Assembly: GCF_001677475.2 (NCBI RefSeq) | Contig: NZ_CP015229.1 | Reading direction: 5' to 3' (one strand) | Length of the DNA stretch: 64,000 nt | DNA from: Escherichia coli | Lineage (GTDB): Bacteria; Pseudomonadota; Gammaproteobacteria; Enterobacterales; Enterobacteriaceae | Part shown: positions 1 to 64,000 of the stretch, one piece after another | Position numbering within the stretch: position 1 is the stretch's first letter | Layout of the letters: the number at the start of each line of letters is the position of its first letter | The notes under the pieces: model-generated | What the model was told of the DNA's origin: nothing | The model's input: only the letters and a program-made list of their open reading frames with translations | Databases searched by the model: none | Translations under genes and position numbers: made by a program

Positions 1-684
1 GCTTCGCCGCGGATCCCGCAAGCGCGTAATTTGTGGCTGATTTCACTTAAGCTCTGGAGTTGCGAAGGCGAGATTATTGATGAACAAACATTTCGTCGTA
101 GCTTCAGCGATCCGGCACTTAGCCATGCTCTTGACCGACGGGTATTCCACGAATTTTTCCAGCAGGCCGCAAAAGCGGTTGCCAGTAAAGGCATAAGCAT
201 CGCCCTCCCCCTTTCCGTTGCTGGTTTGAGTAGCGCCACACTGGTGAATGAACTGCTTGAGCAGCTGGAAAATAGCCCTCTACCACCACGGTTATTGCAT
301 CTGATTATTCCGGCAGACGCGATTTTAGATCACGCAGAAAGCGTGCAAAAACTGCGACTGGCGGGATGTCGGATCGTATTCAGTCAGGTGGGCCGCGATC
401 TGCAAATCTTCAACTCGCTGAAAGCGAATATGGCAGATTACCTGCTACTTGATGGTGAGTTATGCGCCAACGTGCAGGGAAATTTGATGGATGAGATGCT
501 GATTACGATCATTCAGGGGCACGCTCAGCGGCTCGGGATGAAGACCATCGCCGGGCCAGTAGTTTTACCCCTGGTGATGGATACGCTTTCTGGCATCGGC
601 GTCGATCTGATTTATGGCGATGTGATTGCCGATGCCCAACCGCTGGATTTGCTGGTGAATAGCAGTTATTTCGCGATTAACTAA
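1..684 (+). CDS. dgcE: C-terminal EAL-domain portion of a large GGDEF/EAL c-di-GMP protein (5' end outside window)
   Basis: Frame 1 is open from position 1 to the stop at 684 (track ORF 31..684 is the tail). Position upstream of convergent alkA matches the yegE/dgcE-alkA arrangement known from E. coli. Confidence 0.65.
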   Translation, partial: ASPRIPQARNLWLISLKLWSCEGEIIDEQTFRRSFSDPALSHALDRRVFHEFFQQAAKAVASKGISIALPLSVAGLSSATLVNELLEQLENSPLPPRLLHLIIPADAILDHAESVQKLRLAGCRIVFSQVGRDLQIFNSLKANMADYLLLDGELCANVQGNLMDEMLITIIQGHAQRLGMKTIAGPVVLPLVMDTLSGIGVDLIYGDVIADAQPLDLLVNSSYFAIN

Positions 685-721
685 GGCGTGATTCCCCATC
701 GACTGATGCGGCGTATCAGGC

Positions 722-1579
722 CTACAATTCGTCCGTTCCGTCTGGTTGCCAGCCTTCCGTATACCAGATATGCAACAGCGCATAAGAACGCCAGGGCTTC
801 CAGCGTTCGGCATAACGGCGGATTTGTGCCGGTGTCATTCCCGGAAATCGCTGTTTAATCAGATAATCATCCGGCAGGAAAACATCTTTCGCCTGCCAGC
901 CACGTAAGGCGAAATAATTCGCCGTCCAGCGCCCGATACCCGGAAAAGTTTGCAGCGTTTTCATCGCTTGCTCTACGTCGCCCGGAATTGTCATTGATAA
1001 GGTGCCCTCCAGCGCCGCATTTGCCAGATGAATCAGTGCCTCTGCCCGTTTCAACGGCATACCTAACGCTTTTAATGCCTGCGGGTCGGCTGCTGCCAGC
1101 CGCTGAGGCGTGGGGAAGCAGACATAATCCGGAAAATCATCCAGCCGTTCGCCATAAAGCTGTGCCACTCTGGCGGTCAATTTTGCCGCCATCGCCACGC
1201 TCACCAGTTGGCCTAAAATCGCCCGCACGCCCTGCTCAAAAGCATCAACACTGCCGGGTAAACGCAATCCGGGCCGCGCCGCGCCTAACTTGCCCAACGC
1301 ACCGTTAACAATCTGCGGGTTACATTGCAGATCAAACAGGCGGCTCATTTTCGCCAGACACTCTGCGGCAACAGGTTCTAAACCTGCACTTAAATTTATG
1401 TGCAGAGTATGGCGGGCTATATCCGGAATAGCAGTCACCACGCCGCGATATTCGCCCACCGCCAGACTACGGGCATAATAATCGTCAGCGACCGTTTCCA
1501 CACCGTTCACCGCACGGGCGGCAAGAAATCCCAACATCCACGACCAGTCATACGGCGGCTGCCAGTTCAGGGTATACAT
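722..1579 (-). CDS. alkA: 3-methyladenine DNA glycosylase II
   Basis: 285-aa ORF beginning MYTLNWQPPYDWSWMLGFLAARAVNGVETV, recognised as AlkA; HhH-GPD fold region present. Confidence 0.85.
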   Translation of the reverse strand: MYTLNWQPPYDWSWMLGFLAARAVNGVETVADDYYARSLAVGEYRGVVTAIPDIARHTLHINLSAGLEPVAAECLAKMSRLFDLQCNPQIVNGALGKLGAARPGLRLPGSVDAFEQGVRAILGQLVSVAMAAKLTARVAQLYGERLDDFPDYVCFPTPQRLAAADPQALKALGMPLKRAEALIHLANAALEGTLSMTIPGDVEQAMKTLQTFPGIGRWTANYFALRGWQAKDVFLPDDYLIKQRFPGMTPAQIRRYAERWKPWRSYALLHIWYTEGWQPDGTDEL

Positions 1580-1712
1580 CGCATCTCCTTGTTAATCCGC
1601 TTTCAGCATAAACGTTATTCAGACGCTACGCTTTGCTTTCATATTCCGGTTGTCGCGACGGCAACATTTCGCTAAAGTCACGCCCCTTCTTCACCGGCAT
1701 GGGGATTATTTC

Positions 1713-3065
1713 GTGTTTATTGGTTTTGATTACGGTACAGCAAACTGTTCAGTGGCGGTCATGCGCGACGGTAAGCCGCAATTACTGAAAATGGAAAACG
1801 ACAGCACGCTGCTGCCTTCAATGCTTTGCGCGCCAACGCGTGAAGCGGTAAGCGAATGGCTGTACCGCCATCATGATGTTCCGGCAGACGACGATGAAAC
1901 GCAGGCGCTGTTGCGTCGGGCGATTCGTTATAACCGCGAAGAAGATATCGATGTTACGGCGAAAAGCGTGCAGTTCGGTCTTTCCTCACTGGCACAGTAC
2001 ATTGATGATCCAGAAGAAGTGTGGTTTGTGAAATCACCAAAATCGTTCCTCGGTGCCAGCGGCTTAAAACCGCAGCAGGTAGCGCTGTTTGAGGATCTGG
2101 TCTGCGCAATGATGTTACACATTCGCCAACAGGCGCAGGCGCAGCTGCCGGAGGCAATTACTCAGGCGGTGATTGGTCGCCCGATCAACTTCCAGGGGCT
2201 GGGCGGTGATGAAGCAAACACCCAGGCGCAAGGGATTCTGGAACGCGCGGCGAAGCGTGCCGGGTTTAAGGATGTGGTATTCCAGTACGAGCCGGTCGCG
2301 GCCGGGCTGGATTACGAAGCCACCTTACAGGAAGAAAAACGGGTGCTGGTGGTGGATATCGGCGGTGGTACGACTGACTGTTCATTGCTGCTGATGGGGC
2401 CGCAGTGGCGTTCGCGTCTCGATCGTGAAGCCAGCCTGCTGGGTCACAGTGGTTGCCGTATTGGCGGTAACGATCTGGATATCGCACTGGCGTTTAAAAA
2501 CCTGATGCCGTTACTGGGCATGGGTGGCGAAACCGAAAAAGGCATCGCCCTGCCGATTCTGCCGTGGTGGAATGCGGTTGCCATCAACGACGTACCTGCG
2601 CAAAGTGATTTCTACAGTAGTGCCAACGGTCGTCTGCTTAACGATCTGGTACGCGATGCCCGCGAACCGGATAAAGTGGCCCTGTTACAGAAAGTCTGGC
2701 GTCAGCGTTTAAGCTATCGCCTGGTACGTAGCGCAGAAGAGAGCAAAATTGCGCTTTCAAGCGTAGCGGAAACCCGCGCCTCACTGCCGTTTATCAGCGA
2801 TGAACTGGCTACGCTGATTAGCCAGCAAGGGCTGGAAAGCGCCCTCAACCAGCCACTGGCGCGGATTCTGGAACAGGTGCAACTGGCGCTGGATAACGCC
2901 CAGGAAAAACCGGATGTTATCTATCTGACCGGCGGTAGCGCCCGTTCACCGCTGATTAAAAAAGCGCTGACAGAACAGTTGCCGGGCATTCCGATTGCAG
3001 GTGGCGATGACTTTGGCTCCGTCACCGCCGGGCTGGCACGCTGGGCGGAAGTGGTGTTTCGTTAA
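1713..3065 (+). CDS. yegD: Hsp70/actin-fold ATPase YegD
   Basis: Track ORF 1650..3065; GTG at 1713 gives a 450-aa product starting FIGFDYGTANCSVAV (DnaK-like phosphate-1 motif) with later DIGGGTTD motif. Start codon choice is inferred. Confidence 0.8.
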   Translation: MFIGFDYGTANCSVAVMRDGKPQLLKMENDSTLLPSMLCAPTREAVSEWLYRHHDVPADDDETQALLRRAIRYNREEDIDVTAKSVQFGLSSLAQYIDDPEEVWFVKSPKSFLGASGLKPQQVALFEDLVCAMMLHIRQQAQAQLPEAITQAVIGRPINFQGLGGDEANTQAQGILERAAKRAGFKDVVFQYEPVAAGLDYEATLQEEKRVLVVDIGGGTTDCSLLLMGPQWRSRLDREASLLGHSGCRIGGNDLDIALAFKNLMPLLGMGGETEKGIALPILPWWNAVAINDVPAQSDFYSSANGRLLNDLVRDAREPDKVALLQKVWRQRLSYRLVRSAEESKIALSSVAETRASLPFISDELATLISQQGLESALNQPLARILEQVQLALDNAQEKPDVIYLTGGSARSPLIKKALTEQLPGIPIAGGDDFGSVTAGLARWAEVVFR

Positions 3066-3077
3066 TTGAAAACTGGC

Positions 3078-5027
3078 TCAGCAGCGGCTTAAATCAGCCT
3101 GCGCCTGAGCCAGTTTTTCTGCCGCCTGACGTAACGGTTCCATCAACGGCATGGTCCGTGCTGGAGCATGAAGGCGGAATCGCTGCAACTCTGTCGCGCC
3201 GACTGTCAACGCCGATTCCAGCCGATGTCGTTTGGCGGCCATTTTTGCCATTACCGCTTGTCTGTCTGCAGGCGTTATCGCTTCATTCGGCCTGAACACA
3301 AAACGGCGTTCACAGCTCGCTTTCCAGTCGATAACCGCCTGGGTCAGATGGTCGCCAAACCCTTTCACTTGCTTAACACCACGACGGGTAACATCCGCTG
3401 CTGTTTCAATACCAAAGGACCGTAACGCCGCTTTACGCGCAGGGCCAACGCCGGGAATAGAGGCAACATCAATAAAAAATCCCTCCAGAAACTTCTGCTT
3501 CTGCCGTTCCCTTGCAGTGTCATGAAGTGCTGCCAGAGCGCGTTTCTCTTCTTCCGGTAACCCGAGAATTTCGTTCTTCATTTTTTCGAGCATCGTCCGT
3601 TTGGCGATAAAACCTTCCAGCCCGCCCAACTGTTGGATCTGGCTGACTAAATGGTCATAGTCCATTTTTGCGCGATTAAAAGCCTCTCTTCGTCGCTGGA
3701 CTTCTGCTTTGTACGCTTTGCTTGTCAGGCTGCCAATAATCCAGATAGCCGCCAGCACGGGAACCAAAATGATATAACGCGGTTCTACCTGAAGGCCGCA
3801 AAGCAGCAGCGATAATGCTGACAGTGCGATCTCAATCAGAATGATGTATTCACGCCGTAACAGGCCTAAAGGAAGCGGCCTGCCAGTCGGTTGGAAATGA
3901 TCGGGTAATGGTAATTGCAATGCTGGCGGTGCTACTGACGCCATCACCATCGCCCAGACTTTCGCCAGCACAAAATCACCACTGGTGGTAATGACCTCTT
4001 CGCCGAGATCAATAAAATAGATAACGCCTTGATTATCCAGCGCACACCACGGGCAGTCAGTCAAATGACCGGGGTAAACATGCATTGCCGAAACGGTACA
4101 TTTCTTTAACTGTTGGCGTAGTAAATCAAGTGCCGCTACCCACGCTTTTGCCGTCGGACGCGCGGTTGCCACGCCACTTTCCGTGAATGCCTGCTGAAAC
4201 ATGGCTTCAACATCGCCCGGTAACATCGACAGCGGAATAGATCGTGGCGGCGGTTTTAAACCACGCCGCTGATTATCTGACGCGTAGGCATAACGGAAAT
4301 GAGCAATATCCGTCTCCAGCGCATTCCCCGCATCAGAGATAAGCGGTACACCGGAATAAGGATGCCGACCACCAAACAAGACGTGAAAAATCAGCAACGC
4401 AAGGCCAAAATTATCGTGATTCGCGGTGCGTTCAAAGCCGACAAATGATGGCAATGTTTGCAGCTCTGGCGGCGTAAAATGCGACACGCCGACTTCGCAT
4501 AAATGCAGCGTGCCATTGGCGTTAATCTGAAAGGAGTCGCTATCAATCAACACCACTTTGCTGTCGCGACCTACCATAAAGCTGTTCTGGTTTACGTCCC
4601 CCACGACGTGCCCGTGCTCGTGAACCGTAGCAAAAGATGAAGCAATATTGCGCGCAACATAGAGTAGAAAATCCCACGCACAATGAGGGTAACTCTGGCG
4701 ACGATGTGCCGGGCTATAGATCATATGAATCGGTTCTTTACCAGAAACTTTTGGCATCATAAAACCGATAACTTTTCCGCCTCGTCCACCGTGAAGCGTT
4801 GCCTGCGGCCAGGCGACATAATTCAGCAACTGCGCGTCAGCTGTCGCAGCCATAAAGGCAAGTTTGTCCTGTTTTAATGCGGGTGGCGGCGTGTGATAAA
4901 TCTTGGCGACGCTATCGACAAACTCCTCGATATCATAAACCGCGCCTTCGCCACCTTTGCCCAGTTCACGGCCTGGCGTAACGCACTCACCAGTAGCAGT
5001 ATATAAAGTGTGTTTCATGGTAACCAC
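3078..5027 (-). CDS. yegI: Atypical Ser/Thr protein kinase with predicted TM hairpin and C-terminal helix-hairpin-helix region
   Basis: 649-aa ORF; Gly-rich GKGGEGAVY, VAKIY lysine, HVVGDVNQNSF catalytic-loop-like and DSDSF (DFG-like) motifs; hydrophobic stretch ~aa 395-440; VASIPGVGPARKAAL HhH-like motif. Confidence 0.8.
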   Translation of the reverse strand: MVTMKHTLYTATGECVTPGRELGKGGEGAVYDIEEFVDSVAKIYHTPPPALKQDKLAFMAATADAQLLNYVAWPQATLHGGRGGKVIGFMMPKVSGKEPIHMIYSPAHRRQSYPHCAWDFLLYVARNIASSFATVHEHGHVVGDVNQNSFMVGRDSKVVLIDSDSFQINANGTLHLCEVGVSHFTPPELQTLPSFVGFERTANHDNFGLALLIFHVLFGGRHPYSGVPLISDAGNALETDIAHFRYAYASDNQRRGLKPPPRSIPLSMLPGDVEAMFQQAFTESGVATARPTAKAWVAALDLLRQQLKKCTVSAMHVYPGHLTDCPWCALDNQGVIYFIDLGEEVITTSGDFVLAKVWAMVMASVAPPALQLPLPDHFQPTGRPLPLGLLRREYIILIEIALSALSLLLCGLQVEPRYIILVPVLAAIWIIGSLTSKAYKAEVQRRREAFNRAKMDYDHLVSQIQQLGGLEGFIAKRTMLEKMKNEILGLPEEEKRALAALHDTARERQKQKFLEGFFIDVASIPGVGPARKAALRSFGIETAADVTRRGVKQVKGFGDHLTQAVIDWKASCERRFVFRPNEAITPADRQAVMAKMAAKRHRLESALTVGATELQRFRLHAPARTMPLMEPLRQAAEKLAQAQADLSRC

Positions 5028-5776
5028 AGCGCCAGTGCCAACGTTTTATCATCATCGGTACGCTCGTTTACCGCCGGGCTGGACAAAAACTGCTTTAACA
5101 ATTCAGGTAATAAATCGAGTTGTTCCTGCGTTGCTGACACCAGCCCATTGAAAAACGGGGTAAAGAAAGGCACATGGGGAGAATTATCCAGCATATTTAA
5201 CGCCAGCCGCTGGATACCATCCGTAAATGCTGCAACTTTGTGCGCACGCTCAGTGCTGGTGAAAGTTTCCAGTCTGGAAACCGCATCTTCATCGGTAATG
5301 AAGTGCGTCATGTTGGCATATTCACCCACCATCGGCGTGAGCGGCAGTTGCAGACCGTGCCCCAAATCTACCACCACACCGCCGTCGCCAATCTGCATAA
5401 TCAGGGTGCCATTAGCTGATGAAATCAATCCCAGAAACGTGCAGGCAAAATCGCGAACAGCTAATTCTTTGGCTTCCGCCTCGGCAAAAAGTCGCTGACG
5501 AACGGTCAGCACAATATCCGTTGCGAGGACATCATTGAGCCCCAATTCCCCGCCCTGCACTTTTTGCATCATATAAGCCATCGCTTCATTGACGGCGAGC
5601 ATCGCGCCTTCGCCACCCTGCGAGACGCTACCTGCGCCATCGGCGACAAATACCGACAATAATGGCTGCTGGTCATTTAGCCAGGCAACCTGCATCTGGC
5701 AGGCATCCTGGCAAGGCAAGTCCGCGCTGATGTGCGACGTTCCAACGGTTGATGCATAGACCAGACGCCAGCTCAC
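5015..5776 (-). CDS. pphC: PP2C-family Ser/Thr protein phosphatase
   Basis: 253-aa ORF with VADGAGS and IGDGG metal-binding motifs typical of PP2C; its stop overlaps the yegI start by 13 nt. Confidence 0.8.
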
Positions 5777-6432
5777 ACTGACGTCCAGCCTTTTGGCGCT
5801 TCCAGCACAACTTCCGTTCCCGGCGTGGAGCGGGAAACCGAACGCAGCGAACTGGATAACCAGCTAAACAGTTCACGGAATTGTAATCCCTGCAGTGGCA
5901 AAGGCTGACGAACGCTGATTTGTGCCAGCGTCTTCATATCCGCCCCCTGAACGCCGATGGCAAAGAAGGCAAACTTCTTACCTTCTTCCCCCTGAAACAC
6001 TTTGTTGGCGGCTGCCTGCCACTCATCGGTTGGTGCACCATCAGTGATCATGAAAATCCACGGACGATAATAGGAAATACCATTGGCGCGATACTCACGT
6101 TTGCGCTCCTCAACCATATCCAGGGCTTTGGTAATGGCGGCCCCCATTGGTGTATCGCCCTGGGCAAACAGGATGGGCGGGAAAAAGTTAGCGGCGCTGG
6201 TAAAGGGTTGTTCCACATGCACTGGGCCGAACGTCACAATACCAAGTTCCACTCTTTTTAAGGCCAGCGGGTCGGCAAGCAGCTCATCGCGAAAGGTAAC
6301 CAATCCGGCGTTAAGTTCATTAATGGGTCTACCGTTCATCGAACCAGAAACATCCAGCAGCAAAATGCAGGGGCAACGTGGTTCCGGGTTACTGGCAAAA
6401 TCGCTGGTGGCAAACGTGATTTGTTCGCTCAT
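5773..6432 (-). CDS. yegL: von Willebrand factor A (VWA) domain protein
   Basis: 219-aa ORF with MIDAS motif [11 protein letters not shown]; its stop overlaps the pphC start (4-nt overlap), indicating translational coupling. Confidence 0.8.
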
Positions 6433-6613
6433 AAGAAATCCTTTCTTAGAGAATTATTGAGGTCCGGTATCATACCGATTGCAATAATGAAATAAGAGCA
6501 AACGAAGAAACTTTCAGAATTAGTCCCGGCGGCGCAGAAAATTTTGCTATTCGCCTCGCAAGAACGGAGAGCCGTCGATTGACACTAAGGGCGGAGTGAC
6601 ATAATTTCAGGAG

Positions 6614-6758
6614 TGAGGGTTAGGGAGAGGTTTCCCCCTCCCCCTGGTGTTCTTAGTAAGCCTGGAAGCTAATCACTAAGAGTATCACCAGTATGATGAC
6701 GTGCTTCATCATAACCCTTTCCTTATTAAAAGCCCTCTTCTCCGGGAGAGGCTTTCCC
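6614..6758 (+). ncRNA. sibA: Sib antitoxin sRNA antisense to ibs copy 1 (ends approximate)
   Basis: Sigma70-like promoter TTGACA (6579-6584), 17-nt spacer, TAATTT (6602-6607) on the plus strand; imperfect GC-rich hairpin plus short T-run at ~6731-6758; fully antisense to the ibs ORF. Confidence 0.6.
6653..6712 (-). CDS. ibsA: Ibs type I toxin, 19 aa (MMKHVIILVILLVISFQAY)
   Basis: Reverse complement of 6653..6712 translates to MMKHVIILVILLVISFQAY plus TAA; this matches the IbsA peptide as I recall it. Below the 60-aa track cutoff. Confidence 0.8.
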   Translation of the reverse strand: MMKHVIILVILLVISFQAY

Positions 6759-6948
6759 GTTTCAGCGTCCCGCTGAAATCGTCGGCTTACCTCCTTTCGC
6801 CCTGAATGCAGTCTATCGCTAACGCGTGAACAAAATAGTTTCCTCTGTGATTATTGCGTAACGACTCGCAAAGAATATTTGCTGGCAGGATCGCAGACTG
6901 CAAAGCCTGCAGATTGACAATCTTATCGTGAAGGCATACTTTCAGGAG

Positions 6949-7092
6949 TGAGGGTAGAGCGGGGGTTCCCCCGCCCTGGTAGTCTTAGTAAGCCGGGAAG
7001 CTTATGACTAAGAGCACCACGATGATGATCCACTTCATCATGACCCTTTCCTTATTTAAGGCCCCTTCCTCGGGAGGGGCTTTCCCGTTTCA
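6949..7092 (+). ncRNA. sibB: Sib antitoxin sRNA antisense to ibs copy 2 (ends approximate)
   Basis: Promoter TTGACA (6914-6919), 17 nt, TACTTT (6937-6942); hairpin gcccct/aggggc at ~7061-7080 followed by cttt. Confidence 0.6.
6985..7041 (-). CDS. ibsB: Ibs type I toxin, 18 aa (MMKWIIIVVLLVISFPAY)
   Basis: Reverse complement translates to MMKWIIIVVLLVISFPAY plus TAA; close to IbsB as I recall it. Confidence 0.75.
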   Translation of the reverse strand: MMKWIIIVVLLVISFPAY

Positions 7093-7276
7093 GCGTCCCG
7101 CTGAAATCATCGGCTTACCTCCTTTCGCCCTGAATGCAGTCTATCGCTGACTTGCGGATAAAATAGTTTCACATGTGATTATTGCGTAGCGTCTCGCAAA
7201 GAATATTTGCTGGCAGGATCGCAGACTGCAAAGCCTGCAGATTGACAATCTTATCGTGAAGGCATACTTTCAGGAG

Positions 7277-7416
7277 TGAGGGTAGAGCGGGGTTTCCCCC
7301 GCCCTGGTAGTCTTAGTAAGCTGGCCAGCTAATGACTAAGAGCACCACGATGATGAGTATCTTCATCATGACCCTTTCCTTATTTAAGACCCCTTCCTCG
7401 GGAGGGGCTTTCCCGT
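7277..7416 (+). ncRNA. Sib antitoxin sRNA antisense to ibs copy 3 (ends approximate)
   Basis: Promoter TTGACA (7242-7247), 17 nt, TACTTT (7265-7270); hairpin ccccttcctcgggagggg at ~7390-7408 followed by ctttcccgttt. Confidence 0.55.
7313..7369 (-). CDS. Ibs type I toxin, 18 aa (MMKILIIVVLLVISWPAY), third copy
   Basis: Reverse complement translates to MMKILIIVVLLVISWPAY plus TAA. Confidence 0.75.
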   Translation of the reverse strand: MMKILIIVVLLVISWPAY

Positions 7417-7576
7417 TTCAGCGTCCCGCTGAAATCGTCGGCTTACCTCCTTTCGCCATGCAAGCAGTCTATCGCTAACGCGTAGATAAAATAGTTTCAT
7501 GTGTTATTACTGGATGCGTGCTCGCAAATGTGCCCGTCATTCAGACGATTCCCGACAGTGTTTCATAATTCCTCCA

Positions 7577-7594
7577 TTTTTCTCCCTTATTGGC
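7577..7594 (+). promoter_or_regulatory. BaeR box upstream of mdtA
   Basis: tttttctcccttattggc closely matches the published BaeR consensus TTTTTCTCCATDATTGGC as I recall it; lies ~55 nt upstream of the mdtA start. Confidence 0.55.
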
Positions 7595-7647
7595 TGGCTA
7601 CACTAGTATCATTCCGCGAAACGTTTCAGGAAGAGAAACTCTTAACG

Positions 7648-8895
7648 ATGAAAGGCAGTTATAAATCCCGTTGGGTAATCGTAATCGTGGTGGTTATCGC
7701 CGCCATCGCCGCATTCTGGTTCTGGCAAGGCCGCAATGACTCCCGGAGTGCAGCCCCAGGGGCGACGAAACAAGCGCAGCAATCGCCAGCGGGTGGTCGC
7801 CGTGGTATGCGTTCCGGCCCATTAGCCCCGGTTCAGGCGGCGACCGCCGTAGAACAGGCAGTTCCGCGTTACCTCACCGGGCTTGGCACCATTACCGCCG
7901 CTAATACTGTTACGGTGCGCAGCCGCGTGGACGGTCAACTGATGGCGTTGCATTTCCAGGAAGGCCAGCAGGTCAAAGCAGGCGATTTATTGGCAGAAAT
8001 TGACCCCAGCCAGTTCAAAGTTGCATTAGCACAAGCCCAGGGCCAACTGGCAAAAGATAAAGCCACGCTTGCCAACGCCCGCCGTGACCTGGCGCGTTAT
8101 CAACAACTGGTAAAAACCAATCTCGTCTCCCGCCAGGAGCTGGATGCCCAACAAGCGCTGGTCAGTGAAACCGAAGGCACCATTAAGGCTGATGAAGCAA
8201 GCGTCGCCAGCGCACAGCTGCAACTCGACTGGAGCCGTATTACCGCACCAGTCGATGGTCGCGTTGGTCTCAAGCAGGTTGATGTTGGTAACCAAATCTC
8301 CAGTGGTGATACCACCGGGATTGTGGTGATCACCCAGACGCATCCTATCGATTTGCTCTTTACCCTGCCGGAAAGCGATATCGCTACCGTCGTGCAGGCG
8401 CAAAAAGCCGGGAAACCGCTGGTGGTAGAAGCCTGGGATCGCACCAATTCAAAGAAATTAAGCGAAGGCACGCTGTTAAGTCTCGATAACCAAATCGATG
8501 CCACAACCGGTACGATTAAAGTGAAAGCACGCTTTAATAATCAGGATGATGCGCTGTTTCCCAATCAGTTTGTTAACGCGCGCATGTTAGTCGACACCGA
8601 ACAAAACGCCGTAGTGATCCCAACAGCCGCCCTGCAAATGGGCAATGAAGGCCATTTTGTCTGGGTGCTGAATAGCGAAAACAAGGTCAGCAAACATCTG
8701 GTGACGCCGGGCATTCAGGACAGTCAGAAAGTGGTGATCCGTGCAGGTATTTCTGCGGGCGATCGCGTGGTGACAGACGGCATTGATCGCCTGACCGAAG
8801 GGGCGAAAGTGGAAGTGGTGGAAGCCCAGAGCGCCACTACTCCGGAAGAGAAAGCCACCAGCCGCGAATACGCGAAAAAAGGAGCACGCTCCTGA
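7648..8895 (+). CDS. mdtA: RND efflux membrane fusion protein
   Basis: Track ORF 7501..8895; ATG at 7648 gives 415 aa starting [26 protein letters not shown] (signal anchor). Stop overlaps the mdtB start. Confidence 0.9.
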
Positions 8896-11800
8896 TGCAG
8901 GTGTTACCCCCGAGCAGCACAGGCGGCCCGTCGCGCCTGTTTATTATGCGTCCTGTCGCCACCACGCTGCTGATGGTGGCGATCTTACTCGCCGGGATTA
9001 TCGGTTATCGCGCCCTGCCCGTTTCGGCGCTGCCGGAAGTGGACTATCCGACCATTCAGGTGGTCACGCTCTACCCAGGTGCCAGCCCGGATGTCATGAC
9101 CTCTGCCGTTACCGCGCCGCTCGAACGCCAGTTCGGGCAGATGTCCGGCCTGAAACAGATGTCGTCGCAAAGTTCCGGCGGTGCGTCAGTTATCACTTTG
9201 CAGTTCCAGCTAACATTACCGCTCGATGTCGCCGAGCAGGAAGTGCAGGCCGCGATTAACGCTGCGACCAACTTGTTGCCGAGCGATCTGCCTAACCCGC
9301 CGGTTTACAGCAAAGTGAACCCGGCAGATCCGCCGATCATGACGCTCGCCGTCACCTCAACCGCCATGCCGATGACGCAAGTGGAAGATATGGTGGAAAC
9401 CCGCGTCGCGCAGAAAATCTCGCAGATTTCCGGTGTCGGCCTGGTGACGCTTTCCGGCGGGCAGCGTCCGGCTGTTCGCGTCAAACTTAACGCTCAGGCG
9501 ATTGCCGCCCTCGGCCTGACCAGCGAAACCGTGCGCACCGCCATTACCGGCGCTAACGTCAACTCGGCAAAAGGTAGCCTCGACGGCCCTTCCCGTGCGG
9601 TCACGCTTTCCGCGAACGACCAGATGCAATCCGCCGAAGAGTATCGCCAGCTGATCATCGCCTACCAGAACGGCGCACCGATTCGTCTGGGCGATGTCGC
9701 AACTGTAGAGCAAGGTGCAGAAAACAGCTGGCTCGGCGCGTGGGCGAACAAAGAACAGGCCATTGTGATGAATGTTCAGCGCCAGCCCAGTGCTAACATT
9801 ATCTCCACCGCCGACAGCATCCGGCAGATGCTGCCACAGCTCACCGAAAGTCTGCCGAAATCGGTGAAGGTAACGGTACTTTCTGACCGCACCACCAATA
9901 TTCGCGCATCCGTCGATGATACTCAGTTTGAATTGATGATGGCTATCGCGCTGGTAGTCATGATTATCTACCTGTTTTTACGCAATATTCCGGCGACCAT
10001 CATTCCCGGTGTTGCCGTGCCGCTGTCGTTAATCGGCACTTTTGCGGTTATGGTGTTTCTCGATTTTTCAATCAATAACCTGACGCTGATGGCGTTAACT
10101 ATCGCCACCGGATTCGTGGTCGATGACGCCATCGTGGTGATCGAAAACATTTCCCGCTATATCGAAAAAGGCGAAAAACCGCTGGCGGCGGCGCTCAAAG
10201 GCGCGGGTGAGATCGGCTTTACCATTATCTCGCTGACCTTCTCGCTGATTGCGGTGTTGATCCCACTGCTGTTTATGGGCGATATCGTCGGGCGATTGTT
10301 CCGCGAATTTGCTATTACTCTGGCGGTAGCGATTTTGATCTCAGCGGTGGTGTCGCTGACCCTGACACCGATGATGTGCGCGCGGATGCTCAGCCAGGAG
10401 TCGTTGCGTAAACAGAACCGCTTCTCCCGTGCCTCGGAAAAAATGTTCGACAGGATAATCGCCGCCTATGGTCGTGGACTGGCGAAAGTGCTGAATCATC
10501 CGTGGCTGACCTTAAGCGTGGCGCTCAGCACGCTGCTGCTTAGCGTACTGCTGTGGGTGTTCATTCCGAAAGGTTTCTTCCCGGTACAGGACAACGGCAT
10601 TATTCAGGGCACCTTGCAGGCACCGCAATCCAGCTCCTTTGCCAATATGGCCCAGCGGCAACGCCAGGTCGCGGATGTGATTTTACAAGATCCGGCAGTG
10701 CAAAGCCTGACCTCATTTGTTGGCGTTGATGGCACTAACCCGTCGCTGAACAGTGCGCGTTTACAGATCAACCTCAAACCGTTGGATGAACGTGATGATC
10801 GGGTGCAAAAAGTCATCACCCGTCTGCAAACGGCGGTGGATAAAGTGCCGGGCGTCGATCTCTTCTTGCAACCAACGCAGGACCTGACCATCGATACTCA
10901 GGTCAGCCGCACCCAGTACCAGTTTACCTTGCAGGCCACGTCACTGGATGCGCTCAGTACCTGGGTGCCGCAGCTCATGGAAAAACTCCAGCAATTGCCA
11001 CAGCTTTCTGATGTCTCCAGCGACTGGCAGGACAAAGGGCTGGTGGCGTATGTCAATGTTGATCGCGACAGCGCCAGCCGTCTGGGGATCAGCATGGCGG
11101 ATGTCGATAACGCCCTGTACAACGCGTTTGGTCAGCGACTGATTTCCACTATTTATACTCAGGCTAACCAGTATCGCGTGGTGCTGGAACACAACACCGA
11201 AAATACCCCAGGCCTCGCGGCGCTGGATACCATTCGCCTGACCAGCAGCGACGGTGGCGTGGTGCCGTTAAGCTCAATTGCCAAAATTGAGCAGCGTTTT
11301 GCGCCACTTTCCATCAACCATCTGGATCAGTTCCCGGTAACGACCATCTCCTTTAACGTGCCGGATAACTATTCGCTGGGCGATGCGGTGCAGGCGATTA
11401 TGGACACCGAAAAGACGCTGAATCTACCGGTGGATATCACCACGCAGTTCCAGGGCAGCACCCTCGCCTTCCAGTCGGCGCTTGGCAGCACTGTCTGGCT
11501 GATTGTCGCGGCGGTGGTGGCGATGTATATCGTGCTCGGCATTCTGTACGAGAGCTTTATTCACCCGATCACCATTCTCTCGACGCTACCCACCGCAGGG
11601 GTCGGCGCGCTGCTGGCATTAATGATTGCCGGTAGCGAACTGGATGTGATTGCGATTATCGGCATTATTTTGCTGATCGGTATCGTGAAGAAGAACGCCA
11701 TCATGATGATCGACTTCGCGCTGGCTGCTGAGCGTGAGCAAGGCATGTCGCCGCGCGATGCAATCTACCAGGCTTGTCTGTTGCGTTTTCGTCCGATCCT

Positions 11801-12017
11801 GATGACCACTCTGGCGGCACTGCTTGGCGCGCTGCCGCTGATGTTGAGTACCGGGGTCGGCGCGGAACTGCGTCGTCCGTTAGGTATCGGCATGGTCGGC
11901 GGTCTGATTGTCAGCCAGGTGCTGACGCTGTTTACCACGCCGGTGATTTATTTGCTGTTCGACCGCCTGGCATTGTGGACCAAAAGCCGCTTTGCCCGTC
12001 ATGAAGAGGAGGCGTAA
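8895..12017 (+). CDS. mdtB: RND multidrug efflux transporter subunit
   Basis: 1040-aa ORF with 12-TM RND architecture; follows mdtA with ATGA-type overlap. Confidence 0.9.
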
Positions 12018-15000
12018 GTGAAGTTTTTTGCCCTCTTCATTTACCGCCCGGTGGCGACGATTTTACTGTCGGTCGCCATTACCCTTTGCGGCATACTGGG
12101 CTTCCGTATGCTGCCGGTCGCCCCGCTGCCGCAGGTCGATTTTCCGGTGATTATGGTCAGCGCCTCGCTGCCCGGTGCGTCACCTGAAACAATGGCGTCT
12201 TCCGTTGCCACGCCGCTGGAGCGCTCACTTGGGCGCATTGCCGGAGTCAGCGAAATGACCTCCAGCAGTTCGCTCGGCAGCACGCGGATTATTTTGCAGT
12301 TTGATTTTGACCGGGATATCAACGGCGCAGCGCGTGATGTGCAGGCGGCGATCAACGCTGCACAAAGTTTGCTGCCCAGCGGGATGCCAAGCCGTCCGAC
12401 CTATCGCAAAGCGAACCCGTCGGATGCGCCAATTATGATCCTGACGCTAACCTCCGATACTTATTCGCAAGGTGAACTGTACGATTTCGCCTCAACACAG
12501 CTTGCCCCGACGATTGCGCAAATCGACGGTGTCGGTGATGTCGATGTTGGCGGCAGCTCGCTGCCCGCCGTGCGCGTCGGGCTGAATCCGCAGGCGCTGT
12601 TTAATCAGGGCGTATCGCTGGACGACGTACGCACTGCCATCAGCAATGCCAACGTGCGTAAACCGCAGGGGGCGCTGGAAGATGGCACTCACCGCTGGCA
12701 GATCCAGACCAATGATGAGCTAAAAACCGCCGCTGAATATCAGCCGTTGATTATTCATTACAACAACGGCGGCGCGGTTCGTCTGGGTGATGTGGCGACG
12801 GTGACAGACTCGGTGCAGGATGTGCGCAACGCCGGGATGACCAACGCCAAACCGGCTATTTTGCTGATGATCCGCAAGCTGCCGGAAGCCAATATTATCC
12901 AGACGGTTGACAGCATCCGGGCAAAATTACCGGAGTTGCAGGAGACCATTCCGGCGGCGATTGATCTGCAAATTGCCCAGGATCGCTCCCCCACCATTCG
13001 CGCCTCGCTGGAAGAAGTCGAGCAAACGCTGATTATCTCGGTGGCGCTGGTGATTCTGGTGGTGTTTTTATTCCTGCGCTCGGGTCGCGCCACTATTATT
13101 CCCGCCGTTGCGGTGCCGGTTTCGCTGATTGGTACGTTTGCGGCGATGTACCTGTGCGGTTTCAGTCTCAATAATCTTTCGTTAATGGCGCTCACCATCG
13201 CTACTGGTTTCGTGGTGGATGACGCCATCGTAGTGCTGGAAAACATTGCCCGTCATCTGGAAGCGGGGATGAAACCGCTACAGGCCGCGCTGCAAGGCAC
13301 CCGTGAAGTCGGATTTACGGTGCTGTCGATGAGTCTGTCACTGGTGGCGGTGTTCCTGCCGCTGCTGTTGATGGGCGGATTGCCGGGCCGACTGTTACGC
13401 GAATTTGCCGTGACGCTTTCAGTCGCCATTGGGATTTCGTTGCTGGTTTCCCTCACGCTAACGCCGATGATGTGCGGCTGGATGCTAAAAGCCAGCAAGC
13501 CGCGCGAGCAAAAGCGACTGCGTGGTTTTGGTCGCATGTTGGTAGCCCTGCAACAAGGCTATGGCAAGTCGCTGAAATGGGTGCTCAATCATACCCGTCT
13601 GGTTGGCGTGGTGCTGCTTGGCACCATTGCGCTGAATATCTGGCTATATATCTCGATCCCGAAAACCTTCTTCCCGGAGCAGGACACCGGCGTGTTGATG
13701 GGCGGGATACAGGCGGATCAGAGTATTTCGTTTCAGGCAATGCGCGGCAAATTGCAGGATTTCATGAAAATTATCCGTGACGATCCGGCAGTGGATAATG
13801 TCACCGGATTTACCGGCGGTTCGCGAGTGAACAGCGGGATGATGTTTATCACCCTCAAGCCACGCGACGAACGCAGCGAAACGGCGCAGCAAATTATCGA
13901 CCGTCTGCGGGTGAAGCTGGCGAAAGAACCGGGGGCGAATCTGTTCCTGATGGCGGTACAGGATATTCGCGTTGGTGGGCGTCAGTCGAACGCCAGCTAC
14001 CAGTACACGTTGTTATCCGACGACCTGGCGGCACTGCGCGAATGGGAGCCGAAAATCCGCAAAAAACTGGCGACGTTGCCAGAATTGGCGGACGTGAACT
14101 CCGATCAGCAGGATAACGGCGCGGAGATGAATCTGGTTTACGATCGCGACACCATGGCGCGGCTGGGAATCGACGTGCAGGCCGCCAACAGCCTGTTAAA
14201 TAACGCCTTCGGTCAGCGGCAAATCTCGACCATTTACCAGCCGATGAACCAGTACAAAGTGGTGATGGAAGTGGATCCGCGCTATACCCAGGACATCAGC
14301 GCGCTGGAAAAAATGTTCGTTATCAATAACGAAGGAAAAGCGATCCCACTGTCGTATTTCGCTAAATGGCAACCGGCGAATGCCCCGCTGTCGGTGAATC
14401 ATCAGGGATTATCGGCGGCCTCGACCATCTCGTTCAACCTGCCGACCGGAAAATCGCTCTCGGACGCCAGTGCGGCGATCGATCGCGCAATGACCCAGCT
14501 TGGTGTGCCTTCGACGGTGCGCGGCAGTTTTGCCGGAACAGCGCAGGTGTTCCAGGAGACGATGAACTCACAGGTGATCCTGATTATCGCCGCCATCGCC
14601 ACGGTCTATATCGTGCTGGGTATCCTTTACGAGAGTTACGTACATCCGTTGACGATTCTCTCCACCCTGCCCTCGGCGGGCGTTGGGGCGCTGTTGGCGC
14701 TGGAGCTGTTCAATGCCCCGTTCAGCCTAATCGCCCTAATAGGGATCATGCTATTAATCGGCATCGTGAAGAAAAACGCCATTATGATGGTCGATTTTGC
14801 GCTTGAAGCCCAACGGCACGGTAACCTCACGCCGCAGGAAGCTATTTTCCAGGCCTGTCTGCTGCGTTTTCGCCCGATTATGATGACTACCCTGGCGGCG
14901 CTGTTTGGCGCGCTGCCGCTGGTATTGTCGGGCGGTGACGGTTCGGAGCTGCGGCAACCCCTGGGGATCACCATTGTCGGCGGTCTGGTAATGAGCCAGC

Positions 15001-15095
15001 TTCTGACGCTGTATACCACACCGGTGGTGTATCTCTTTTTCGACCGTCTGCGGCTGCGTTTTTCGCGTAAACCTAAACAAACGGTAACCGAGTAA
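12018..15095 (+). CDS. mdtC: RND multidrug efflux transporter subunit
   Basis: 1025-aa ORF, paralogous to mdtB, immediately adjacent (GTG start at 12018). Confidence 0.9.
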
Positions 15096-16511
15096 ATGAC
15101 AGATCTTCCCGACAGCACCCGCTGGCAATTGTGGATTGTGGCTTTCGGCTTCTTTATGCAGTCGCTGGACACCACCATCGTAAACACTGCCCTTCCCTCA
15201 ATGGCACAAAGCCTCGGGGAAAGTCCGTTGCATATGCACATGGTCATTGTCTCTTATGTACTGACCGTGGCGGTGATGCTGCCCGCCAGCGGCTGGCTGG
15301 CGGACAAAGTCGGCGTGCGCAATATTTTCTTTACCGCCATCGTGCTGTTTACTCTCGGTTCACTGTTTTGCGCGCTTTCCGGCACGCTGAACGAACTGTT
15401 GCTGGCACGCGCGTTACAGGGCGTTGGCGGTGCGATGATGGTGCCGGTCGGCAGGTTAACGGTGATGAAAATCGTACCGCGCGAGCAATATATGGCGGCA
15501 ATGACCTTTGTCACGTTACCCGGTCAGGTCGGTCCGCTGCTCGGTCCGGCGCTCGGCGGTCTGCTGGTGGAATACGCGTCGTGGCACTGGATCTTTTTGA
15601 TCAACATTCCGGTGGGAATTATCGGTGCGATCGCCACATTGATGTTAATGCCGAACTACACCATGCAGACGCGGCGCTTTGATCTTTCCGGCTTTTTATT
15701 GCTGGCGGTTGGCATGGCGGTATTAACCCTGGCGCTGGACGGCAGTAAAGGTACAGGTTTATCGCCGCTGGCGATTGCTGGCCTGGTCGCAGTTGGCGTG
15801 GTGGCACTGGTGCTTTATCTGCTGCACGCCAGAAATAACAACCGCGCCCTGTTCAGTCTGAAACTGTTCCGTACTCGTTCCTTTTCGCTGGGCCTGGCGG
15901 GGAGTTTTGCCGGACGTATTGGCAGTGGCATGTTGCCCTTTATGACACCGGTTTTCCTGCAAATTGGCCTTGGCTTCTCACCGTTTCATGCCGGACTGAT
16001 GATGATCCCGATGGTGCTTGGCAGCATGGGAATGAAGCGAATTGTTGTTCAGGTGGTGAATCGCTTTGGCTACCGTCGGGTACTGGTAGCGACCACGCTG
16101 GGTCTGTCGCTGGTCACCCTGTTGTTTATGACTACCGCTCTGTTGGGCTGGTACTACGTTTTGCCGTTCGTCCTGTTTTTACAAGGGATGGTCAACTCGA
16201 CCCGTTTCTCCTCCATGAACACCCTGACGCTGAAAGATCTCCCGGACAATCTGGCGAGCAGCGGCAACAGTCTGCTGTCGATGATTATGCAATTGTCGAT
16301 GAGTATCGGCGTCACAATCGCCGGGCTGTTGCTGGGACTTTTTGGTTCGCAGCATGTCAGCGTCGACAGCGGCACCACACAAACCGTCTTTATGTACACC
16401 TGGCTTAGCATGGCGTTTATCATCGCCCTTCCGGCGTTCATCTTTGCCAGAGTGCCGAACGATACGCATCAAAATGTAGCTATTTCGCGGCGAAAAAGGA
16501 GCGCGCAATGA
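15096..16511 (+). CDS. mdtD: MFS-family transporter
   Basis: 471-aa ORF with multiple hydrophobic segments, directly downstream of mdtC. Confidence 0.85.
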
Positions 16512-17911
16512 AGTTTTGGCGACCCGGTATTACCGGCAAACTGTTTCTGGCGATTTTCGCCACCTGCATTGTCTTGCTGATCAGTATGCACTGGGCGGTG
16601 CGTATCAGTTTTGAGCGTGGCTTTATTGATTACATCAAGCATGGTAATGAACAGCGATTACAACTGTTAAGTGATGCGCTTGGCGAGCAGTATGCGCAAC
16701 ATGGCAACTGGCGCTTCCTGCGCAACAATGATCGCTTTGTCTTTCAGATCCTGCGTTCATTTGAACACGATAATTCGGAAGATAAACCCGGCCCGGGTAT
16801 GCCACCACACGGCTGGCGTACTCAGTTCTGGGTGGTTGATCAAAACAACAAAGTGCTGGTTGGTCCGCGAGCGCCGATTCCACCTGACGGTACACGGCGA
16901 CCCATTCTGGTCAACGGTGCGGAAGTGGGCGCGGTGATTGCCTCCCCCGTTGAGCGGCTGACCCGCAATACTGATATCAATTTCGATAAACAACAACGGC
17001 AAACCAGCTGGCTGATTGTCGCCCTGGCAACGTTACTCGCGGCACTCGCCACTTTTCTGCTGGCGCGCGGTTTGCTGGCACCGGTAAAACGACTTGTCGA
17101 TGGCACGCACAAACTGGCGGCAGGCGATTTCACTACCCGCGTAACGCCCACCAGTGAAGATGAACTGGGCAAACTGGCGCAAGACTTCAACCAGCTTGCC
17201 AGCACGCTGGAGAAAAACCAGCAAATGCGGCGCGATTTTATGGCCGATATTTCTCACGAACTGCGTACGCCATTAGCGGTGCTGCGCGGTGAACTGGAAG
17301 CCATTCAGGATGGCGTGCGCAAATTCACGCCGGAGACGGTGGCGTCTTTACAGGCGGAGGTCGGTACACTGACCAAACTGGTTGACGATCTTCATCAGTT
17401 GTCGATGTCTGATGAAGGCGCTCTCGCCTATCAAAAAGCACCGGTAGATTTGATCCCACTGCTGGAAGTGGCGGGCGGCGCATTTCGCGAACGATTTGCC
17501 AGCCGTGGCCTGAAACTGCAATTTTCCCTGCCAGACAGTATCACCGTATTTGGCGATCGCGACCGTTTAATGCAGTTATTCAATAACTTACTTGAAAACA
17601 GCCTGCGCTACACTGACAGCGGCGGCAGCCTGAAAATCTCTGCCGAGCAGCACGACAAAACGGTGCGCCTGACCTTTGCCGACAGTGCGCCAGGTGTCAG
17701 TGACGATCAGCTACAAAAATTGTTTGAACGTTTTTATCGCACCGAAGGTTCCCGCAACCGCGCCAGCGGCGGTTCCGGGCTGGGGCTGGCGATTTGCCTG
17801 AACATTGTTGAAGCACATAATGGCCGCATTATTGCTGCCCATTCGCCTTTTGGCGGGGTAAGCATTACAGTAGAGTTACCGCTGGAACGGGATTTACAGA
17901 GAGAAGTATGA
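16508..17911 (+). CDS. baeS: Envelope-stress sensor histidine kinase
   Basis: 467-aa ORF with H-box [13 protein letters not shown] region and GSGLGLAI G2 box; overlaps mdtD stop. Confidence 0.9.
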
Positions 17912-18630
17912 CCGAGTTACCAATCGACGAAAACACACCGCGTATTTTGATCGTGGAAGATGAACCGAAGCTGGGGCAGTTGCTCATTGATTATCTGCGT
18001 GCTGCGAGCTATGCGCCGACGCTTATCAGCCACGGCGATCAGGTACTGCCGTATGTGCGCCAGACACCACCGGATCTGATCCTGTTGGATCTGATGCTCC
18101 CTGGCACCGATGGCTTGACGCTGTGCCGGGAAATTCGTCGTTTTTCTGACATTCCTATCGTGATGGTGACGGCAAAAATCGAAGAGATCGACCGCCTGCT
18201 CGGACTGGAGATTGGCGCAGATGATTATATCTGTAAGCCGTACAGCCCACGGGAAGTGGTAGCGCGCGTCAAAACCATTTTGCGCCGTTGCAAACCGCAG
18301 CGCGAGTTGCAGCAACAGGATGCTGAAAGCCCGTTGATTATCGACGAAGGTCGTTTTCAGGCTTCATGGCGTGGTAAAATGCTTGACCTGACGCCTGCGG
18401 AATTTCGTCTGCTGAAAACGCTCTCTCATGAACCAGGAAAAGTGTTCTCCCGCGAGCAATTGCTCAATCATCTTTATGACGACTACCGCGTAGTAACCGA
18501 CCGCACCATCGACAGCCACATTAAAAACCTGCGCCGCAAGCTGGAATCTCTCGACGCCGAACAGTCATTTATCCGCGCCGTTTACGGCGTTGGTTACCGC
18601 TGGGAAGCCGACGCCTGCCGCATCGTTTAG
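17908..18630 (+). CDS. baeR: OmpR-family response regulator
   Basis: 240-aa ORF with receiver domain ([18 protein letters not shown]) and winged-helix C-terminus; overlaps baeS stop. Confidence 0.9.
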
Positions 18631-18820
18631 TTTTAGCGACATTACTTTGTTAGCCGGAGATGGCGTTCAGACCAGATCCGGCAACATTATCCCACGCATG
18701 GTCAGCAAACTGACATTATCTCTCCGCCCTGGCAGGTATCAGAAAATCGCTCATACTTTAATCGGTAAACAGCACCTTTAGATGCTGTTTTCGATACGCA
18801 ATTTCAATCAAGGAGTCATT

Positions 18821-19153
18821 ATGGCTGGTTGGTTTGAACTCAGTAAGAGCAGTGATAATCAGTTCCGGTTTGTGCTAAAAGCGGGCAATGGTGAGACTAT
18901 CCTCACCAGCGAGCTGTATACCTCAAAAGCCTCTGCGGAAAAGGGCATTGCGTCGGTGCGTAGCAACAGCCCGCAAGAAGAACGCTATGAGAAAAAAACG
19001 GCAAGCAACGGCAAATTCTATTTCAATCTGAAAGCCGCCAATCATCAAATTATCGGCTCCAGCCAGATGTACGCCACCGCGCAATCTCGTGAAACCGGAA
19101 TTGCCTCCGTTAAAGCCAATGGCACAAGCCAGACGGTGAAAGACAATACGTAA
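18821..19153 (+). CDS. yegP: Small duplicated-domain protein (DUF1508/UPF0339 family)
   Basis: Track ORF 18782..19153; ATG at 18821 preceded by AGGAG gives 110 aa starting MAGWFELSK; internal duplication (KASAEKGIASV / RETGIASV). Confidence 0.75.
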   Translation: MAGWFELSKSSDNQFRFVLKAGNGETILTSELYTSKASAEKGIASVRSNSPQEERYEKKTASNGKFYFNLKAANHQIIGSSQMYATAQSRETGIASVKANGTSQTVKDNT

Positions 19154-19299
19154 TTACGATGCCGGGCGTGGGTTGTTGGCGTCCGGCGCTTTACCAGATA
19201 CCCCCACAGCGCTACAATGCCCGCCCTTAAAGTGGGGGCACTCCCCTAACCGCTTCATCAGGTGAAGCGGATCTGACCTGTCATCAGAACGAGAGAATT

Positions 19300-20661
19300 A
19301 TGTTTAAACCGGAACTCCTTTCCCCGGCGGGAACGCTGAAAAATATGCGTTACGCTTTCGCTTATGGCGCAGATGCTGTTTATGCGGGCCAGCCGCGTTA
19401 CTCCCTGCGTGTGCGCAACAACGAATTCAACCACGAAAATCTTCAGCTCGGCATCAATGAAGCCCACGCGCTGGGGAAAAAGTTTTATGTCGTGGTCAAC
19501 ATTGCACCGCACAACGCCAAGCTGAAAACTTTTATCCGTGACCTGAAACCGGTGGTGGAAATGGGGCCGGATGCGCTGATTATGTCCGATCCAGGGCTGA
19601 TTATGCTGGTGCGTGAGCACTTCCCTGAAATGCCGATCCATCTCTCGGTACAGGCTAACGCCGTGAACTGGGCGACGGTGAAATTCTGGCAGCAAATGGG
19701 CCTGACCCGCGTGATCCTCTCTCGCGAGCTGTCGCTGGAAGAGATTGAAGAGATCCGCAATCAGGTGCCAGATATGGAGATCGAAATCTTCGTTCACGGC
19801 GCGCTGTGCATGGCCTACTCCGGTCGCTGCCTGCTCTCTGGCTATATCAACAAGCGCGACCCGAACCAGGGCACCTGCACCAACGCCTGCCGCTGGGAGT
19901 ACAACGTCCAGGAAGGGAAAGAAGATGACGTTGGCAACATCGTACACAAGTACGAGCCGATTCCGGTGCAAAATGTTGAGCCGACGCTGGGTATCGGCGC
20001 GCCAACCGACAAAGTGTTTATGATCGAAGAAGCCCAGCGTCCGGGCGAGTATATGACCGCGTTTGAAGATGAGCACGGCACTTACATCATGAACTCGAAA
20101 GATCTGCGCGCCATCGCCCATGTAGAACGCCTGACCAAAATGGGCGTGCATTCGCTGAAAATCGAAGGTCGTACCAAATCTTTCTACTATTGCGCACGCA
20201 CCGCGCAGGTTTACCGTAAAGCTATCGATGACGCCGCTGCGGGCAAACCGTTCGATACCAGCCTGCTGGAAACTCTGGAAGGTCTGGCGCATCGTGGCTA
20301 TACCGAAGGTTTCCTGCGTCGTCATACTCACGACGATTATCAGAACTACGAATACGGTTATTCAGTTTCTGACCGCCAGCAGTTTGTTGGTGAGTTTACC
20401 GGTGAGCGCAAGGGGGACCTCGCGGCGGTAGCGGTGAAAAATAAATTCTCCGTTGGCGACAGCCTGGAGCTGATGACGCCGCAAGGCAACATTAACTTTA
20501 CCCTTGAGCACATGGAAAACGCCAAAGGCGAAGCTATGCCGGTAGCACCAGGCGATGGTTATACTGTGTGGCTCCCGGTGCCGCAGGATCTTGAGCTAAA
20601 TTACGCGCTGCTGATGCGTAATTTCTCCGGGGAAACCACGCGTAACCCCCACGGTAAGTGA
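19300..20661 (+). CDS. yegQ: Peptidase U32-family protein (YegQ; TrhP tRNA U34 hydroxylation factor)
   Basis: 453-aa ORF; U32 family recognised by sequence and by position after yegP. Confidence 0.8.
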   Translation: MFKPELLSPAGTLKNMRYAFAYGADAVYAGQPRYSLRVRNNEFNHENLQLGINEAHALGKKFYVVVNIAPHNAKLKTFIRDLKPVVEMGPDALIMSDPGLIMLVREHFPEMPIHLSVQANAVNWATVKFWQQMGLTRVILSRELSLEEIEEIRNQVPDMEIEIFVHGALCMAYSGRCLLSGYINKRDPNQGTCTNACRWEYNVQEGKEDDVGNIVHKYEPIPVQNVEPTLGIGAPTDKVFMIEEAQRPGEYMTAFEDEHGTYIMNSKDLRAIAHVERLTKMGVHSLKIEGRTKSFYYCARTAQVYRKAIDDAAAGKPFDTSLLETLEGLAHRGYTEGFLRRHTHDDYQNYEYGYSVSDRQQFVGEFTGERKGDLAAVAVKNKFSVGDSLELMTPQGNINFTLEHMENAKGEAMPVAPGDGYTVWLPVPQDLELNYALLMRNFSGETTRNPHGK

Positions 20662-20695
20662 TTAATTTCGATTATTTTTCCCGGATGGAAAATTC

Positions 20696-20711
20696 TTAGA
20701 AACCGATCACA
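20696..20711 (+). promoter_or_regulatory. Putative CRP site upstream of cyaR
   Basis: TTAGAaaccgaTCACA resembles the CRP consensus TGTGA-N6-TCACA and is centred ~42 nt upstream of the cyaR 5' end; candidate -10 tatcat at 20733-20738. Weak left half-site. Confidence 0.4.
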
Positions 20712-20745
20712 TACAGCTGCATTTATTAAGGTTATCATCCGTTTC

Positions 20746-20832
20746 GCTGAAAAACATAACCCATAAAATGCTAGCTGTACCAGGAACCACCTCCTTAGCC
20801 TGTGTAATCTCCCTTACACGGGCTTATTTTTT
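20746..20832 (+). ncRNA. cyaR: CyaR (RyeE) Hfq-dependent sRNA
   Basis: gctgaaaaacataacccataaaatgctagctgtaccaggaaccacctccttagcctgtgtaatctcccttacacgggcttatttttt matches the CyaR sequence as I recall it, including the terminal hairpin and U-tail. Confidence 0.85.
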
Positions 20833-21160
20833 ATGCATAAGCCCTATCCCTGATAACCGTCTTCCATTGACCACATCGATAGAATCCCCCTTCATAGCAC
20901 GATGCCTTTCACTTAACGGCATCGTGCTCGCCCAGGTTCCGGCTACGCACGGCCAGAACGCGCATGTTTGACGCTTACCAAAAAATGAACCTAAAGCATT
21001 GGAATATTTTTGACATCATTTTCTGATGGCGGCATAGAATAAAAATTCTGCTTTAGTTTCATCTATCTGTTTGTCATTATTACTCACATTCAATAATGGT
21101 GTTGAAGAACATCTATCAGAGATAAAAATGAATGTGTCCATGGTAGTCTTGAATCTATTC

Positions 21161-21478
21161 TCACTCTCCACATTTGAATGTCAGACGAGCGACGCCATGT
21201 AATCCTGCACCTTCTGTCTTCAGGTCAACTATCTGCATTTTTTTGCCCTGAGTAACACAGAAATGGGCTGCATCATTTTTTACTATATTTTCTGCACCAG
21301 AAATTCTGCCCCTGGCTAAAGAAGCTTCGGCTTCGGTGTAGTATTGGTTATCGAGTTTACGCTGAATATTACTTTTATATGCAAGGCCAAATTTACCGAT
21401 ACTTGTCTCATCATTATGCACAGCACAACCAGACATAAGAAAAACACTAATTAATGATATAGCAGCTATCTTGTTCAC
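21161..21478 (-). CDS. yegR: Small lipoprotein YegR
   Basis: Track ORF 21161..21538; GTG at 21478 gives 105 aa starting VNKIAAISLISVFLMSGC (lipobox LMSGC). Start codon choice is inferred. Confidence 0.6.
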   Translation of the reverse strand: MNKIAAISLISVFLMSGCAVHNDETSIGKFGLAYKSNIQRKLDNQYYTEAEASLARGRISGAENIVKNDAAHFCVTQGKKMQIVDLKTEGAGLHGVARLTFKCGE

Positions 21479-21894
21479 CTCACCTTCCCCCATTAAATAC
21501 CAACGACACTCTCTAGTGTTTAAATATAATAATGGCATGATTATTATAATTGAATAGGATTATAATAAATATTCTGTACAACATTTCCTACATAAGTAGG
21601 AATTACGGACATGGAGGCCCTTCCGGGTAACTCCATGGGGGGCTTTAATATATTTTGAATAGTATATTGAAGATGCCACTGTTTAGTTGAATTATTAGGT
21701 ATATGCTCTTTTTTGAAATTTATCGGTAGCTGCCGTTAGTATTCGCTGTCCCCATTGCAAGCTCCTGGTGGTAACCACTGAATCCTCCATACTTGAACTG
21801 ACTTTTTATCCTCCGACTTTCATCCTGTTCTGACTCCACCTTTTCTTTTCTGCTCTACACTATCTACAGACCAATCATAAAGGCACATACGATC

Positions 21895-22794
21895 ATGGCA
21901 GAATTTCCCGCCAGCTTACTGATTCTTAATGGCAAAAGTACTGACAATTTACCATTGCGCGAAGCAATTATGCTTTTGCGTGAGGAAGGAATGACGATCC
22001 ATGTGCGGGTCACCTGGGAGAAAGGTGATGCCGCACGATTTGTAGAGGAGGCCCGGAAGTTGGGCGTCGCAACGGTGATTGCCGGTGGTGGCGATGGCAC
22101 CATTAATGAAGTTTCTACGGCGTTGATTCAGTGTGAGGGGGATGACATACCCGCGCTGGGAATTTTGCCATTAGGAACCGCCAATGATTTTGCCACCAGT
22201 GTAGGGATTCCTGAGGCACTGGATAAGGCACTGAAACTGGCAATTGCCGGTAACGCCATTGCAATAGATATGGCGCAGGTCAACAAACAAACCTGTTTTA
22301 TTAATATGGCGACAGGCGGGTTTGGGACGCGTATTACCACAGAAACGCCGGAAAAATTAAAAGCCGCGCTGGGTGGCGTCTCTTACATCATTCATGGCTT
22401 AATGCGTATGGATACTCTGCAACCGGACCGTTGTGAAATCCGCGGTGAAAACTTTCACTGGCAAGGTGACGCCCTGGTCATTGGTATTGGTAACGGGCGT
22501 CAGGCCGGTGGCGGTCAACAATTGTGCCCGAACGCGTTAATTAACGATGGCTTGCTGCAACTGCGCATTTTTACCGGCGATGAAATTCTTCCGGCTCTCG
22601 TATCAACCTTAAAATCTGACGAAGATAACCCGAATATTATCGAAGGCGCTTCGTCGTGGTTTGATATACAAGCCCCACACGAAATCACTTTTAATCTTGA
22701 TGGCGAACCGTTGAGTGGGCAAAACTTCCATATTGAAATACTTCCGGCGGCGTTACGTTGTCGATTACCACCAGATTGTCCATTATTGCGTTAA
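21895..22794 (+). CDS. yegS: Lipid kinase YegS (DAG-kinase catalytic domain family)
   Basis: 299-aa ORF with GGDGT motif ([13 protein letters not shown]). Confidence 0.85.
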
Positions 22795-22828
22795 TCAAAC
22801 TATTCTTTCTTGAACCAGGGAGAATCCG

Positions 22829-22863
22829 TAATGCCGGATGCGGTGTAAACACCTTATCCGGCA
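22829..22863. repeat. REP-like palindromic element
   Basis: gccggatgcggtgtaaacaccttatccggc palindrome between convergent yegS and gatR. Confidence 0.5.
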
Positions 22864-22875
22864 TACAGAACAATA

Positions 22876-23655
22876 CTACACCGTAATTAATTTTACCCGT
22901 GTCTTCTGCAATGCCAGTTTATCCACCTCTGACACAGCATCATCGGTAATAATAATGTCGATTTTTTCGATTGGCAGTACCTGATTAAAACCACGACGGT
23001 TAAATTTCGATGAATCGAGAACGGCAATCACTTTATTAGCGGCGGTGACCATCGCCCCGCTAATCGAATAACCTTCATTAAAGGTCGTAATACCATTAAC
23101 CGCATCAATACCATCAGCACCGACAAACATTAAATCGGCATTAATATCCTGCAATGAACGCTCGGCAATGGAACCATGCATCGAGCGCGTTTTATGGCGG
23201 ACGGTGCCACCACAGACGACCAGAGTAATGTCTTTATTTTCGGAAAGGGCAAACGCTGCCGGGAGACTATTGGTAATCACCGTGATATTTTTGGCGGTCA
23301 TTAATCCTTCAGCGATAAGCATCGTCGTACTTCCGCTGTCGAGAATAACGGTCATCCCTTCGTGGATCATTTTGACTGCCGCCTGCGCTATTCTGTTTTT
23401 TGGCGCGCTGGCGAGCTGAAATCGCTCTTTAAACCCGACTTCCTGGGTCTCGATTTCACTATTACCAGACATTATTTTCGCCGCACCGCCATGAAAGCGC
23501 GTAACCACGCCTTTTTGTTCGAGAAAGCGCAAATCGGCACGGATTGTCGCTTCCGAGGCAGCAAATACTCCCGCCAGATCCTGAACAAGCACGGTTCCCT
23601 GTTCATTCACTAATTGGATGATCTTATTCCTTCGCTCGAATGAATTCATCGTCAT
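22876..23655 (-). CDS. gatR: DeoR-family repressor of the galactitol operon (intact)
   Basis: 259-aa uninterrupted ORF with N-terminal HTH and C-terminal sugar-phosphate-binding domain; last gene of the gat cluster. Confidence 0.8.
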   Translation of the reverse strand: MTMNSFERRNKIIQLVNEQGTVLVQDLAGVFAASEATIRADLRFLEQKGVVTRFHGGAAKIMSGNSEIETQEVGFKERFQLASAPKNRIAQAAVKMIHEGMTVILDSGSTTMLIAEGLMTAKNITVITNSLPAAFALSENKDITLVVCGGTVRHKTRSMHGSIAERSLQDINADLMFVGADGIDAVNGITTFNEGYSISGAMVTAANKVIAVLDSSKFNRRGFNQVLPIEKIDIIITDDAVSEVDKLALQKTRVKLITV

Positions 23656-23754
23656 TTACCCATATTCAATTGTGGCTAGTGTAAACGAAGGGGGACCATT
23701 GGTGAATGATCTGTTTTGCACAATACCGGGCCAGCATCACGCTGGCCCGCGGTT

Positions 23755-24795
23755 TCAGGGAATGAGCAACACTTTGCCCGGCATAGCATTACGAGCGATG
23801 TCACGCACCGCCTGGGCGAAGCATTCAAAGCTTCCACTGTGAGCGATTAATGGCTCCAGGCTTAACTTACGCTCTGTCAGCAACCGGCTCGCCGTTTCCC
23901 ACTCCTGCCCCGGCCAAGGGCTGGAGTAGTTCATCCAACTGCCGATAACCGTCAGCTCTTTACGCAATATTTTGCCAAACGTTGCCGATGTTAAATGCAG
24001 ATCCTGATGCAATGTGCCCACCAGCGCCAGTTGGGCATGAGGACCGGCAATCTCTACCGCCAGTTCGACGGTTTGCGGGACGCCAGCCGTCTCGAGGATA
24101 AGCTGATTAAAGCGCAGCTCGCGTAAAACGCCCTGCATTTGCGGCGCGCTCATTTCGCTACTGTTAAATGTTTGCATCGCACCGAAAGATTTTGCCAGTG
24201 CCAGTTTTTCTGAGCTAATGTCGATAGCCGTCACACTCTTTGCTCCCAGCGCGACAGCGCACTGAATGGCCAGCAGGCCAATGGTTCCGGCACCAATAAT
24301 AATAACGTTTTTATTCTCACAACCTTGCGCTAAATGAAAAGCATGCAGGCCAACGGTAATCGGTTCAATAAAAGCCCCATCCTCAATAGGCATGTCCGCA
24401 GGTAGAGCAAAGACATTTTTCCGCTTAACGACAATATATTCGGCAAATCCACCATCACGCCGTGAGCCAATAAAATCATATTTTGCGCACTGGGAATAAA
24501 ACCCTTTCAGACACTCTGGACAAGTAAAACAGGGTAATAACGGTACACAGGCAACCGCATCGCCAGGGTGTAAATCATCAACACCGGATCCCACCGCATC
24601 AATATAGCCGCTAAATTCATGGCCTAACGTTATTGGATAATAATGTGCACCATTTTTAAATATCCTGGGTAAATCGGAACCACATAAGCCCGAGCTGGCA
24701 ATTTTTACCCGCACCTCATCCTGATGTTTAATTTCAGGAATGACGCTTTCTGCAACGCGCACGATACCATCAGTATCATTCACCACTGATTTCAT
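23755..24795 (-). CDS. gatD: Galactitol-1-phosphate 5-dehydrogenase (Zn-dependent ADH family)
   Basis: 346-aa ORF with GHEFSG zinc-ADH motif and GAGTIG Rossmann motif. Confidence 0.9.
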   Translation of the reverse strand: MKSVVNDTDGIVRVAESVIPEIKHQDEVRVKIASSGLCGSDLPRIFKNGAHYYPITLGHEFSGYIDAVGSGVDDLHPGDAVACVPLLPCFTCPECLKGFYSQCAKYDFIGSRRDGGFAEYIVVKRKNVFALPADMPIEDGAFIEPITVGLHAFHLAQGCENKNVIIIGAGTIGLLAIQCAVALGAKSVTAIDISSEKLALAKSFGAMQTFNSSEMSAPQMQGVLRELRFNQLILETAGVPQTVELAVEIAGPHAQLALVGTLHQDLHLTSATFGKILRKELTVIGSWMNYSSPWPGQEWETASRLLTERKLSLEPLIAHSGSFECFAQAVRDIARNAMPGKVLLIP

Positions 24796-24842
24796 AAAAA
24801 CTCCTGATTGTTAAGGGGGATAACCTCCCCCTCAGGTAAAAA

Positions 24843-26198
24843 TTATTCTGCGAGAACGGCTTTCTCTTGTTTAATAAAACCACGCGCTCTACGCCAGGTC
24901 ATGAAAATACCGGTCAGATAAATTGCGCCGATAATAATGAAACCGGGAATATTTTGCGGGGAGAAAACCTGAATCAGTAACCAGGTAATGGGAGAACCGC
25001 CCTGATCCATTGAAGCCACCATACCCCCGGCTTTTAACGCCCCAGCATTAGCCGCCAGTTGGGTGTGCAAACCAATAGTTTGCGTCGCGATCCACAGAGT
25101 GATGCTCATGATGATGACACCCGAGATTAAGGTGCGGAACAGATTTCCACGATGCACCGCGACCGCCATCGCCACGAAGAAGCCGATGGTGGCAAGGTCG
25201 CCAAACGGCAGCACCTGATTACCCGGCACACAAACAGCAATTAAAATGGTGAGTGGAATAAAAATCAGGCTTGCCGATACCACCGCCGTATGTCCCAGCA
25301 GCAACGCCGGATCAAGTCCAATCAGGAACTCCTGACCGCCGAACTTCGCCTGTAAACGGCTACGCGCCTGCTTAGCGATGGGCGTTAAACCATCCATGAT
25401 GGGTTTAATCACCCGCGGCATCAGCAGCATAACTGCCGCCGTTTTTACCGCCAGTTGCAATACACCTTTGACATCGTAACCCGCGAGGATGCCGATAATC
25501 AGCCCCATCACAAAACCCACGGTGACCGGTTCGCCAAAAGGACCAAATTTGCGCTGAATATCATCGGCGCTAAATTTAATTCGGTTAACGCCTGGAATTT
25601 TCTCGATGATAGCATCGACCAGCACCGCGATTGGCCCCATATACGCCGACGTACCGTGCGGAATGGCAATGCCTTCCAGCTCAAAGAAATTTCGGGTATC
25701 GCGGGCAAACCAGTCGCCGAGCTTATAAACAAACGCCGCGTGAATTACCACACCCACCATCCCTATCATCCATGAACCGGTTGCCAGATGCAGCAACGCG
25801 CCGGTGAAGGTCATATGCCAGATATTCCAGATATCAACATTTACCACCCGCGTCATACGGGTCAGTAACATCGCCACGTTAACCAGAATCGCAATCGGAA
25901 TCGCCACCAGCGCAATTTGCGACGCCCAGGTCATTGGTGAAGAGCCCGGCCAGCCGACATCGACCACATGCAGATTCAGGTCGAAATTTTCCGCCATCGC
26001 TTTCGCCGCAGGGCCAATGGAATCCAGCATTAAGCCAATCACAAGGCCAATGCCAACAAAGCCAATCCCGATATGCAGACCCGCTTTAAAGCAATCGCCT
26101 GCCTTCATGCCTAATATTTTAGAAAAAATAATGATGACAATCGGCAGCATCACCGTAGGGCCGAGGTCGAGAATATAACGCATGACTTCTGAAAACAT
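24843..26198 (-). CDS. gatC: Galactitol PTS EIIC component
   Basis: 451-aa polytopic membrane ORF within the gat operon. Confidence 0.9.
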   Translation of the reverse strand: MFSEVMRYILDLGPTVMLPIVIIIFSKILGMKAGDCFKAGLHIGIGFVGIGLVIGLMLDSIGPAAKAMAENFDLNLHVVDVGWPGSSPMTWASQIALVAIPIAILVNVAMLLTRMTRVVNVDIWNIWHMTFTGALLHLATGSWMIGMVGVVIHAAFVYKLGDWFARDTRNFFELEGIAIPHGTSAYMGPIAVLVDAIIEKIPGVNRIKFSADDIQRKFGPFGEPVTVGFVMGLIIGILAGYDVKGVLQLAVKTAAVMLLMPRVIKPIMDGLTPIAKQARSRLQAKFGGQEFLIGLDPALLLGHTAVVSASLIFIPLTILIAVCVPGNQVLPFGDLATIGFFVAMAVAVHRGNLFRTLISGVIIMSITLWIATQTIGLHTQLAANAGALKAGGMVASMDQGGSPITWLLIQVFSPQNIPGFIIIGAIYLTGIFMTWRRARGFIKQEKAVLAE

Positions 26199-26201
26199 AG
26201 G

Positions 26202-26486
26202 TCACCCCTGTAAGATAGTCAGAATTTTATTTTGTAATGCTTCGATACCGACACCAGAAACAAAAGGCATGCCGTGAACTAACGGAATATCGCCAAAACT
26301 ACGGTCAACTTTGGCGGTAGTACATATCAAATGCACGCCATCCATATAGGTCTCTATTTCATTAACCCGACACTGGATTAATTCAACAGGAATATTATGA
26401 CTCTGACACAACTCTTTAATTTCTTCCGCCGCCATCGTGGAGGTCGCAACCGCGCCTCCGCAAGCGACAATAATCTTGCGTTTCAT
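26202..26486 (-). CDS. gatB: Galactitol PTS EIIB component
   Basis: 94-aa ORF with active-site Cys motif [11 protein letters not shown]. Confidence 0.9.
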
Positions 26487-26516
26487 AAATAGTCCTTTTT
26501 ATTGTTACAGAGGGAT

Positions 26517-26969
26517 TTATTCGTCTGAATCTAAAACATACTTTGTGAAGTATTCCTTTAACTGGGTTTCAGGAAGAGTGATTAGTGTCTCGACGATATC
26601 GGGCTGTTGTAACTTGCCAAATAAACAGCGTAAAAGTTTCAATTGCTGCTGCGGATTTTCCACAATTAACGCAATAACCAACGATACCGCCACGTCGTTA
26701 TCATCATCCGCTTGCTGAAAATGAACTTTATTTGTTGGCCTTAACAGATAAATGGCTGACGACTTAGCATGAATCGCCTCACAATGCGGTATTGCAATGG
26801 CGTGCTGCTCAAGCATTATCCCGGTAGGGAATTCTGCTTCTCTGGCAATTAATGCCTGTGGCCAGGTATCATGAACCACACCTTTCGCGAGCATCTCATT
26901 ACCAATATGGGTTAAAACTTCGCTACGATCGGCAAAAGAAATTCCGCTACGAACAAACAGGTTAGTCAT
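26517..26969 (-). CDS. gatA: Galactitol PTS EIIA component
   Basis: 150-aa ORF, position and size match gatA. Confidence 0.9.
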   Translation of the reverse strand: MTNLFVRSGISFADRSEVLTHIGNEMLAKGVVHDTWPQALIAREAEFPTGIMLEQHAIAIPHCEAIHAKSSAIYLLRPTNKVHFQQADDDNDVAVSLVIALIVENPQQQLKLLRCLFGKLQQPDIVETLITLPETQLKEYFTKYVLDSDE

Positions 26970-26978
26970 ATACCATCC

Positions 26979-28241
26979 TTATTCCGCACAGCCGTAGCAA
27001 TAGGCGCGCAAAACATCATAAATTTTATCCATAATCAGCTGATGCGGTATTGCTGATAATTCCCCGGACTGAATGCGTTCAAATTGTTTGGGAAGATACT
27101 GACTAATCATGCCCAGTGGGATGTCCACGCCTTGCAGATTCACCATCATCGTTTCAACGCTATTTTTAATCCGACTATGCGGCCAGTAATAACGAATACG
27201 ATCCGACAGGCTGTAACGAATATCCAGTAATGAATCGTTAAAACCCGTACGATAATATTTTTTCCAGTATTGCGGTTCGTCGAGCATCACTTCTTCAATT
27301 ACCGCCAGGCAACCGCTGCGATTTTCGGGGGCGATAAGTTCCTGCTCAATTTGTGCCAGCGCAAATATCGCCTCACGTAAAGCAAAGGTTAATGCTGGCC
27401 CTACTTTCAAAATTGCAAAGTGATCGCGGACTAATTCCCAATAAGCCGTCCGGGTCTGGTAATCGGTGGAATGTGCTTCATAAACCATTTTGCTGTTTTC
27501 TATCCATTGCGCCAGCGCCTGCGCTTCTTGCGGCTGATAATGGATAATATTGCTGTGATCAAATTCAACGCCAGGCTGTACCACTATCGCAATCACGCGC
27601 GTTAACGCCTCTGTCAGGCCACGGGCAATAAACGCTTTTTGATGTGTGCGTAAAGTATTGGCAGCATCTTCTACCTTTGTGATGTGCACCGACTGAATGG
27701 CGCTGGCCTCACCGCCCGGAACCGGAACTTCGGTGCCAATCACATAAGTCAGTTGTTCACGCTGGTCATCTGTCGCCACGCTTTCCGCAGCAAAGCAAAG
27801 TACAGCGGCACGTTCAGCTACCGTTTCTGGCGCTAACGGTACAGGATCACCCGCACAGGACATTGACGCATCAAGATGAATTTTACTGAAACCGGCACGA
27901 ACATATGCCTTTACCAGCTCGACGGATTTTTCCATCGCCGCATCCGCATTTTCTTGCTGCCAGCAGTTTGGCCCCAGATGATCACCGCCGAGAATAATGC
28001 GCTCGCGCGCAAACCCAACTCTATCGGCAATCGCAAAAACAAATTCGCGAAAATCTGCCGGTGTCATTCCGGTATAACCGCCAAATTGATTGACCTGGTT
28101 TGACGTTGCTTCAATCAGCACTTTGCGTGTGCTGTTGAGATCGAAAGCCAGCGCCGCTTCAATAACCAACGGATGCGCCGAACAGACTGAACAAATTCCG
28201 ATATGTTCACCGGCTTTATGCCGGGCAATTAACGTTTTCAT
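26979..28241 (-). CDS. gatZ: Tagatose-bisphosphate aldolase non-catalytic subunit
   Basis: 420-aa ORF between gatA and gatY. Confidence 0.9.
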
Positions 28242-28269
28242 GGTTTTTCCTTGTTAAATGGCAGATGCG

Positions 28270-29178
<909 letters not shown>

Positions 29179-29285
29179 TTAAATGTCGAGGTAACGATCA
29201 CAAAAACGACAATTCGAAAATTAATCAGAATGACAGGCAAAAAAACGGCCTCCCGATAGGGAAGCCGTAGCAAAGTGCGCGTGTT

Positions 29286-29432
<147 letters not shown>

Positions 29433-29441
29433 TAAAACGTA

Positions 29442-30494
29442 TCAGGCGATAGTAATTTTGCTATCAAGATAAACGTCCTGCACGGCGTTAATCAGTTTCA
29501 CGCCGTCGGCCATCGATTTCTTGAACGCTTTACGTCCGAGGATCAGCCCCATTCCGCCTGCGCGTTTGTTGATAACCGCAGTACGCACCGCATCGCTAAG
29601 GTCAGTTTCACCGCCCGCAGCACCACCGGAGTTAATCAACCCTGCGCGCCCCATATAGCAGTTAGCTAACTGATAACGCACCAGATCAATCGGGTTTTCG
29701 CTGGTCAGCTTGCTGTACACGCGATCGTCGGTGTAGCCGTAATTAATCGCTTTATAGCCACCGTTATTTTCCGCCATTTTCTGTTTGACGATGTCCGCGC
29801 CAATGGTCGCCGCCAGATGGTTCGCCTGACCGGTCAGGTCGGCGGAAACGTGGTAATCAACGCCCTCTTTCTTAAAGGCGGAATTACGCAAATAGGCCCA
29901 CAGCACGGTCACCATGCCCAGTTCATGCGCACGTTCAAAGGCCGCAGAAATTTCTTCAATCTGGCGACGTGACTCTTCCGAGCCAAAATAGATAGTCGCA
30001 CCAACCGCCACCGCGCCCATGTTGAACGCCTGCTCCACGCTGGCATACAGCGTTTGATCGTAGGTATTCGGGTAACTTAGCGTCTCGTTGTGATTAAGTT
30101 TGACGAGGAATGGAATGCGATGCGCGTAACGCCGCGATACCGACGCCAGCACGCCGTAAGTTGACGCCACACAGTTACAGCCCGCTTCGATCGCCAATTC
30201 AACAATGTTTTTCGGGTCAAAGTAGAGCGGGTTAGCGGCAAATGAAGCTCCGGCAGAGTGCTCAACGCCCTGGTCAACGGGCAGAATAGAAAGATATCCT
30301 GTGCCAGCCAGACGCCCGGTGTTGTACAACGTCTGCATATTACGTAACACCGCAGGCGGGCGATTATTGTCAATCATCACGCGGTCTACGTAGTCATGTC
30401 CGGGGAGATAAAGCTGGTCAGAAGGAATAGTCATACAACGGTGCTGTAAAAGGTTGTCGGCGTCTTTGCCAAGCAACTGCGCAATATCTGTCAT
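29442..30494 (-). CDS. fbaB: Fructose-bisphosphate aldolase class I
   Basis: Track ORF 29442..30566; ATG at 30494 gives 350 aa starting [16 protein letters not shown]. Confidence 0.85.
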
Positions 30495-30750
30495 TACTAT
30501 GCTCCCGTAAATTCCGATTGGATATCGGCTATGGATTGTCCTGGCCCGCCTTTTGCGGGCAATCATAATCCTGGTCGTTACAGGCGAGTTTTTCCATCTT
30601 TTGGATGTTTTTTCAGCGTTTTCTGTTGGCTCGATTCATCAGAAAAAATGTTACCGCGGTCAAGTATTCACCGCAAAGGTATTTAAAAGGTATTATTAAA
30701 TGGTATTGTCATCGCGTACCTTACATTACCTGTCATGAAGGAATTAAAAG

Positions 30751-32028
30751 ATGAAAACAACAGCAAAGCTGTCGTTCATGATGTTTGTTGAATGGTTTAT
30801 CTGGGGCGCGTGGTTTGTGCCATTGTGGTTGTGGTTAAGTAAAAGCGGTTTTAGTGCCGGAGAAATTGGCTGGTCGTATGCCTGTACCGCCATTGCGGCG
30901 ATCCTGTCGCCAATTCTGGTTGGCTCCATCACTGACCGCTTTTTCTCGGCGCAGAAAGTGCTGGCGGTATTGATGTTCGCTGGTGCGGCGCTGATGTATT
31001 TCGCTGCGCAACAGACCACTTTTGCCGGGTTCTTCCCGTTACTGCTGGCCTACTCGCTAACCTATATGCCGACCATTGCGCTGACTAACAGCATCGCTTT
31101 TGCCAACGTGCCGGATGTGGAGCGTGATTTCCCACGCATTCGTGTGATGGGCACTATCGGCTGGATTGCCTCCGGTCTGGCATGTGGATTTTTGCCGCAA
31201 ATGCTGGGGTATGCCGATATCTCACCGACTAACATCCCGCTGCTGATTACCGCCGGAAGTTCTGCTCTGCTCGGTGTGTTTGCGTTTTTCCTGCCCGACA
31301 CGCCGCCAAAAAGCACCGGCAAAATGGACATTAAAGTCATGCTCGGCCTGGATGCGCTGATCCTGCTGCGCGATAAAAACTTCCTCGTCTTTTTCTTCTG
31401 TTCATTCTTGTTTGCGATGCCACTGGCGTTCTATTACATCTTTGCCAACGGTTATCTGACCGAAGTCGGCATGAAAAACGCCACCGGCTGGATGACGCTC
31501 GGCCAGTTCTCTGAAATCTTCTTTATGCTGGCATTGCCGTTTTTCACTAAACGCTTTGGTATCAAAAAGGTATTATTGCTTGGTCTGGTCACCGCTGCGA
31601 TCCGCTATGGCTTCTTTATTTACGGTAGTGCGGATGAATATTTCACCTACGCGTTACTGTTCCTCGGTATTTTGCTGCACGGCGTAAGTTACGATTTTTA
31701 CTATGTTACCGCTTACATCTATGTCGATAAAAAAGCCCCCGAGCATATGCGTACCGCTGCGCAGGGGCTGATCACGCTCTGCTGCCAGGGCTTCGGCAGT
31801 TTGCTCGGCTATCGTCTTGGCGGTGTGATGATGGAAAAGATGTTCGCTTATCCGGAACCGGTAAACGGACTGACTTTCAACTGGGCCGGGATGTGGACTT
31901 TTGGCGCGGTGATGATTGCCATTATCGCCGTGCTGTTCATGATTTTTTTCCGCGAATCCGACAACGAAATTACGGCTATCAAGGTCGATGATCGCGATAT
32001 TGCGTTGACACAAGGGGAAGTTAAATGA
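30751..32028 (+). CDS. yegT: Nucleoside:H+ symporter-family (NupG/XapB-like) transporter
   Basis: 425-aa polytopic membrane ORF; family recognised by sequence. Confidence 0.8.
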   Translation: MKTTAKLSFMMFVEWFIWGAWFVPLWLWLSKSGFSAGEIGWSYACTAIAAILSPILVGSITDRFFSAQKVLAVLMFAGAALMYFAAQQTTFAGFFPLLLAYSLTYMPTIALTNSIAFANVPDVERDFPRIRVMGTIGWIASGLACGFLPQMLGYADISPTNIPLLITAGSSALLGVFAFFLPDTPPKSTGKMDIKVMLGLDALILLRDKNFLVFFFCSFLFAMPLAFYYIFANGYLTEVGMKNATGWMTLGQFSEIFFMLALPFFTKRFGIKKVLLLGLVTAAIRYGFFIYGSADEYFTYALLFLGILLHGVSYDFYYVTAYIYVDKKAPEHMRTAAQGLITLCCQGFGSLLGYRLGGVMMEKMFAYPEPVNGLTFNWAGMWTFGAVMIAIIAVLFMIFFRESDNEITAIKVDDRDIALTQGEVK

Positions 32029-33029
32029 AAACAGAACGTATTCTCGGTGCTCTTTATGGGCAGGCGTTAGGGGATGCGATGGGGATGCCCTCCGAGCTTT
32101 GGCCACGCAGCCGCGTTAAAGCACACTTTGGCTGGATTGACCGTTTTCTGCCTGGACCAAAAGAGAATAACGCGGCCTGTTATTTTAACCGCGCCGAATT
32201 CACCGACGATACCTCGATGGCACTGTGTCTGGCGGATGCGTTACTGGAACGTGAAGGCAAGATCGATCCGAATCTGATTGGGCGTAATATTCTCGACTGG
32301 GCGCTGCGTTTCGACGCCTTTAACAAAAACGTACTAGGTCCGACCTCGAAGATTGCTCTCAACGCCATTCGCGACGGTAAACCCGTTGCTGAACTGGAAA
32401 ACAACGGCGTGACCAACGGCGCAGCGATGCGCGTCTCGCCATTAGGCTGTTTGCTTCCGGCGCGTGATGTTGATTCCTTTATTGATGATGTGGCGCTGGC
32501 GTCCAGCCCGACCCATAAATCCGATCTGGCAGTTGCAGGTGCGGTAGTCATCGCATGGGCGATTTCTCGTGCCATTGACGGAGAAAGCTGGTCAGCGATT
32601 GTTGATTCACTGCCTTCAATTGCGCGACATGCACAGCAAAAACGCATCACTACCTTCAGCGCATCACTGGCAGCACGTCTGGAGATTGCGCTGAAAATTG
32701 TGCGCAATGCCGACGGCACTGAATCCGCCAGCGAACAGCTTTACCAGGTCGTTGGCGCAGGTACCAGCACTATTGAGTCCGTTCCGTGCGCCATTGCGCT
32801 GGTTGAACTGGCACAAACCGACCCGAATCGCTGCGCCGTCCTGTGCGCTAACCTTGGCGGCGACACAGACACCATCGGTGCTATGGCGACGGCGATTTGC
32901 GGCGCGTTGCATGGCGTTAAGGCTATCGATCCTACGTTAAAGGCGGAACTGGATGCGGTAAATCAGCTTGATTTCAACCGCTATGCCACAGCGTTGGCGA
33001 AATATCGTCAACAACGGGAGGCGGTATGA
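32025..33029 (+). CDS. yegU: ADP-ribosylglycohydrolase-family protein
   Basis: 334-aa ORF overlapping yegT stop; N-terminal GALYGQALGDAMGMP and C-terminal GGDTDTIGAMA motifs typical of the ARH/DraG family. Confidence 0.75.
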   Translation: MKTERILGALYGQALGDAMGMPSELWPRSRVKAHFGWIDRFLPGPKENNAACYFNRAEFTDDTSMALCLADALLEREGKIDPNLIGRNILDWALRFDAFNKNVLGPTSKIALNAIRDGKPVAELENNGVTNGAAMRVSPLGCLLPARDVDSFIDDVALASSPTHKSDLAVAGAVVIAWAISRAIDGESWSAIVDSLPSIARHAQQKRITTFSASLAARLEIALKIVRNADGTESASEQLYQVVGAGTSTIESVPCAIALVELAQTDPNRCAVLCANLGGDTDTIGAMATAICGALHGVKAIDPTLKAELDAVNQLDFNRYATALAKYRQQREAV

Positions 33030-33991
33030 GCGGCGCTCGATTACACACGCTGCTGCCTGAATTAACCACGCGTCAGCCAGTTATGGTGATTGGCGCGGCG
33101 GTCATTGATGTGATCGCCGACGCTTATGCCCTCCCCTGGCGTGGGTGCGATATCGAACTGAAACAGCAGAGCGTTAACGTTGGCGGCTGCGCCCTGAATA
33201 TTGCCGTGGCGTTAAAACGCCTCGGCATCGAAGCGGGTAACGCCTTGCCGCTCGGTCAGGGCGTGTGGGCGGAGATTATTCGCAACCGGATGGCAAAAGA
33301 GGGCTTAATCAGCCTGATCGATAACGCCGAAGGTGATAACGGCTGGTGTCTGGCGCTGGTTGAGCCGGATGGCGAACGCACTTTTATGTCATTCAGCGGT
33401 GTGGAAAATCAGTGGAATCTCCAGTGGCTGGCGCGATTAACCGTTGCGCCTGGCAGCCTGCTCTATTTTTCCGGTTATCAACTGGCCTCGCCCTGCGGCG
33501 AATTGTTAGTGGAATGGCTGGAAGAGCTGCAAGACGTGACGCTGTTTATCGATTTTGGCCCACGTATTGGCGATATCCCGGATGCATTACTGGCGCGGCT
33601 CATGGCCTGTCGACCTTTAGTGTCACTTAATCGTCAGGAGGCTGAGATTGCCGCCGAACGTTTTGCTTTATCCGCAGAGATAACAACACTTGGCAAGCAA
33701 TGGCAGGAGAAATTTGCCGCGCCGTTGATCGTTCGTCTCGATAAAGAAGGCGCATGGTATTTCAGCAACGACGCTTCTGGCTGCATTCCGGCATTTCCAA
33801 CGCAAGTTGTAGACACCATTGGGGCGGGCGACAGTCATGCAGGTGGCGTACTTGCCGGGCTGGCCTCTGGTCTGCCACTGGCGGATGCCGTATTACTGGG
33901 CAATGCAGTGGCGTCGTGGGTTGTCGGGCATCGGGGCGGTGATTGTGCGCCAACGCGCGAGGAACTACTCCTCGCACACAAAAACGTATAG
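33026..33991 (+). CDS. yegV: PfkB-family sugar/nucleoside kinase
   Basis: 321-aa ORF overlapping yegU stop; DTIGAGDSHAGG motif near the C-terminus typical of ribokinase-family kinases. Confidence 0.75.
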   Translation: MSGARLHTLLPELTTRQPVMVIGAAVIDVIADAYALPWRGCDIELKQQSVNVGGCALNIAVALKRLGIEAGNALPLGQGVWAEIIRNRMAKEGLISLIDNAEGDNGWCLALVEPDGERTFMSFSGVENQWNLQWLARLTVAPGSLLYFSGYQLASPCGELLVEWLEELQDVTLFIDFGPRIGDIPDALLARLMACRPLVSLNRQEAEIAAERFALSAEITTLGKQWQEKFAAPLIVRLDKEGAWYFSNDASGCIPAFPTQVVDTIGAGDSHAGGVLAGLASGLPLADAVLLGNAVASWVVGHRGGDCAPTREELLLAHKNV

Positions 33992-34711
33992 ATCGCTGCG
34001 ACAGTGGCTAATGCTGTACTCAATAGGCCGTTGCTGTTGGTCAAGCGCCACTTGCTTGATCACCAGCACCGGTATTTTGCTATCTAACTGAATATGTGAC
34101 TGAAACTCGGCATCCGGCATCCGGGCGCTAACGCGGGAACGCGTACGTTGTGGGTAAATGTGCTGGCTGCGGAAATAGTCATAAAGAGAAATTCCGATGG
34201 CATCAACATCATGAATTAAATGCGCCGGAACCCACGATTCCTCAATCGATACCGCTTCTTCATCGACATAGCGAATACGCTTAAGCAAAAAGACATCACT
34301 TCCCGCTTCGACCGCCAGCTGCTGCGCGACTTCTTCGGGACATTTCACGACACGCTTGTTAACCCATAACGTATCGGGCTTTTTCCCGCGCAATACCACC
34401 TGCTGAGAAAAACCTCGCGCTTCTTTCAACGAGTATTCGAAGATGTTGTTGATCTGCGTGCCGTAACCACGCGAACGCGTCACCACACCCTCTTCTTCCA
34501 GCACCTGCATCGCCTTGCGCACCGTAATGCGCGAAACGCCGGTTAACTGACTTAAATCACGCTCACCGGGCAAAATATTGCCATGCTCCAGCACCCCGCT
34601 GCGCACGGCATTTTTTACCGTTTCGGCAAACTTGATATAAAGCGGCGTGTTATCCGTCGCTAAAATACGCTCGTTCAGTTGGGCAATCAGCTGGGTATGC
34701 GCTTGTTCCAT
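33965..34711 (-). CDS. yegW: GntR-family transcriptional regulator (UTRA effector domain)
   Basis: 248-aa ORF with N-terminal winged HTH (LPGERDLSQLTGVSRITVRKA); 3' end overlaps convergent yegV by 27 nt. Confidence 0.8.
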   Translation of the reverse strand: MEQAHTQLIAQLNERILATDNTPLYIKFAETVKNAVRSGVLEHGNILPGERDLSQLTGVSRITVRKAMQVLEEEGVVTRSRGYGTQINNIFEYSLKEARGFSQQVVLRGKKPDTLWVNKRVVKCPEEVAQQLAVEAGSDVFLLKRIRYVDEEAVSIEESWVPAHLIHDVDAIGISLYDYFRSQHIYPQRTRSRVSARMPDAEFQSHIQLDSKIPVLVIKQVALDQQQRPIEYSISHCRSDLYVFVCEE

Positions 34712-34762
34712 TTGTCTTTTTCCTGCCGGGGAGTCTGGTGGGAGTATATCACTGCTTCTTAT

Positions 34763-35581
34763 TTAAGGCGTTTCTTTAATCCCATCAACGAATGCCTGCA
34801 ACTCCTCCGCCGTGCCATTAAACACATTAAAATCCACCGGACCATTGATGCCATCTACCTGTCCACGGTCGGAATGCTGCCAGAAGCGCCAGGCCATTCC
34901 GTCATTGTCCGGACGACGTTGATAATAGTGAGCCACCCACCACGGATATTCATTGAAATAGCCCGCCAGATTCGAGTGATAAAAAACGGCTCCTGAGTAA
35001 ATAATCGGCTTTTTTCCCGTGCGTTTTTCGACCATTTTTAGCCACTGACTTACCCGCTTGCGTAATTCTTTTGCCGATAATTTTCCCCGTTCTTCTACGT
35101 CCAGCACGGCAGGGAGATCGCCGTGGGCAAAATCCACCGTTTGCAGAAATAATCGCGCCTGAACTGAAGCGGATACCGACGGGGACAAATAATGATACGC
35201 CCCGCGCAGCAGGCCATTTTCGCGGCTTAGTTGCCAGTTACGCGAAAAATAGGGGTCCACCAGCTTTTCGCCTTCCGTCGCCTTGATAAAGGCAAACTGC
35301 AAGCGAATACCGTTATCGCGCATTTTTGCCACCCGCTGCCAGTCGATTCGCTCCTGCCAGCGTGAAACATCAATACCATGAATGGTGTAACTGGCAGGAA
35401 TGCGAATAGCAAAAGATTTGACCGGACGATAACCGTAGAAGTGGATGTAGTCTTTAATCTGAATTGCTGTCGAGTAGAAAAAATTCACCGTCTGACGCGG
35501 ATAAATTGCAACGATGGAAATTAGCCCAAGAGCGCATAATAAAGCGGTGAATTTTTTTCGACTGGTGATTCTTAGCTGCAT
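34763..35581 (-). CDS. yegX: Glycoside hydrolase family 25 (lysozyme-like) protein
   Basis: Track ORF 34763..35590; GH25-like sequence with N-terminal signal/anchor. Start codon uncertain (35581 or 35590). Confidence 0.7.
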   Translation of the reverse strand: MQLRITSRKKFTALLCALGLISIVAIYPRQTVNFFYSTAIQIKDYIHFYGYRPVKSFAIRIPASYTIHGIDVSRWQERIDWQRVAKMRDNGIRLQFAFIKATEGEKLVDPYFSRNWQLSRENGLLRGAYHYLSPSVSASVQARLFLQTVDFAHGDLPAVLDVEERGKLSAKELRKRVSQWLKMVEKRTGKKPIIYSGAVFYHSNLAGYFNEYPWWVAHYYQRRPDNDGMAWRFWQHSDRGQVDGINGPVDFNVFNGTAEELQAFVDGIKETP

Positions 35582-35645
35582 TGGTTTCATCCCTGAATGT
35601 CAGCGCCAAAGACTGACAATAACCAAAGCAGCTATAGTAAGGTGC

Positions 35646-36446
35646 TCACCACCACGCGTGGAAGTGGTGAACCGGACCAATACCGTGACCAACTTCCAGC
35701 GTGTCGGCCTGGGCTAACGCCGATGAAAGCCAGCTTTTTGCCTCCTGTACGGTGTCAGCCCAGTTTGTATGGCGCGGGCGTAGTGCAGCCAACGCCGCAG
35801 AGAGCGTACAACCAGTGCCGTGGGTGTTTTTGGTCATAATGCGCGGTGCAGTAAATCGTTGTTCCCCCTCACGAGTAAACAGCCAGTCCGGGCTTTGCTC
35901 ATCATCCAGATGACCACCTTTCATTAGCACTGCGCCACAGCCCATCGCCAACAGCGATCGCCCTTGTTCCAGCATTTCCTGTTCGGTGCGCGCGTGTGGC
36001 GCGTCGAGCAAGGCGGCAGCTTCGGGCAAGTTTGGCGTTATTAATGAAACCTGTGGCAATAATCGACTGCGCAGCGTAGCAACCGCCGAAGGTGAAAGCA
36101 GCGGGTCGCCGCTTTTTGCCAGCATAACGGTATCAAGTACCACGTTTTTGATCTGATAACGTTGCAACCTTTCTGCCACCGCTTCAACAATATCGGTTTC
36201 CGCCAACATACCGATTTTAGTGGTGTCGATTCGCACATCGCTGAACACCGAATCGAGCTGGGCGGCGACAAAATCAGGCTCAATGCGATACACCGACTGT
36301 ACGCCACGGGTATTTTGCGCCACTAGTGCAGTAATAACTGAGCAACCATAAGCGCCAAGTGCCGAGAAGGTTTTAAGATCGGCCTGAATCCCCGCACCAC
36401 CACTCGGATCAGTACCGGCAATCGTCAGAGCGTTAATTCGTTTCAT
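35646..36446 (-). CDS. thiD: Hydroxymethylpyrimidine/phosphomethylpyrimidine kinase
   Basis: 266-aa ORF, ribokinase-like fold motifs ([12 protein letters not shown]); overlaps thiM stop. Confidence 0.9.
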
Positions 36447-37231
36447 GCCTGCACCTCCGGCGTCAATTGCCAGAGCGCATCAAGGAAATGTGGAACAAAA
36501 CTGCCTGGCCCCTCGCTTCTGGCGACTGCGCGTTCTCCGGCTTGTTTCATCCAGTGACAGGCAGATGCGGCATTTCCCAGCGTATCGCCTGGTAACGCAC
36601 TACAGGCAGCGACAACCGCCGATAATGCACAGCCAGTTCCCACCACTTTGGTCATTAACGGATCGCCGCCGTGAATGCCAACGGTGCGACGACCATCGGT
36701 AACATAATCCACCTCGCCAGTGACCACGACGATTGCGCCAGTTTCCCGTGCCAGTGTTTGTGCAGCGGGTATCGCATTAGCTACGGCGTCAGTGGTATCC
36801 ACTCCCCGTCCACCATTAGCAACGCCAGCTAATGCCATGATTTCCGAAGCATTACCACGTATGGCGGTTGGCTTATGAGACAGAAGTTCCAGACAAAAAC
36901 GGCGGCGATAGTCGAGTGCACCAACCGCAACCGGATCAAGCGTCCAGGGTGTTTGAGAGCTTTTTGCTTGCTCAACGGCGGCACGCATCGCCTGTGCGCG
37001 TGGCTGCGTCAGTGTGCCAACGTTAATCAGCAACGCACTGGCGATGGCCGCAAACTGACTGGCCTCTTCGGTTTCGATAACCATCGCTGGCGATGCACCA
37101 AGCGCCAGCAAGGTATTAGCAGTAAAGGTTTGCACCACATCGTTGGTCATGCAGTGCACAAGAGGGGAATGTTGGTGAAAAAGGTGTAACGTGTGCGCAG
37201 ATTGCGCGGAACTCAGCAGGTCGACTTGCAT
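36443..37231 (-). CDS. thiM: Hydroxyethylthiazole kinase
   Basis: 262-aa ORF immediately downstream of a TPP riboswitch. Confidence 0.9.
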
Positions 37232-37239
37232 AGTTTGCT

Positions 37240-37400
37240 CCTGCCATAACGTGAAGAAGCAATGACCTGGTGGTCCGTGACTTCCCTACGCTGGCATTAT
37301 CCAGATCAGGTGATACGGGTATTTCTCAGCCTTCACGCAGAAGGGCACCCCGAGTCGTTTGGTTGCGATGATAAATCGCAGAGGAGGATGGTAATGTCCA
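37240..37400 (-). promoter_or_regulatory. TPP (THI-box) riboswitch in the thiM leader
   Basis: Minus-strand sequence ...ggggtgcccttctgcgtgaaggctgagaaatacccgtatcacctgatctggataatgccagcgtagggaag... matches the thiM TPP aptamer (CUGAGA and conserved helices), at ~37281-37357. Confidence 0.85.
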
Positions 37401-37453
37401 GCGCACGCGTTGTAAACGAGGAAAAACCGCAGTTTTACAATCGCGTTAATAAA

Positions 37454-37726
37454 TTATTTGATATATGAATCCAGCACCTTCAGAACGACATCCAGATCTT
37501 CTTCACGTTTTAGCTCATCCCCCTGGTGAACGATGTGTTCCGTCAGATGACCTTTAATCACTTCCCGCATCAGACCGTTTACCGCGCCACGGATAGCTGC
37601 AATCTGTTGTAAAACTGCAGCGCATTCGTGCGGCTCGTCGAGCATTTTCTTGAGCGCCACGACCTGGCCCTGAATCTTACTGGCACGCGCTTTCAGTTTC
37701 TGTTTATCACGGATTGTATGAGACAT
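37454..37726 (-). CDS. rcnR: Ni/Co-responsive transcriptional repressor (CsoR/RcnR family)
   Basis: 90-aa ORF, divergent from rcnA. Confidence 0.85.
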
Positions 37727-37774
37727 GGCAACACCTGGTTAACAAGAACATGAAAAATCATAGCACTATTAATC

Positions 37775-37809
37775 TACTGGGGGGTAGTATCAGGTACTGG
37801 GGGGGAGTA
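37775..37809. promoter_or_regulatory. Tandem RcnR operator sites (TACT-G6/7-N-AGTA)
   Basis: tactggggggtagta (37775-37789) and tactgggggggagta (37795-37809) in the rcnR-rcnA intergenic region match the G-tract RcnR site pattern. Confidence 0.7.
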
Positions 37810-37846
37810 GAATCAGATTGCCGAATTAATACTAAGAATTATTATC

Positions 37847-38683
37847 ATGACCGAATTTACAACTCTTCTTCAGCAAGGAAACGCCTGGTTCTTCATCCCC
37901 AGCGCCATCTTACTTGGTGCGCTTCATGGCCTGGAACCAGGGCACTCAAAAACGATGATGGCGGCGTTTATCATCGCCATCAAAGGCACCATTAAACAGG
38001 CGGTGATGCTCGGACTGGCAGCAACTATTTCGCATACCGCAGTGGTCTGGTTGATTGCCTTTGGCGGGATGGTGATCAGCAAGCGTTTTACTGCTCAATC
38101 AGCAGAACCGTGGCTTCAGTTGATTTCCGCGGTGATCATTATTAGCACCGCGTTCTGGATGTTCTGGCGTACCTGGCGCGGCGAACGCAACTGGCTGGAG
38201 AATATGCACGGGCATGATCATGAGCATCATCACCATCATCACGAACATCATCAAGACCACGAACATCACCACGACCATGGACACCATCACGAACATGGCG
38301 AGTATCAGGATGCCCATGCACGAGCCCATGCCAATGACATTAAACGACGCTTTGATGGTAGAGAGGTCACCAACTGGCAAATTTTGTTATTTGGCTTAAC
38401 CGGTGGCCTTATCCCCTGCCCGGCAGCAATTACCGTGCTGTTGATTTGCATTCAGTTGAAAGCCCTGACACTGGGCGCAACACTGGTCGTCAGTTTCAGC
38501 ATTGGCCTGGCGTTAACGCTGGTCACCGTAGGCGTTGGCGCAGCAATCAGCGTTCAGCAGGTCGCAAAACGCTGGAGCGGATTTAACACTCTCGCTAAAC
38601 GCGCCCCCTATTTTTCCAGTCTGTTGATTGGCTTAGTTGGTGTGTATATGGGCGTACATGGCTTCATGGGCATAATGCGATAA
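37847..38683 (+). CDS. rcnA: Ni/Co efflux permease with His-rich loop
   Basis: 278-aa membrane ORF with extended His-rich loop HGHDHEHHHHHHEHHQDHEHHHDHGHHHEHGEYQDAH. Confidence 0.85.
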   Translation: MTEFTTLLQQGNAWFFIPSAILLGALHGLEPGHSKTMMAAFIIAIKGTIKQAVMLGLAATISHTAVVWLIAFGGMVISKRFTAQSAEPWLQLISAVIIISTAFWMFWRTWRGERNWLENMHGHDHEHHHHHHEHHQDHEHHHDHGHHHEHGEYQDAHARAHANDIKRRFDGREVTNWQILLFGLTGGLIPCPAAITVLLICIQLKALTLGATLVVSFSIGLALTLVTVGVGAAISVQQVAKRWSGFNTLAKRAPYFSSLLIGLVGVYMGVHGFMGIMR

Positions 38684-38901
38684 CTCAATCCTTTAGGCTT
38701 GCATGTTATCTTCAGCCCAGGATGATTCTTAAATCAGCTATTTCCGCTGACTCTCTGCTCGCTAAGGATGCTTTTAGGGCATCCTTTCATTTACACTTTT
38801 TACGAAATCATGGGATCACTAACAAAATATCGCTTGTCAGTTATATTGTATGGCAGGAAAGATATGCGACTGATATTACAGATCCCCAAAGTGGAGAGTT
38901 T

Positions 38902-39240
38902 ATGACCATTAAAAATAAGATGTTGCTGGGTGCGCTTTTGCTGGTTACCAGTGCCGCCTGGGCCGCACCAGCCACCGCGGGTTCGACCAATACCTCGGGA
39001 ATTTCTAAGTATGAGTTAAGCAGTTTCATTGCTGACTTTAAGCATTTCAAACCAGGCGATACCGTCCCAGAGATGTACCGCACCGATGAGTACAACATTA
39101 AGCAGTGGCAGTTACGTAACCTGCCCGCGCCTGATGCCGGGACGCACTGGACCTATATGGGTGGCGCGTACGTGTTGATCAGCGACACCGACGGTAAAAT
39201 CATTAAAGCCTACGACGGTGAGATTTTTTATCATCGCTAA
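38902..39240 (+). CDS. rcnB: Periplasmic Ni/Co homeostasis protein
   Basis: Track ORF 38722..39240; ATG at 38902 gives 112 aa starting MTIKNKMLLGALLLVTSAAWA (signal peptide). Confidence 0.8.
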   Translation: MTIKNKMLLGALLLVTSAAWAAPATAGSTNTSGISKYELSSFIADFKHFKPGDTVPEMYRTDEYNIKQWQLRNLPAPDAGTHWTYMGGAYVLISDTDGKIIKAYDGEIFYHR

Positions 39241-39246
39241 AAAAAG

Positions 39247-39265
39247 CCCCCTCATCATGAGGGGG
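39247..39265. terminator. Palindromic hairpin between convergent rcnB and yehA
   Basis: ccccctcatcatgaggggg palindrome flanked by aaaaa upstream (T-run on the minus strand) and a T-rich stretch downstream. Confidence 0.5.
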
Positions 39266-39321
39266 AAATGCAGACACCTTGTTATTTTTTATTATTAGCC
39301 ACTTGCTCGTCTTGCTTGTTA

Positions 39322-40356
39322 TTAGTCGTATTTCACGTTGATTAATGCGGTTGCCTCCAGTGCGCCAGATTTAACTTTGTTTGTATCGTAGACGTAGTAA
39401 CTGGCTGTTATCGGAATTGAAACCGTTGTATCTGTAAGTTTTGACTTTGCCGCAATTTCTTTTAAATTTGTGTATCCTTTACTGCTGTTAGTGATATTTA
39501 AAAGTGTGACTGGCGAACCATTACTTTCAAGAATAAATCCTACGCCATTATCTTCCGCACCTTTCAGTATTGTGTTGCTGTTGGTTAACAAGTCAGAACT
39601 TGATAAATACACCTGCATTTTCCGTGATGTTTGATTTTGTTGACCTAATAAATTTTTACAACGCAGAATAATATCCCCTTTTTTACTATTTATTGTTGCT
39701 TTGTTACCTGTGGCTGGTAATTGTGAAACGGGAATACTGTCTAAAGTAATTAATAAATCGTCCGGTTTGCAGGTTGTGGTTATCGGGTTGTATGACAATG
39801 TCAGATTAAAGGAATAGACACCTGCATTTTGTGCCAATGCATTTCTGTAGCTATTTACACATGCATCCCATGACTTGCCACCTAATAAACACAGTAGAAA
39901 TTGTACTGCGGCACTCCCGCGTGTCGATGATGAAGCACTGGATAATGTCGCAACTCCATTAATCATCACTGAACCGCCGCCTCCCGCAGAAACATTTACT
40001 TTTGCATTACTGGACGCAGGTGTCACCGTTACCGAATAACCACTGGTGAAACTGGTCTGATTATTTGACAACGTGATGTTGTTTTTATTGGTCCATTCAA
40101 AATGTAAATTTAATTTAATGGTATCGTTATAAAGTCCAACAATAATATCCGACGGGCTCATAGGGGTGATAGTATTTGTACTCACGCATGACGAATCATT
40201 AAAATTATGCTCATAGGTCGCCATTTGTGTTTGAGTAAGTGCAAAATCCCCCTGAACAACCAAATTGTGCTGAACAGATAACTCACTATAACATGCCGCA
40301 TAGCTCACAGGCATAACCATCATCATTAATATAAATAGCATTATGCGAATTTCCAT
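39322..40356 (-). CDS. yehA: Fimbrial adhesin-like subunit
   Basis: 344-aa ORF with N-terminal signal peptide; last gene of a chaperone-usher cluster. Confidence 0.7.
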   Translation of the reverse strand: MEIRIMLFILMMMVMPVSYAACYSELSVQHNLVVQGDFALTQTQMATYEHNFNDSSCVSTNTITPMSPSDIIVGLYNDTIKLNLHFEWTNKNNITLSNNQTSFTSGYSVTVTPASSNAKVNVSAGGGGSVMINGVATLSSASSSTRGSAAVQFLLCLLGGKSWDACVNSYRNALAQNAGVYSFNLTLSYNPITTTCKPDDLLITLDSIPVSQLPATGNKATINSKKGDIILRCKNLLGQQNQTSRKMQVYLSSSDLLTNSNTILKGAEDNGVGFILESNGSPVTLLNITNSSKGYTNLKEIAAKSKLTDTTVSIPITASYYVYDTNKVKSGALEATALINVKYD

Positions 40357-40371
40357 AGAACCACCTGACTA

Positions 40372-42852
40372 TTACTGGCAAATATAATTTCTACTTTCAT
40401 CAATCTCTTTACCGAAGGTGATTGTGCATGAAAGTCCTTGTTGCTTATCAATTGCTACATTAACCGATGGCGGTACTTCATTGGTGCGAATAAATAACTG
40501 GCTTCCCTGGCCGACAACGCCAATATTATGACCATGGATATCATTGACTTCATAACCAAACGTTAATGGTTGACCATCCGCTCTTAACGCTTTTATAAAC
40601 CAGGGCTTGCGCTGATCGGTATCAAAATTAACCAGTACAACCGCGCCGCGAAAAGGGGCGGCAATTTTCCGGTTGCCACGTAATTCTGCTTCGCTATCGC
40701 TTTGCGACACATCCAGCATCAGGTGATTTTCCCGATAAGGTGTCATTCCGTCGTATACCACCACTCCATTATGGTTTGTTGTGCGATATTTTTGCCCATT
40801 GACATAAGCATCTTTAATTCCTGGCGCATTCATCACAGCAAACGTTTCGGAAAGACGGTTCGCCAGATTAACGCCACCCGACCAGGCGACAATGCCCCCT
40901 GAAACACTGGCTCCAGCCTGTCGATAAGTACTCGACTGACTATAACTGCCATTCACCGTTGCCACCGGCGCGTTCCAGGTTAAATTCGCTCCAGCTGTCG
41001 TTTCATTTCCCTGATGCTGATGACTCAGGTTGACCCCATAGTTAAATTGATCCCGGCTTCCAACGGTTCCCGATAATCCCGTATTATTTGAGGCAAAACC
41101 CTGATCATCAAACGTCGTTGAGTTAGACATATATATTTGCCGACGAGGCGTCGTAACGTCATCACCCCAATCAAAGGGAATCGATATAAAAATATTAAAA
41201 CGTTTCTCTTCATGATGATTCTCGTCATAAGCCTGGCTTGCCGCGAGGGTATAGCTTATCCGTCGCAGGTTGTTGGAATAACTCAACTGATAATCCTTAC
41301 TGCTGCCGCTACGCCCCCAGTAATCTCGCCATAACGTACTTAAGGACACAGAACCCCAGCCTTCTGGCAATGACTGGCTCATATTGGCAGAAAAGCTATT
41401 TTTACGGCCAAAATCGTTCTGGTAATAATCGGCAATGTCATAGATATCGTTTTCATCACGGCGATAATTATCTTTATTGTTTGCCCAAACGTGATCGTTA
41501 AATGTCCGGTAATCACGCGACGAATAACGCCAGGCCGCCAGACCAAAACGCGTCGACGTTTGGCTCACAAATTTGTTGTAGGCAATTTGATAACTTTGCC
41601 CGTCAAACACATCGCCGTTGTCTTGTTTACTATGCGACTTCGTGGCATCGACGGAAATGGCACCAATGCGTGTATTCCAGCCAGTCCCCAAAGTGAACGC
41701 GTAATAATTATTCGCGACCATCGATCCGCCATACAGCGTCAATAAGTTATTAAAACCATACTGATAACCCGCCTGGACAAAATCACTTTGTTTGCTCGCC
41801 CCTTCAATATGGCTACGACCCGCCGCAAAATCATATTTCGACACGCCAGGTTGCAGCATATTCGGCACCGCTGAATAAGGCACCAGATAGGTGGTTACCG
41901 AACCGTCCGCCTCTTTCACGCTGACATCAAGATCTGCTCCACCACCGGCCAACTGCAAATCTGTAATCGCAAACGGGCCAGGAGGAACCTCTTTCTGATA
42001 AACGACAAAACCATTCTGTTCAATAGTTACCAACGCGTTACTCTGAGCAATCCCCTGCACCCGTGGCGTAAAATTTTGTTTCGAGTTAGGCAACATCTGC
42101 ATATCACGAAACAACCGCACACCTCTGAAGCGAACAGAATCAAAAATATCGCTTGATGTATACATATCACCCACGCGAAGCGTGCCGAGAAGTTGGACAA
42201 ATCCACGTTCCAGATACAGGGTATTGCTTTTCCACACCCCTGGATTGTTATTTGTTTTACTGAAACTTGCATCAGAATGCAGTTGCCACCCCAGTAAATT
42301 TAACCCGCTGTTAAAACGTACATATGTACTCTTACTGTTACCCGACGCTTTATAGTCACTGTAATACTGACTCACATAATAAGAGGTATAAACCGCATTA
42401 ATACCCCGCTCCCAGTTTTCCGGTGGAACATAGCCACTTTCCAGTTCTTCCACCCAGGCCTGCGGGACACTGAAATCGAGACGAAAAACCCCGATATCCC
42501 AGGTATAGCTCCCACCCTGAACAAGTTGCTCAAATGTTAAACATTGCTTACCGCTGGCGAAGTTATCGCTATTAATGCCTAACCGCTTGATAACTTCTCT
42601 TGATAAACATGTTTCTTGCGGGTTGTCTTTAACAATAATCTCATATTTCCCGCGCCATTGCTTATTGACATAAATATCGATGTCATACTGCCCCGGCAAG
42701 GGTTGATTATCATCAAGACGAATATTTGCAACCTGCTGGTCTTTCATTCCACCTATCATAAAATGGGTATCAAAGGTTTCTTCAGCTGCATAAGCTTCAA
42801 TGCCGAGCAATAACGCTACGATTGCTGATGCAAGTGGGGTCATTCTCAACAT
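40372..42852 (-). CDS. yehB: Fimbrial outer-membrane usher
   Basis: Track ORF 40372..42867; ~826-831 aa, usher-sized with signal peptide. Start codon uncertain. Confidence 0.8.
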   Translation of the reverse strand: MLRMTPLASAIVALLLGIEAYAAEETFDTHFMIGGMKDQQVANIRLDDNQPLPGQYDIDIYVNKQWRGKYEIIVKDNPQETCLSREVIKRLGINSDNFASGKQCLTFEQLVQGGSYTWDIGVFRLDFSVPQAWVEELESGYVPPENWERGINAVYTSYYVSQYYSDYKASGNSKSTYVRFNSGLNLLGWQLHSDASFSKTNNNPGVWKSNTLYLERGFVQLLGTLRVGDMYTSSDIFDSVRFRGVRLFRDMQMLPNSKQNFTPRVQGIAQSNALVTIEQNGFVVYQKEVPPGPFAITDLQLAGGGADLDVSVKEADGSVTTYLVPYSAVPNMLQPGVSKYDFAAGRSHIEGASKQSDFVQAGYQYGFNNLLTLYGGSMVANNYYAFTLGTGWNTRIGAISVDATKSHSKQDNGDVFDGQSYQIAYNKFVSQTSTRFGLAAWRYSSRDYRTFNDHVWANNKDNYRRDENDIYDIADYYQNDFGRKNSFSANMSQSLPEGWGSVSLSTLWRDYWGRSGSSKDYQLSYSNNLRRISYTLAASQAYDENHHEEKRFNIFISIPFDWGDDVTTPRRQIYMSNSTTFDDQGFASNNTGLSGTVGSRDQFNYGVNLSHQHQGNETTAGANLTWNAPVATVNGSYSQSSTYRQAGASVSGGIVAWSGGVNLANRLSETFAVMNAPGIKDAYVNGQKYRTTNHNGVVVYDGMTPYRENHLMLDVSQSDSEAELRGNRKIAAPFRGAVVLVNFDTDQRKPWFIKALRADGQPLTFGYEVNDIHGHNIGVVGQGSQLFIRTNEVPPSVNVAIDKQQGLSCTITFGKEIDESRNYICQ

Positions 42853-42867
42853 AGGCAGCTCCTGCAA

Positions 42868-43542
42868 TTAAATTTTGTCACTAATATAGTTGCCGTGGTC
42901 ATCGATAATGGTCAGATACCAGTTATTTGCATTATTACTTTTGACATTAACACTCTGACTTTCTAAGGGGGCAATCATAATAGTTTCATAATTGACTTTG
43001 ATATTATTCGCTTTTACATCGGAAATCGTCACCCAGTTCGGCGAATCATTTTTTATCACCAGCCCATTGCCGCTACGATTTACCAGCAATTTCTTAAACG
43101 TTGCTTTATTAACCGGAGCAATACCCGCCGGTCGGTAAAACAATTTGATTCTGTTTTGCATCGCAAACTTCAGTGCATTCTTGCCTTCTTGTTCTGGACT
43201 ATTTGGTGGAATATCCAGAACATTAAGATAAAAAATGCTCTCTTTATTACTGGGCAACTTATTCGGCATGATTTTAATTTTTACTTGCTGTCCGGAGTTA
43301 GCCCCTATTTTTGCCACTGGTGGCGTTAGCATGAAAGGAACCTGAATCTTTTCCGGCGGCAGTGATGTGTCGCCATCATCAATCCACGCCTGAAGTAATG
43401 AAGATCGGTTTCCCTGATTCATCAACTGCACCATAACTTCTTTATTTTCTGCCGGGTAAATAATGCGCGTCCCGTAGATAACAATTCCGGCATGTGCAGG
43501 AAGGACTATAGAAAAAATGAGTAAAGATAATAATCCTTTCAT
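42868..43542 (-). CDS. yehC: Periplasmic fimbrial chaperone (PapD-like)
   Basis: 224-aa ORF with signal peptide, between usher and major subunit. Confidence 0.8.
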   Translation of the reverse strand: MKGLLSLLIFSIVLPAHAGIVIYGTRIIYPAENKEVMVQLMNQGNRSSLLQAWIDDGDTSLPPEKIQVPFMLTPPVAKIGANSGQQVKIKIMPNKLPSNKESIFYLNVLDIPPNSPEQEGKNALKFAMQNRIKLFYRPAGIAPVNKATFKKLLVNRSGNGLVIKNDSPNWVTISDVKANNIKVNYETIMIAPLESQSVNVKSNNANNWYLTIIDDHGNYISDKI

Positions 43543-43622
43543 CTTAATGCCTCTTAAATTAAAAAGCCGCCATGGGGATAGCGGCCATGTTTATTACCTG
43601 GAGAAACTTGCAATTTTATTTA

Positions 43623-44165
43623 TTAATCCTGCGCCACACGCATAACCAGAGAAGATAACACATCACCTGATTGCACTGAGTTATCTGTCAGTTTCAGGTA
43701 TTTTGCTTTAAACGGAATAGCATATTGACCTTCCGCTGTTTTATAACTCTCAATGTTAAAAGGTGCAGAAACATCCAGGACATCGCTGTTATCACCTAAA
43801 TAGAGATAGTACCCCACGGTATCGTTGCTACTGGCTATCGCCTTATCGTTTCCGGTTATTTTATCGTTGGTAATCAACGAGAGTTTCACACCAGCAACTT
43901 CTTTCGGACAGCTAATTTTTAACATGCTGCTGGTTACACCGACTGCATCATCATAGGTCGAGTATTTAGCTTTACCTTCAAAGACAGTGGTTGGTACAGT
44001 TGGCATATTAATACTTACTGAATCACCACCCGCTTCGAATTTACACGGAGATTCTGCAATATTCCCTTTAATAGTTAATGTTCCGGTATCAACGTCTGCA
44101 GCAAATACTCCAGCGCTCATAAAAAAAGAAGAAAAGACAGCGGCAGCAATAATTGAACGTTTCAT
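43623..44165 (-). CDS. yehD: Fimbrial major subunit-like protein
   Basis: 180-aa ORF with signal peptide MKRSIIAAAVFSSFFMSAGVFA and fimbrin-like C-terminus. Confidence 0.75.
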   Translation of the reverse strand: MKRSIIAAAVFSSFFMSAGVFAADVDTGTLTIKGNIAESPCKFEAGGDSVSINMPTVPTTVFEGKAKYSTYDDAVGVTSSMLKISCPKEVAGVKLSLITNDKITGNDKAIASSNDTVGYYLYLGDNSDVLDVSAPFNIESYKTAEGQYAIPFKAKYLKLTDNSVQSGDVLSSLVMRVAQD

Positions 44166-44458
44166 AATATGTTCCTTAATAAAATTTATTTTTGGTTGTT
44201 AAGAGTCTGTATCTCTTGGAAACAAATTTCTCACATCAAAAAAGTTGCCGCAATGTAAACATATTGTTTTATTGATTTAAAACAAATTAACCATTGCAAT
44301 ATAAATACAACAAATACTTAAGAGTATTAAATATTTATCGCATCTATTAATTAATGTAGATTTATGTAAATGGTATTGTTGATATCAATAAAAAAAGCCG
44401 AAATCATTTATATAAATGATTTCGGCTTTCTAAATGCAATTAAAACCAGGGTGGCAAA

Positions 44459-44740
44459 TTAATCGTAGCGATTTAACACGATTCGACGTTTGCTATCGCT
44501 ACCTGCAACAACCACTTCTGTCGTCACACCTTTGACTGGCGAAGAAACCTGATGACGGGTATCAACATCATACGTTAACTGACCACAATGCTGTTGAGGT
44601 TGACCATTAACCATAGCCATACTGCATGTTGGGGGACTGATCCTGCCATTAATCGTTAATGTGGCAGTCTGTGAAGAGAACGCGGGAGAAGCCATTCCAT
44701 AGGCAAGAAAAATAATTCCTGACAGCCAGTACTTATTCAT
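44459..44740 (-). CDS. yehE: Small secreted protein YehE
   Basis: 93-aa ORF with signal peptide, upstream of yehD on the same strand. Confidence 0.6.
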   Translation of the reverse strand: MNKYWLSGIIFLAYGMASPAFSSQTATLTINGRISPPTCSMAMVNGQPQQHCGQLTYDVDTRHQVSSPVKGVTTEVVVAGSDSKRRIVLNRYD

Positions 44741-44929
44741 TGAACGTTATCCCTGTAGTAAAGGTTATGCCTGGATAGAATGAGTGCATAACAAACTATA
44801 GCTGTACATCCACTACACAGCCACGAAGGATGATAATGAAGCATTGCCTGTACGATCAATCGACTTTATAGAGTTTCGGACGAAGGTCCGCAGAATATTC
44901 GCAGCATTAAATAAGTGTTCATTAATGCG

Positions 44930-44973
44930 GCAAAAACAAATACACCGCATCAATGTTACATCTCTGCGGTGTA
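44930..44973 (-). terminator. Rho-independent terminator downstream of apbC
   Basis: Stem tacaccgca/tgcggtgta (44941-44973) followed on the minus strand by a T-rich run (ttgtttttgcc). Confidence 0.5.
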
Positions 44974-45002
44974 TGAAAAACAACCAAAAAGGTTAATGCG
45001 CG

Positions 45003-46112
45003 TTAGACCGCGCGGAAGGAAATCTCGCCAGGAATGACTTCACCCTGCCAATAAAGCTGGGCAGCAACGCGGTCAGCCAGCTGGCGGTAGATAGCGGTAA
45101 ATTCGCTCTCCGGACGGCTGATAACCGTTGGCGTGCCTTTATCGAGATCTTCACGTAAGGAGATGTGTAACGGCATCTGCCCCAGCAACTGCGTGTGGTA
45201 TTTCTCGGCCAGTTTCTCTGCACCACCGGTACCGAAAATCGGTTCATGGTGACCACAGTTACTGCAAATGTGCACACTCATGTTCTCGACAATACCGAGC
45301 ACCGGAACCTCGACTTTCTCGAACATCACAATGCCTTTTTTCGCATCGATCAACGCGATGTCCTGCGGGGTGGTGACCACGACCGCACCAGTTACTGGAA
45401 TGTTTTGTGCCAGTGTCAATTGAATGTCACCGGTGCCTGGCGGCATATCAAGCACCAGATAGTCGAGATCCGGCCACAAGGTTTCCTGCAACATCTGCAT
45501 TAACGCCTTGCTCGCCATCGGACCACGCCACACCATCGCATTGTCGTCAGTGACCAGATAACCAATTGAATTGGTTGCCAGTCCATGAGACATAATCGGT
45601 GCCATATGGGTACCGTCCGGCGAAGTTGGACGCTGATTTTCTGCGCCCAGCATGGTGGGAATTGATGGGCCGTAGATATCGGCGTCCAGAATGCCGACTT
45701 TCGCCCCTTCCGCCGCCAGTGCCAGCGCCAGGTTTACCGCCGTGGAGGATTTACCCACGCCGCCTTTACCTGAGCTGACCGCAATGATGTTCTTCACGCC
45801 GTTAATTCCCGGCTGATTCTTCACGCGTTTTAAGGTGGCGATATTATGCGACAGTTTCCAGTCAATAGCTTTCGCCCCGGTGATACGCAGCAGTTCGGCG
45901 CTACATTGCTCTTTTAACTCTTCGAACGCGCTATGCCAGACGAATGGCATAACCAGTTCCACATGCAACGTGTCGTCCATCCAGGCGACATGGTGCAACG
46001 CTTTCAGCGTGGTGAGGTTATGCTTCAGGGTTGGGTGCTGAAAATTGGCCAGTGTCCCGGCGACCATTGCGCGCAAGGCTTCTGGTGATTTGGCCTGGGA
46101 TTGTTCGTTCAT
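45003..46112 (-). CDS. apbC: Fe-S cluster carrier P-loop ATPase (Mrp/ApbC)
   Basis: Track ORF 45003..46142; ATG at 46112 gives 369 aa starting MNEQSQAKSPEAL; Walker A VSSGKGGVGKSST and CxxC motif. Confidence 0.9.
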   Translation of the reverse strand: MNEQSQAKSPEALRAMVAGTLANFQHPTLKHNLTTLKALHHVAWMDDTLHVELVMPFVWHSAFEELKEQCSAELLRITGAKAIDWKLSHNIATLKRVKNQPGINGVKNIIAVSSGKGGVGKSSTAVNLALALAAEGAKVGILDADIYGPSIPTMLGAENQRPTSPDGTHMAPIMSHGLATNSIGYLVTDDNAMVWRGPMASKALMQMLQETLWPDLDYLVLDMPPGTGDIQLTLAQNIPVTGAVVVTTPQDIALIDAKKGIVMFEKVEVPVLGIVENMSVHICSNCGHHEPIFGTGGAEKLAEKYHTQLLGQMPLHISLREDLDKGTPTVISRPESEFTAIYRQLADRVAAQLYWQGEVIPGEISFRAV

Positions 46113-46243
46113 CCCGACTCCTTTTTTGTATAGATAAACCATCAGCTGATAGTTTACCTGAAGAATATAGAGAAGTACTTACTTAACATTTTCCCATTTG
46201 GTACTATCTAACCCCTTTTCACTATTAAGAAGTAATGCCTACT

Positions 46244-48277
46244 ATGACTCAAGTCGCGAAGAAAATTCTGGTGACGTGCGCACTGCCGTACGCTAACGGC
46301 TCAATCCACCTCGGCCATATGCTGGAGCACATCCAGGCTGATGTCTGGGTCCGTTACCAGCGAATGCGCGGCCACGAGGTCAACTTCATCTGCGCCGACG
46401 ATGCCCACGGCACACCGATCATGCTGAAAGCTCAGCAGCTTGGTATCACTCCGGAGCAGATGATTGGCGAAATGAGTCAGGAGCATCAGACTGATTTCGC
46501 AGGCTTTAACATCAGCTATGACAACTATCACTCAACGCACAGCGAAGAGAACCGCCAGTTGTCAGAACTTATTTATTCTCGCCTGAAAGAAAACGGTTTT
46601 ATTAAAAACCGCACCATCTCTCAGCTGTACGATCCGGAAAAAGGCATGTTCCTGCCGGACCGTTTTGTGAAAGGCACCTGCCCGAAATGTAAATCCCCGG
46701 ATCAATACGGCGATAACTGTGAAGTCTGCGGCGCGACCTACAGCCCGACTGAGCTGATCGAGCCTAAATCGGTGGTTTCTGGTGCTACGCCGGTAATGCG
46801 TGATTCTGAACACTTCTTCTTTGATCTGCCCTCTTTCAGCGAAATGCTGCAGGCATGGACCCGCAGCGGCGCGTTGCAGGAGCAAGTGGCAAACAAAATG
46901 CAGGAGTGGTTTGAATCTGGCCTGCAACAGTGGGATATCTCCCGCGATGCGCCGTACTTCGGTTTTGAAATTCCGAACGCACCGGGCAAATATTTCTACG
47001 TCTGGCTGGATGCGCCGATTGGCTACATGGGTTCTTTCAAGAATCTGTGCGACAAACGCGGCGACACCACCAGCTTCGATGAATACTGGAAGAAAGATTC
47101 CACCGCCGAGCTGTACCACTTCATCGGTAAAGATATCGTTTACTTCCACAGCCTGTTCTGGCCTGCCATGCTGGAAGGCAGCAACTTCCGCAAGCCGACC
47201 AACCTGTTTGTTCATGGCTATGTGACGGTGAACGGCGCGAAGATGTCCAAGTCTCGCGGCACCTTTATTAAAGCCAGCACCTGGCTGAATCATTTTGACG
47301 CTGACAGCCTGCGTTACTACTACACTGCGAAACTCTCTTCGCGCATTGATGATATCGATCTCAACCTGGAAGATTTCGTTCAGCGTGTGAATGCCGATAT
47401 CGTGAATAAAGTGGTTAACCTGGCCTCCCGTAACGCTGGCTTTATCAACAAGCGTTTTGACGGCGTGCTGGCAAGCGAACTGGCTGACCCGCAGTTGTAC
47501 AAAACCTTCACGGATGCCGCTGAAGTGATTGGTGAAGCATGGGAAAGCCGCGAATTTGGTAAAGCAGTGCGCGAAATTATGGCGCTGGCTGATCTGGCTA
47601 ACCGCTATGTCGATGAACAGGCTCCGTGGGTGGTGGCGAAACAGGAAGGCCGCGATGCCGACCTGCAGGCAATTTGTTCGATGGGCATCAACCTGTTCCG
47701 CGTGCTGATGACTTACCTGAAGCCGGTACTGCCGAAACTGACCGAGCGTGCAGAAGCATTCCTCAATACAGAACTGACCTGGCATGGTATCCAGCAACCG
47801 CTGCTGGCGCATAAAGTGAATCCGTTCAAGGCACTGTATAACCGTATCGATATGAAACAGGTGGAAGCACTGGTGGAAGCATCCAAAGAAGAAGTGAAAG
47901 CCACAGCCGCACCGGTAACTGGCCCACTGGCTGACGACCCGATTCAGGAAACCATCACCTTTGACGACTTCGCCAAAGTTGACCTGCGTGTGGCGCTGAT
48001 TGAAAACGCGGAGTTTGTTGAAGGCTCTGACAAACTGCTGCGTCTGACACTGGATCTCGGTGGTGAAAAGCGTAATGTCTTCTCAGGCATCCGTTCTGCT
48101 TATCCAGACCCACAGGCACTGATTGGTCGTCACACCATTATGGTGGCCAACCTGGCACCACGTAAAATGCGCTTCGGTATCTCCGAAGGCATGGTGATGG
48201 CTGCCGGTCCTGGCGGGAAAGATATCTTCCTGCTAAGCCCGGATGCCGGTGCTAAACCGGGTCATCAGGTGAAATAA
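46244..48277 (+). CDS. metG: Methionyl-tRNA synthetase
   Basis: Track ORF 46235..48277; ATG at 46244 gives 677 aa starting [19 protein letters not shown] with HIGH (HLGH) and KMSKS motifs. Confidence 0.95.
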
Positions 48278-48287
48278 TCTCCTTTCA

Positions 48288-48316
48288 AGGCGCTGTATCG
48301 ACAGCGCCTTTTCTTT
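48288..48316 (+). terminator. Rho-independent terminator of metG
   Basis: Stem aggcgctg/cagcgcct with 6-nt loop followed by tttctttat, immediately after the metG stop. Confidence 0.7.
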
Positions 48317-48417
48317 ATAAATTCCTAAAGTTGTTTTCTTGCGATTTTGTCTCTCTCTAACCCGCATAAATACTGGTAGCATCTGCATTCAACTGGATAA
48401 AATTACAGGGATGCAGA

Positions 48418-51400
48418 ATGAGACACTTTATCTTTCAGGACGAAAAATCACATAAATTCTGGGCGGTGGAGCAGCAGGGAAACGAGCTGCATATCAACTG
48501 GGGAAAAGTCGGCACCAACGGGCAAAGTCAGGTAAAAAGCTTTGCTGATGCTGCGGCGGCGGAAAAAGCGGAACTGAAGTTGATTGCGGAGAAGATTAAG
48601 AAGGGGTATGTGGATGATGGTTCGCCAGAAACCATCATAAACTCTCCGATATCAAGCACAGTTTCAGTACAAGAGTTAGCAATATCAACAGGAAACTTCA
48701 CAACGACTGAAACGGCACAGCCACAAGCGATGCCCACGTTGGAAACGCCGCCCTGGCTGAAGAACGGTGAGTCAATTGTTATTTTTGCCAATGCTGAACC
48801 CGCGCCGTTTAGCCATCGTCACTTGATTAATGATCCTCTGGACATTGTTGATAAAGATGGCTTCTTCTGGATACAACTAAAAGAGTACCCATATTGGGCA
48901 GCATTTTACCTTGCCTGTCTGCAAAAGTTCGATGTCAGCCAATGCCAGTCAGAATGGCAATTGGCGTTACAGGAAACTATTTCGCGCATCCAGAAATTAC
49001 AGCAAGACGGATCGTTGCTTTCCGACGTCATATTGACACTGACAAGATTAATTATCGGCCGCCCCGGTCGCCCTCATACATGGCTGGATAGCATAGTGCA
49101 ACTGCGAGGCCTTGAGTATGCCACTGAGTTAGTTATCGCTATGCAGCATGTACAAATGACTGACGACGCAAATACCGATCCTACAAAAAATGCCACTTTA
49201 AAACTTCATTACAATAGTCTTTTTAGTGCGCTGAGAAGAGGGGAAATGGCAGACAATTATTATCTACCTGTAGTAAGCCTTAGCCACGATATTTCCGACA
49301 TGCGCTACAAATATGGATTCAGCGACGAAATAGAGTTACGTTTACGAGAACACCTTTCGCACACAGATGAGGAAACCTGGCAACGCTGTGCTAATAAACT
49401 CATAGATGCTCTCCCTTCACTGCCTCCCCGCAAACGCCCATTAATTGCTTTTTTGCTACCAGAAAAACCAGATATTGCCAATCAGATAGCCCTGGAAATT
49501 GCCCCTATGCATGATTACCCAGAGATTGAGTGGCTTTCCCTTGTCACAACTGACCCGCAAGCAACGTGTCTGCTGAAGAATTTCCATCAACTTGAACTCA
49601 CAACGGGATGGGGAGGCGATATGACGAATCGTTGTATTAAAACCCTACTGCGTGAACAAGGTCTTAATGCCCTGTCACGTCTGCAAGAGGGAGTTAACGA
49701 TAGTTATCCTGTCAGACACGCACTTCAGGAAATTAACCATCCTGATGTCGTTACGTTGTTTATCAAAGAGGAATGTGCCATAGGTGTCGAAATTTCGGCT
49801 TCGAAGTACCCAGAATCGGCGCTTTATGCCCTTACTGCAGCTTTGCTTAGTGCTAAAAATCTGAGGTATTCTCGCCTGATGGAACGAATTGTATTAGGTA
49901 ATGCTCAAACCTTGCGTAATACAATGCCCTGGTTGAGTGAGGAACAGAAACAACTTTTATTCAGTTATTTTCCTCAACTTCATGCTAAAGAAGAGATAGC
50001 CAATGCTTGTGAGTTACCCGGTATATTAACTAATCCAATTTGGCTGAAGAAAAAGAATAAATCCGCCACGACGATATTTACATTACCCGTATTGCCTCTG
50101 GAGTCCATTGGCCCCAACCCTCAGCCACAACCCGAAGCAGAAATACCTTCTACTGCTGAAGTCTTACGCCACCTGGGATTCAGTAGTGGAGCATTTGAAG
50201 AGAATAATCCTGATCCAGAAAGATTCGATATTAAATGGGGCGTAACCAAAACGGCCATTCGTCTTCTGGAAACGGAAGATTATGAATCGTTGTTAAATAC
50301 CCGACCAAAGTATGATTATGAAGGTTTTATTACCTTTTATGTATCCATACTCACTCGTCTACCAGCAGAGAAAGCGCTCTCAATCTGGAATGGACTCTCA
50401 CACATGCACCTCGTGGGTGCTGAGAAAGTGGTTGAGCGATTTGGTCTATCTACGGTACCGGGTCTGTTGCGTTATGCCCTGGTAAACCCTAAGGAGGCGG
50501 TTCCCCTGGCAGCACAATTCGGTGCAACTGAAGTTGCCCTGCTGATGGCCCGCGCATTTTGCCAGTTAAAATCCGTACGAGATGTCGCCGAATATTGGCT
50601 CACCACCTACCCGGAACATGCCATTACCGGGCTGCTGCCTATTGCGCTGGGTAAACCAGTTAAAGAACAACAAGATGCCCGGATGACATTACGCTACCTG
50701 GTCAATAATGGTCATCTCGCGTTGCTGAAAAAAATTGCCAGCCGTTACCAACAACCTGAGGTAATAACTGCACTTACCGACTTTTTAGCAGCAGATCCGC
50801 TGGAAAACTATCCACAGAAAATCGCCAAACTCCCTGGGTGGTGTTCACCAGAAGTATGGCACCGCCCGCTTCTGCGCAGTAACGGCAAGGCACTTTCAGA
50901 TTCAGCCATCCTGCACCTGTGCACCATGCTCTCTTTTCCCCGCGAAGCCACCCTTTACCCAGGGATAACACAGGTAATCAAGGCCTGTACTCCGCAATCT
51001 CTTGCCGATTTCGCCTGGGATCTCTTCCTCAGTTGGGAATCTGCCAGTGGCTCCGCTAAAGATAACTGGGCATTTACCGCACTGGGGATTCTGGGCAACG
51101 ATGACACCGCCCGCAAACTCACCCCGCTCATCCGCGCCTGGCCGGGGGAATCTCAGCATAAACGCGCCACTGTCGGGCTGGATATTCTTGCTGCTATCGG
51201 CAGCGATATCGCCCTGATGCAGCTTAACGGCATCGCGCAAAAGCTAAAATTTAAAGCCTTGCAGGATCAGGCAAGAGTTAAAATCGCCCAGATTGCCGAA
51301 AGCCGCCAACTCACCGTCGCAGAAATGGAAGACCGGTTAGCGCCGGATCTCGGACTGGATGATAACGGCTCACTACTGCTGGATTTCGGCCCACGCCAGT

Positions 51401-52254
51401 TCACCGTCAGCTTTGATGAATCCTTAAAACCGTTTGTGCGCGATGCTTCCGGCAGCCGCCTGAAAGACCTGCCCAAACCGAACAAAAGCGATGATGAAAC
51501 ACTGGCTGAGGAAGCGGTAAATCGCTACAAGTTGTTGAAAAAAGATGTCCGCACGGTGGCAGCGCAACAAATTTCGCGTCTGGAAGCCGCCATGTGTCAG
51601 CGTCGCCGCTGGACAGCAGAACAGTTCCGCCTGTTTCTGGTTGAGCATCCCCTGGTACGTCATATCACCCAACGTCTGATGTGGGGCGTATACGATGCAG
51701 ATAATCAGCTTATCACCTGTTTTCGCGTGGCGGAGGATGGCAGTTTTAGCGACGGTCAGGATAACCCGTTAACCCCTGCGCAGGGTAGCATCGGTATCCC
51801 GCATGTGCTGGAAATCCCGGCCCCGCAGGCGGCTGAATTTGCTCAACTGTTTTCTGACTACGAACTCCTGCCACCGTTCCGTCAACTCGATCGCCCCTGG
51901 TCTCAGCTCTCTGATTCAGAAAAAAACAGCAACGATTTGCAGCGCTGGGCTGGTCGCCAGGCACCAAGTGGGCGCGTCGCCGGGCTGATGAATAAAGGCT
52001 GGCAACGGGGCGATGTGCTGGATGGTGGCGGCTATTACTCATTTTATAAAGCTGTGGATGATGGCTACGTCGAACTGAGTGTGACACCCGGCTTCAGTGT
52101 TGGATTACCCGTCACCGAAATCAGCGCCAGCCAAAAAATTGAGCACATTCAGTTGTGCAAACTGACGCCGCACAAATCGGTTTATCCCTTCTCCGTGCTC
52201 GACGACATCACCGCCAGCGAACTCATTAACGATATTGAATCACTGTTTGATTAA
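48418..52254 (+). CDS. molR: Giant WGR-domain/DUF4132-type protein, paralog 1 (molR-like), 1278 aa
   Basis: Uninterrupted 1278-aa ORF; N-terminal ~60 aa has WGR-domain character (KFWAVEQQGNELHINWGKVGTNGQSQ); C-terminal ~350 aa conserved with paralogs 2 and 3. Symbol from memory of the K-12 locus after metG. Confidence 0.75.
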   Translation: MRHFIFQDEKSHKFWAVEQQGNELHINWGKVGTNGQSQVKSFADAAAAEKAELKLIAEKIKKGYVDDGSPETIINSPISSTVSVQELAISTGNFTTTETAQPQAMPTLETPPWLKNGESIVIFANAEPAPFSHRHLINDPLDIVDKDGFFWIQLKEYPYWAAFYLACLQKFDVSQCQSEWQLALQETISRIQKLQQDGSLLSDVILTLTRLIIGRPGRPHTWLDSIVQLRGLEYATELVIAMQHVQMTDDANTDPTKNATLKLHYNSLFSALRRGEMADNYYLPVVSLSHDISDMRYKYGFSDEIELRLREHLSHTDEETWQRCANKLIDALPSLPPRKRPLIAFLLPEKPDIANQIALEIAPMHDYPEIEWLSLVTTDPQATCLLKNFHQLELTTGWGGDMTNRCIKTLLREQGLNALSRLQEGVNDSYPVRHALQEINHPDVVTLFIKEECAIGVEISASKYPESALYALTAALLSAKNLRYSRLMERIVLGNAQTLRNTMPWLSEEQKQLLFSYFPQLHAKEEIANACELPGILTNPIWLKKKNKSATTIFTLPVLPLESIGPNPQPQPEAEIPSTAEVLRHLGFSSGAFEENNPDPERFDIKWGVTKTAIRLLETEDYESLLNTRPKYDYEGFITFYVSILTRLPAEKALSIWNGLSHMHLVGAEKVVERFGLSTVPGLLRYALVNPKEAVPLAAQFGATEVALLMARAFCQLKSVRDVAEYWLTTYPEHAITGLLPIALGKPVKEQQDARMTLRYLVNNGHLALLKKIASRYQQPEVITALTDFLAADPLENYPQKIAKLPGWCSPEVWHRPLLRSNGKALSDSAILHLCTMLSFPREATLYPGITQVIKACTPQSLADFAWDLFLSWESASGSAKDNWAFTALGILGNDDTARKLTPLIRAWPGESQHKRATVGLDILAAIGSDIALMQLNGIAQKLKFKALQDQARVKIAQIAESRQLTVAEMEDRLAPDLGLDDNGSLLLDFGPRQFTVSFDESLKPFVRDASGSRLKDLPKPNKSDDETLAEEAVNRYKLLKKDVRTVAAQQISRLEAAMCQRRRWTAEQFRLFLVEHPLVRHITQRLMWGVYDADNQLITCFRVAEDGSFSDGQDNPLTPAQGSIGIPHVLEIPAPQAAEFAQLFSDYELLPPFRQLDRPWSQLSDSEKNSNDLQRWAGRQAPSGRVAGLMNKGWQRGDVLDGGGYYSFYKAVDDGYVELSVTPGFSVGLPVTEISASQKIEHIQLCKLTPHKSVYPFSVLDDITASELINDIESLFD

Positions 52255-52266
52255 AAGGATTTAGCA

Positions 52267-55200
52267 ATGAAAACCTATATTTATCAGGACGAAAAATCAC
52301 ATAAATTCTGGGCGGTGGAGCAGCAAGACAACGAGCTGCATATTAGCTGGGGTAAAGTCGGTACTAACGGGCAAAGTCAGGTAAAAAGCTTTGCTGATGC
52401 TGCGGCGGCGGAAAAAGCGGAACTGAAGTTGATTGCGGAGAAAACAAAAAAGGGCTACGTAGAAGAAGTATCCGTGATAACACCGACATCTGTCCCCGTC
52501 CAGGTTATCGAATGCCCCGAAATAGCCCCTTTGCCACAAGACAAACCAGTATTTGTTGGAGACAACCTCCCCTGGCTGGCAGACGACGCCCAAATCATTT
52601 TACCGACAGAGGTTGCGCCAACCACACTAAGTCATCGACGCTGGCCTGGCGATCCTGTGCCACAGGAGAATGAATTAACTCTGCTACGCTCCGTCGCCGC
52701 GAATACTCACCGACGTTTTAAAAAGGTGATCACCTTCGATTACAGCACCTGTTCACTGGACTGGCAGCAGGCGATAACACAAGCAGTGGGCCTTATCGAC
52801 TCGCCGATTAGCACCACGCTACCACCGATGGTTCTGGCGGTACTGGTTGCGCTGGAACAAGGCTTCAATCGTAACGATCACGAAGAGTTAATGGATCAAA
52901 TTGTCCAGGAAGGTGGTCTGGAATATGCCACTGAGGTTGTCATTGCACTACAATTCATCCGCTTCGACTGGGATTATGATGCCCATCTTATTACGTTCAC
53001 CCCGGATGACAGGCAGCCTGGCTATCTGTTGCGCTTTGCCTCGGTTGAAATGCGCCTGCGCAAGCATTTCTCACTTGCAAATGACGATGTATGGCAGCGC
53101 TGCGCCGACAAACTGATTGCCGCTCTCGGAAACATGCCCGCCTGGCACCAGCCGCTGGTTGCACTATTGTTGCCGGAAAAACCAGAAGTAGCTCATGAGA
53201 TTGCCAGACATTTTTGCGGGCAAAAAGGGTTATATGCGCTGGAATGGCTAAAACTGACGGTCACCGATGCTCAGGTATTAGCAGACCTGGAAAAATACTA
53301 TCCAGGACAGCCTGGGCAGGTATTTGATGATTACTATGGCGGTAACATCTGGTGTGCGACAGCACTCCAGGAGCAAGGAGTCACTGCGCTGGCCCGTTTT
53401 GCCCATTACGCTACTGGTGACACATGTGGTGAAGTGTTGATGCATATCAACCACCCGCAGGCACTTACACTACTTATCCATGCAAGCGAGCAAGGAAAGC
53501 GTTGCCACGATCGCATGACAAAGGCTTTCGTTCGCTTCCCACACGCAGCGCTGGCGGCATTAGCAGAACTTCTGGCACAAAAAGATGAAAAGCGCTGGCG
53601 CATGATGCTAATGACGATGCTTATCTCGCAACCGGCACTAGCAGAACAGGTCACTCCCTGGCTCTCAACCCCCGCAGTTGCAGTGCTGAAATCATGCCAG
53701 CAACAACTGACACAGCCCTCAAACCATGCCAGCGCCGATCTACTGCCAGCCATATTAGTCTCACCGCCCTGGCTTTCGAAAAAGAAAAAATCTGTAATGC
53801 CGGTATTGGATTTAACGCCATTACCGCTGGAGTCATGCTGCACATTGACCGAGACGGCAGAAAAAGAGATTCATGCAAGGCATCGCTGGCACGCACATCA
53901 AATAGACGTCGGCCAAAAAGAGGATATTCAGAACTACCTGACACGTCTGGGTTTCAATCGCTGGAATAATGGCCAGTATATGAAAGCGTCTGATGCTGTT
54001 GTAGAACTCTGGCAGAGGGGAGATTATTCTGCGCTAATCAGCGAATTTAAAACCTTCTGGCACTCCTATCAACGGGAATGGCAGCTTTACATGTTAGCCG
54101 CCCTGCCTATCGAAAAAACAGCGCAGGCGTGGAATGTCCTCAGTAAAGAGCCACACGTCGGTGTCGAGTTTGTCATGACGCACCTGCAACTCGCTGGGTT
54201 ACAGGGTTTTATTCACTCCTTTTCACGCTATCCACAAGAAGCTCTGCCTGTAGCACAATATTTTGCGGCTATCGAATTAGCGCCACTGATCGCCCGCGCC
54301 TTCAACAAACTCAAAACCCTACGACAAGACGCCCGCACCTGGCTGCTGAAATACCCGGAACACGCCATTACCGGCCTGCTACCTTCGGCGCTCGGCAAAG
54401 CCGGTGAAGCACAGGATAACGCCCGCGCTGCCTTGCGTATGCTTACCGAAAACGGTCATCAGCCATTACTGCAAGAAATCGCCCGGCGTTATAACCAGCC
54501 GGAAGTAACAGATGCGGTGAACGCTCTGCTTGCGCTCGATCCCTTAGATAATCACCCGACAAAAATCCCCACTCTTCCGGCCTTTTATCAGCCATCGCTC
54601 TGGACGCGCCCGGTATTAAAAGCAAATGCCCAATCACTGCCAGATAGCGCCCTCCTACGCCTCGGCGAAATGCTCCGCTTCCCTCAGGAAGAGGCACTGT
54701 ATCCGGGATTATTGCAGGTGAAAGCCGCCTGTACCGCCGACTCACTGGCTGAATTTGCCTGGGATCTGTTTACCGCCTGGCAGACCGCTGGCGCACCGTC
54801 GAAAGAAAGCTGGGCGTTCACTGCGTTAGGTGTTCTCGGCAACGATGACACCGCCCGCAAACTGACGCCTTTGATTCGCGCCTGGCCTGGTGAATCCCAG
54901 CATAAACGCGCCACCGTCGGGCTGGATATTCTCGCTGCTATCGGTAGTGATATCGCCCTGATGCAGCTTAACGGGATCGCCCAGAAACTGAAATTCAAAG
55001 CATTACAGGAGCGGGCAAAAGAAAAAATTGCCGACATTGCCGAGAGTCGCGAACTGACGGTAGCGGAGCTTGAAGATCGGTTAGCACCGGATCTCGGTCT
55101 GGATGATAACGGTTCGCTGCTGCTGGATTTTGGCCCACGGCAGTTCGCCGTCAGCTTTGATGAAACCTTAAAACCGTTTGTGCGCGATGTTTCCGGCAGC

Positions 55201-56028
55201 CGCCTGAAAGACTTACCTAAACCCAATAAAAGCGATGATGAATCACAGGCGAACGATGCTGTTAACCGCTACAAATTGCTGAAAAAAGATGCGCGTACCG
55301 TCGCCGCCCAGCAGGTAGCAAGGCTGGAATCCGCCATGTGCCTGCGCCGCCGCTGGTCGCCGGAAAACTTTCAGCTCTTCCTGGTTGAGCATCCGCTGGT
55401 TCGTCACTTAACCCGCCGTCTGATTTGGGGCGTTTATAGCGCCGAAAACGAGCTACTGGCTTGCTTTCGCGTGGCGGAAGATAACAGCTACAGCACCACA
55501 GACGATGATCTTTTCACCCTGCCGGAAGGCGATATCTCTGTTGGTATTCCTCACGTTCTGGAAATATCACCCACGGATGCCGCTGCCTTTGGTCAGCTTT
55601 TTGCCGACTACGAACTGTTACCGCCGTTCCGCCAGCTTGACCGCAACAGTTACGCGCTGACAGAAGCCGAACGCAACGCCAGTGAACTGTCCCGCTGGGC
55701 CGGCAGAAAATGTCCGAGCGGTCGAGTAATGGGGCTGGCGAATAAAGGCTGGATGCGTGGTGAACCGCAGGACGGTGGCTGGATCAGCTGGATGATCAAA
55801 CCTCTGGGCCGCTGGTCGTTAATTATGGAAATCGATGAAGGTTTTGCGGTCGGCATGTCGCCAGCCGAACTGAGTGCCGAGCAACTCTTAAGCAAGGTGT
55901 GGCTATGGAAAGGCAAAGCAGAAAACTATGGCTGGAGGAGTTATTCAACACAGGAAGCGCAGTTCTCCGTACTCGATGACATCACCGCCAGCGAGCTGAT
56001 TAGCGATATTGAATCTCTGTTTGAATAA
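52267..56028 (+). CDS. Giant WGR-domain/DUF4132-type protein, paralog 2, 1253 aa
   Basis: Uninterrupted 1253-aa ORF 12 nt downstream of paralog 1, with near-identical N-terminal WGR segment and conserved C-terminal region. Confidence 0.75.
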   Translation: MKTYIYQDEKSHKFWAVEQQDNELHISWGKVGTNGQSQVKSFADAAAAEKAELKLIAEKTKKGYVEEVSVITPTSVPVQVIECPEIAPLPQDKPVFVGDNLPWLADDAQIILPTEVAPTTLSHRRWPGDPVPQENELTLLRSVAANTHRRFKKVITFDYSTCSLDWQQAITQAVGLIDSPISTTLPPMVLAVLVALEQGFNRNDHEELMDQIVQEGGLEYATEVVIALQFIRFDWDYDAHLITFTPDDRQPGYLLRFASVEMRLRKHFSLANDDVWQRCADKLIAALGNMPAWHQPLVALLLPEKPEVAHEIARHFCGQKGLYALEWLKLTVTDAQVLADLEKYYPGQPGQVFDDYYGGNIWCATALQEQGVTALARFAHYATGDTCGEVLMHINHPQALTLLIHASEQGKRCHDRMTKAFVRFPHAALAALAELLAQKDEKRWRMMLMTMLISQPALAEQVTPWLSTPAVAVLKSCQQQLTQPSNHASADLLPAILVSPPWLSKKKKSVMPVLDLTPLPLESCCTLTETAEKEIHARHRWHAHQIDVGQKEDIQNYLTRLGFNRWNNGQYMKASDAVVELWQRGDYSALISEFKTFWHSYQREWQLYMLAALPIEKTAQAWNVLSKEPHVGVEFVMTHLQLAGLQGFIHSFSRYPQEALPVAQYFAAIELAPLIARAFNKLKTLRQDARTWLLKYPEHAITGLLPSALGKAGEAQDNARAALRMLTENGHQPLLQEIARRYNQPEVTDAVNALLALDPLDNHPTKIPTLPAFYQPSLWTRPVLKANAQSLPDSALLRLGEMLRFPQEEALYPGLLQVKAACTADSLAEFAWDLFTAWQTAGAPSKESWAFTALGVLGNDDTARKLTPLIRAWPGESQHKRATVGLDILAAIGSDIALMQLNGIAQKLKFKALQERAKEKIADIAESRELTVAELEDRLAPDLGLDDNGSLLLDFGPRQFAVSFDETLKPFVRDVSGSRLKDLPKPNKSDDESQANDAVNRYKLLKKDARTVAAQQVARLESAMCLRRRWSPENFQLFLVEHPLVRHLTRRLIWGVYSAENELLACFRVAEDNSYSTTDDDLFTLPEGDISVGIPHVLEISPTDAAAFGQLFADYELLPPFRQLDRNSYALTEAERNASELSRWAGRKCPSGRVMGLANKGWMRGEPQDGGWISWMIKPLGRWSLIMEIDEGFAVGMSPAELSAEQLLSKVWLWKGKAENYGWRSYSTQEAQFSVLDDITASELISDIESLFE

Positions 56029-56037
56029 GGAAATAAC

Positions 56038-59000
56038 ATGAACAAGGAATTACCGTGGCTGGCGGATAACGCACAACTGGAACTGAAATATAAAAAAGGC
56101 AAAACGCCGCTCAGCCATCGCAGTTGGCCGGGCGAACCGGTGCCTGTTATTACTGAAAGCCTCATCCAGACACTGGGTGATGAATTGCTACAAAAAGCTG
56201 AGAAGAAAAAAAACATTATCTGGCGTTATGAAAATTTTTCACTGGAGTAGCAGTCCGCCATCACGGAAGCCATCAACTTGATTGGCGAACACAAACCCTC
56301 AATTCCGGCACGGACAATGGCGGCGCTAGTCTGTATCGCGCAAAAGGACAGCCAACAGTTGCTCGACGAAATCGTCCAACAAGAGGGACTGGAATATGCG
56401 ACTGAGGTGGTGATTGCACGCCAGTTTATTACACGATGTTATGAGAGTGATCCTCTGCTAGTGACATTGCAGTATCAGAACGAGGACTATGGCTATGGTT
56501 ATCGCTCAGAAACCTATAACGAATTCGATCTGCGACTGCGTAAGCATCTCTCTCTGGCAGAGGAAAGCTGCTGGCAGCGTTGCGCCGACAAACTCATTGC
56601 CGCACTGCCAGGAATACCCAAAATTCGCCGTCCTTTTATTGCGCTGGTCCTCCCGGAAAAACCAGAAATAGCCAATGAGTTGGTAGGTCTTGAATGCCCG
56701 CGGACTCATTTTCATTCTAAGGAGTGGTTAAAAGCTGTTGCTACTGCCCCCCGGGCGGTGAGAAAACTCGAACACTACTGGAGCCAGGATATATTTAGCG
56801 ATCGCGAAGCCAGCTACATGTCGCATGAAAACCGCTTCGGGTACGCGGCCTGCGCCGCCCTTTTGCGTGAACAAGGACTGGCAGCCGTTCCGCGCCTGGC
56901 AATGTATGCCCATAGAGAGGATTGCGGAAGCCTGCTGGTACAAATTAACCATCCGCAGGTCATCCGCACCTTGCTGTTAGTTGCTGATAAAAACAAACCC
57001 AGCCTGCAACGTGTGGCTAAATACAGTAAAAATTTCCCCCACGCGACACTCGCCGCACTGGCAGAACTGCTGGCGCTAAAAGAACCACCTGCGCGTCCTG
57101 GTTATCCAATCATCGAAGACAAAAAGCTGCCTGCACAGCAAAAAGCACGTGATGAATACTGGCGTACGCTGTTACAAACGCTGATGGCATCGCAGCCACA
57201 ACTGGCAGAAGAGGTGATGCCGTGGTTAAGTACTCAAGCCCGGTCAGTGCTGAATAGTTATTTATCGGCACCGCCTAAAACGGTTATTGATAGCACCGAT
57301 AACAGCCAAATGCCTGAAATCCTCGTTTCACCACCGTGGCGTAGTAAGAAAAAAATGACAGTTCCACGTCTTGATTTGGCACCGTTCGAATTAACGCCGC
57401 AAGTTTACTGGAAACCAGGCGAACGAGAGAGGCTTGCCGCCACTGAGTCTGCCCGTTATTTCAGTACGGAATCTCTTGCGGAACGCATGGAACATAAAAG
57501 TGGACGAGTTGTACTACAGGAGCTGGGTTTTGGAGATGATGTATGGCTGTTTTTGAATTATATACTCCCCGGAAAACTGGATGCTGCACGCAATTCACTC
57601 ATTGTTCAGTGGCATTACTACCCAGGGCGGGTTGAAGAGATCATGAATGGCTGGAGCTCCCCGGAAGCTCAATTAGCAGAACAGGCGCTTCGCAGCGGTC
57701 ACGTAGAAGTGTTAATTAACATATGGGAAAATGACAGCTACTCACGCTATCGTCGGGAAAAGAGTATCTGGAACCTGTATTTATTGGCGCAGTTGCCGCG
57801 TGAGATGGCTTTGACTTTCTGGCTACGTATCAATGAGAAAAAGCATCTGTCTGCGGGTGAGGACTATTTTCTCAGTATCTTCGGATTGGATGCTCTACTA
57901 GGTCTGCTGTTGGCTTTTTCACATCGTCCAAAAGAAACATTTCCGTTAATTTTAAATTTCGGCGCAACCGAACTAGCCCTGCCCGTTGCCCGCGTCTGGC
58001 GACGTTTCGCGGCGCAGCGTGATCTGGCCCGCCAGTGGATTTTACAATGGCCGGAACATACGGCTACTGCACTTATCCCTCTTGTCTTCACCAAATCCAG
58101 CGATAATAGCGAAGCTGCATTACTTGCCCTGCGTTTACTTTACGAACAGGGACATGGCGAGTTACTGCAAACCGTGGCAAACCGCTGGCAGCGTACAGAT
58201 GTATGGCCTGCCCTGGAGCAATTACTTAAACAGAGTCCAATAGAGATTTACCCGACACGCATTCCAAAAGCCCCTGATTTCTGGCAGCCGGCAATGTGGT
58301 CCAGGCCGCGCCTTATCACGAATAATCAACCTGTTACTGATGACGCTCTGGAAATTATCGGCGAAATGCTGCGCTTTACCCAGGGCGGACGTTTTTATAG
58401 CGGACTGGAACAGCTGAAAACGTTTTGCCAGCCGCAAACGCTGGCAGCCTTTGCCTGGGATCTTTTCACCGCGTGGCAACAAGCTGGTGCTCCCGCAAAA
58501 GACAACTGGGCATTTCTGGCGTTAAGTCTCTTTGGCGACGAAAGCACGGCACGGGATCTGACGACACAGATCCTTGCCTGGCCACAGGAAGGCAAATCTG
58601 CCCGTGCTGTCAGTGGTCTGAATATACTTACTCAGATGAATAATGATATGGCACTGATACAGTTGCATCATATATCGCAACGGGCGAAATCCCGCCCCTT
58701 ACGTGATAACGCGGCGGAATTTCTTCAGGTGGTCGCAGAAAATCGCGGGCTAAGCCAGGAACAGTTAGCGGACAGATTAGTCCCAACACTGGGTCTTGAT
58801 GATCCGCAGGCGTTGATTTTTGATTTTGGTCCACGGCAATTTACCGTTCGCTTCGATGAAAACCTTAACCCGGTTATCTTTGATCAGCAAAACGTTCGCC
58901 AGAAAAGCGTTCCCCGGTTGCGCGCCGATGACGATCAACTGAAAGCACCCGAGGCACTGGCCCGACTAAAAGGGCTAAAAAAAGATGCCACTCAGGTGAG

Positions 59001-59670
59001 CAAAAACCTGCTCCCGCGTCTTGAAACTGCCCTGCGCACCACCCGACGCTGGTCGCTGGCAGATTTTCATTCTCTGTTTGTTAATCATCCCTTTACCCGC
59101 CTGGTTACTCGGCGATTGATATGGGGTGTTTATCCGGCAAATGAACCGCGTCGTTTACTCAACGCCTTTCGTGTGGCCGCTGAGGGGGAGTTCTGCAATG
59201 CGCAAGATGAGCCAATTGACCTGCCTGCCGATGCTCTGATTGGCATTGCCCACCCGTTAGAAATGGCAGCAGAAATGCGCAGTGAATTTGCACAGCTTTT
59301 TGCCGATTACGAAATTATGCCGCCTTTTCGCCAGTTGGCACGGCGCACAGTGCTGCTCACGCCTGACGAGTCAGCCAGTAATAGTTTGAATCGCTGGGAA
59401 GGTAAATCTGCTACCGTTGGGCAACTTATGGGAATGCGATACAAAGGCTGGGAGTCAGGCTATGAGAACGCATTTGTCTATGACCTGGGCGAGTACCGGC
59501 TGGTCCTTAAGTTTTCATCCGGTTTTAACCACTACAATGTTGATAGCAAAGCGCTAATGAGCTTCCGTTCTCTTCATGTATACCGTGAGAATAAATCTGT
59601 CACTTTTGCCGAACTTGATGTGTTTGATTTGAGTGAAGCGTTAAGCGCACCCGACGTTATTTTCCATTAA
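56038..59670 (+). pseudogene. yehI: yehI-like DUF4132 paralog 3 with in-frame amber codon at 56248..56250
   Basis: Track ORFs 56038..56250 and 56278..59670 are in the same frame, separated only by TAG (..ENFSLE*QSAITEAINLIGEH..). The full span is 1210 codons plus stop. Lacks the WGR N-terminal module of paralogs 1 and 2. Confidence 0.75.
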
Positions 59671-59730
59671 AACACAGCGGGCAGTGATGCGACTGCCCGT
59701 TATTAACACGACCTGCCACCGGGAAAAGCG

Positions 59731-60051
59731 ATGATCGTGCAAAAAGAGCTGGTCACTATTTACGATTATGAGGCCCCTGTACCTGAAGAGCCGTTTTCCT
59801 TCAGGCTTGAGATCCATAAACGCTCTGAATTATTTACAGGTTCCGTCTATCGACTGGAACGATTCCGGCTACGTCCAACATTTCATCAACGTGATCGAGA
59901 AGATGTCGACCCGCTAATAAATGATGCGTTGATTTATATAAGAGATGAGTTTATTGATGAGCGAAAATTACGAGGTGAATCACCTGAAACTGTAATAGCA
60001 ATTTTTAATCGCGAACTACAAAATATATTCAACCAACAAATAGAAAAATAG
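59731..60051 (+). CDS. yehK: Small protein YehK
   Basis: 106-aa ORF; position after yehI matches the gene order as I recall it. Confidence 0.7.
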   Translation: MIVQKELVTIYDYEAPVPEEPFSFRLEIHKRSELFTGSVYRLERFRLRPTFHQRDREDVDPLINDALIYIRDEFIDERKLRGESPETVIAIFNRELQNIFNQQIEK

Positions 60052-60104
60052 CTTTATTAAAGGGGGAAACGGTATTCCCCCTTAGATGCGTTTCAATTTG
60101 CCCG

Positions 60105-60194
60105 TTACTTCAACAAATCAATCAACCGTAACAGAGCCACTAATAGCTCCAGTACAGCAATGAGCACGGTTAACTTTTGTGTCAGCGTGTCCAT
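60105..60194 (-). CDS. Candidate 29-aa hydrophobic/amphipathic peptide (MDTLTQKLTVLIAVLELLVALLRLIDLLK)
   Basis: Minus-strand ATG at 60194 preceded by AAGGAG with 5-nt spacing; 29 codons then TAA. Not in the track (below 60 aa). Composition resembles small membrane peptides and type I toxins. Confidence 0.4.
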   Translation of the reverse strand: MDTLTQKLTVLIAVLELLVALLRLIDLLK

Positions 60195-60490
60195 CCGCTC
60201 TCCTTATTAAGGAGCGCAATACCAGCACCTTACCCTTACACTGCCTGTCGATACTGGTTTACGTATGTTGGACCACGATGTTGCACTCCGGATCAGGGCA
60301 CCACCTGCAGCACCACCCGTCCGGTAGCCAGGACTTAAAATTGGTCCGATCCGGCGCAACGTCCCAACCGTCTGGATTATAAATCTCATTATCTTAATTG
60401 CAACGGGGTCCACCGATGGTTATAATTCGTTCGTTGGAACACGATGTTGCACAGGCTGCGGTGTTGGGCCTGAAAATAGTAAATAAAAGA

Positions 60491-60516
60491 ACCTGCCTCA
60501 CCAGCAGGTTTTTTTA
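60491..60516 (+). terminator. Rho-independent terminator on the plus strand upstream of yehL
   Basis: Stem acctgc/gcaggt with 7-nt loop followed by ttttttt (60510-60516); implies a plus-strand transcript ending here with no annotated gene. Confidence 0.6.
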
Positions 60517-60626
60517 TTTACTGTGATCTGCTTTCCAGATATTTTTCGCTCAAACAACTAATGCGCAAAACATTTATTGCGCGTAAAATATCGTTTATTT
60601 CATTAATACATTTCAGGGATGAATAT

Positions 60627-61715
60627 ATGTCACCGCAGAATAATCATCTGCAGCGTCCGCCTGCCGCTGTGTTATACGCCGATGAACTGGCAAAATTAAA
60701 ACAAAATGATAACGCACCTTGCCCGCCAGGTTGGCAGTTAAGTTTGCCTGCGGCCCGCGCTTTTATCCTTGGCGACGAAGCGCAAAATATTAGCCGTAAA
60801 GTCGTGATCAGTCCCTCCGCTGTCGAACGCATGTTAGTCACTCTCGCTACCGGGCGCGGTTTGATGTTGGTGGGGGAACCTGGCACCGCAAAATCTCTCC
60901 TGTCTGAATTACTGGCGACCGCTATTAGCGGCGATGCCGGGTTAACCATCCAGGGCGGCGCATCTACCACCGAAGATCAAATCAAGTACGGCTGGAACTA
61001 CGCCCTGCTTATCAACCATGGTCCGTCAACGGAAGCGCTGGTCCCTGCCCCGCTTTACCAGGGAATGCGCGACGGCAAAATTGTCCGTTTTGAAGAGATA
61101 ACGCGTACACCGCTGGAAGTACAAGACTGTCTGTTAGGTATGCTTTCTGACAGGGTAATGACGGTGCCGGAACTCACTGGTGAAGCCAGTCAGCTCTATG
61201 CGCGGGAAGGCTTTAATATTATTGCCACTGCCAATACCCGCGATCGCGGCGTCAATGAAATGAGTGCTGCGCTAAAGCGTCGCTTCGATTTTGAAACTGT
61301 CTTTCCGATTATGGATTTCGCCCAGGAGCTGGAACTGGTCGCCAGTGCTTCCGCGCGTTTGCTGGCCCATAGCGGTATTCCGCATAAAGTGCCTGACGCG
61401 GTACTGGAATTACTGGTGCGCACGTTCCGCGATCTGCGTGCCAACGGCGAAAAGAAAACGTCAATGGATACACTGACAGCGATTATGTCCACCGCTGAAG
61501 CCGTTAACGTGGCCCATGCTGTGGGTGTCCGCGCCTGGTTTTTAGCGAATCGCGCGGGGGAGCCTGCCGACCTGGTGGATTGTATTGCCGGAACCATCGT
61601 CAAAGATAACGAAGAAGATCGCGCGCGTCTGCGCCGTTACTTCGAACAGCGCGTCGCCACACATAAAGAAGCTCACTGGCAGGCTTATTATCAAGCTCGC
61701 CACCGCCTGCCGTGA
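60627..61715 (+). CDS. yehL: AAA+ ATPase (MoxR-like)
   Basis: Track ORF 60561..61715; ATG at 60627 gives 362 aa starting MSPQNNHLQRPPAAVLYADELAKL; Walker A LVGEPGTAKS. Confidence 0.8.
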   Translation: MSPQNNHLQRPPAAVLYADELAKLKQNDNAPCPPGWQLSLPAARAFILGDEAQNISRKVVISPSAVERMLVTLATGRGLMLVGEPGTAKSLLSELLATAISGDAGLTIQGGASTTEDQIKYGWNYALLINHGPSTEALVPAPLYQGMRDGKIVRFEEITRTPLEVQDCLLGMLSDRVMTVPELTGEASQLYAREGFNIIATANTRDRGVNEMSAALKRRFDFETVFPIMDFAQELELVASASARLLAHSGIPHKVPDAVLELLVRTFRDLRANGEKKTSMDTLTAIMSTAEAVNVAHAVGVRAWFLANRAGEPADLVDCIAGTIVKDNEEDRARLRRYFEQRVATHKEAHWQAYYQARHRLP

Positions 61716-61725
61716 GGAAAGATGC

Positions 61726-64000
61726 ATGAGCGAGCCGTTAATTGTCGGCATCCGGCATCATAGTCCGGCCTGCGCCCGGCTGGTGAAATCGTTAATCGAA
61801 AGCCAGCGGCCACGATACGTGTTGATTGAAGGCCCGGCTGATTTTAATGACCGGGTAGACGAACTGTTGTTAGCCCACCAGCTTCCGGTAGCTATTTACA
61901 GTTATTGCCAGTATCAGGACGGTGCGGCCCCCGGGTGTGGTGCCTGGACGCCATTTGCTGAATTTTCGCCAGAGTGGCAGGCGCTACAAGCCGCACGTCG
62001 TATTCAGGCACAAACTTACTTCATCGATTTGCCTTGCTGGGCACAGAGTGAAGAAGAGGACGATTCGCCTGATACGCAAGAGGAAAGCCAGACCTTGCTG
62101 CTGCGTGCCACCCGCATGGATAACAGCGATACCCTGTGGGATCACTTGTTCGAAGATGAAAGCCAGCAAACTGCATTACCCTCTGCGCTGGTGCACTATT
62201 TTGCCCAACTGCGGGGCGACTCCCCCGGAGATGCTCTCAATCGTCAGCGTGAAGCCTTTATGGCCCGCTGGATTTCATGGGCGATGCAGCAAAATAATGG
62301 CGACGTGTTAGTTGTCTGCGGAGGCTGGCACGCTCCGGCACTGGCAAAAATGTGGCGCGAATGCCCGCAGGAAATTAACACGCCAGAATTGCCCTCGCTG
62401 GCAGATGCCGTTACAGGTTGTTATCTCACACCCTACAGTGAAAAGCGCCTTGATGTGCTGGCAGGATACCTTTCAGGAATGCCTGCCCCGGTCTGGCAAA
62501 ACTGGTGCTGGCGGTGGGGCTTGCAGCAGGCAGGTGAACAACTGCTGAAAACGGTTCTTACCCATTTGCGCCAGCACCACTTGCCTGCTTCAACAGCGGA
62601 TATGGCTGCCGCTCATCTACATGCGATGGCACTGGCACAGTTGCGTGGTCATACACTACCGTTACGCACTGACTGGCTGGATGCCATAGCAGGCTCGCTG
62701 ATTAAAGAAGCCCTGAATGCGCCGTTGCCGTGGAGCTATCGCGGCGTTATTCATCCCGATACCGATCCGATTCTGCTAACGTTGATAGACACATTAGCGG
62801 GTGACGGATTCGGTAAACTTGCCCCTTCTACGCCACAACCGCCTCTGCCAAAAGATGTCACCTGCGAACTGGAACGTACAGGAATCTCTTTTCCGGCGGA
62901 GCTTACCTTAAATCGCTTTACCCCCGATGGACTGGCGCAAAGTCAGGTGTTACATCGGCTGGCAATACTGGAGATCCCAGGGATTGTGCGCCAGCAGGGA
63001 AGTACACTGACACTTGCAGGCAACGGTGAAGAACACTGGAAATTAACCCGCCCGCTTAGCCAGCATGCGGCATTGATTGAGGCCGCATGCTTTGGTGCCA
63101 CACTCCAGGAAGCCGCACGCCATAAATTAGAAGCCGATATGCTGGACGCGGGTGGAATCGGCAGTATCACCACATGTCTTAGCCAGGCGGCGTTAGCGGG
63201 TCTGGCGTCCTTCAGTCAACAATTACTGGAGCAACTCACATTATTAATCGCCCAGGAAAATCAATTTGCCGAAATGGGCCAGGCGCTGGAAGTGCTATAT
63301 GCCTTATGGCGGCTGGATGAAATTAGCGGTATGCAAGGCGCGCAGATATTACAAACGACGTTATGCGCGGCTATCGATCGCACGCTGTGGCTGTGTGAAT
63401 CTAACGGCAGACCAGATGAAAAGGAGTTTCACGCTCACCTGCATAGCTGGCAGGCGCTTTGCCATATCCTGCGCGATCTACATAGCGGCGTTAATTTACC
63501 CGGCGTTTCTCTTTCTGCGGCGGTAGCCTTACTGGAGCGCCGCAGTCAGGCGATTCATGCCCCGGCGCTGGATCGCGGCGCGGCTCTTGGCGCACTGATG
63601 CGTCTGGAACATCCCAACGCCAGTGCCGAAGCGGCGCTGACGATGCTGGCGCAGTTATCCCCGACACAGTCCGGCGAGGCGCTGCACGGTTTGCTGGCAT
63701 TAGCCCGTCATCAACTGGCCTGTCAGCCGGCATTTATCGCCGGTTTCAGTAGTCATTTAAATCAACGGAGTGACGACGATTTTATTAACGCCCTGCCCGA
63801 TTTACGCGCGGCGATGGCCTGGCTACCACCACGAGAACGCGGGACGCTGGCGCATCAGGTGCTTGAGCATTACCAGCTCGCACAGCTTCCCGTTTCAGCG
63901 CTGCAAATGCCGTTGCATTGTCCACCGCAAGCCATTGCACATCATCAACAACTCGAACAGCAGGCACTGGCATCGCTGCAACACTGGGGAGTTTTCCATG
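61726..64000 (+). CDS. yehM: Large uncharacterised protein YehM (3' end beyond window)
   Basis: ATG at 61726, 11 nt after the yehL stop; frame 1 is open to the window end, so the gene is absent from the track. Begins MSEPLIVGIRHHSPACARLVKSLIE. Confidence 0.7.
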   Translation, partial: MSEPLIVGIRHHSPACARLVKSLIESQRPRYVLIEGPADFNDRVDELLLAHQLPVAIYSYCQYQDGAAPGCGAWTPFAEFSPEWQALQAARRIQAQTYFIDLPCWAQSEEEDDSPDTQEESQTLLLRATRMDNSDTLWDHLFEDESQQTALPSALVHYFAQLRGDSPGDALNRQREAFMARWISWAMQQNNGDVLVVCGGWHAPALAKMWRECPQEINTPELPSLADAVTGCYLTPYSEKRLDVLAGYLSGMPAPVWQNWCWRWGLQQAGEQLLKTVLTHLRQHHLPASTADMAAAHLHAMALAQLRGHTLPLRTDWLDAIAGSLIKEALNAPLPWSYRGVIHPDTDPILLTLIDTLAGDGFGKLAPSTPQPPLPKDVTCELERTGISFPAELTLNRFTPDGLAQSQVLHRLAILEIPGIVRQQGSTLTLAGNGEEHWKLTRPLSQHAALIEAACFGATLQEAARHKLEADMLDAGGIGSITTCLSQAALAGLASFSQQLLEQLTLLIAQENQFAEMGQALEVLYALWRLDEISGMQGAQILQTTLCAAIDRTLWLCESNGRPDEKEFHAHLHSWQALCHILRDLHSGVNLPGVSLSAAVALLERRSQAIHAPALDRGAALGALMRLEHPNASAEAALTMLAQLSPTQSGEALHGLLALARHQLACQPAFIAGFSSHLNQRSDDDFINALPDLRAAMAWLPPRERGTLAHQVLEHYQLAQLPVSALQMPLHCPPQAIAHHQQLEQQALASLQHWGVFH

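Follow-up and report, generated by a model that had tools for sequence, protein, structure and literature searches.

A probable recent nonsense pseudogene of yehI in the metG-proximal DUF4132 cluster of one Escherichia coli lineage

The window considered in this work is a stretch of 64,000 nucleotides of Escherichia coli DNA (contig NZ_CP015229.1 of assembly GCF_001677475.2), in which metG (46235-48277) is followed by two DUF4132 paralogs, yehI, yehK and yehL, an order that is shared with annotated genomes. Paralog 1 (48418..52254, plus strand) codes for 1278 aa and, as judged from the list of open reading frames and a domain search, is intact and combines WGR and DUF4132 domains. Paralog 2 (52267..56028, plus strand) is likewise intact with the same two domains, codes for 1253 aa and is about 40% identical to YehI; a gap of 9 nt separates it from the start of yehI. 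An earlier reading, made from the sequence only, had described yehI as the third paralog of this series, and the domain content of the two upstream genes agrees with that description.

The yehI frame extends on the plus strand from 56038 to 59670. On translation it comprises 1211 codons, the last of which is the terminal TAA (59668-59670), and codon 71 is the sole other stop. In the list of open reading frames, it therefore appears as two pieces, 56038..56250 (70 aa) and 56278..59670 (1130 aa, with a TTG start), and the translation confirms what the sequence-only reading had stated, namely that both share one frame and are parted by the TAG at 56248-56250. The longest open reading frame in any other frame over 56038-59670 is of about 90 aa. 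In random sequence about 57 stops would be expected per 1210 codons (3/64 per codon), so that the single internal stop argues for one long gene interrupted once, rather than for a chance pattern. The 5' fragment of the gene (56038..56250, plus strand) consists of an ATG-initiated run of 70 sense codons and the premature TAG, and its native start has a good Shine-Dalgarno sequence, AAGGA, with a score of -6.2 kcal/mol. The remainder of the frame (56251..59670, plus strand), covering codons 72-1210 and the TAA, still presents 1139 fully open codons, and shows 98.2% identity to the nearest intact allele. The 5' fragment also contains a homopolymer of eight adenines (56206-56213), located 34 nt upstream of the TAG, which is in frame here, is present in most of the aligned alleles, and could be prone to slippage.

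The gene is the orthologue of yehI, as shown by its position, frame length, identity and domain content. A yehI query matched 5,330 of the 5,426 complete E. coli genomes, where the gene is annotated as "DUF4132 domain-containing protein YehI". The ten intact alleles fetched from diverse E. coli measure 3633 nt (1210 codons and a stop), with the exception of the O157 allele of 3630 nt, and the length of 1210 codons given for intact YehI by the sequence-only reading is thus correct. In the restored protein, of which 1198 residues were searched against Pfam, DUF4132 (PF13569) was the sole domain found, without any WGR; it spans residues 954-1138 (E = 2.3e-47), corresponding to 58897..59451 on the plus strand, well downstream of the stop. 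Compared to yehI of E. coli K-12, the gene has the same location between an upstream DUF4132 paralog and yehK, the same length of 3633 nt, the same C-terminal DUF4132 and 94.0% nucleotide identity, yet the window allele carries TAG in place of TGG at codon 71 and belongs to a divergent background.

Downstream, yehK (59731..60051, plus strand, 106 aa) begins 60 nt after the yehI stop. The interval between the two genes contains a perfect, G+C-rich 8-bp hairpin (59678-59699; CGGGCAGT...ACTGCCCG), which was found by scanning to be terminator-like on the minus strand only, the plus strand continuing with TTATTAACAC; the hairpin may attenuate transcription from yehI into yehK. The spacer between yehK and yehL harbours a type I toxin-antitoxin locus of the zor/orz type, present in single copy. 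Its predicted zor toxin ORF is on the minus strand (60105-60194; 29 aa, hydrophobic, MDTLTQKLTVLIAVLELLVALLRLIDLLK). The OrzO-P antitoxin RNA, a full-length match to Rfam RF02083 (101 bits), is encoded divergently on the plus strand (60440-60515), some 250 nt upstream of where the toxin ORF starts. The z3289/z3290 locus of O157 has been described with the same layout (PMC2887945). The mechanically delimited yehL frame (60561-61715) starts at the ATG at 60561 and would code for 384 aa; gene callers and RefSeq place the start 66 nt further downstream, giving a product of 362 aa (AAA_5). The shorter form is the more plausible, since the longer one would begin just 3' of the OrzO RNA on the same strand.

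The codon ancestral to the stop was established by aligning positions 56188-56310 with yehI from other E. coli. Codon 71 is TGG in four diverse alleles, including the divergent O157 allele, and TAG in the window; within these 123 bases, the nearest allele differs from the window solely at the TAG position. Moreover, the ten intact alleles, with identities to the window of 91.9-98.2%, are free of internal stops and all have TGG at codon 71. The presence of TGG in every intact allele examined implies that the amber codon (56248..56250, plus strand) is the product of a G>A transition at 56249 in the codon for Trp71, as had been anticipated by the proposal of a single nonsense substitution from TGG or CAG, of which TGG proves to be the ancestral codon. 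A tryptophan also occupies the aligned site of paralog 2 (SLEWQSAIT in YehI, SLDWQQAIT in paralog 2), and gene conversion from the paralog is thereby ruled out as the source of the stop. A normal gene boundary at this site is also ruled out, as the intact alleles read through it with TGG and have the length of 1210 codons, and the only carriers of the TAG are near-identical relatives of the window. The nearest intact allele, that of strain WP4-S18-ESBL-07, is 65 nt away from the window yehI at 98.2% identity; no intact sister allele was found, and no recorded protein matches the Trp-restored YehI exactly.

The stop is located in a part of the protein that is shared with the larger paralogs. 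Residues 1-70 of YehI align to residues 97-165 of paralog 2, beginning at a common LPWLAD motif just past the WGR module, and YehI itself starts where the post-WGR region of the paralogs starts. The stop thus falls inside the conserved body of the family.

Among the 5,426 complete E. coli genomes, the 123-mer bearing the TAG had no exact match. The best six matches were 99.2% identical, with a single mismatch each, and for one of them (L001) alignment placed this mismatch at the TAG position. A 30-mer spanning the TAG was absent from the GTDB species representatives. The exact 70-aa product, in turn, was recovered on at least 23 contigs over 39 index blocks, and is followed there by a DUF4132 gene call of 1117 aa. 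These contigs derive from three NCBI assemblies (GCA_018682865.1, GCA_018683435.1 and GCA_037967675.1; contig sets JAGEVW01, JAGEXB01 and JBBPGC01), from one ENA metagenome scaffold and from several Logan assemblies of ERR/SRR runs. The TAG at codon 71 was confirmed in all eight carrier loci that were fetched. Both from the window and among themselves, the carrier loci are distinguished by SNPs and a recombined stretch in the flanking regions, and the flank SNPs indicate that they represent separate isolates, one of which (JAGEXB01, GCA_018683435.1) is a Stx2-carrying E. coli from Germany, 2018 (PMC8951638). The TAG allele is a fixed feature of a clone or lineage, and not of one strain alone. 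Pseudogenisation is the best supported of the three explanations offered by the sequence-only reading, although its qualification as strain-specific has to give way to that of a lineage or clone represented on the contigs counted above.

The lineage itself appears to be sparsely represented among complete genomes. The best matches to the window in the set of 5,426 were 98.0% identical for positions 20000-24000, 97.2% for metG and 98.2% for yehI, which places the window, at those three loci, on a branch without a close complete-genome representative in the set. The source lineage, which includes the Stx2-positive German isolate, may belong to a rare phylogroup or a cryptic clade. The metG query additionally produced 219 plasmid matches in the complete E. 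coli genome set, beyond the chromosomal copies.

The carriers also inform on the age of the stop. Six of the eight show no difference from the window across the 3633 nt of yehI, and another (L012) has two changes in the gene, both of them nonsynonymous and none synonymous. The ENA metagenome scaffold (L008; FERR18-1_SAMN06350226_METAG-scaffold_208, with yehI at 6001-9633) has the TAG and the 5' background of the window, together with 69 differences from the window that are confined to three blocks (codons 275-338, 684-767 and 909-1124). This mosaic goes back either to recombination in a descendant of the TAG allele or to the merging of two strains into one chimeric assembly; the clustering of its differences in blocks and the shared 5' background rule the scaffold out as an independent or older carrier, and its mosaic nature renders it uninformative about selection. 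With this scaffold set aside, the carriers offer between 0 and 2 differences by which to assess selection on the downstream part after the gene was split, and both of those seen are nonsynonymous.

A comparison with the ten intact alleles revealed 23 substitutions private to the window allele, namely the nonsense change, 10 missense and 12 synonymous ones. Private substitutions of the intact alleles add up to 169 synonymous and 150 nonsynonymous. As a test for relaxed selection after the stop, the counts of the window allele are no different from those of the intact alleles. The lack of an excess of damaging changes indicates that the stop is recent, and recency is the only property that this test shows. 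The high nonsynonymous share is common to all alleles, which suggests that yehI is in general either weakly constrained or diversifying.

In view of these observations, the window yehI is very probably a recent nonsense pseudogene of the ordinary kind, restricted to one lineage. Following the G>A transition at 56249 that exchanged Trp71 for amber, ribosomes that initiate at the native ATG would release a peptide of 70 residues, without the remainder of the 1210-residue protein, including DUF4132. The stop is located upstream of 94% of YehI, and the outcome, as predicted from the sequence, is most likely a null or severely hypomorphic yehI. Some Rho-dependent polarity on yehK is possible as well, and could occur if yehK is co-transcribed with yehI. 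The loss would presumably be tolerated because YehI is dispensable and because two intact proteins with WGR and DUF4132 domains, encoded directly upstream, are candidate substitutes. The downstream frame would then still be open only because too little time has elapsed for further damage. The 1139 undamaged codons would also fit translational restart or suppression of the stop, and recency explains them equally well.

Restart would imply that translation resumes after the TAG at TTG81, ATG94 or TTG108, and yields an N-truncated YehI that retains DUF4132 and some function, which we regard as unlikely. Ribosomes of E. coli are known to reinitiate downstream of nonsense codons, as in the lacI restarts, and the window offers in-frame starts 27, 66 and 108 nt past the stop as well as an intact downstream frame. 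The first of these starts, the TTG of codon 81 (56278..56280, plus strand), has a partial and weak GGAAG 9 nt upstream (-3.5 kcal/mol); the ATG of codon 94 (56317..56319, plus strand), from which gene callers start the 1117-aa product, has essentially no Shine-Dalgarno sequence (-2.7 kcal/mol); and the TTG of codon 108 (56359, plus strand) has an AAAGGA (-5.3 kcal/mol). The background, as given by the internal NTG codons of yehI, has a mean of -2.2 kcal/mol, with 17% of the codons at -4 or better. The two nearest candidates are therefore close to background and fall short of the native start, a result that argues against a dedicated restart signal, and two of the three candidates are TTG codons. 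The TTG at 56278, which the sequence-only reading had advanced as a restart site, is indeed the first in-frame candidate but finds no support in its score. Furthermore, a restarted product would be devoid of the first 80-107 residues, which are conserved between the paralogs and include the LPWLAD motif and Trp71, and the carriers lack the divergence that would reveal selection on the downstream part, the changes seen being two nonsynonymous and no synonymous ones.

It is quite unlikely that the TAG allele represents a selected variant, either through low-level restart at TTG81, ATG94 or TTG108 that preserves DUF4132, or through an adaptive loss of YehI in a Shiga-toxin-associated lineage. The adaptive-loss version is conceivable because the three DUF4132 paralogs, yehI among them, form a mosaic and rapidly evolving cluster beside the set of MoxR-type ATPase, VWA and SWIM proteins (yehLMPQ), and the properties of the cluster would suit a system for conflict or sensing that gains, loses and diversifies its paralogs.

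Still less credence can be given to amber readthrough, whereby a supE-like glnV/glnX suppressor tRNA (anticodon CUA) or near-cognate decoding would provide full-length YehI. Amber suppressors occur in some E. coli strains and the intact downstream frame is compatible with their action; however, the 64-kb window contains no tRNA gene, wild-type E. coli reads through UAG at a basal rate of far less than 1%, and the stop is conserved in no other lineage and is therefore not a programmed recoding site. Finally, a sequencing or assembly error that conceals a true G at 56249, which had been the remaining option of the sequence-only reading, would belong to the most common type of assembly error, a single-base difference, but is in effect excluded by the identical TAG in independent NCBI, ENA and Logan assemblies, on at least 23 contigs that come from differing projects, technologies and years and carry SNPs relative to one another elsewhere.

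The interpretation of the window yehI as a recent nonsense pseudogene can be set beside the condition of its neighbourhood in other strains. yehI has no match in 96 of the 5,426 complete E. coli genomes and is covered by less than 80% in 108 more, and such missing or partial copies indicate that the gene is dispensable. The genes around it are also damaged in various ways. According to their annotation, the upstream paralog of a K-12-lineage strain has a frameshift and an internal stop, the O157 paralogs exhibit an internal stop and a truncation, the middle paralog of P13-6 is frameshifted, and so is yehK of CU532-9, while in TOE51 a deletion joins yehI to yehM. The state of the window is similar to that of the molR (yehG/yehH) pseudogene of K-12 and of the other decayed paralogs of the cluster, in that one of the tandem DUF4132 genes near metG has been inactivated. 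It differs from them in that the damaged gene is yehI itself and both upstream paralogs with WGR and DUF4132 domains are intact, and the single lesion in the window yehI suggests an event younger than those of the molR-type decayed paralogs. A further parallel is provided by ST131, of which 184 isolates have a transposon in the metG/DUF4132/yeh region; the insertion in sublineage L1a is that of TnMB1860 (PMC9334617). In both instances a disruption of the same cluster defines a lineage, and the insertion of TnMB1860 in a successful E. coli clone indicates that the cluster genes are dispensable. Unlike TnMB1860, which is a transposon with resistance genes, the lesion in the window is a point nonsense mutation without any added DNA.

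The tandem DUF4132 paralogs, represented in the window by 48418-59670, vary strongly among strains, with one to three copies (loci L004 and L018-L021), and the identities of the yehI 5' end extend from 83% to 98%. Private substitutions approach a 1:1 ratio of synonymous to nonsynonymous, and pseudogenes and deletions are frequent. Such a pattern suggests that the DUF4132 cluster beside yehLMPQ is weakly constrained or under diversifying selection. A PADLOC search of the cluster proteins gave no defence-system matches, and an NCBIfam search gave sub-threshold matches only, which concerned the WGR region and AAA ATPases. In the literature on YehI and DUF4132 no functional study was found, the reports found being those on the ST131 disruption and on the nearby zor/orz locus.

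In annotations of this lineage, yehI should be recorded as one pseudogene, interrupted by a stop at Trp71, and not as the pair of genes (70 aa and 1117 aa) produced by automatic callers; beyond annotation, the finding is of little importance. The G>A substitution at 56249 is a possible clonal marker for this E. coli lineage, which has been little sequenced and has a Stx2-positive isolate among its members. At the three loci tested, the lineage is 2-3% distant from all complete E. coli genomes in RefSeq. The yehI stop represents one more case of the repeated decay of the metG-proximal DUF4132/yeh cluster, and this pattern of decay suggests that the large proteins of the DUF4132 cluster are conditionally dispensable.

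What the first reader, a model, noticed from the sequence alone, without database searches (positions are those of the whole stretch)
60105..60194. Unlisted 29-aa hydrophobic peptide ORF with strong Shine-Dalgarno between yehK and yehL
Minus-strand ORF MDTLTQKLTVLIAVLELLVALLRLIDLLK has AAGGAG 5 nt upstream of its ATG and ends at a hairpin shared with convergent yehK. Size and composition resemble type I toxins (TisB/DinQ-like) and small membrane proteins. I do not recognise it as a named E. coli small protein.
Basis: seen in the sequence. Interest (0 to 1): 0.55.

Follow-up and report, generated by a model that had tools for sequence, protein, structure and literature searches.

The report
Known ZorO toxin, zor-orz locus
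The 29-residue hydrophobic peptide gene between yehK and yehL is real, but it is the already characterised membrane toxin ZorO of the E. coli zor-orz type I toxin-antitoxin system, and its small-RNA antitoxin gene lies next to it, so the finding is correct but not new.

Summary
The ORF at 60105-60194 (-) exists exactly as described: AAGGAG, a 5-nt spacer, ATG and 29 codons. Its product, MDTLTQKLTVLIAVLELLVALLRLIDLLK, is identical to the published ZorO toxin of E. coli O157:H7 (UniProt ZORO_ECO57, formerly z3289).

An OrzO-P antitoxin sRNA (Rfam RF02083, 101 bits against a gathering score of 60) is transcribed divergently at about 60433-60516 (+).

The other published features of the system are also present:
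- TTGCAA/TATAAT promoters.
- A 174-nt 5' UTR with the ribosome-binding site at +164 to +169, held in a CTCCTT/AAGGAG hairpin.
- The "exposed after processing" (EAP) region with its GGAGTG motif.
- A 19-of-20-nt match between the Orz 5' end and +83 to +102 of the zor mRNA.

By nucleotide sequence the module is the zorP/orzP type (96.6% identical to EDL933 zorP/orzP, 88.1% to zorO/orzO), yet it encodes the ZorO peptide variant.

About 63% of complete E. coli genomes carry the toxin part. K-12 keeps only orz. RefSeq annotation omits the ORF, which explains "unlisted".

Interest is low.

The parts
60105..60194 (-). zor toxin ORF, 29 codons plus stop. The peptide is identical to ZorO (Thr3 variant).
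   Evidence: Identical to the ZorO peptide sequence in PMC6669753 and to UniProt ZORO_ECO57.
60200..60214 (-). Ribosome-binding-site hairpin: anti-SD CTCCTT (60214..60209), loop AAT, SD AAGGAG (60205..60200). The SD is at +164..+169 of the mRNA.
   Evidence: Sequence. [quoted passage not shown] The position matches the published RBS at +164 to +169 and the published RBS sequestration (PMC5397157).
60195..60368 (-). zor 5' UTR, 174 nt. The transcription start at G60368 is inferred from the -10 box and from the published UTR length.
   Evidence: Promoter scan. The 174-nt UTR is published. The UTR coordinates reproduce the published RBS and EAP positions.
60267..60296 (-). EAP ('exposed after processing') region, +73..+102. 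It contains the GGAGTG motif (60289..60284) and the Orz target (+83..+102 = 60286..60267).
   Evidence: The EAP definition is in PMC5397157. The GGAGTG/AG motif is in PMC11264685.
60376..60403 (-). zor promoter: -35 TTGCAA (60403..60398), 16-nt spacer, -10 TATAAT (60381..60376).
   Evidence: These are the same hexamers reported as conserved in over 99% of loci (PMC11264685, Table 3).
60398..60426 (+). orz promoter: -35 TTGCAA (60398..60403, the same palindromic hexamer as the zor -35), 17-nt spacer, -10 TATAAT (60421..60426).
60433..60516 (+). orz antitoxin sRNA, OrzP type. The first 20 nt, GUUGGAACACGAUGUUGCAC, pair with the zor mRNA. A Rho-independent terminator lies at 60484..60516.
   Evidence: Rfam RF02083 OrzO-P at 60440..60515, 101.3 bits (gathering score 60), E = 5e-17. 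Fold. Inverted repeat plus T-run. The start at G60433 is inferred from the -10 box and from the published statement that the first 18 nt of OrzO form the pairing region.
60060..60083 (-). 3' hairpin of the zor transcript (AAGGGGGAA / loop / TTCCCCCTT). It is the probable transcript end or stabiliser and may also stop yehK read-through.
   Evidence: It is present after both zor copies in EDL933-type genomes and absent in K-12. The terminator scan did not call it, so the function is inferred.

Best explanation
This is a single-copy zor-orz type I toxin-antitoxin module at its usual chromosomal site between yehK and yehL.

The minus-strand gene is transcribed from a TTGCAA/TATAAT promoter as an mRNA of about 310 nt with a 174-nt 5' UTR. 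It encodes the 29-residue alpha-helical inner-membrane peptide ZorO. When overproduced, ZorO depolarises the membrane, lowers ATP and stops growth.

Translation is held down in two ways:
1. The Shine-Dalgarno sequence is locked in a short CTCCTT/AAGGAG hairpin. The mRNA's own 5' end also pairs with an upstream region (the EAP region). Efficient translation therefore needs removal of the first 28 nt, which exposes the EAP region as a probable ribosome standby site.
2. The divergently transcribed Orz sRNA pairs through its first 20 nt with the 3' part of that EAP region (+83 to +102). This blocks standby binding and triggers RNase III-dependent decay.

Shown here: identity of the peptide, the presence and score of the sRNA, the promoters, the geometry, the pairing potential and its covariation, and ORF conservation.

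Taken from the literature on EDL933 zorO-orzO: toxicity, membrane localisation, processing, the standby mechanism and RNase III dependence.

Inferred: that this P-type pair behaves the same way in this strain.
For: - The peptide is identical to the ZorO sequence printed in PMC6669753 and to the entry named 'Small toxic protein ZorO'.
- Rfam OrzO-P hit at 101.3 bits against a gathering score of 60, divergent from the ORF.
- Both promoters are TTGCAA/TATAAT, as in PMC11264685 Table 3.
- Placing +1 at 60368 puts the SD at +164..+169 and the Orz target at +83..+102. These are the positions published for zorO.
- The SD is paired in the predicted folds of both mRNA forms, and the 5' end pairs with the EAP region only in the full-length form.
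- The Orz 5' end and the target form 6+13 bp with one internal mismatch, dG -34 kcal/mol. This exceeds the published requirement of 17 discontinuous bp.
- Three different pairing-region types in 12 modules always match their own partner, through compensatory changes. Cross pairs are weaker, at -19 to -24 kcal/mol.
- The module is 96.6% identical to EDL933 zorP/orzP and sits in the same yehK-yehL gap.
- The ORF is intact in 12 of 12 instances, including E. whittamii and two unnamed Escherichia species. Five variable codons are synonymous and two are conservative replacements, T3S and Q6R.
- The toxin part is present in 3392 of 5426 complete E. coli genomes.
Against: - Nothing in the sequence argues against it.
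- In the papers I read, the experiments were done on the O-type pair of EDL933. The window carries the P-type UTR and sRNA, for which I found no direct rescue experiment in those texts.
- The transcription starts, the 28-nt processing and the 3' end are not measured for this strain.
- The 3' hairpin lacks a canonical U-tail.
- The physiological role of the locus at native expression levels is unsettled in the literature. A non-toxic ZorO variant still improved growth in kanamycin (PMC9860968).
Confidence: 0.96

Rival explanations
1. The ORF is a chance reading frame inside a non-coding or decaying remnant. The locus would then be a dead relic in this strain, as the orz-only remnant in K-12 is for the toxin.
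For: Short ORFs are abundant by chance: 39 ORFs of at least 20 aa in 2.5 kb. Part of the species has lost the toxin half. Neighbouring yehL and yehM are pseudogenes in the closest relative, M217.
Against: All functional elements are intact and identical to or consensus with active loci: both promoters, the SD, 29 codons and the pairing region. The ORF is intact in 12 of 12 instances with mainly synonymous variation. The identical peptide is toxic and membrane-localised in experiments.
Confidence: 0.02
2. The peptide is primarily a physiological small membrane protein that modulates membrane potential or aminoglycoside uptake, not a toxin. On this view the toxicity is an overexpression artefact and Orz is simply its post-transcriptional regulator.
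For: Multi-copy zor-orz or zorO-orzO with native regulation improves growth in kanamycin and gentamicin, and a non-toxic variant retained the benefit (PMC9860968; PMC11264685). Orphan orz is conserved and expressed in K-12, which suggests roles beyond toxin repression.
Against: This is a difference of emphasis rather than of identity, because the gene, the RNA and the regulation are the same. A single chromosomal copy gave no such benefit according to the section heading in PMC9860968. Nothing in the window discriminates between the two views.
Confidence: 0.25
3. The module is mismatched, with a ZorO-type toxin beside an OrzP-type antitoxin left by recombination between tandem copies. The antitoxin would then fail to control the toxin, just as OrzP fails to repress zorO in EDL933.
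For: The peptide has the ZorO residue Thr3, while the sRNA is the OrzP type. The ORF and its 3' hairpin show a mosaic of copy-1-like and copy-2-like bases.
Against: Specificity lies in the 5' UTR target, not in the coding sequence. The window's target is the P type and is identical to that of EDL933 zorP. The cognate pairing is intact at 19 of 20 nt, -34 kcal/mol. ZorO is reported as the dominant peptide across all locus types, at 72.5% of ORFs.
Confidence: 0.01

Closest known systems
zorO-orzO / zorP-orzP of E. coli O157:H7 EDL933 (z3289/z3290; Fozo et al. 2010; Wen et al. 2014, 2017; Rfam RF02083)
   Same: The peptide is identical to ZorO. The module sits in the same yehK-yehL location and has the same promoters, the same 174-nt UTR geometry, the same RBS hairpin, the same EAP/GGAGTG motif and the same divergent sRNA. 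The pairing region is identical to zorP/orzP, and the module is 96.6% identical to zorP/orzP overall.
   Different: There is a single copy instead of a tandem pair. A P-type regulatory region is combined with the ZorO (Thr3) peptide rather than ZorP (Ser3). The roughly 60 nt between yehK and the zor hairpin in EDL933 are missing here. All of this lies within the variation catalogued in PMC11264685.
orz-only locus of E. coli K-12 (OrzPmg)
   Same: It lies in the same intergenic region, with the same orz gene (Rfam 99.9 bits) and the same shared promoter region.
   Different: K-12 lacks the zor ORF, the RBS, the Orz target and the 3' hairpin. Only the promoter-proximal part of the zor UTR remains. 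The window has the complete module.
[quoted passage not shown]
   Same: They share the architecture: a small hydrophobic membrane toxin, a long structured 5' UTR that needs 5' processing, a divergently encoded sRNA that pairs far upstream of the RBS, and a standby-site logic (as stated in PMC5397157).
   Different: These are different families with different sequences, and zor has no SOS (LexA) control known to me. I did not test sequence homology to them here. PMC11264685 notes 71-74% similarity between a 113-nt zor UTR segment and a plasmid dinQ-like UTR.

Membership tests
zor-orz type I toxin-antitoxin family | A 29-aa hydrophobic Zor peptide (ZorO, or the variants ZorP with T3S and ZorQ with A20S) | tested here: met
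   100% identical to the published ZorO sequence and to the UniProt-named ZorO entry.
zor-orz type I toxin-antitoxin family | A divergently transcribed Orz sRNA that matches the OrzO-P covariance model | tested here: met
   RF02083 at 60440..60515 (+), 101.3 bits against a gathering score of 60, E = 5e-17, full-length model match.
zor-orz type I toxin-antitoxin family | The Orz 5' end is complementary to the zor 5' UTR within the EAP region, with at least 15 continuous bp or at least 17 bp with one internal mismatch | tested here: met
   6(1)13 pairing, 19 bp, at +83..+102, dG -34 kcal/mol. Orz and target co-vary across three locus types.
zor-orz type I toxin-antitoxin family | TTGCAA/TATAAT promoters, a 174-nt 5' UTR, the AAGGAG RBS at +164..+169 sequestered in a stem, and the GGAGTG/AG motif in the EAP region | tested here: met
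   Promoter scan and coordinates and folds, compared with the published values. The transcription start itself is inferred, not measured.
zor-orz type I toxin-antitoxin family | Chromosomal position between yehK and yehL, as in EDL933 | tested here: met
zor-orz type I toxin-antitoxin family | Overexpression of zor is toxic, and the cognate Orz rescues in an RNase III-dependent way | not testable with these tools
   Published for EDL933 zorO-orzO (PMC3919570). The identical peptide was shown to be toxic and membrane-localised (PMC6669753). It has not been measured for this allele or strain.
   In the evalue-mode scan of 59000..61500, the only matches that were not OrzO-P were sub-threshold matches to the Thr and Trp leaders, both overlapping the orz terminator. 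I ran no protein comparison with TisB, DinQ or ShoB. The resemblance is architectural.

The most novel reading that the evidence does not exclude
The most novel reading left open has two parts.

First, the single palindromic TTGCAA at 60398-60403 is predicted to serve as the -35 element of both the zor and the orz promoters. RNA polymerase could then engage only one of them at a time, which would make toxin and antitoxin transcription mutually exclusive at the level of a single DNA molecule.

Second, at native single-copy level the module may act as a membrane-potential or aminoglycoside-tolerance modulator rather than as a toxin.

Neither reading is specific to this window, and both concern an already named system.
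Probability: 0.12. Interest if true: 0.35.

Novelty: already known. Interest (0 to 1): 0.08.

Why it matters
There is little new biology here. The value is in closing the lead.

The ORF is ZorO, a characterised type I toxin. Standard RefSeq annotation omits it, and NCBIfam has no model for it. A scan that relies on annotated genes will therefore keep rediscovering it.

The case shows that a reader working from sequence alone can recognise a type I toxin correctly. It also shows that the partner sRNA and the direct repeat encoding the antitoxin-target pairing should be looked for at once.

For annotation, the window should carry zor (60105-60194, -) and orz (about 60433-60516, +).

Tried and rejected
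- NCBIfam scan of the peptide: no family, even at E = 10. This reflects the library, not the protein.
- Pfam could not be used, because 29 aa is below the 30-aa minimum.
- The terminator scan did not call the 60060-60083 hairpin, so I keep its function as inferred.
- Sub-threshold Rfam matches to the Thr and Trp leaders at 60413-60518 are due to the orz terminator hairpin and were rejected: 26 and 22 bits against gathering scores of 55 and 41.
- A weak minus-strand OrzO-P match at 60485-60546 (25 bits) is the same palindromic terminator read backwards.
- I considered that a ZorO peptide with an OrzP sRNA might be a mismatched, uncontrolled module. I rejected this because the UTR target is also the P type.
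- I considered that the hairpin is the yehK terminator. I rejected this as the primary reading because the hairpin duplicates with zor and is absent from K-12.

Full report
**Observation**

The minus-strand ORF at 60105..60194 is there and translates to MDTLTQKLTVLIAVLELLVALLRLIDLLK. On the minus strand AAGGAG lies at 60205..60200, followed by the 5-nt spacer AGCGG and ATG at 60194. The ORF sits between yehK (59731..60051, +) and yehL (ORF from 60561; the RefSeq start corresponds to about 60627).

A 9-bp G+C-rich hairpin at 60060..60083 lies between the two convergent stop codons.

A 29-codon ORF is not remarkable in itself. These 2.5 kb contain 39 ORFs of at least 20 aa. The case rests on the evidence below.

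**What it is**

An Rfam scan of 59000..61500 gave a full-length match to RF02083, the OrzO-P antitoxin RNA. The match is at 60440..60515 on the plus strand, scoring 101.3 bits against a gathering score of 60, E = 5e-17. This RNA is transcribed divergently from the ORF.

The literature on this RNA describes the zor-orz type I toxin-antitoxin locus of E. coli O157:H7 EDL933. [quoted passage not shown] PMC6669753 prints the sequence of the synthetic full-length ZorO peptide as MDTLTQKLTVLIAVLELLVALLRLIDLLK, which is identical to the ORF. An exact-sequence look-up returns the names 'Small toxic protein ZorO ... ZORO_ECO57' for this sequence and 'Small toxic protein ZorP' for the T3S variant.

**Anatomy in the window**

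- **Promoters.** The promoter scan finds only two sigma-70-like sites in 59900..60700, and both fit the locus. One is on the minus strand: TTGCAA 60403..60398, 16-nt spacer, TATAAT 60381..60376. The other is on the plus strand: TTGCAA 60398..60403, 17-nt spacer, TATAAT 60421..60426. These are the hexamers reported as conserved in over 99% of zor/orz loci (PMC11264685, Table 3).
- **5' UTR.** Taking G60368 as +1 gives the published 174-nt 5' UTR. It places the SD at +164..+169, exactly the published RBS position.
[quoted passage not shown] This matches the published finding that the RBS is sequestered in both forms.
- **EAP region.** In the full-length fold the first 13 or so nt pair with +86..+102. 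In the delta-28 form that partner is gone. This is consistent with the published 'exposed after processing' (EAP) region at +73..+102. The EAP region here contains GGAGTG (60289..60284), the RBS-like motif shown by mutagenesis to contribute to toxicity.
- **The sRNA.** Its inferred start is G60433, and it ends in a strong terminator at 60484..60516.

**Antitoxin-target pairing**

The only direct repeat in the region is 60262-60286 against 60428-60452. Because the two genes are divergent, this repeat is the signature of complementarity between the Orz 5' end and the zor UTR.

Orz nt 1-20 (GUUGGAACACGAUGUUGCAC) pair with +83..+102 of the mRNA (60286..60267) as 6 bp, one mismatch, then 13 bp, with dG -34 kcal/mol. 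This exceeds the experimentally derived requirement of 15 continuous bp or 17 bp with one internal mismatch.

I extracted 12 modules from the window, M217, a VTEC strain, EDL933, two divergent E. coli, E. whittamii and two unnamed Escherichia species. They contain three different pairing-region types. In every module the Orz 5' end and its own zor target have changed together. Non-cognate O/P combinations are much weaker, at -19 to -24 kcal/mol. This is comparative support for the interaction that does not depend on the papers.

**Which type**

From zor stop to orz terminator, the window module is 96.6% identical to EDL933 zorP/orzP and 88.1% identical to zorO/orzO. The pairing region is identical to the P type.

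The peptide carries Thr3 as in ZorO, not Ser3 as in EDL933 ZorP. The difference is a single base at 60188. This is not a mismatched chimera, because specificity resides in the UTR, and the UTR is the P type.

PMC11264685 reports ZorO as the dominant peptide, at 72.5% of all zor ORFs, across the O, P and Q locus types. This combination is therefore within known variation.

**Conservation**

The full query 60040-60560 is covered at 80% or more in 3391 of 5426 complete E. coli genomes, and 5232 genomes have at least a partial match. The toxin half alone is present in 3392 genomes, with a median of two places per genome and up to six.

K-12-type genomes match only from 60335 onward. They keep the shared promoter region and an orz gene scoring 99.9 bits, but lack the ORF, the RBS, the Orz target and the 3' hairpin. 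This is the published 'orz-only' state, with the RNA named OrzPmg and detected by northern blot in MG1655.

An exact 22-nt pattern across the RBS hairpin was scanned against one genome per prokaryotic species. It hit only Escherichia: E. whittamii with two copies, and two unnamed species.

The ORF is 29 codons and intact in all 12 instances. The variable codons are five synonymous (codons 13, 17, 19, 21 and 22) and two conservative replacements, T3S and Q6R. The numbers are small, but the pattern is the one expected for a translated peptide under constraint.

**The hairpin**

In EDL933-type genomes each zor copy has its own copy of this hairpin, including zorP, which is not adjacent to yehK. 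K-12 has none. The hairpin therefore travels with zor.

It has no canonical U-tail in either direction and was not called by the scan. Its role as the transcript 3' end or stabiliser is therefore inferred.

**Mechanism**

The following steps are published for EDL933 zorO-orzO, and I take them from the papers:
- Overproduction of ZorO causes growth stasis, membrane depolarisation, ATP loss and hydroxyl radicals.
- The peptide localises to the inner membrane.
- Residues 20-24 (ALLRL) are required for toxicity.
- OrzO rescues the cell, needs RNase III but not Hfq, and acts through its first 18 nt.
- The full-length UTR hinders translation, while the delta-28 form exposes the EAP region as a probable standby site.
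- OrzO also blocks translation by binding there.

That the P-type pair of this window works in the same way is an inference from sequence identity of all the elements. I did not find a direct zorP/OrzP rescue experiment in the texts I read.

**Comparison and novelty**

The module meets every sequence-testable defining feature of the zor-orz family. Only the experimental features cannot be tested here.

It shares the divergent-sRNA, long-UTR and standby-site architecture with tisB/istR-1, shoB/ohsC and dinQ/agrB.

The finding is already known. RefSeq/PGAP does not annotate the ORF and NCBIfam has no model, which explains why it looked unlisted. Interest is low.

The only points that might repay a closer look are two. 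One is the single palindromic -35 hexamer predicted to be used by both divergent promoters. The other is the unresolved native function of the locus. Both are properties of the known system, not of this window.

Noticed in passing
window 60398-60403: The same 6 bp, TTGCAA (its own reverse complement), is the predicted -35 hexamer of both the zor (-) and the orz (+) promoters. The two divergent promoters are therefore back to back on a single shared element, which could make RNA polymerase binding mutually exclusive. PMC11264685 lists TTGCAA with identical conservation percentages for both genes. In the passages I searched I found no explicit statement that it is one shared hexamer.
   Followed up: partly
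L002 1487-1792 (E. coli K-12 derivative MFDpir), compared with window 60335-60560: K-12 retains the orz gene (Rfam 99.9 bits), the shared promoter region and the first part of the zor 5' UTR. It lacks the toxin ORF, the RBS, the Orz target and the 3' hairpin. This is the published orz-only state (OrzPmg).
   Followed up: yes
window 60368-60356 and 60433-60450: The 5' end of the zor mRNA (GUUGGGACGUUGC) resembles the 5' end of Orz (GUUGGAACACGAUGUUGC). In the predicted full-length fold it pairs with the same EAP segment that Orz targets. The mRNA thus carries a cis mimic of its own antitoxin, which is removed by the 28-nt processing.
   Followed up: partly
L006 (E. coli DCE7), zor-orz module: A third pairing-region type was seen: Orz GUUGGGGCGCCAUGUUGCAU with a compensating zor target. 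It encodes the ZorO peptide, not A20S. It may correspond to the published zorQ/orzQ locus type, but I did not verify that.
   Followed up: no
window 59731-60051 (yehK) and 60052-60059: YehK is 106 aa here, against 105 aa in K-12 and EDL933. It is 93% identical to K-12 YehK and has one extra C-terminal Lys. The roughly 60 nt that separate yehK from the zorO hairpin in EDL933 are absent, so the zor hairpin starts only 8 nt after the yehK stop.
   Followed up: partly
L003 (E. coli M217, 99.4% identical to the window over the locus): In this closest relative, RefSeq marks yehL as frameshifted and yehM as having an internal stop. EDL933 and the VTEC strain also have a yehM pseudogene. In the window the yehL frame 60561..61715 is open. 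I did not check yehM in the window.
   Followed up: no
L007 12016-12647 (Escherichia whittamii): E. whittamii carries a tandem two-copy zor-orz locus, one O type and one P type. One of its peptides has Q6R, a variant not among the T3S and A20S variants named in the paper passages I read.
   Followed up: no

Follow-up and report, generated by a model that had tools for sequence, protein, structure and literature searches.

The region at positions 60105-60516 of the 64-kb stretch of E. coli chromosome that we analysed (hereafter, the window) is, with a probability that we put at roughly 95%, a single-copy zor/orz type I toxin-antitoxin module located in the intergenic region between yehK and yehL. 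An earlier sequence-only reading of this DNA had suggested that an sRNA and an adjacent small ORF might form a type I toxin-antitoxin-like unit, and this idea was borne out by a full-length match of the sRNA to the Rfam OrzO-P family and by the identification of the small ORF as ZorO. The description of the element as "unannotated" holds for the genome annotation (RefSeq), but not for the literature or for Rfam. The element is not a new one, and is already known in detail: zor/orz was found in 2010, its mechanism was described in 2014 and 2017, 2,212 E. coli assemblies were surveyed for it in 2024, and it has an Rfam family of its own. In EDL933, the strain of its discovery, two tandem pairs (Z3289/sRNA-1 and Z3290/sRNA-2) are located between yehI and yehL (PMC2887945). 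The module studied here is flanked by yehK and yehL, has the same yehK-yehL site and the same divergent layout as in O157:H7, and shares 97% DNA identity with the yehL-proximal copy of that strain. Moreover, the published coordinates of zorO, including the 174-nt UTR, the RBS, the region exposed after processing (EAP), the sRNA target, and the sizes of the mRNA and sRNA, all agree with the window, give or take a few nucleotides. The locus belongs to the single-pair class, and combines P-type RNA elements with a ZorO protein sequence.

The antitoxin is an sRNA of ~84 nt encoded on the plus strand (60433..60516). Rfam model RF02083 (OrzO-P) matches 60440-60515 (+) over its entire length (model positions 1-76 of 76) with a score of 101.3 bits, compared with a gathering threshold of 60, and an E-value of 2.6e-17; the match was repeated with an Rfam scan of the whole window. 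A second OrzO-P match of 25 bits on the reverse strand was rejected as a sub-threshold echo of the terminator. The predicted +1 of the sRNA is the G at 60433, 6 nt past the -10 hexamer, which places the V1 motif (+9..+11) on ACG. V1 is ACG in OrzP and GAA in OrzO (PMC3919570), and judged from this motif the sRNA in the window is of the OrzP type. It differs from the OrzP copy of O157:H7 at two positions (60459 and 60466), both in the central part of the sRNA. The homologues in O157:H7 EDL933 were detected as ~85-nt sRNAs by northern blot, and their starts were mapped by primer extension (PMC2887945).

The toxin ORF (60105..60194, minus strand) encodes a hydrophobic peptide of 29 amino acids, MDTLTQKLTVLIAVLELLVALLRLIDLLK, that is identical to the product of the yehK-proximal (zorO) copy of O157:H7. 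ZorP is defined by a T3S change relative to ZorO (PMC11264685), and the toxin in the window is therefore ZorO, given that it has Thr3; this sequence is the dominant protein variant, accounting for 72.5% of zor ORFs (PMC11264685). With a transcription start site predicted at 60368, the zor 5' UTR (60195..60368, minus strand) is 174 nt long, which equals the published length. The same start site puts the published RBS (+164..+169) on AAGGAG (60200..60205, minus strand), and the EAP (+73..+102; 60267..60296, minus strand, by coordinate transfer from PMC5397157), which may be a standby site for ribosomes, has one copy of the repeat described below as its 3' end. The EAP region carries the conserved GGAGUG motif. 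The zor mRNA has a GC-rich hairpin at its 3' end (60060..60083, minus strand), common to zor and the convergent yehK, with a folding energy of -16 kcal/mol on either strand. This hairpin gives predicted mRNAs of ~309 nt (full-length) and ~281 nt (processed), compared with published sizes of ~310 and ~280 nt.

The feature that had drawn attention to the region was a 20-nt direct repeat with one mismatch, and both copies are indeed present on the plus strand, where they had been reported: copy 1, GTTGGACCACGATGTTGCAC, at 60267-60286, and copy 2, GTTGGAACACGATGTTGCAC, at 60433-60452, with a single difference at position 7. The copies are 166 bp apart, and the similarity extends to 25 nt at 88% identity (60262-60286 / 60428-60452). 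They are the only two matches at ≤3 mismatches in the 64-kb window, and two matches were found in none of 100 dinucleotide-preserving shuffles (mean of 0.01). The plus-strand sRNA contains copy 2 only, as its first 20 nt, which constitute the 5' pairing domain of Orz. The sRNA target within the zor 5' UTR on the minus strand is the reverse complement of copy 1, and corresponds to +83..+102 of the toxin mRNA, 73-92 nt 5' of the ATG; for the EDL933 genes, the complementarity was reported at 72-92 nt 5' of the toxin start codon (PMC2887945). That the repeats are direct in the DNA follows from the divergent transcription of an sRNA that has to base-pair with the mRNA. The first 28 nt of the zor mRNA (60341..60368, minus strand) also appear to be a degenerate third, inverted copy of the repeat, as GUUGGGACGUUGC begins like Orz GUUGGAACACGAUGUUGC.

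Earlier, it had been proposed that the pairing of the sRNA with the mRNA of the small ORF be predicted. When this was done, 19 of the 20 positions paired in register at +83..+102 of the toxin leader, with a ΔG of -30.8 kcal/mol. The geometry is 6(1)13, that is, six pairs, an A·G mismatch at +7, and 13 pairs; 17 of the first 18 positions are paired. A whole-molecule prediction (RNAduplex, whole sRNA vs whole leader) gave -65.7 kcal/mol, compared with -47.5 ± 4.5 for shuffles, and was dropped as uninformative, since it represented a spurious long duplex; in-register comparisons of the 20-mers were used instead. The A·G mismatch (60439 / 60273 in the window) was kept in every P-type pair that we saw, including that of O157:H7 (1715/1881) and those of two other Escherichia species (12698/12864 in locus L017; L036). 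It leaves 13 continuous pairs, fewer than the 15 continuous pairs published as sufficient, so that repression by the P type would depend on a second published rule, which asks for 17 or more discontinuous pairs and allows a single internal mismatch (PMC3919570). The natural 6(1)13 pairing satisfies this rule, and its geometry matches that of an engineered 6(1)11 mutant of OrzO, which fully repressed zorO (PMC3919570).

The module is widespread in E. coli. A 511-nt query (60050-60560) had matches in 5,232 of 5,426 complete E. coli genomes. In 3,392 of the matching genomes the query is covered to 80% or more, and many of the others match it on the orz side only, at positions ~286-511. According to the published survey, ~30% of strains are orz-only, 25% have one pair, and 42% have two pairs (PMC11264685). 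DH5α provides an example of the first class: what is left in this strain (1003-1182) is orz with its promoter, plus ~30 nt from the zor leader, with a score of 99.9 bits for OrzO-P; the toxin and target are lost, and the deletion junction lies directly after yehK. Together, the query coverage pattern and the DH5α remnant reproduce the published distribution. Outside of E. coli, the P-type pair, its +7 mismatch included, is unchanged in E. whittamii and Escherichia sp. MOD1-EC7003, and the O type is present in E. whittamii and Escherichia sp. E1V33. We also scanned contigs with the pattern AGAACCTGC-N7-GCAGGTTTTTTT, which proved too generic (38 loci) and, being an exact-match pattern, cannot show absence elsewhere; among these 38 loci, OrzO-P was found in three Escherichia loci only. 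The remaining loci were mostly unrelated terminators (Flavobacteriia, Chitinophaga, and others), and those in Rahnella and Gilliamella were tRNA/RtT terminators.

An alternative view is that the module no longer works as a toxin-antitoxin system in the strain studied here, and that Orz has been kept for another role, as might be the case in the ~30% of E. coli that are orz-only. In favor of such a view, K-12 expresses a conserved orphan OrzP, and OrzPmg of MG1655 was confirmed by northern blot (both PMC11264685), the orz-only remnant was confirmed in DH5α, and the pairing in the window is interrupted at +7. However, the toxin ORF, the RBS, both promoters, the leader, and 19 of the 20 pairing positions are intact in the window, and are conserved across Escherichia species. 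We therefore consider it very unlikely that the module has decayed.

The promoters bear on the extent of the plus-strand transcript. A consensus scan of 59900-60700 identified exactly two promoter-like sites, which are divergent. The orz -10 hexamer TATAAT is located at 60421..60426 (+) and the zor -10 hexamer, also TATAAT, at 60376..60381 (-). Both promoters use a common, palindromic -35 hexamer, TTGCAA (60398..60403, both strands), with spacers of 17 nt for orz (+) and 16 nt for zor (-). The hexamers are as in EDL933 (PMC11264685, Table 3), and the TTGCAA/TATAAT combination is found in >99% of zor/orz loci (PMC11264685). As a single TTGCAA serves as the -35 element for both zor and orz, occupancy of the two promoters by RNA polymerase may be mutually exclusive. 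Both putative transcription start sites (60433, +, and 60368, -) were placed by promoter spacing and homology. The sRNA (60433-60516, +) and the mRNA (60368..~60060, -) that would result do not overlap, and are 64 nt apart.

The sequence-only reading had placed a candidate plus-strand transcript with both repeats at 60200-60516. Such an RNA of ~300 nt would be cis-antisense to the toxin leader. Some read-through into the region is conceivable, as the hairpin at the 3' end of yehK (60060-60083) has no T-run on the plus strand. Yet the only plus-strand promoter-like site in 59900-60700 lies 6 nt 5' of 60433, and probes to the homologous coding sequence and UTRs detected no antisense RNA, only the ~85-nt sRNAs (PMC2887945). 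We give very little credence to the longer transcript; the zor/orz assignment reduces the plus-strand RNA to ~84 nt (60433-60516) and leaves copy 1 of the repeat in the 5' UTR of the minus-strand mRNA.

A further suggestion had been that covariation of the repeats be analyzed in related genomes, and when this was done both copies were found to change together. We compared four variant types, namely the O and P types of O157:H7, the type represented by PEC178 copy 1, and that of FDAARGOS_1267. Cognate combinations of all four types give 19/20 in-register pairs at about -30 kcal/mol each. When partners of different types are combined, 15-18 positions pair, with energies of -14 to -25 kcal/mol. 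There is one exception: the targets of FDAARGOS_1267 and PEC178 copy 1 are identical, and each scores 19/20 with the sRNA of the other. The types differ from one another at positions 5, 6, 9, 10, and 11, where the change affects both copies. In the PEC178 copy 1 and FDAARGOS_1267 types, too, position 7 is left without a pair (A·A or G·A), and it is paired in the O type only. Where cognate copies differ by a transition, the difference is in the direction compatible with G·U pairing in four out of four cases.

These data also speak to the idea, put forward as an alternative to an sRNA, that the repeats are DNA sites for a transcription factor regulating the intergenic region or yehL. Two near-identical 20-mers located 166 bp apart in a promoter-rich intergenic region would be consistent with a pair of regulator binding sites. 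Nevertheless, the first nucleotide of copy 2 is the predicted +1 of an Rfam-verified sRNA, and copy 1 falls within the sRNA-binding region that was probed experimentally in the homologous mRNA. In addition, the differences between cognate copies obey RNA-pairing rules, since the G·U-compatible transitions among them keep the RNA pairing, but not the DNA identity, and the covarying copies fit RNA-RNA pairing rather than a shared DNA-binding site. Compensatory mutagenesis has demonstrated RNA-RNA pairing (PMC3919570), and K-12 strains keep one copy only, yet still express the sRNA (PMC11264685). Binding sites for a regulator thus seem to us barely credible, and we favor the zor/orz reading of the repeats as an sRNA 5' domain and its mRNA target.

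A strong plus-strand terminator had been reported ~110 nt before yehL, and was found as described. The rho-independent terminator of orz (60490..60516, +) was recognized by its inverted repeat, the conserved 3' helix of the Rfam family, and RNAfold. Its stem is formed by AACCTGC/GCAGGTT (60490-60496 / 60504-60510) and closes a loop of 7 nt; a run of seven T's comes next, ending at 60516-60517. The hairpin has a predicted energy of -22.9 kcal/mol (RNAfold). The ATG of yehL is at 60627, 111 nt past 60516. A simple consensus terminator scan listed the orz terminator on the minus strand only. The plus-strand call was presumably missed since the A/T-extended stem uses up the T-run, and it was the Rfam helix, together with the inverted repeat and RNAfold, that led us to accept the plus-strand terminator. 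Across 60478-60522, an A-run and a T-run flank the terminator (AGTAAATAAAAG...CTTTTTTTATTTACT), because of which the extended Orz hairpin comprises 19 bp and reads as a terminator on both strands. A separate 16-nt inverted repeat (60538-60553 / 60577-60592; 88% complementary with a 23-nt spacer) is located between the Orz terminator and yehL. It is accompanied by a minus-strand terminator-like site (60582..60563), and the repeat is conserved in K-12 and O157:H7.

That the hairpin and U-run might constitute a leader or attenuator of yehL, rather than the end of an independent sRNA, has in its favor that the terminator lies 111 nt 5' of yehL on the same strand and that there are weak Rfam matches to the Thr leader (26.3 bits) and Trp leader (21.7 bits), but we find it hardly tenable, as these matches are far below their gathering thresholds (55 and 41) and rest on the generic terminator helix, two-copy strains have an identical terminator after the first orz copy, ~720 nt upstream of yehL, and the OrzO-P model fits the whole length of the sRNA.

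How the module is thought to operate comes from studies of zorO/orzO of EDL933. Overproduction of ZorO arrests growth and OrzO rescues it (PMC3919570); the rescue requires RNase III, while Hfq is dispensable (PMC3919570). The first 18 nt of OrzO are enough for repression (PMC3919570), V1 sets the specificity, and compensatory mutations restore repression (PMC3919570). The full-length zorO leader hinders translation (PMC5397157). Removal of the first 28 nt, which takes place by processing in the published model and was shown for zorO (PMC5397157), opens +73..+102, the EAP, as a putative standby site, and the RBS stays unfreed (PMC5397157). OrzO binds the EAP at its 3' end, and also blocks translation (PMC5397157). 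For the P type, toxicity of Z3290 and expression of sRNA-2 have been shown (PMC2887945). In the papers that we consulted, the demonstrated repression is that of the O pair, and we found no direct OrzP-on-zorP rescue experiment; by analogy, we infer that the P-type pair of this strain would act like the O pair of EDL933.

Partition-function folding of the leader in the window is broadly in line with this scheme. In the full-length leader, +1..+27 is predicted to pair with +66..+102 at probabilities that are mostly 0.6-1.0, and for the mRNA 5' end, GUUGGGACGUUGC, pairing with +85..+102, the site that Orz also uses, is predicted at probabilities of up to 1.0. The RBS is predicted to be sequestered in a stem, with an unpaired probability of 0.07 for the full-length mRNA and of 0.08 for the Δ28 mRNA. 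Upon removal of the first 28 nt, the mean unpaired probability of the EAP in the thermodynamic model rises from 0.30 to 0.39, and that of the target from 0.35 to 0.45. The accessibility model thereby reproduces only weakly the published opening of the EAP after the loss of 28 nt.

The module would, accordingly to the published scheme, work as follows. Divergent promoters with a common -35 element would direct leftward transcription of the ~309-nt mRNA, consisting of a structured 174-nt leader and the coding sequence of the membrane toxin ZorO, and rightward transcription of the ~84-nt OrzP-type sRNA, which would end at the terminator at 60516. The toxin RBS would always be sequestered, and the first 28 nt of the mRNA itself would mask the EAP at +73..+102. 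Loss of these 28 nt would expose the EAP, which is probably a ribosome standby site, and translation would be boosted. Pairing of Orz at the EAP's 3' end would block this boost and trigger RNase III-dependent decay, so that the toxin is off. The 5' end of the toxin mRNA would thus be a built-in mimic of the antitoxin, masking in cis what Orz masks in trans.

One of the closest known systems is zorP/orzP of EDL933 (Z3290/sRNA-2, yehL-proximal), which has the same site, 20-nt target, sRNA 5' domain, +7 mismatch, V1 (ACG), promoter hexamers, and terminator, with about 97% identity over 508 nt. It differs in having Ser3 where the window has Thr3, in two sRNA substitutions, and in being in tandem, whereas the module in the window is single-copy. 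The zorO/orzO pair (Z3289/sRNA-1) shares an identical 29-aa toxin, the architecture, the 174-nt leader, the positions of the RBS and EAP, and the Rfam family, but differs at pairing positions 6 and 9-11 in both partners, its V1 being GAA, compared with ACG here, and it forms 18 continuous pairs rather than 6(1)13. OrzP does not repress zorO (PMC3919570), and in our comparison the OrzP-zorO combination pairs at 16 of the 20 positions in register, at -17.2 kcal/mol. OrzPmg of K-12 MG1655 is found at the same site and has 96.9% identity to 60338-60560, with orz and its promoter retained along with ~30 nt from the zor leader; K-12 has neither the toxin ORF nor the target site, whereas the window has both.

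More distant parallels are provided by tisB/istR-1, shoB/ohsC, and dinQ/agrB, in which a divergently encoded sRNA pairs through a 5' domain of 18-21 nt with a target far 5' of a sequestered RBS, and 5' processing activates the mRNA following the same standby-site logic (PMC5397157). Their toxins and chromosomal sites are different, no sequence relationship was detected, and none of these sRNA families had an Rfam match in the region. The cis-antisense systems hok/sok, ldr/rdl, and ibs/sib differ in that the antitoxin overlaps the toxin; here, there is no overlap, and the complementarity is confined to the 20-nt repeat.

One such cis-antisense family is present elsewhere in the window, where it constitutes a second type I family. 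Three tandem Sib RNAs on the plus strand match Rfam RF00113 at 6579-6727 (149.5 bits), 6914-7056 (137.8 bits), and 7242-7384 (139.3 bits), and each has an intact Ibs ORF of 18-19 amino acids on the minus strand (MMKHVIILVILLVISFQAY, MMKWIIIVVLLVISFPAY, and MMKILIIVVLLVISWPAY). K-12 has two Sib copies at the locus corresponding to this array (6579-7384). Other RNA elements that scored above their Rfam gathering thresholds are the CyaR sRNA at 20744-20829 (+; 100.7 bits), naRNA4 at 29341-29411 (-; 65.7 bits), and a TPP riboswitch at 37266-37362 (-; 71.2 bits). With regard to the genes around zor/orz, RefSeq flags yehK as frameshifted in FDAARGOS_1267 (680-996) and BroCaecum-55 (851-1236), and yehM as having an internal stop in the O157:H7 strain (3174-3508). 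These flags suggest that, in some lineages, the genes on either side of zor/orz undergo decay.

In six out of six related genomes that we opened, RefSeq has no gene annotated between yehK and yehL, and both the toxin ORF and the sRNA are without RefSeq/PGAP annotation in every genome inspected. When the 29-aa toxin was compared with the Pfam and NCBIfam models, no family was found; the lack of a Zor model in these collections explains why the toxin is missing from the annotation. As a consequence of the blank in RefSeq/PGAP and the missing model, readers working from sequence only will keep "rediscovering" zor/orz. The case further shows what can give away a type I module of the divergently encoded kind: a short intergenic direct repeat located next to an orphan terminator and a very small hydrophobic ORF. 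Finally, it is conceivable that the +7 mismatch is under selection, tuning repression or blocking cross-talk, and that the OrzP-type sRNA has, in addition, a second role beyond zor. We consider this combined proposal doubtful at present, but if it were true, a second role of OrzP would explain why the orphan sRNA has been retained in about a third of E. coli.
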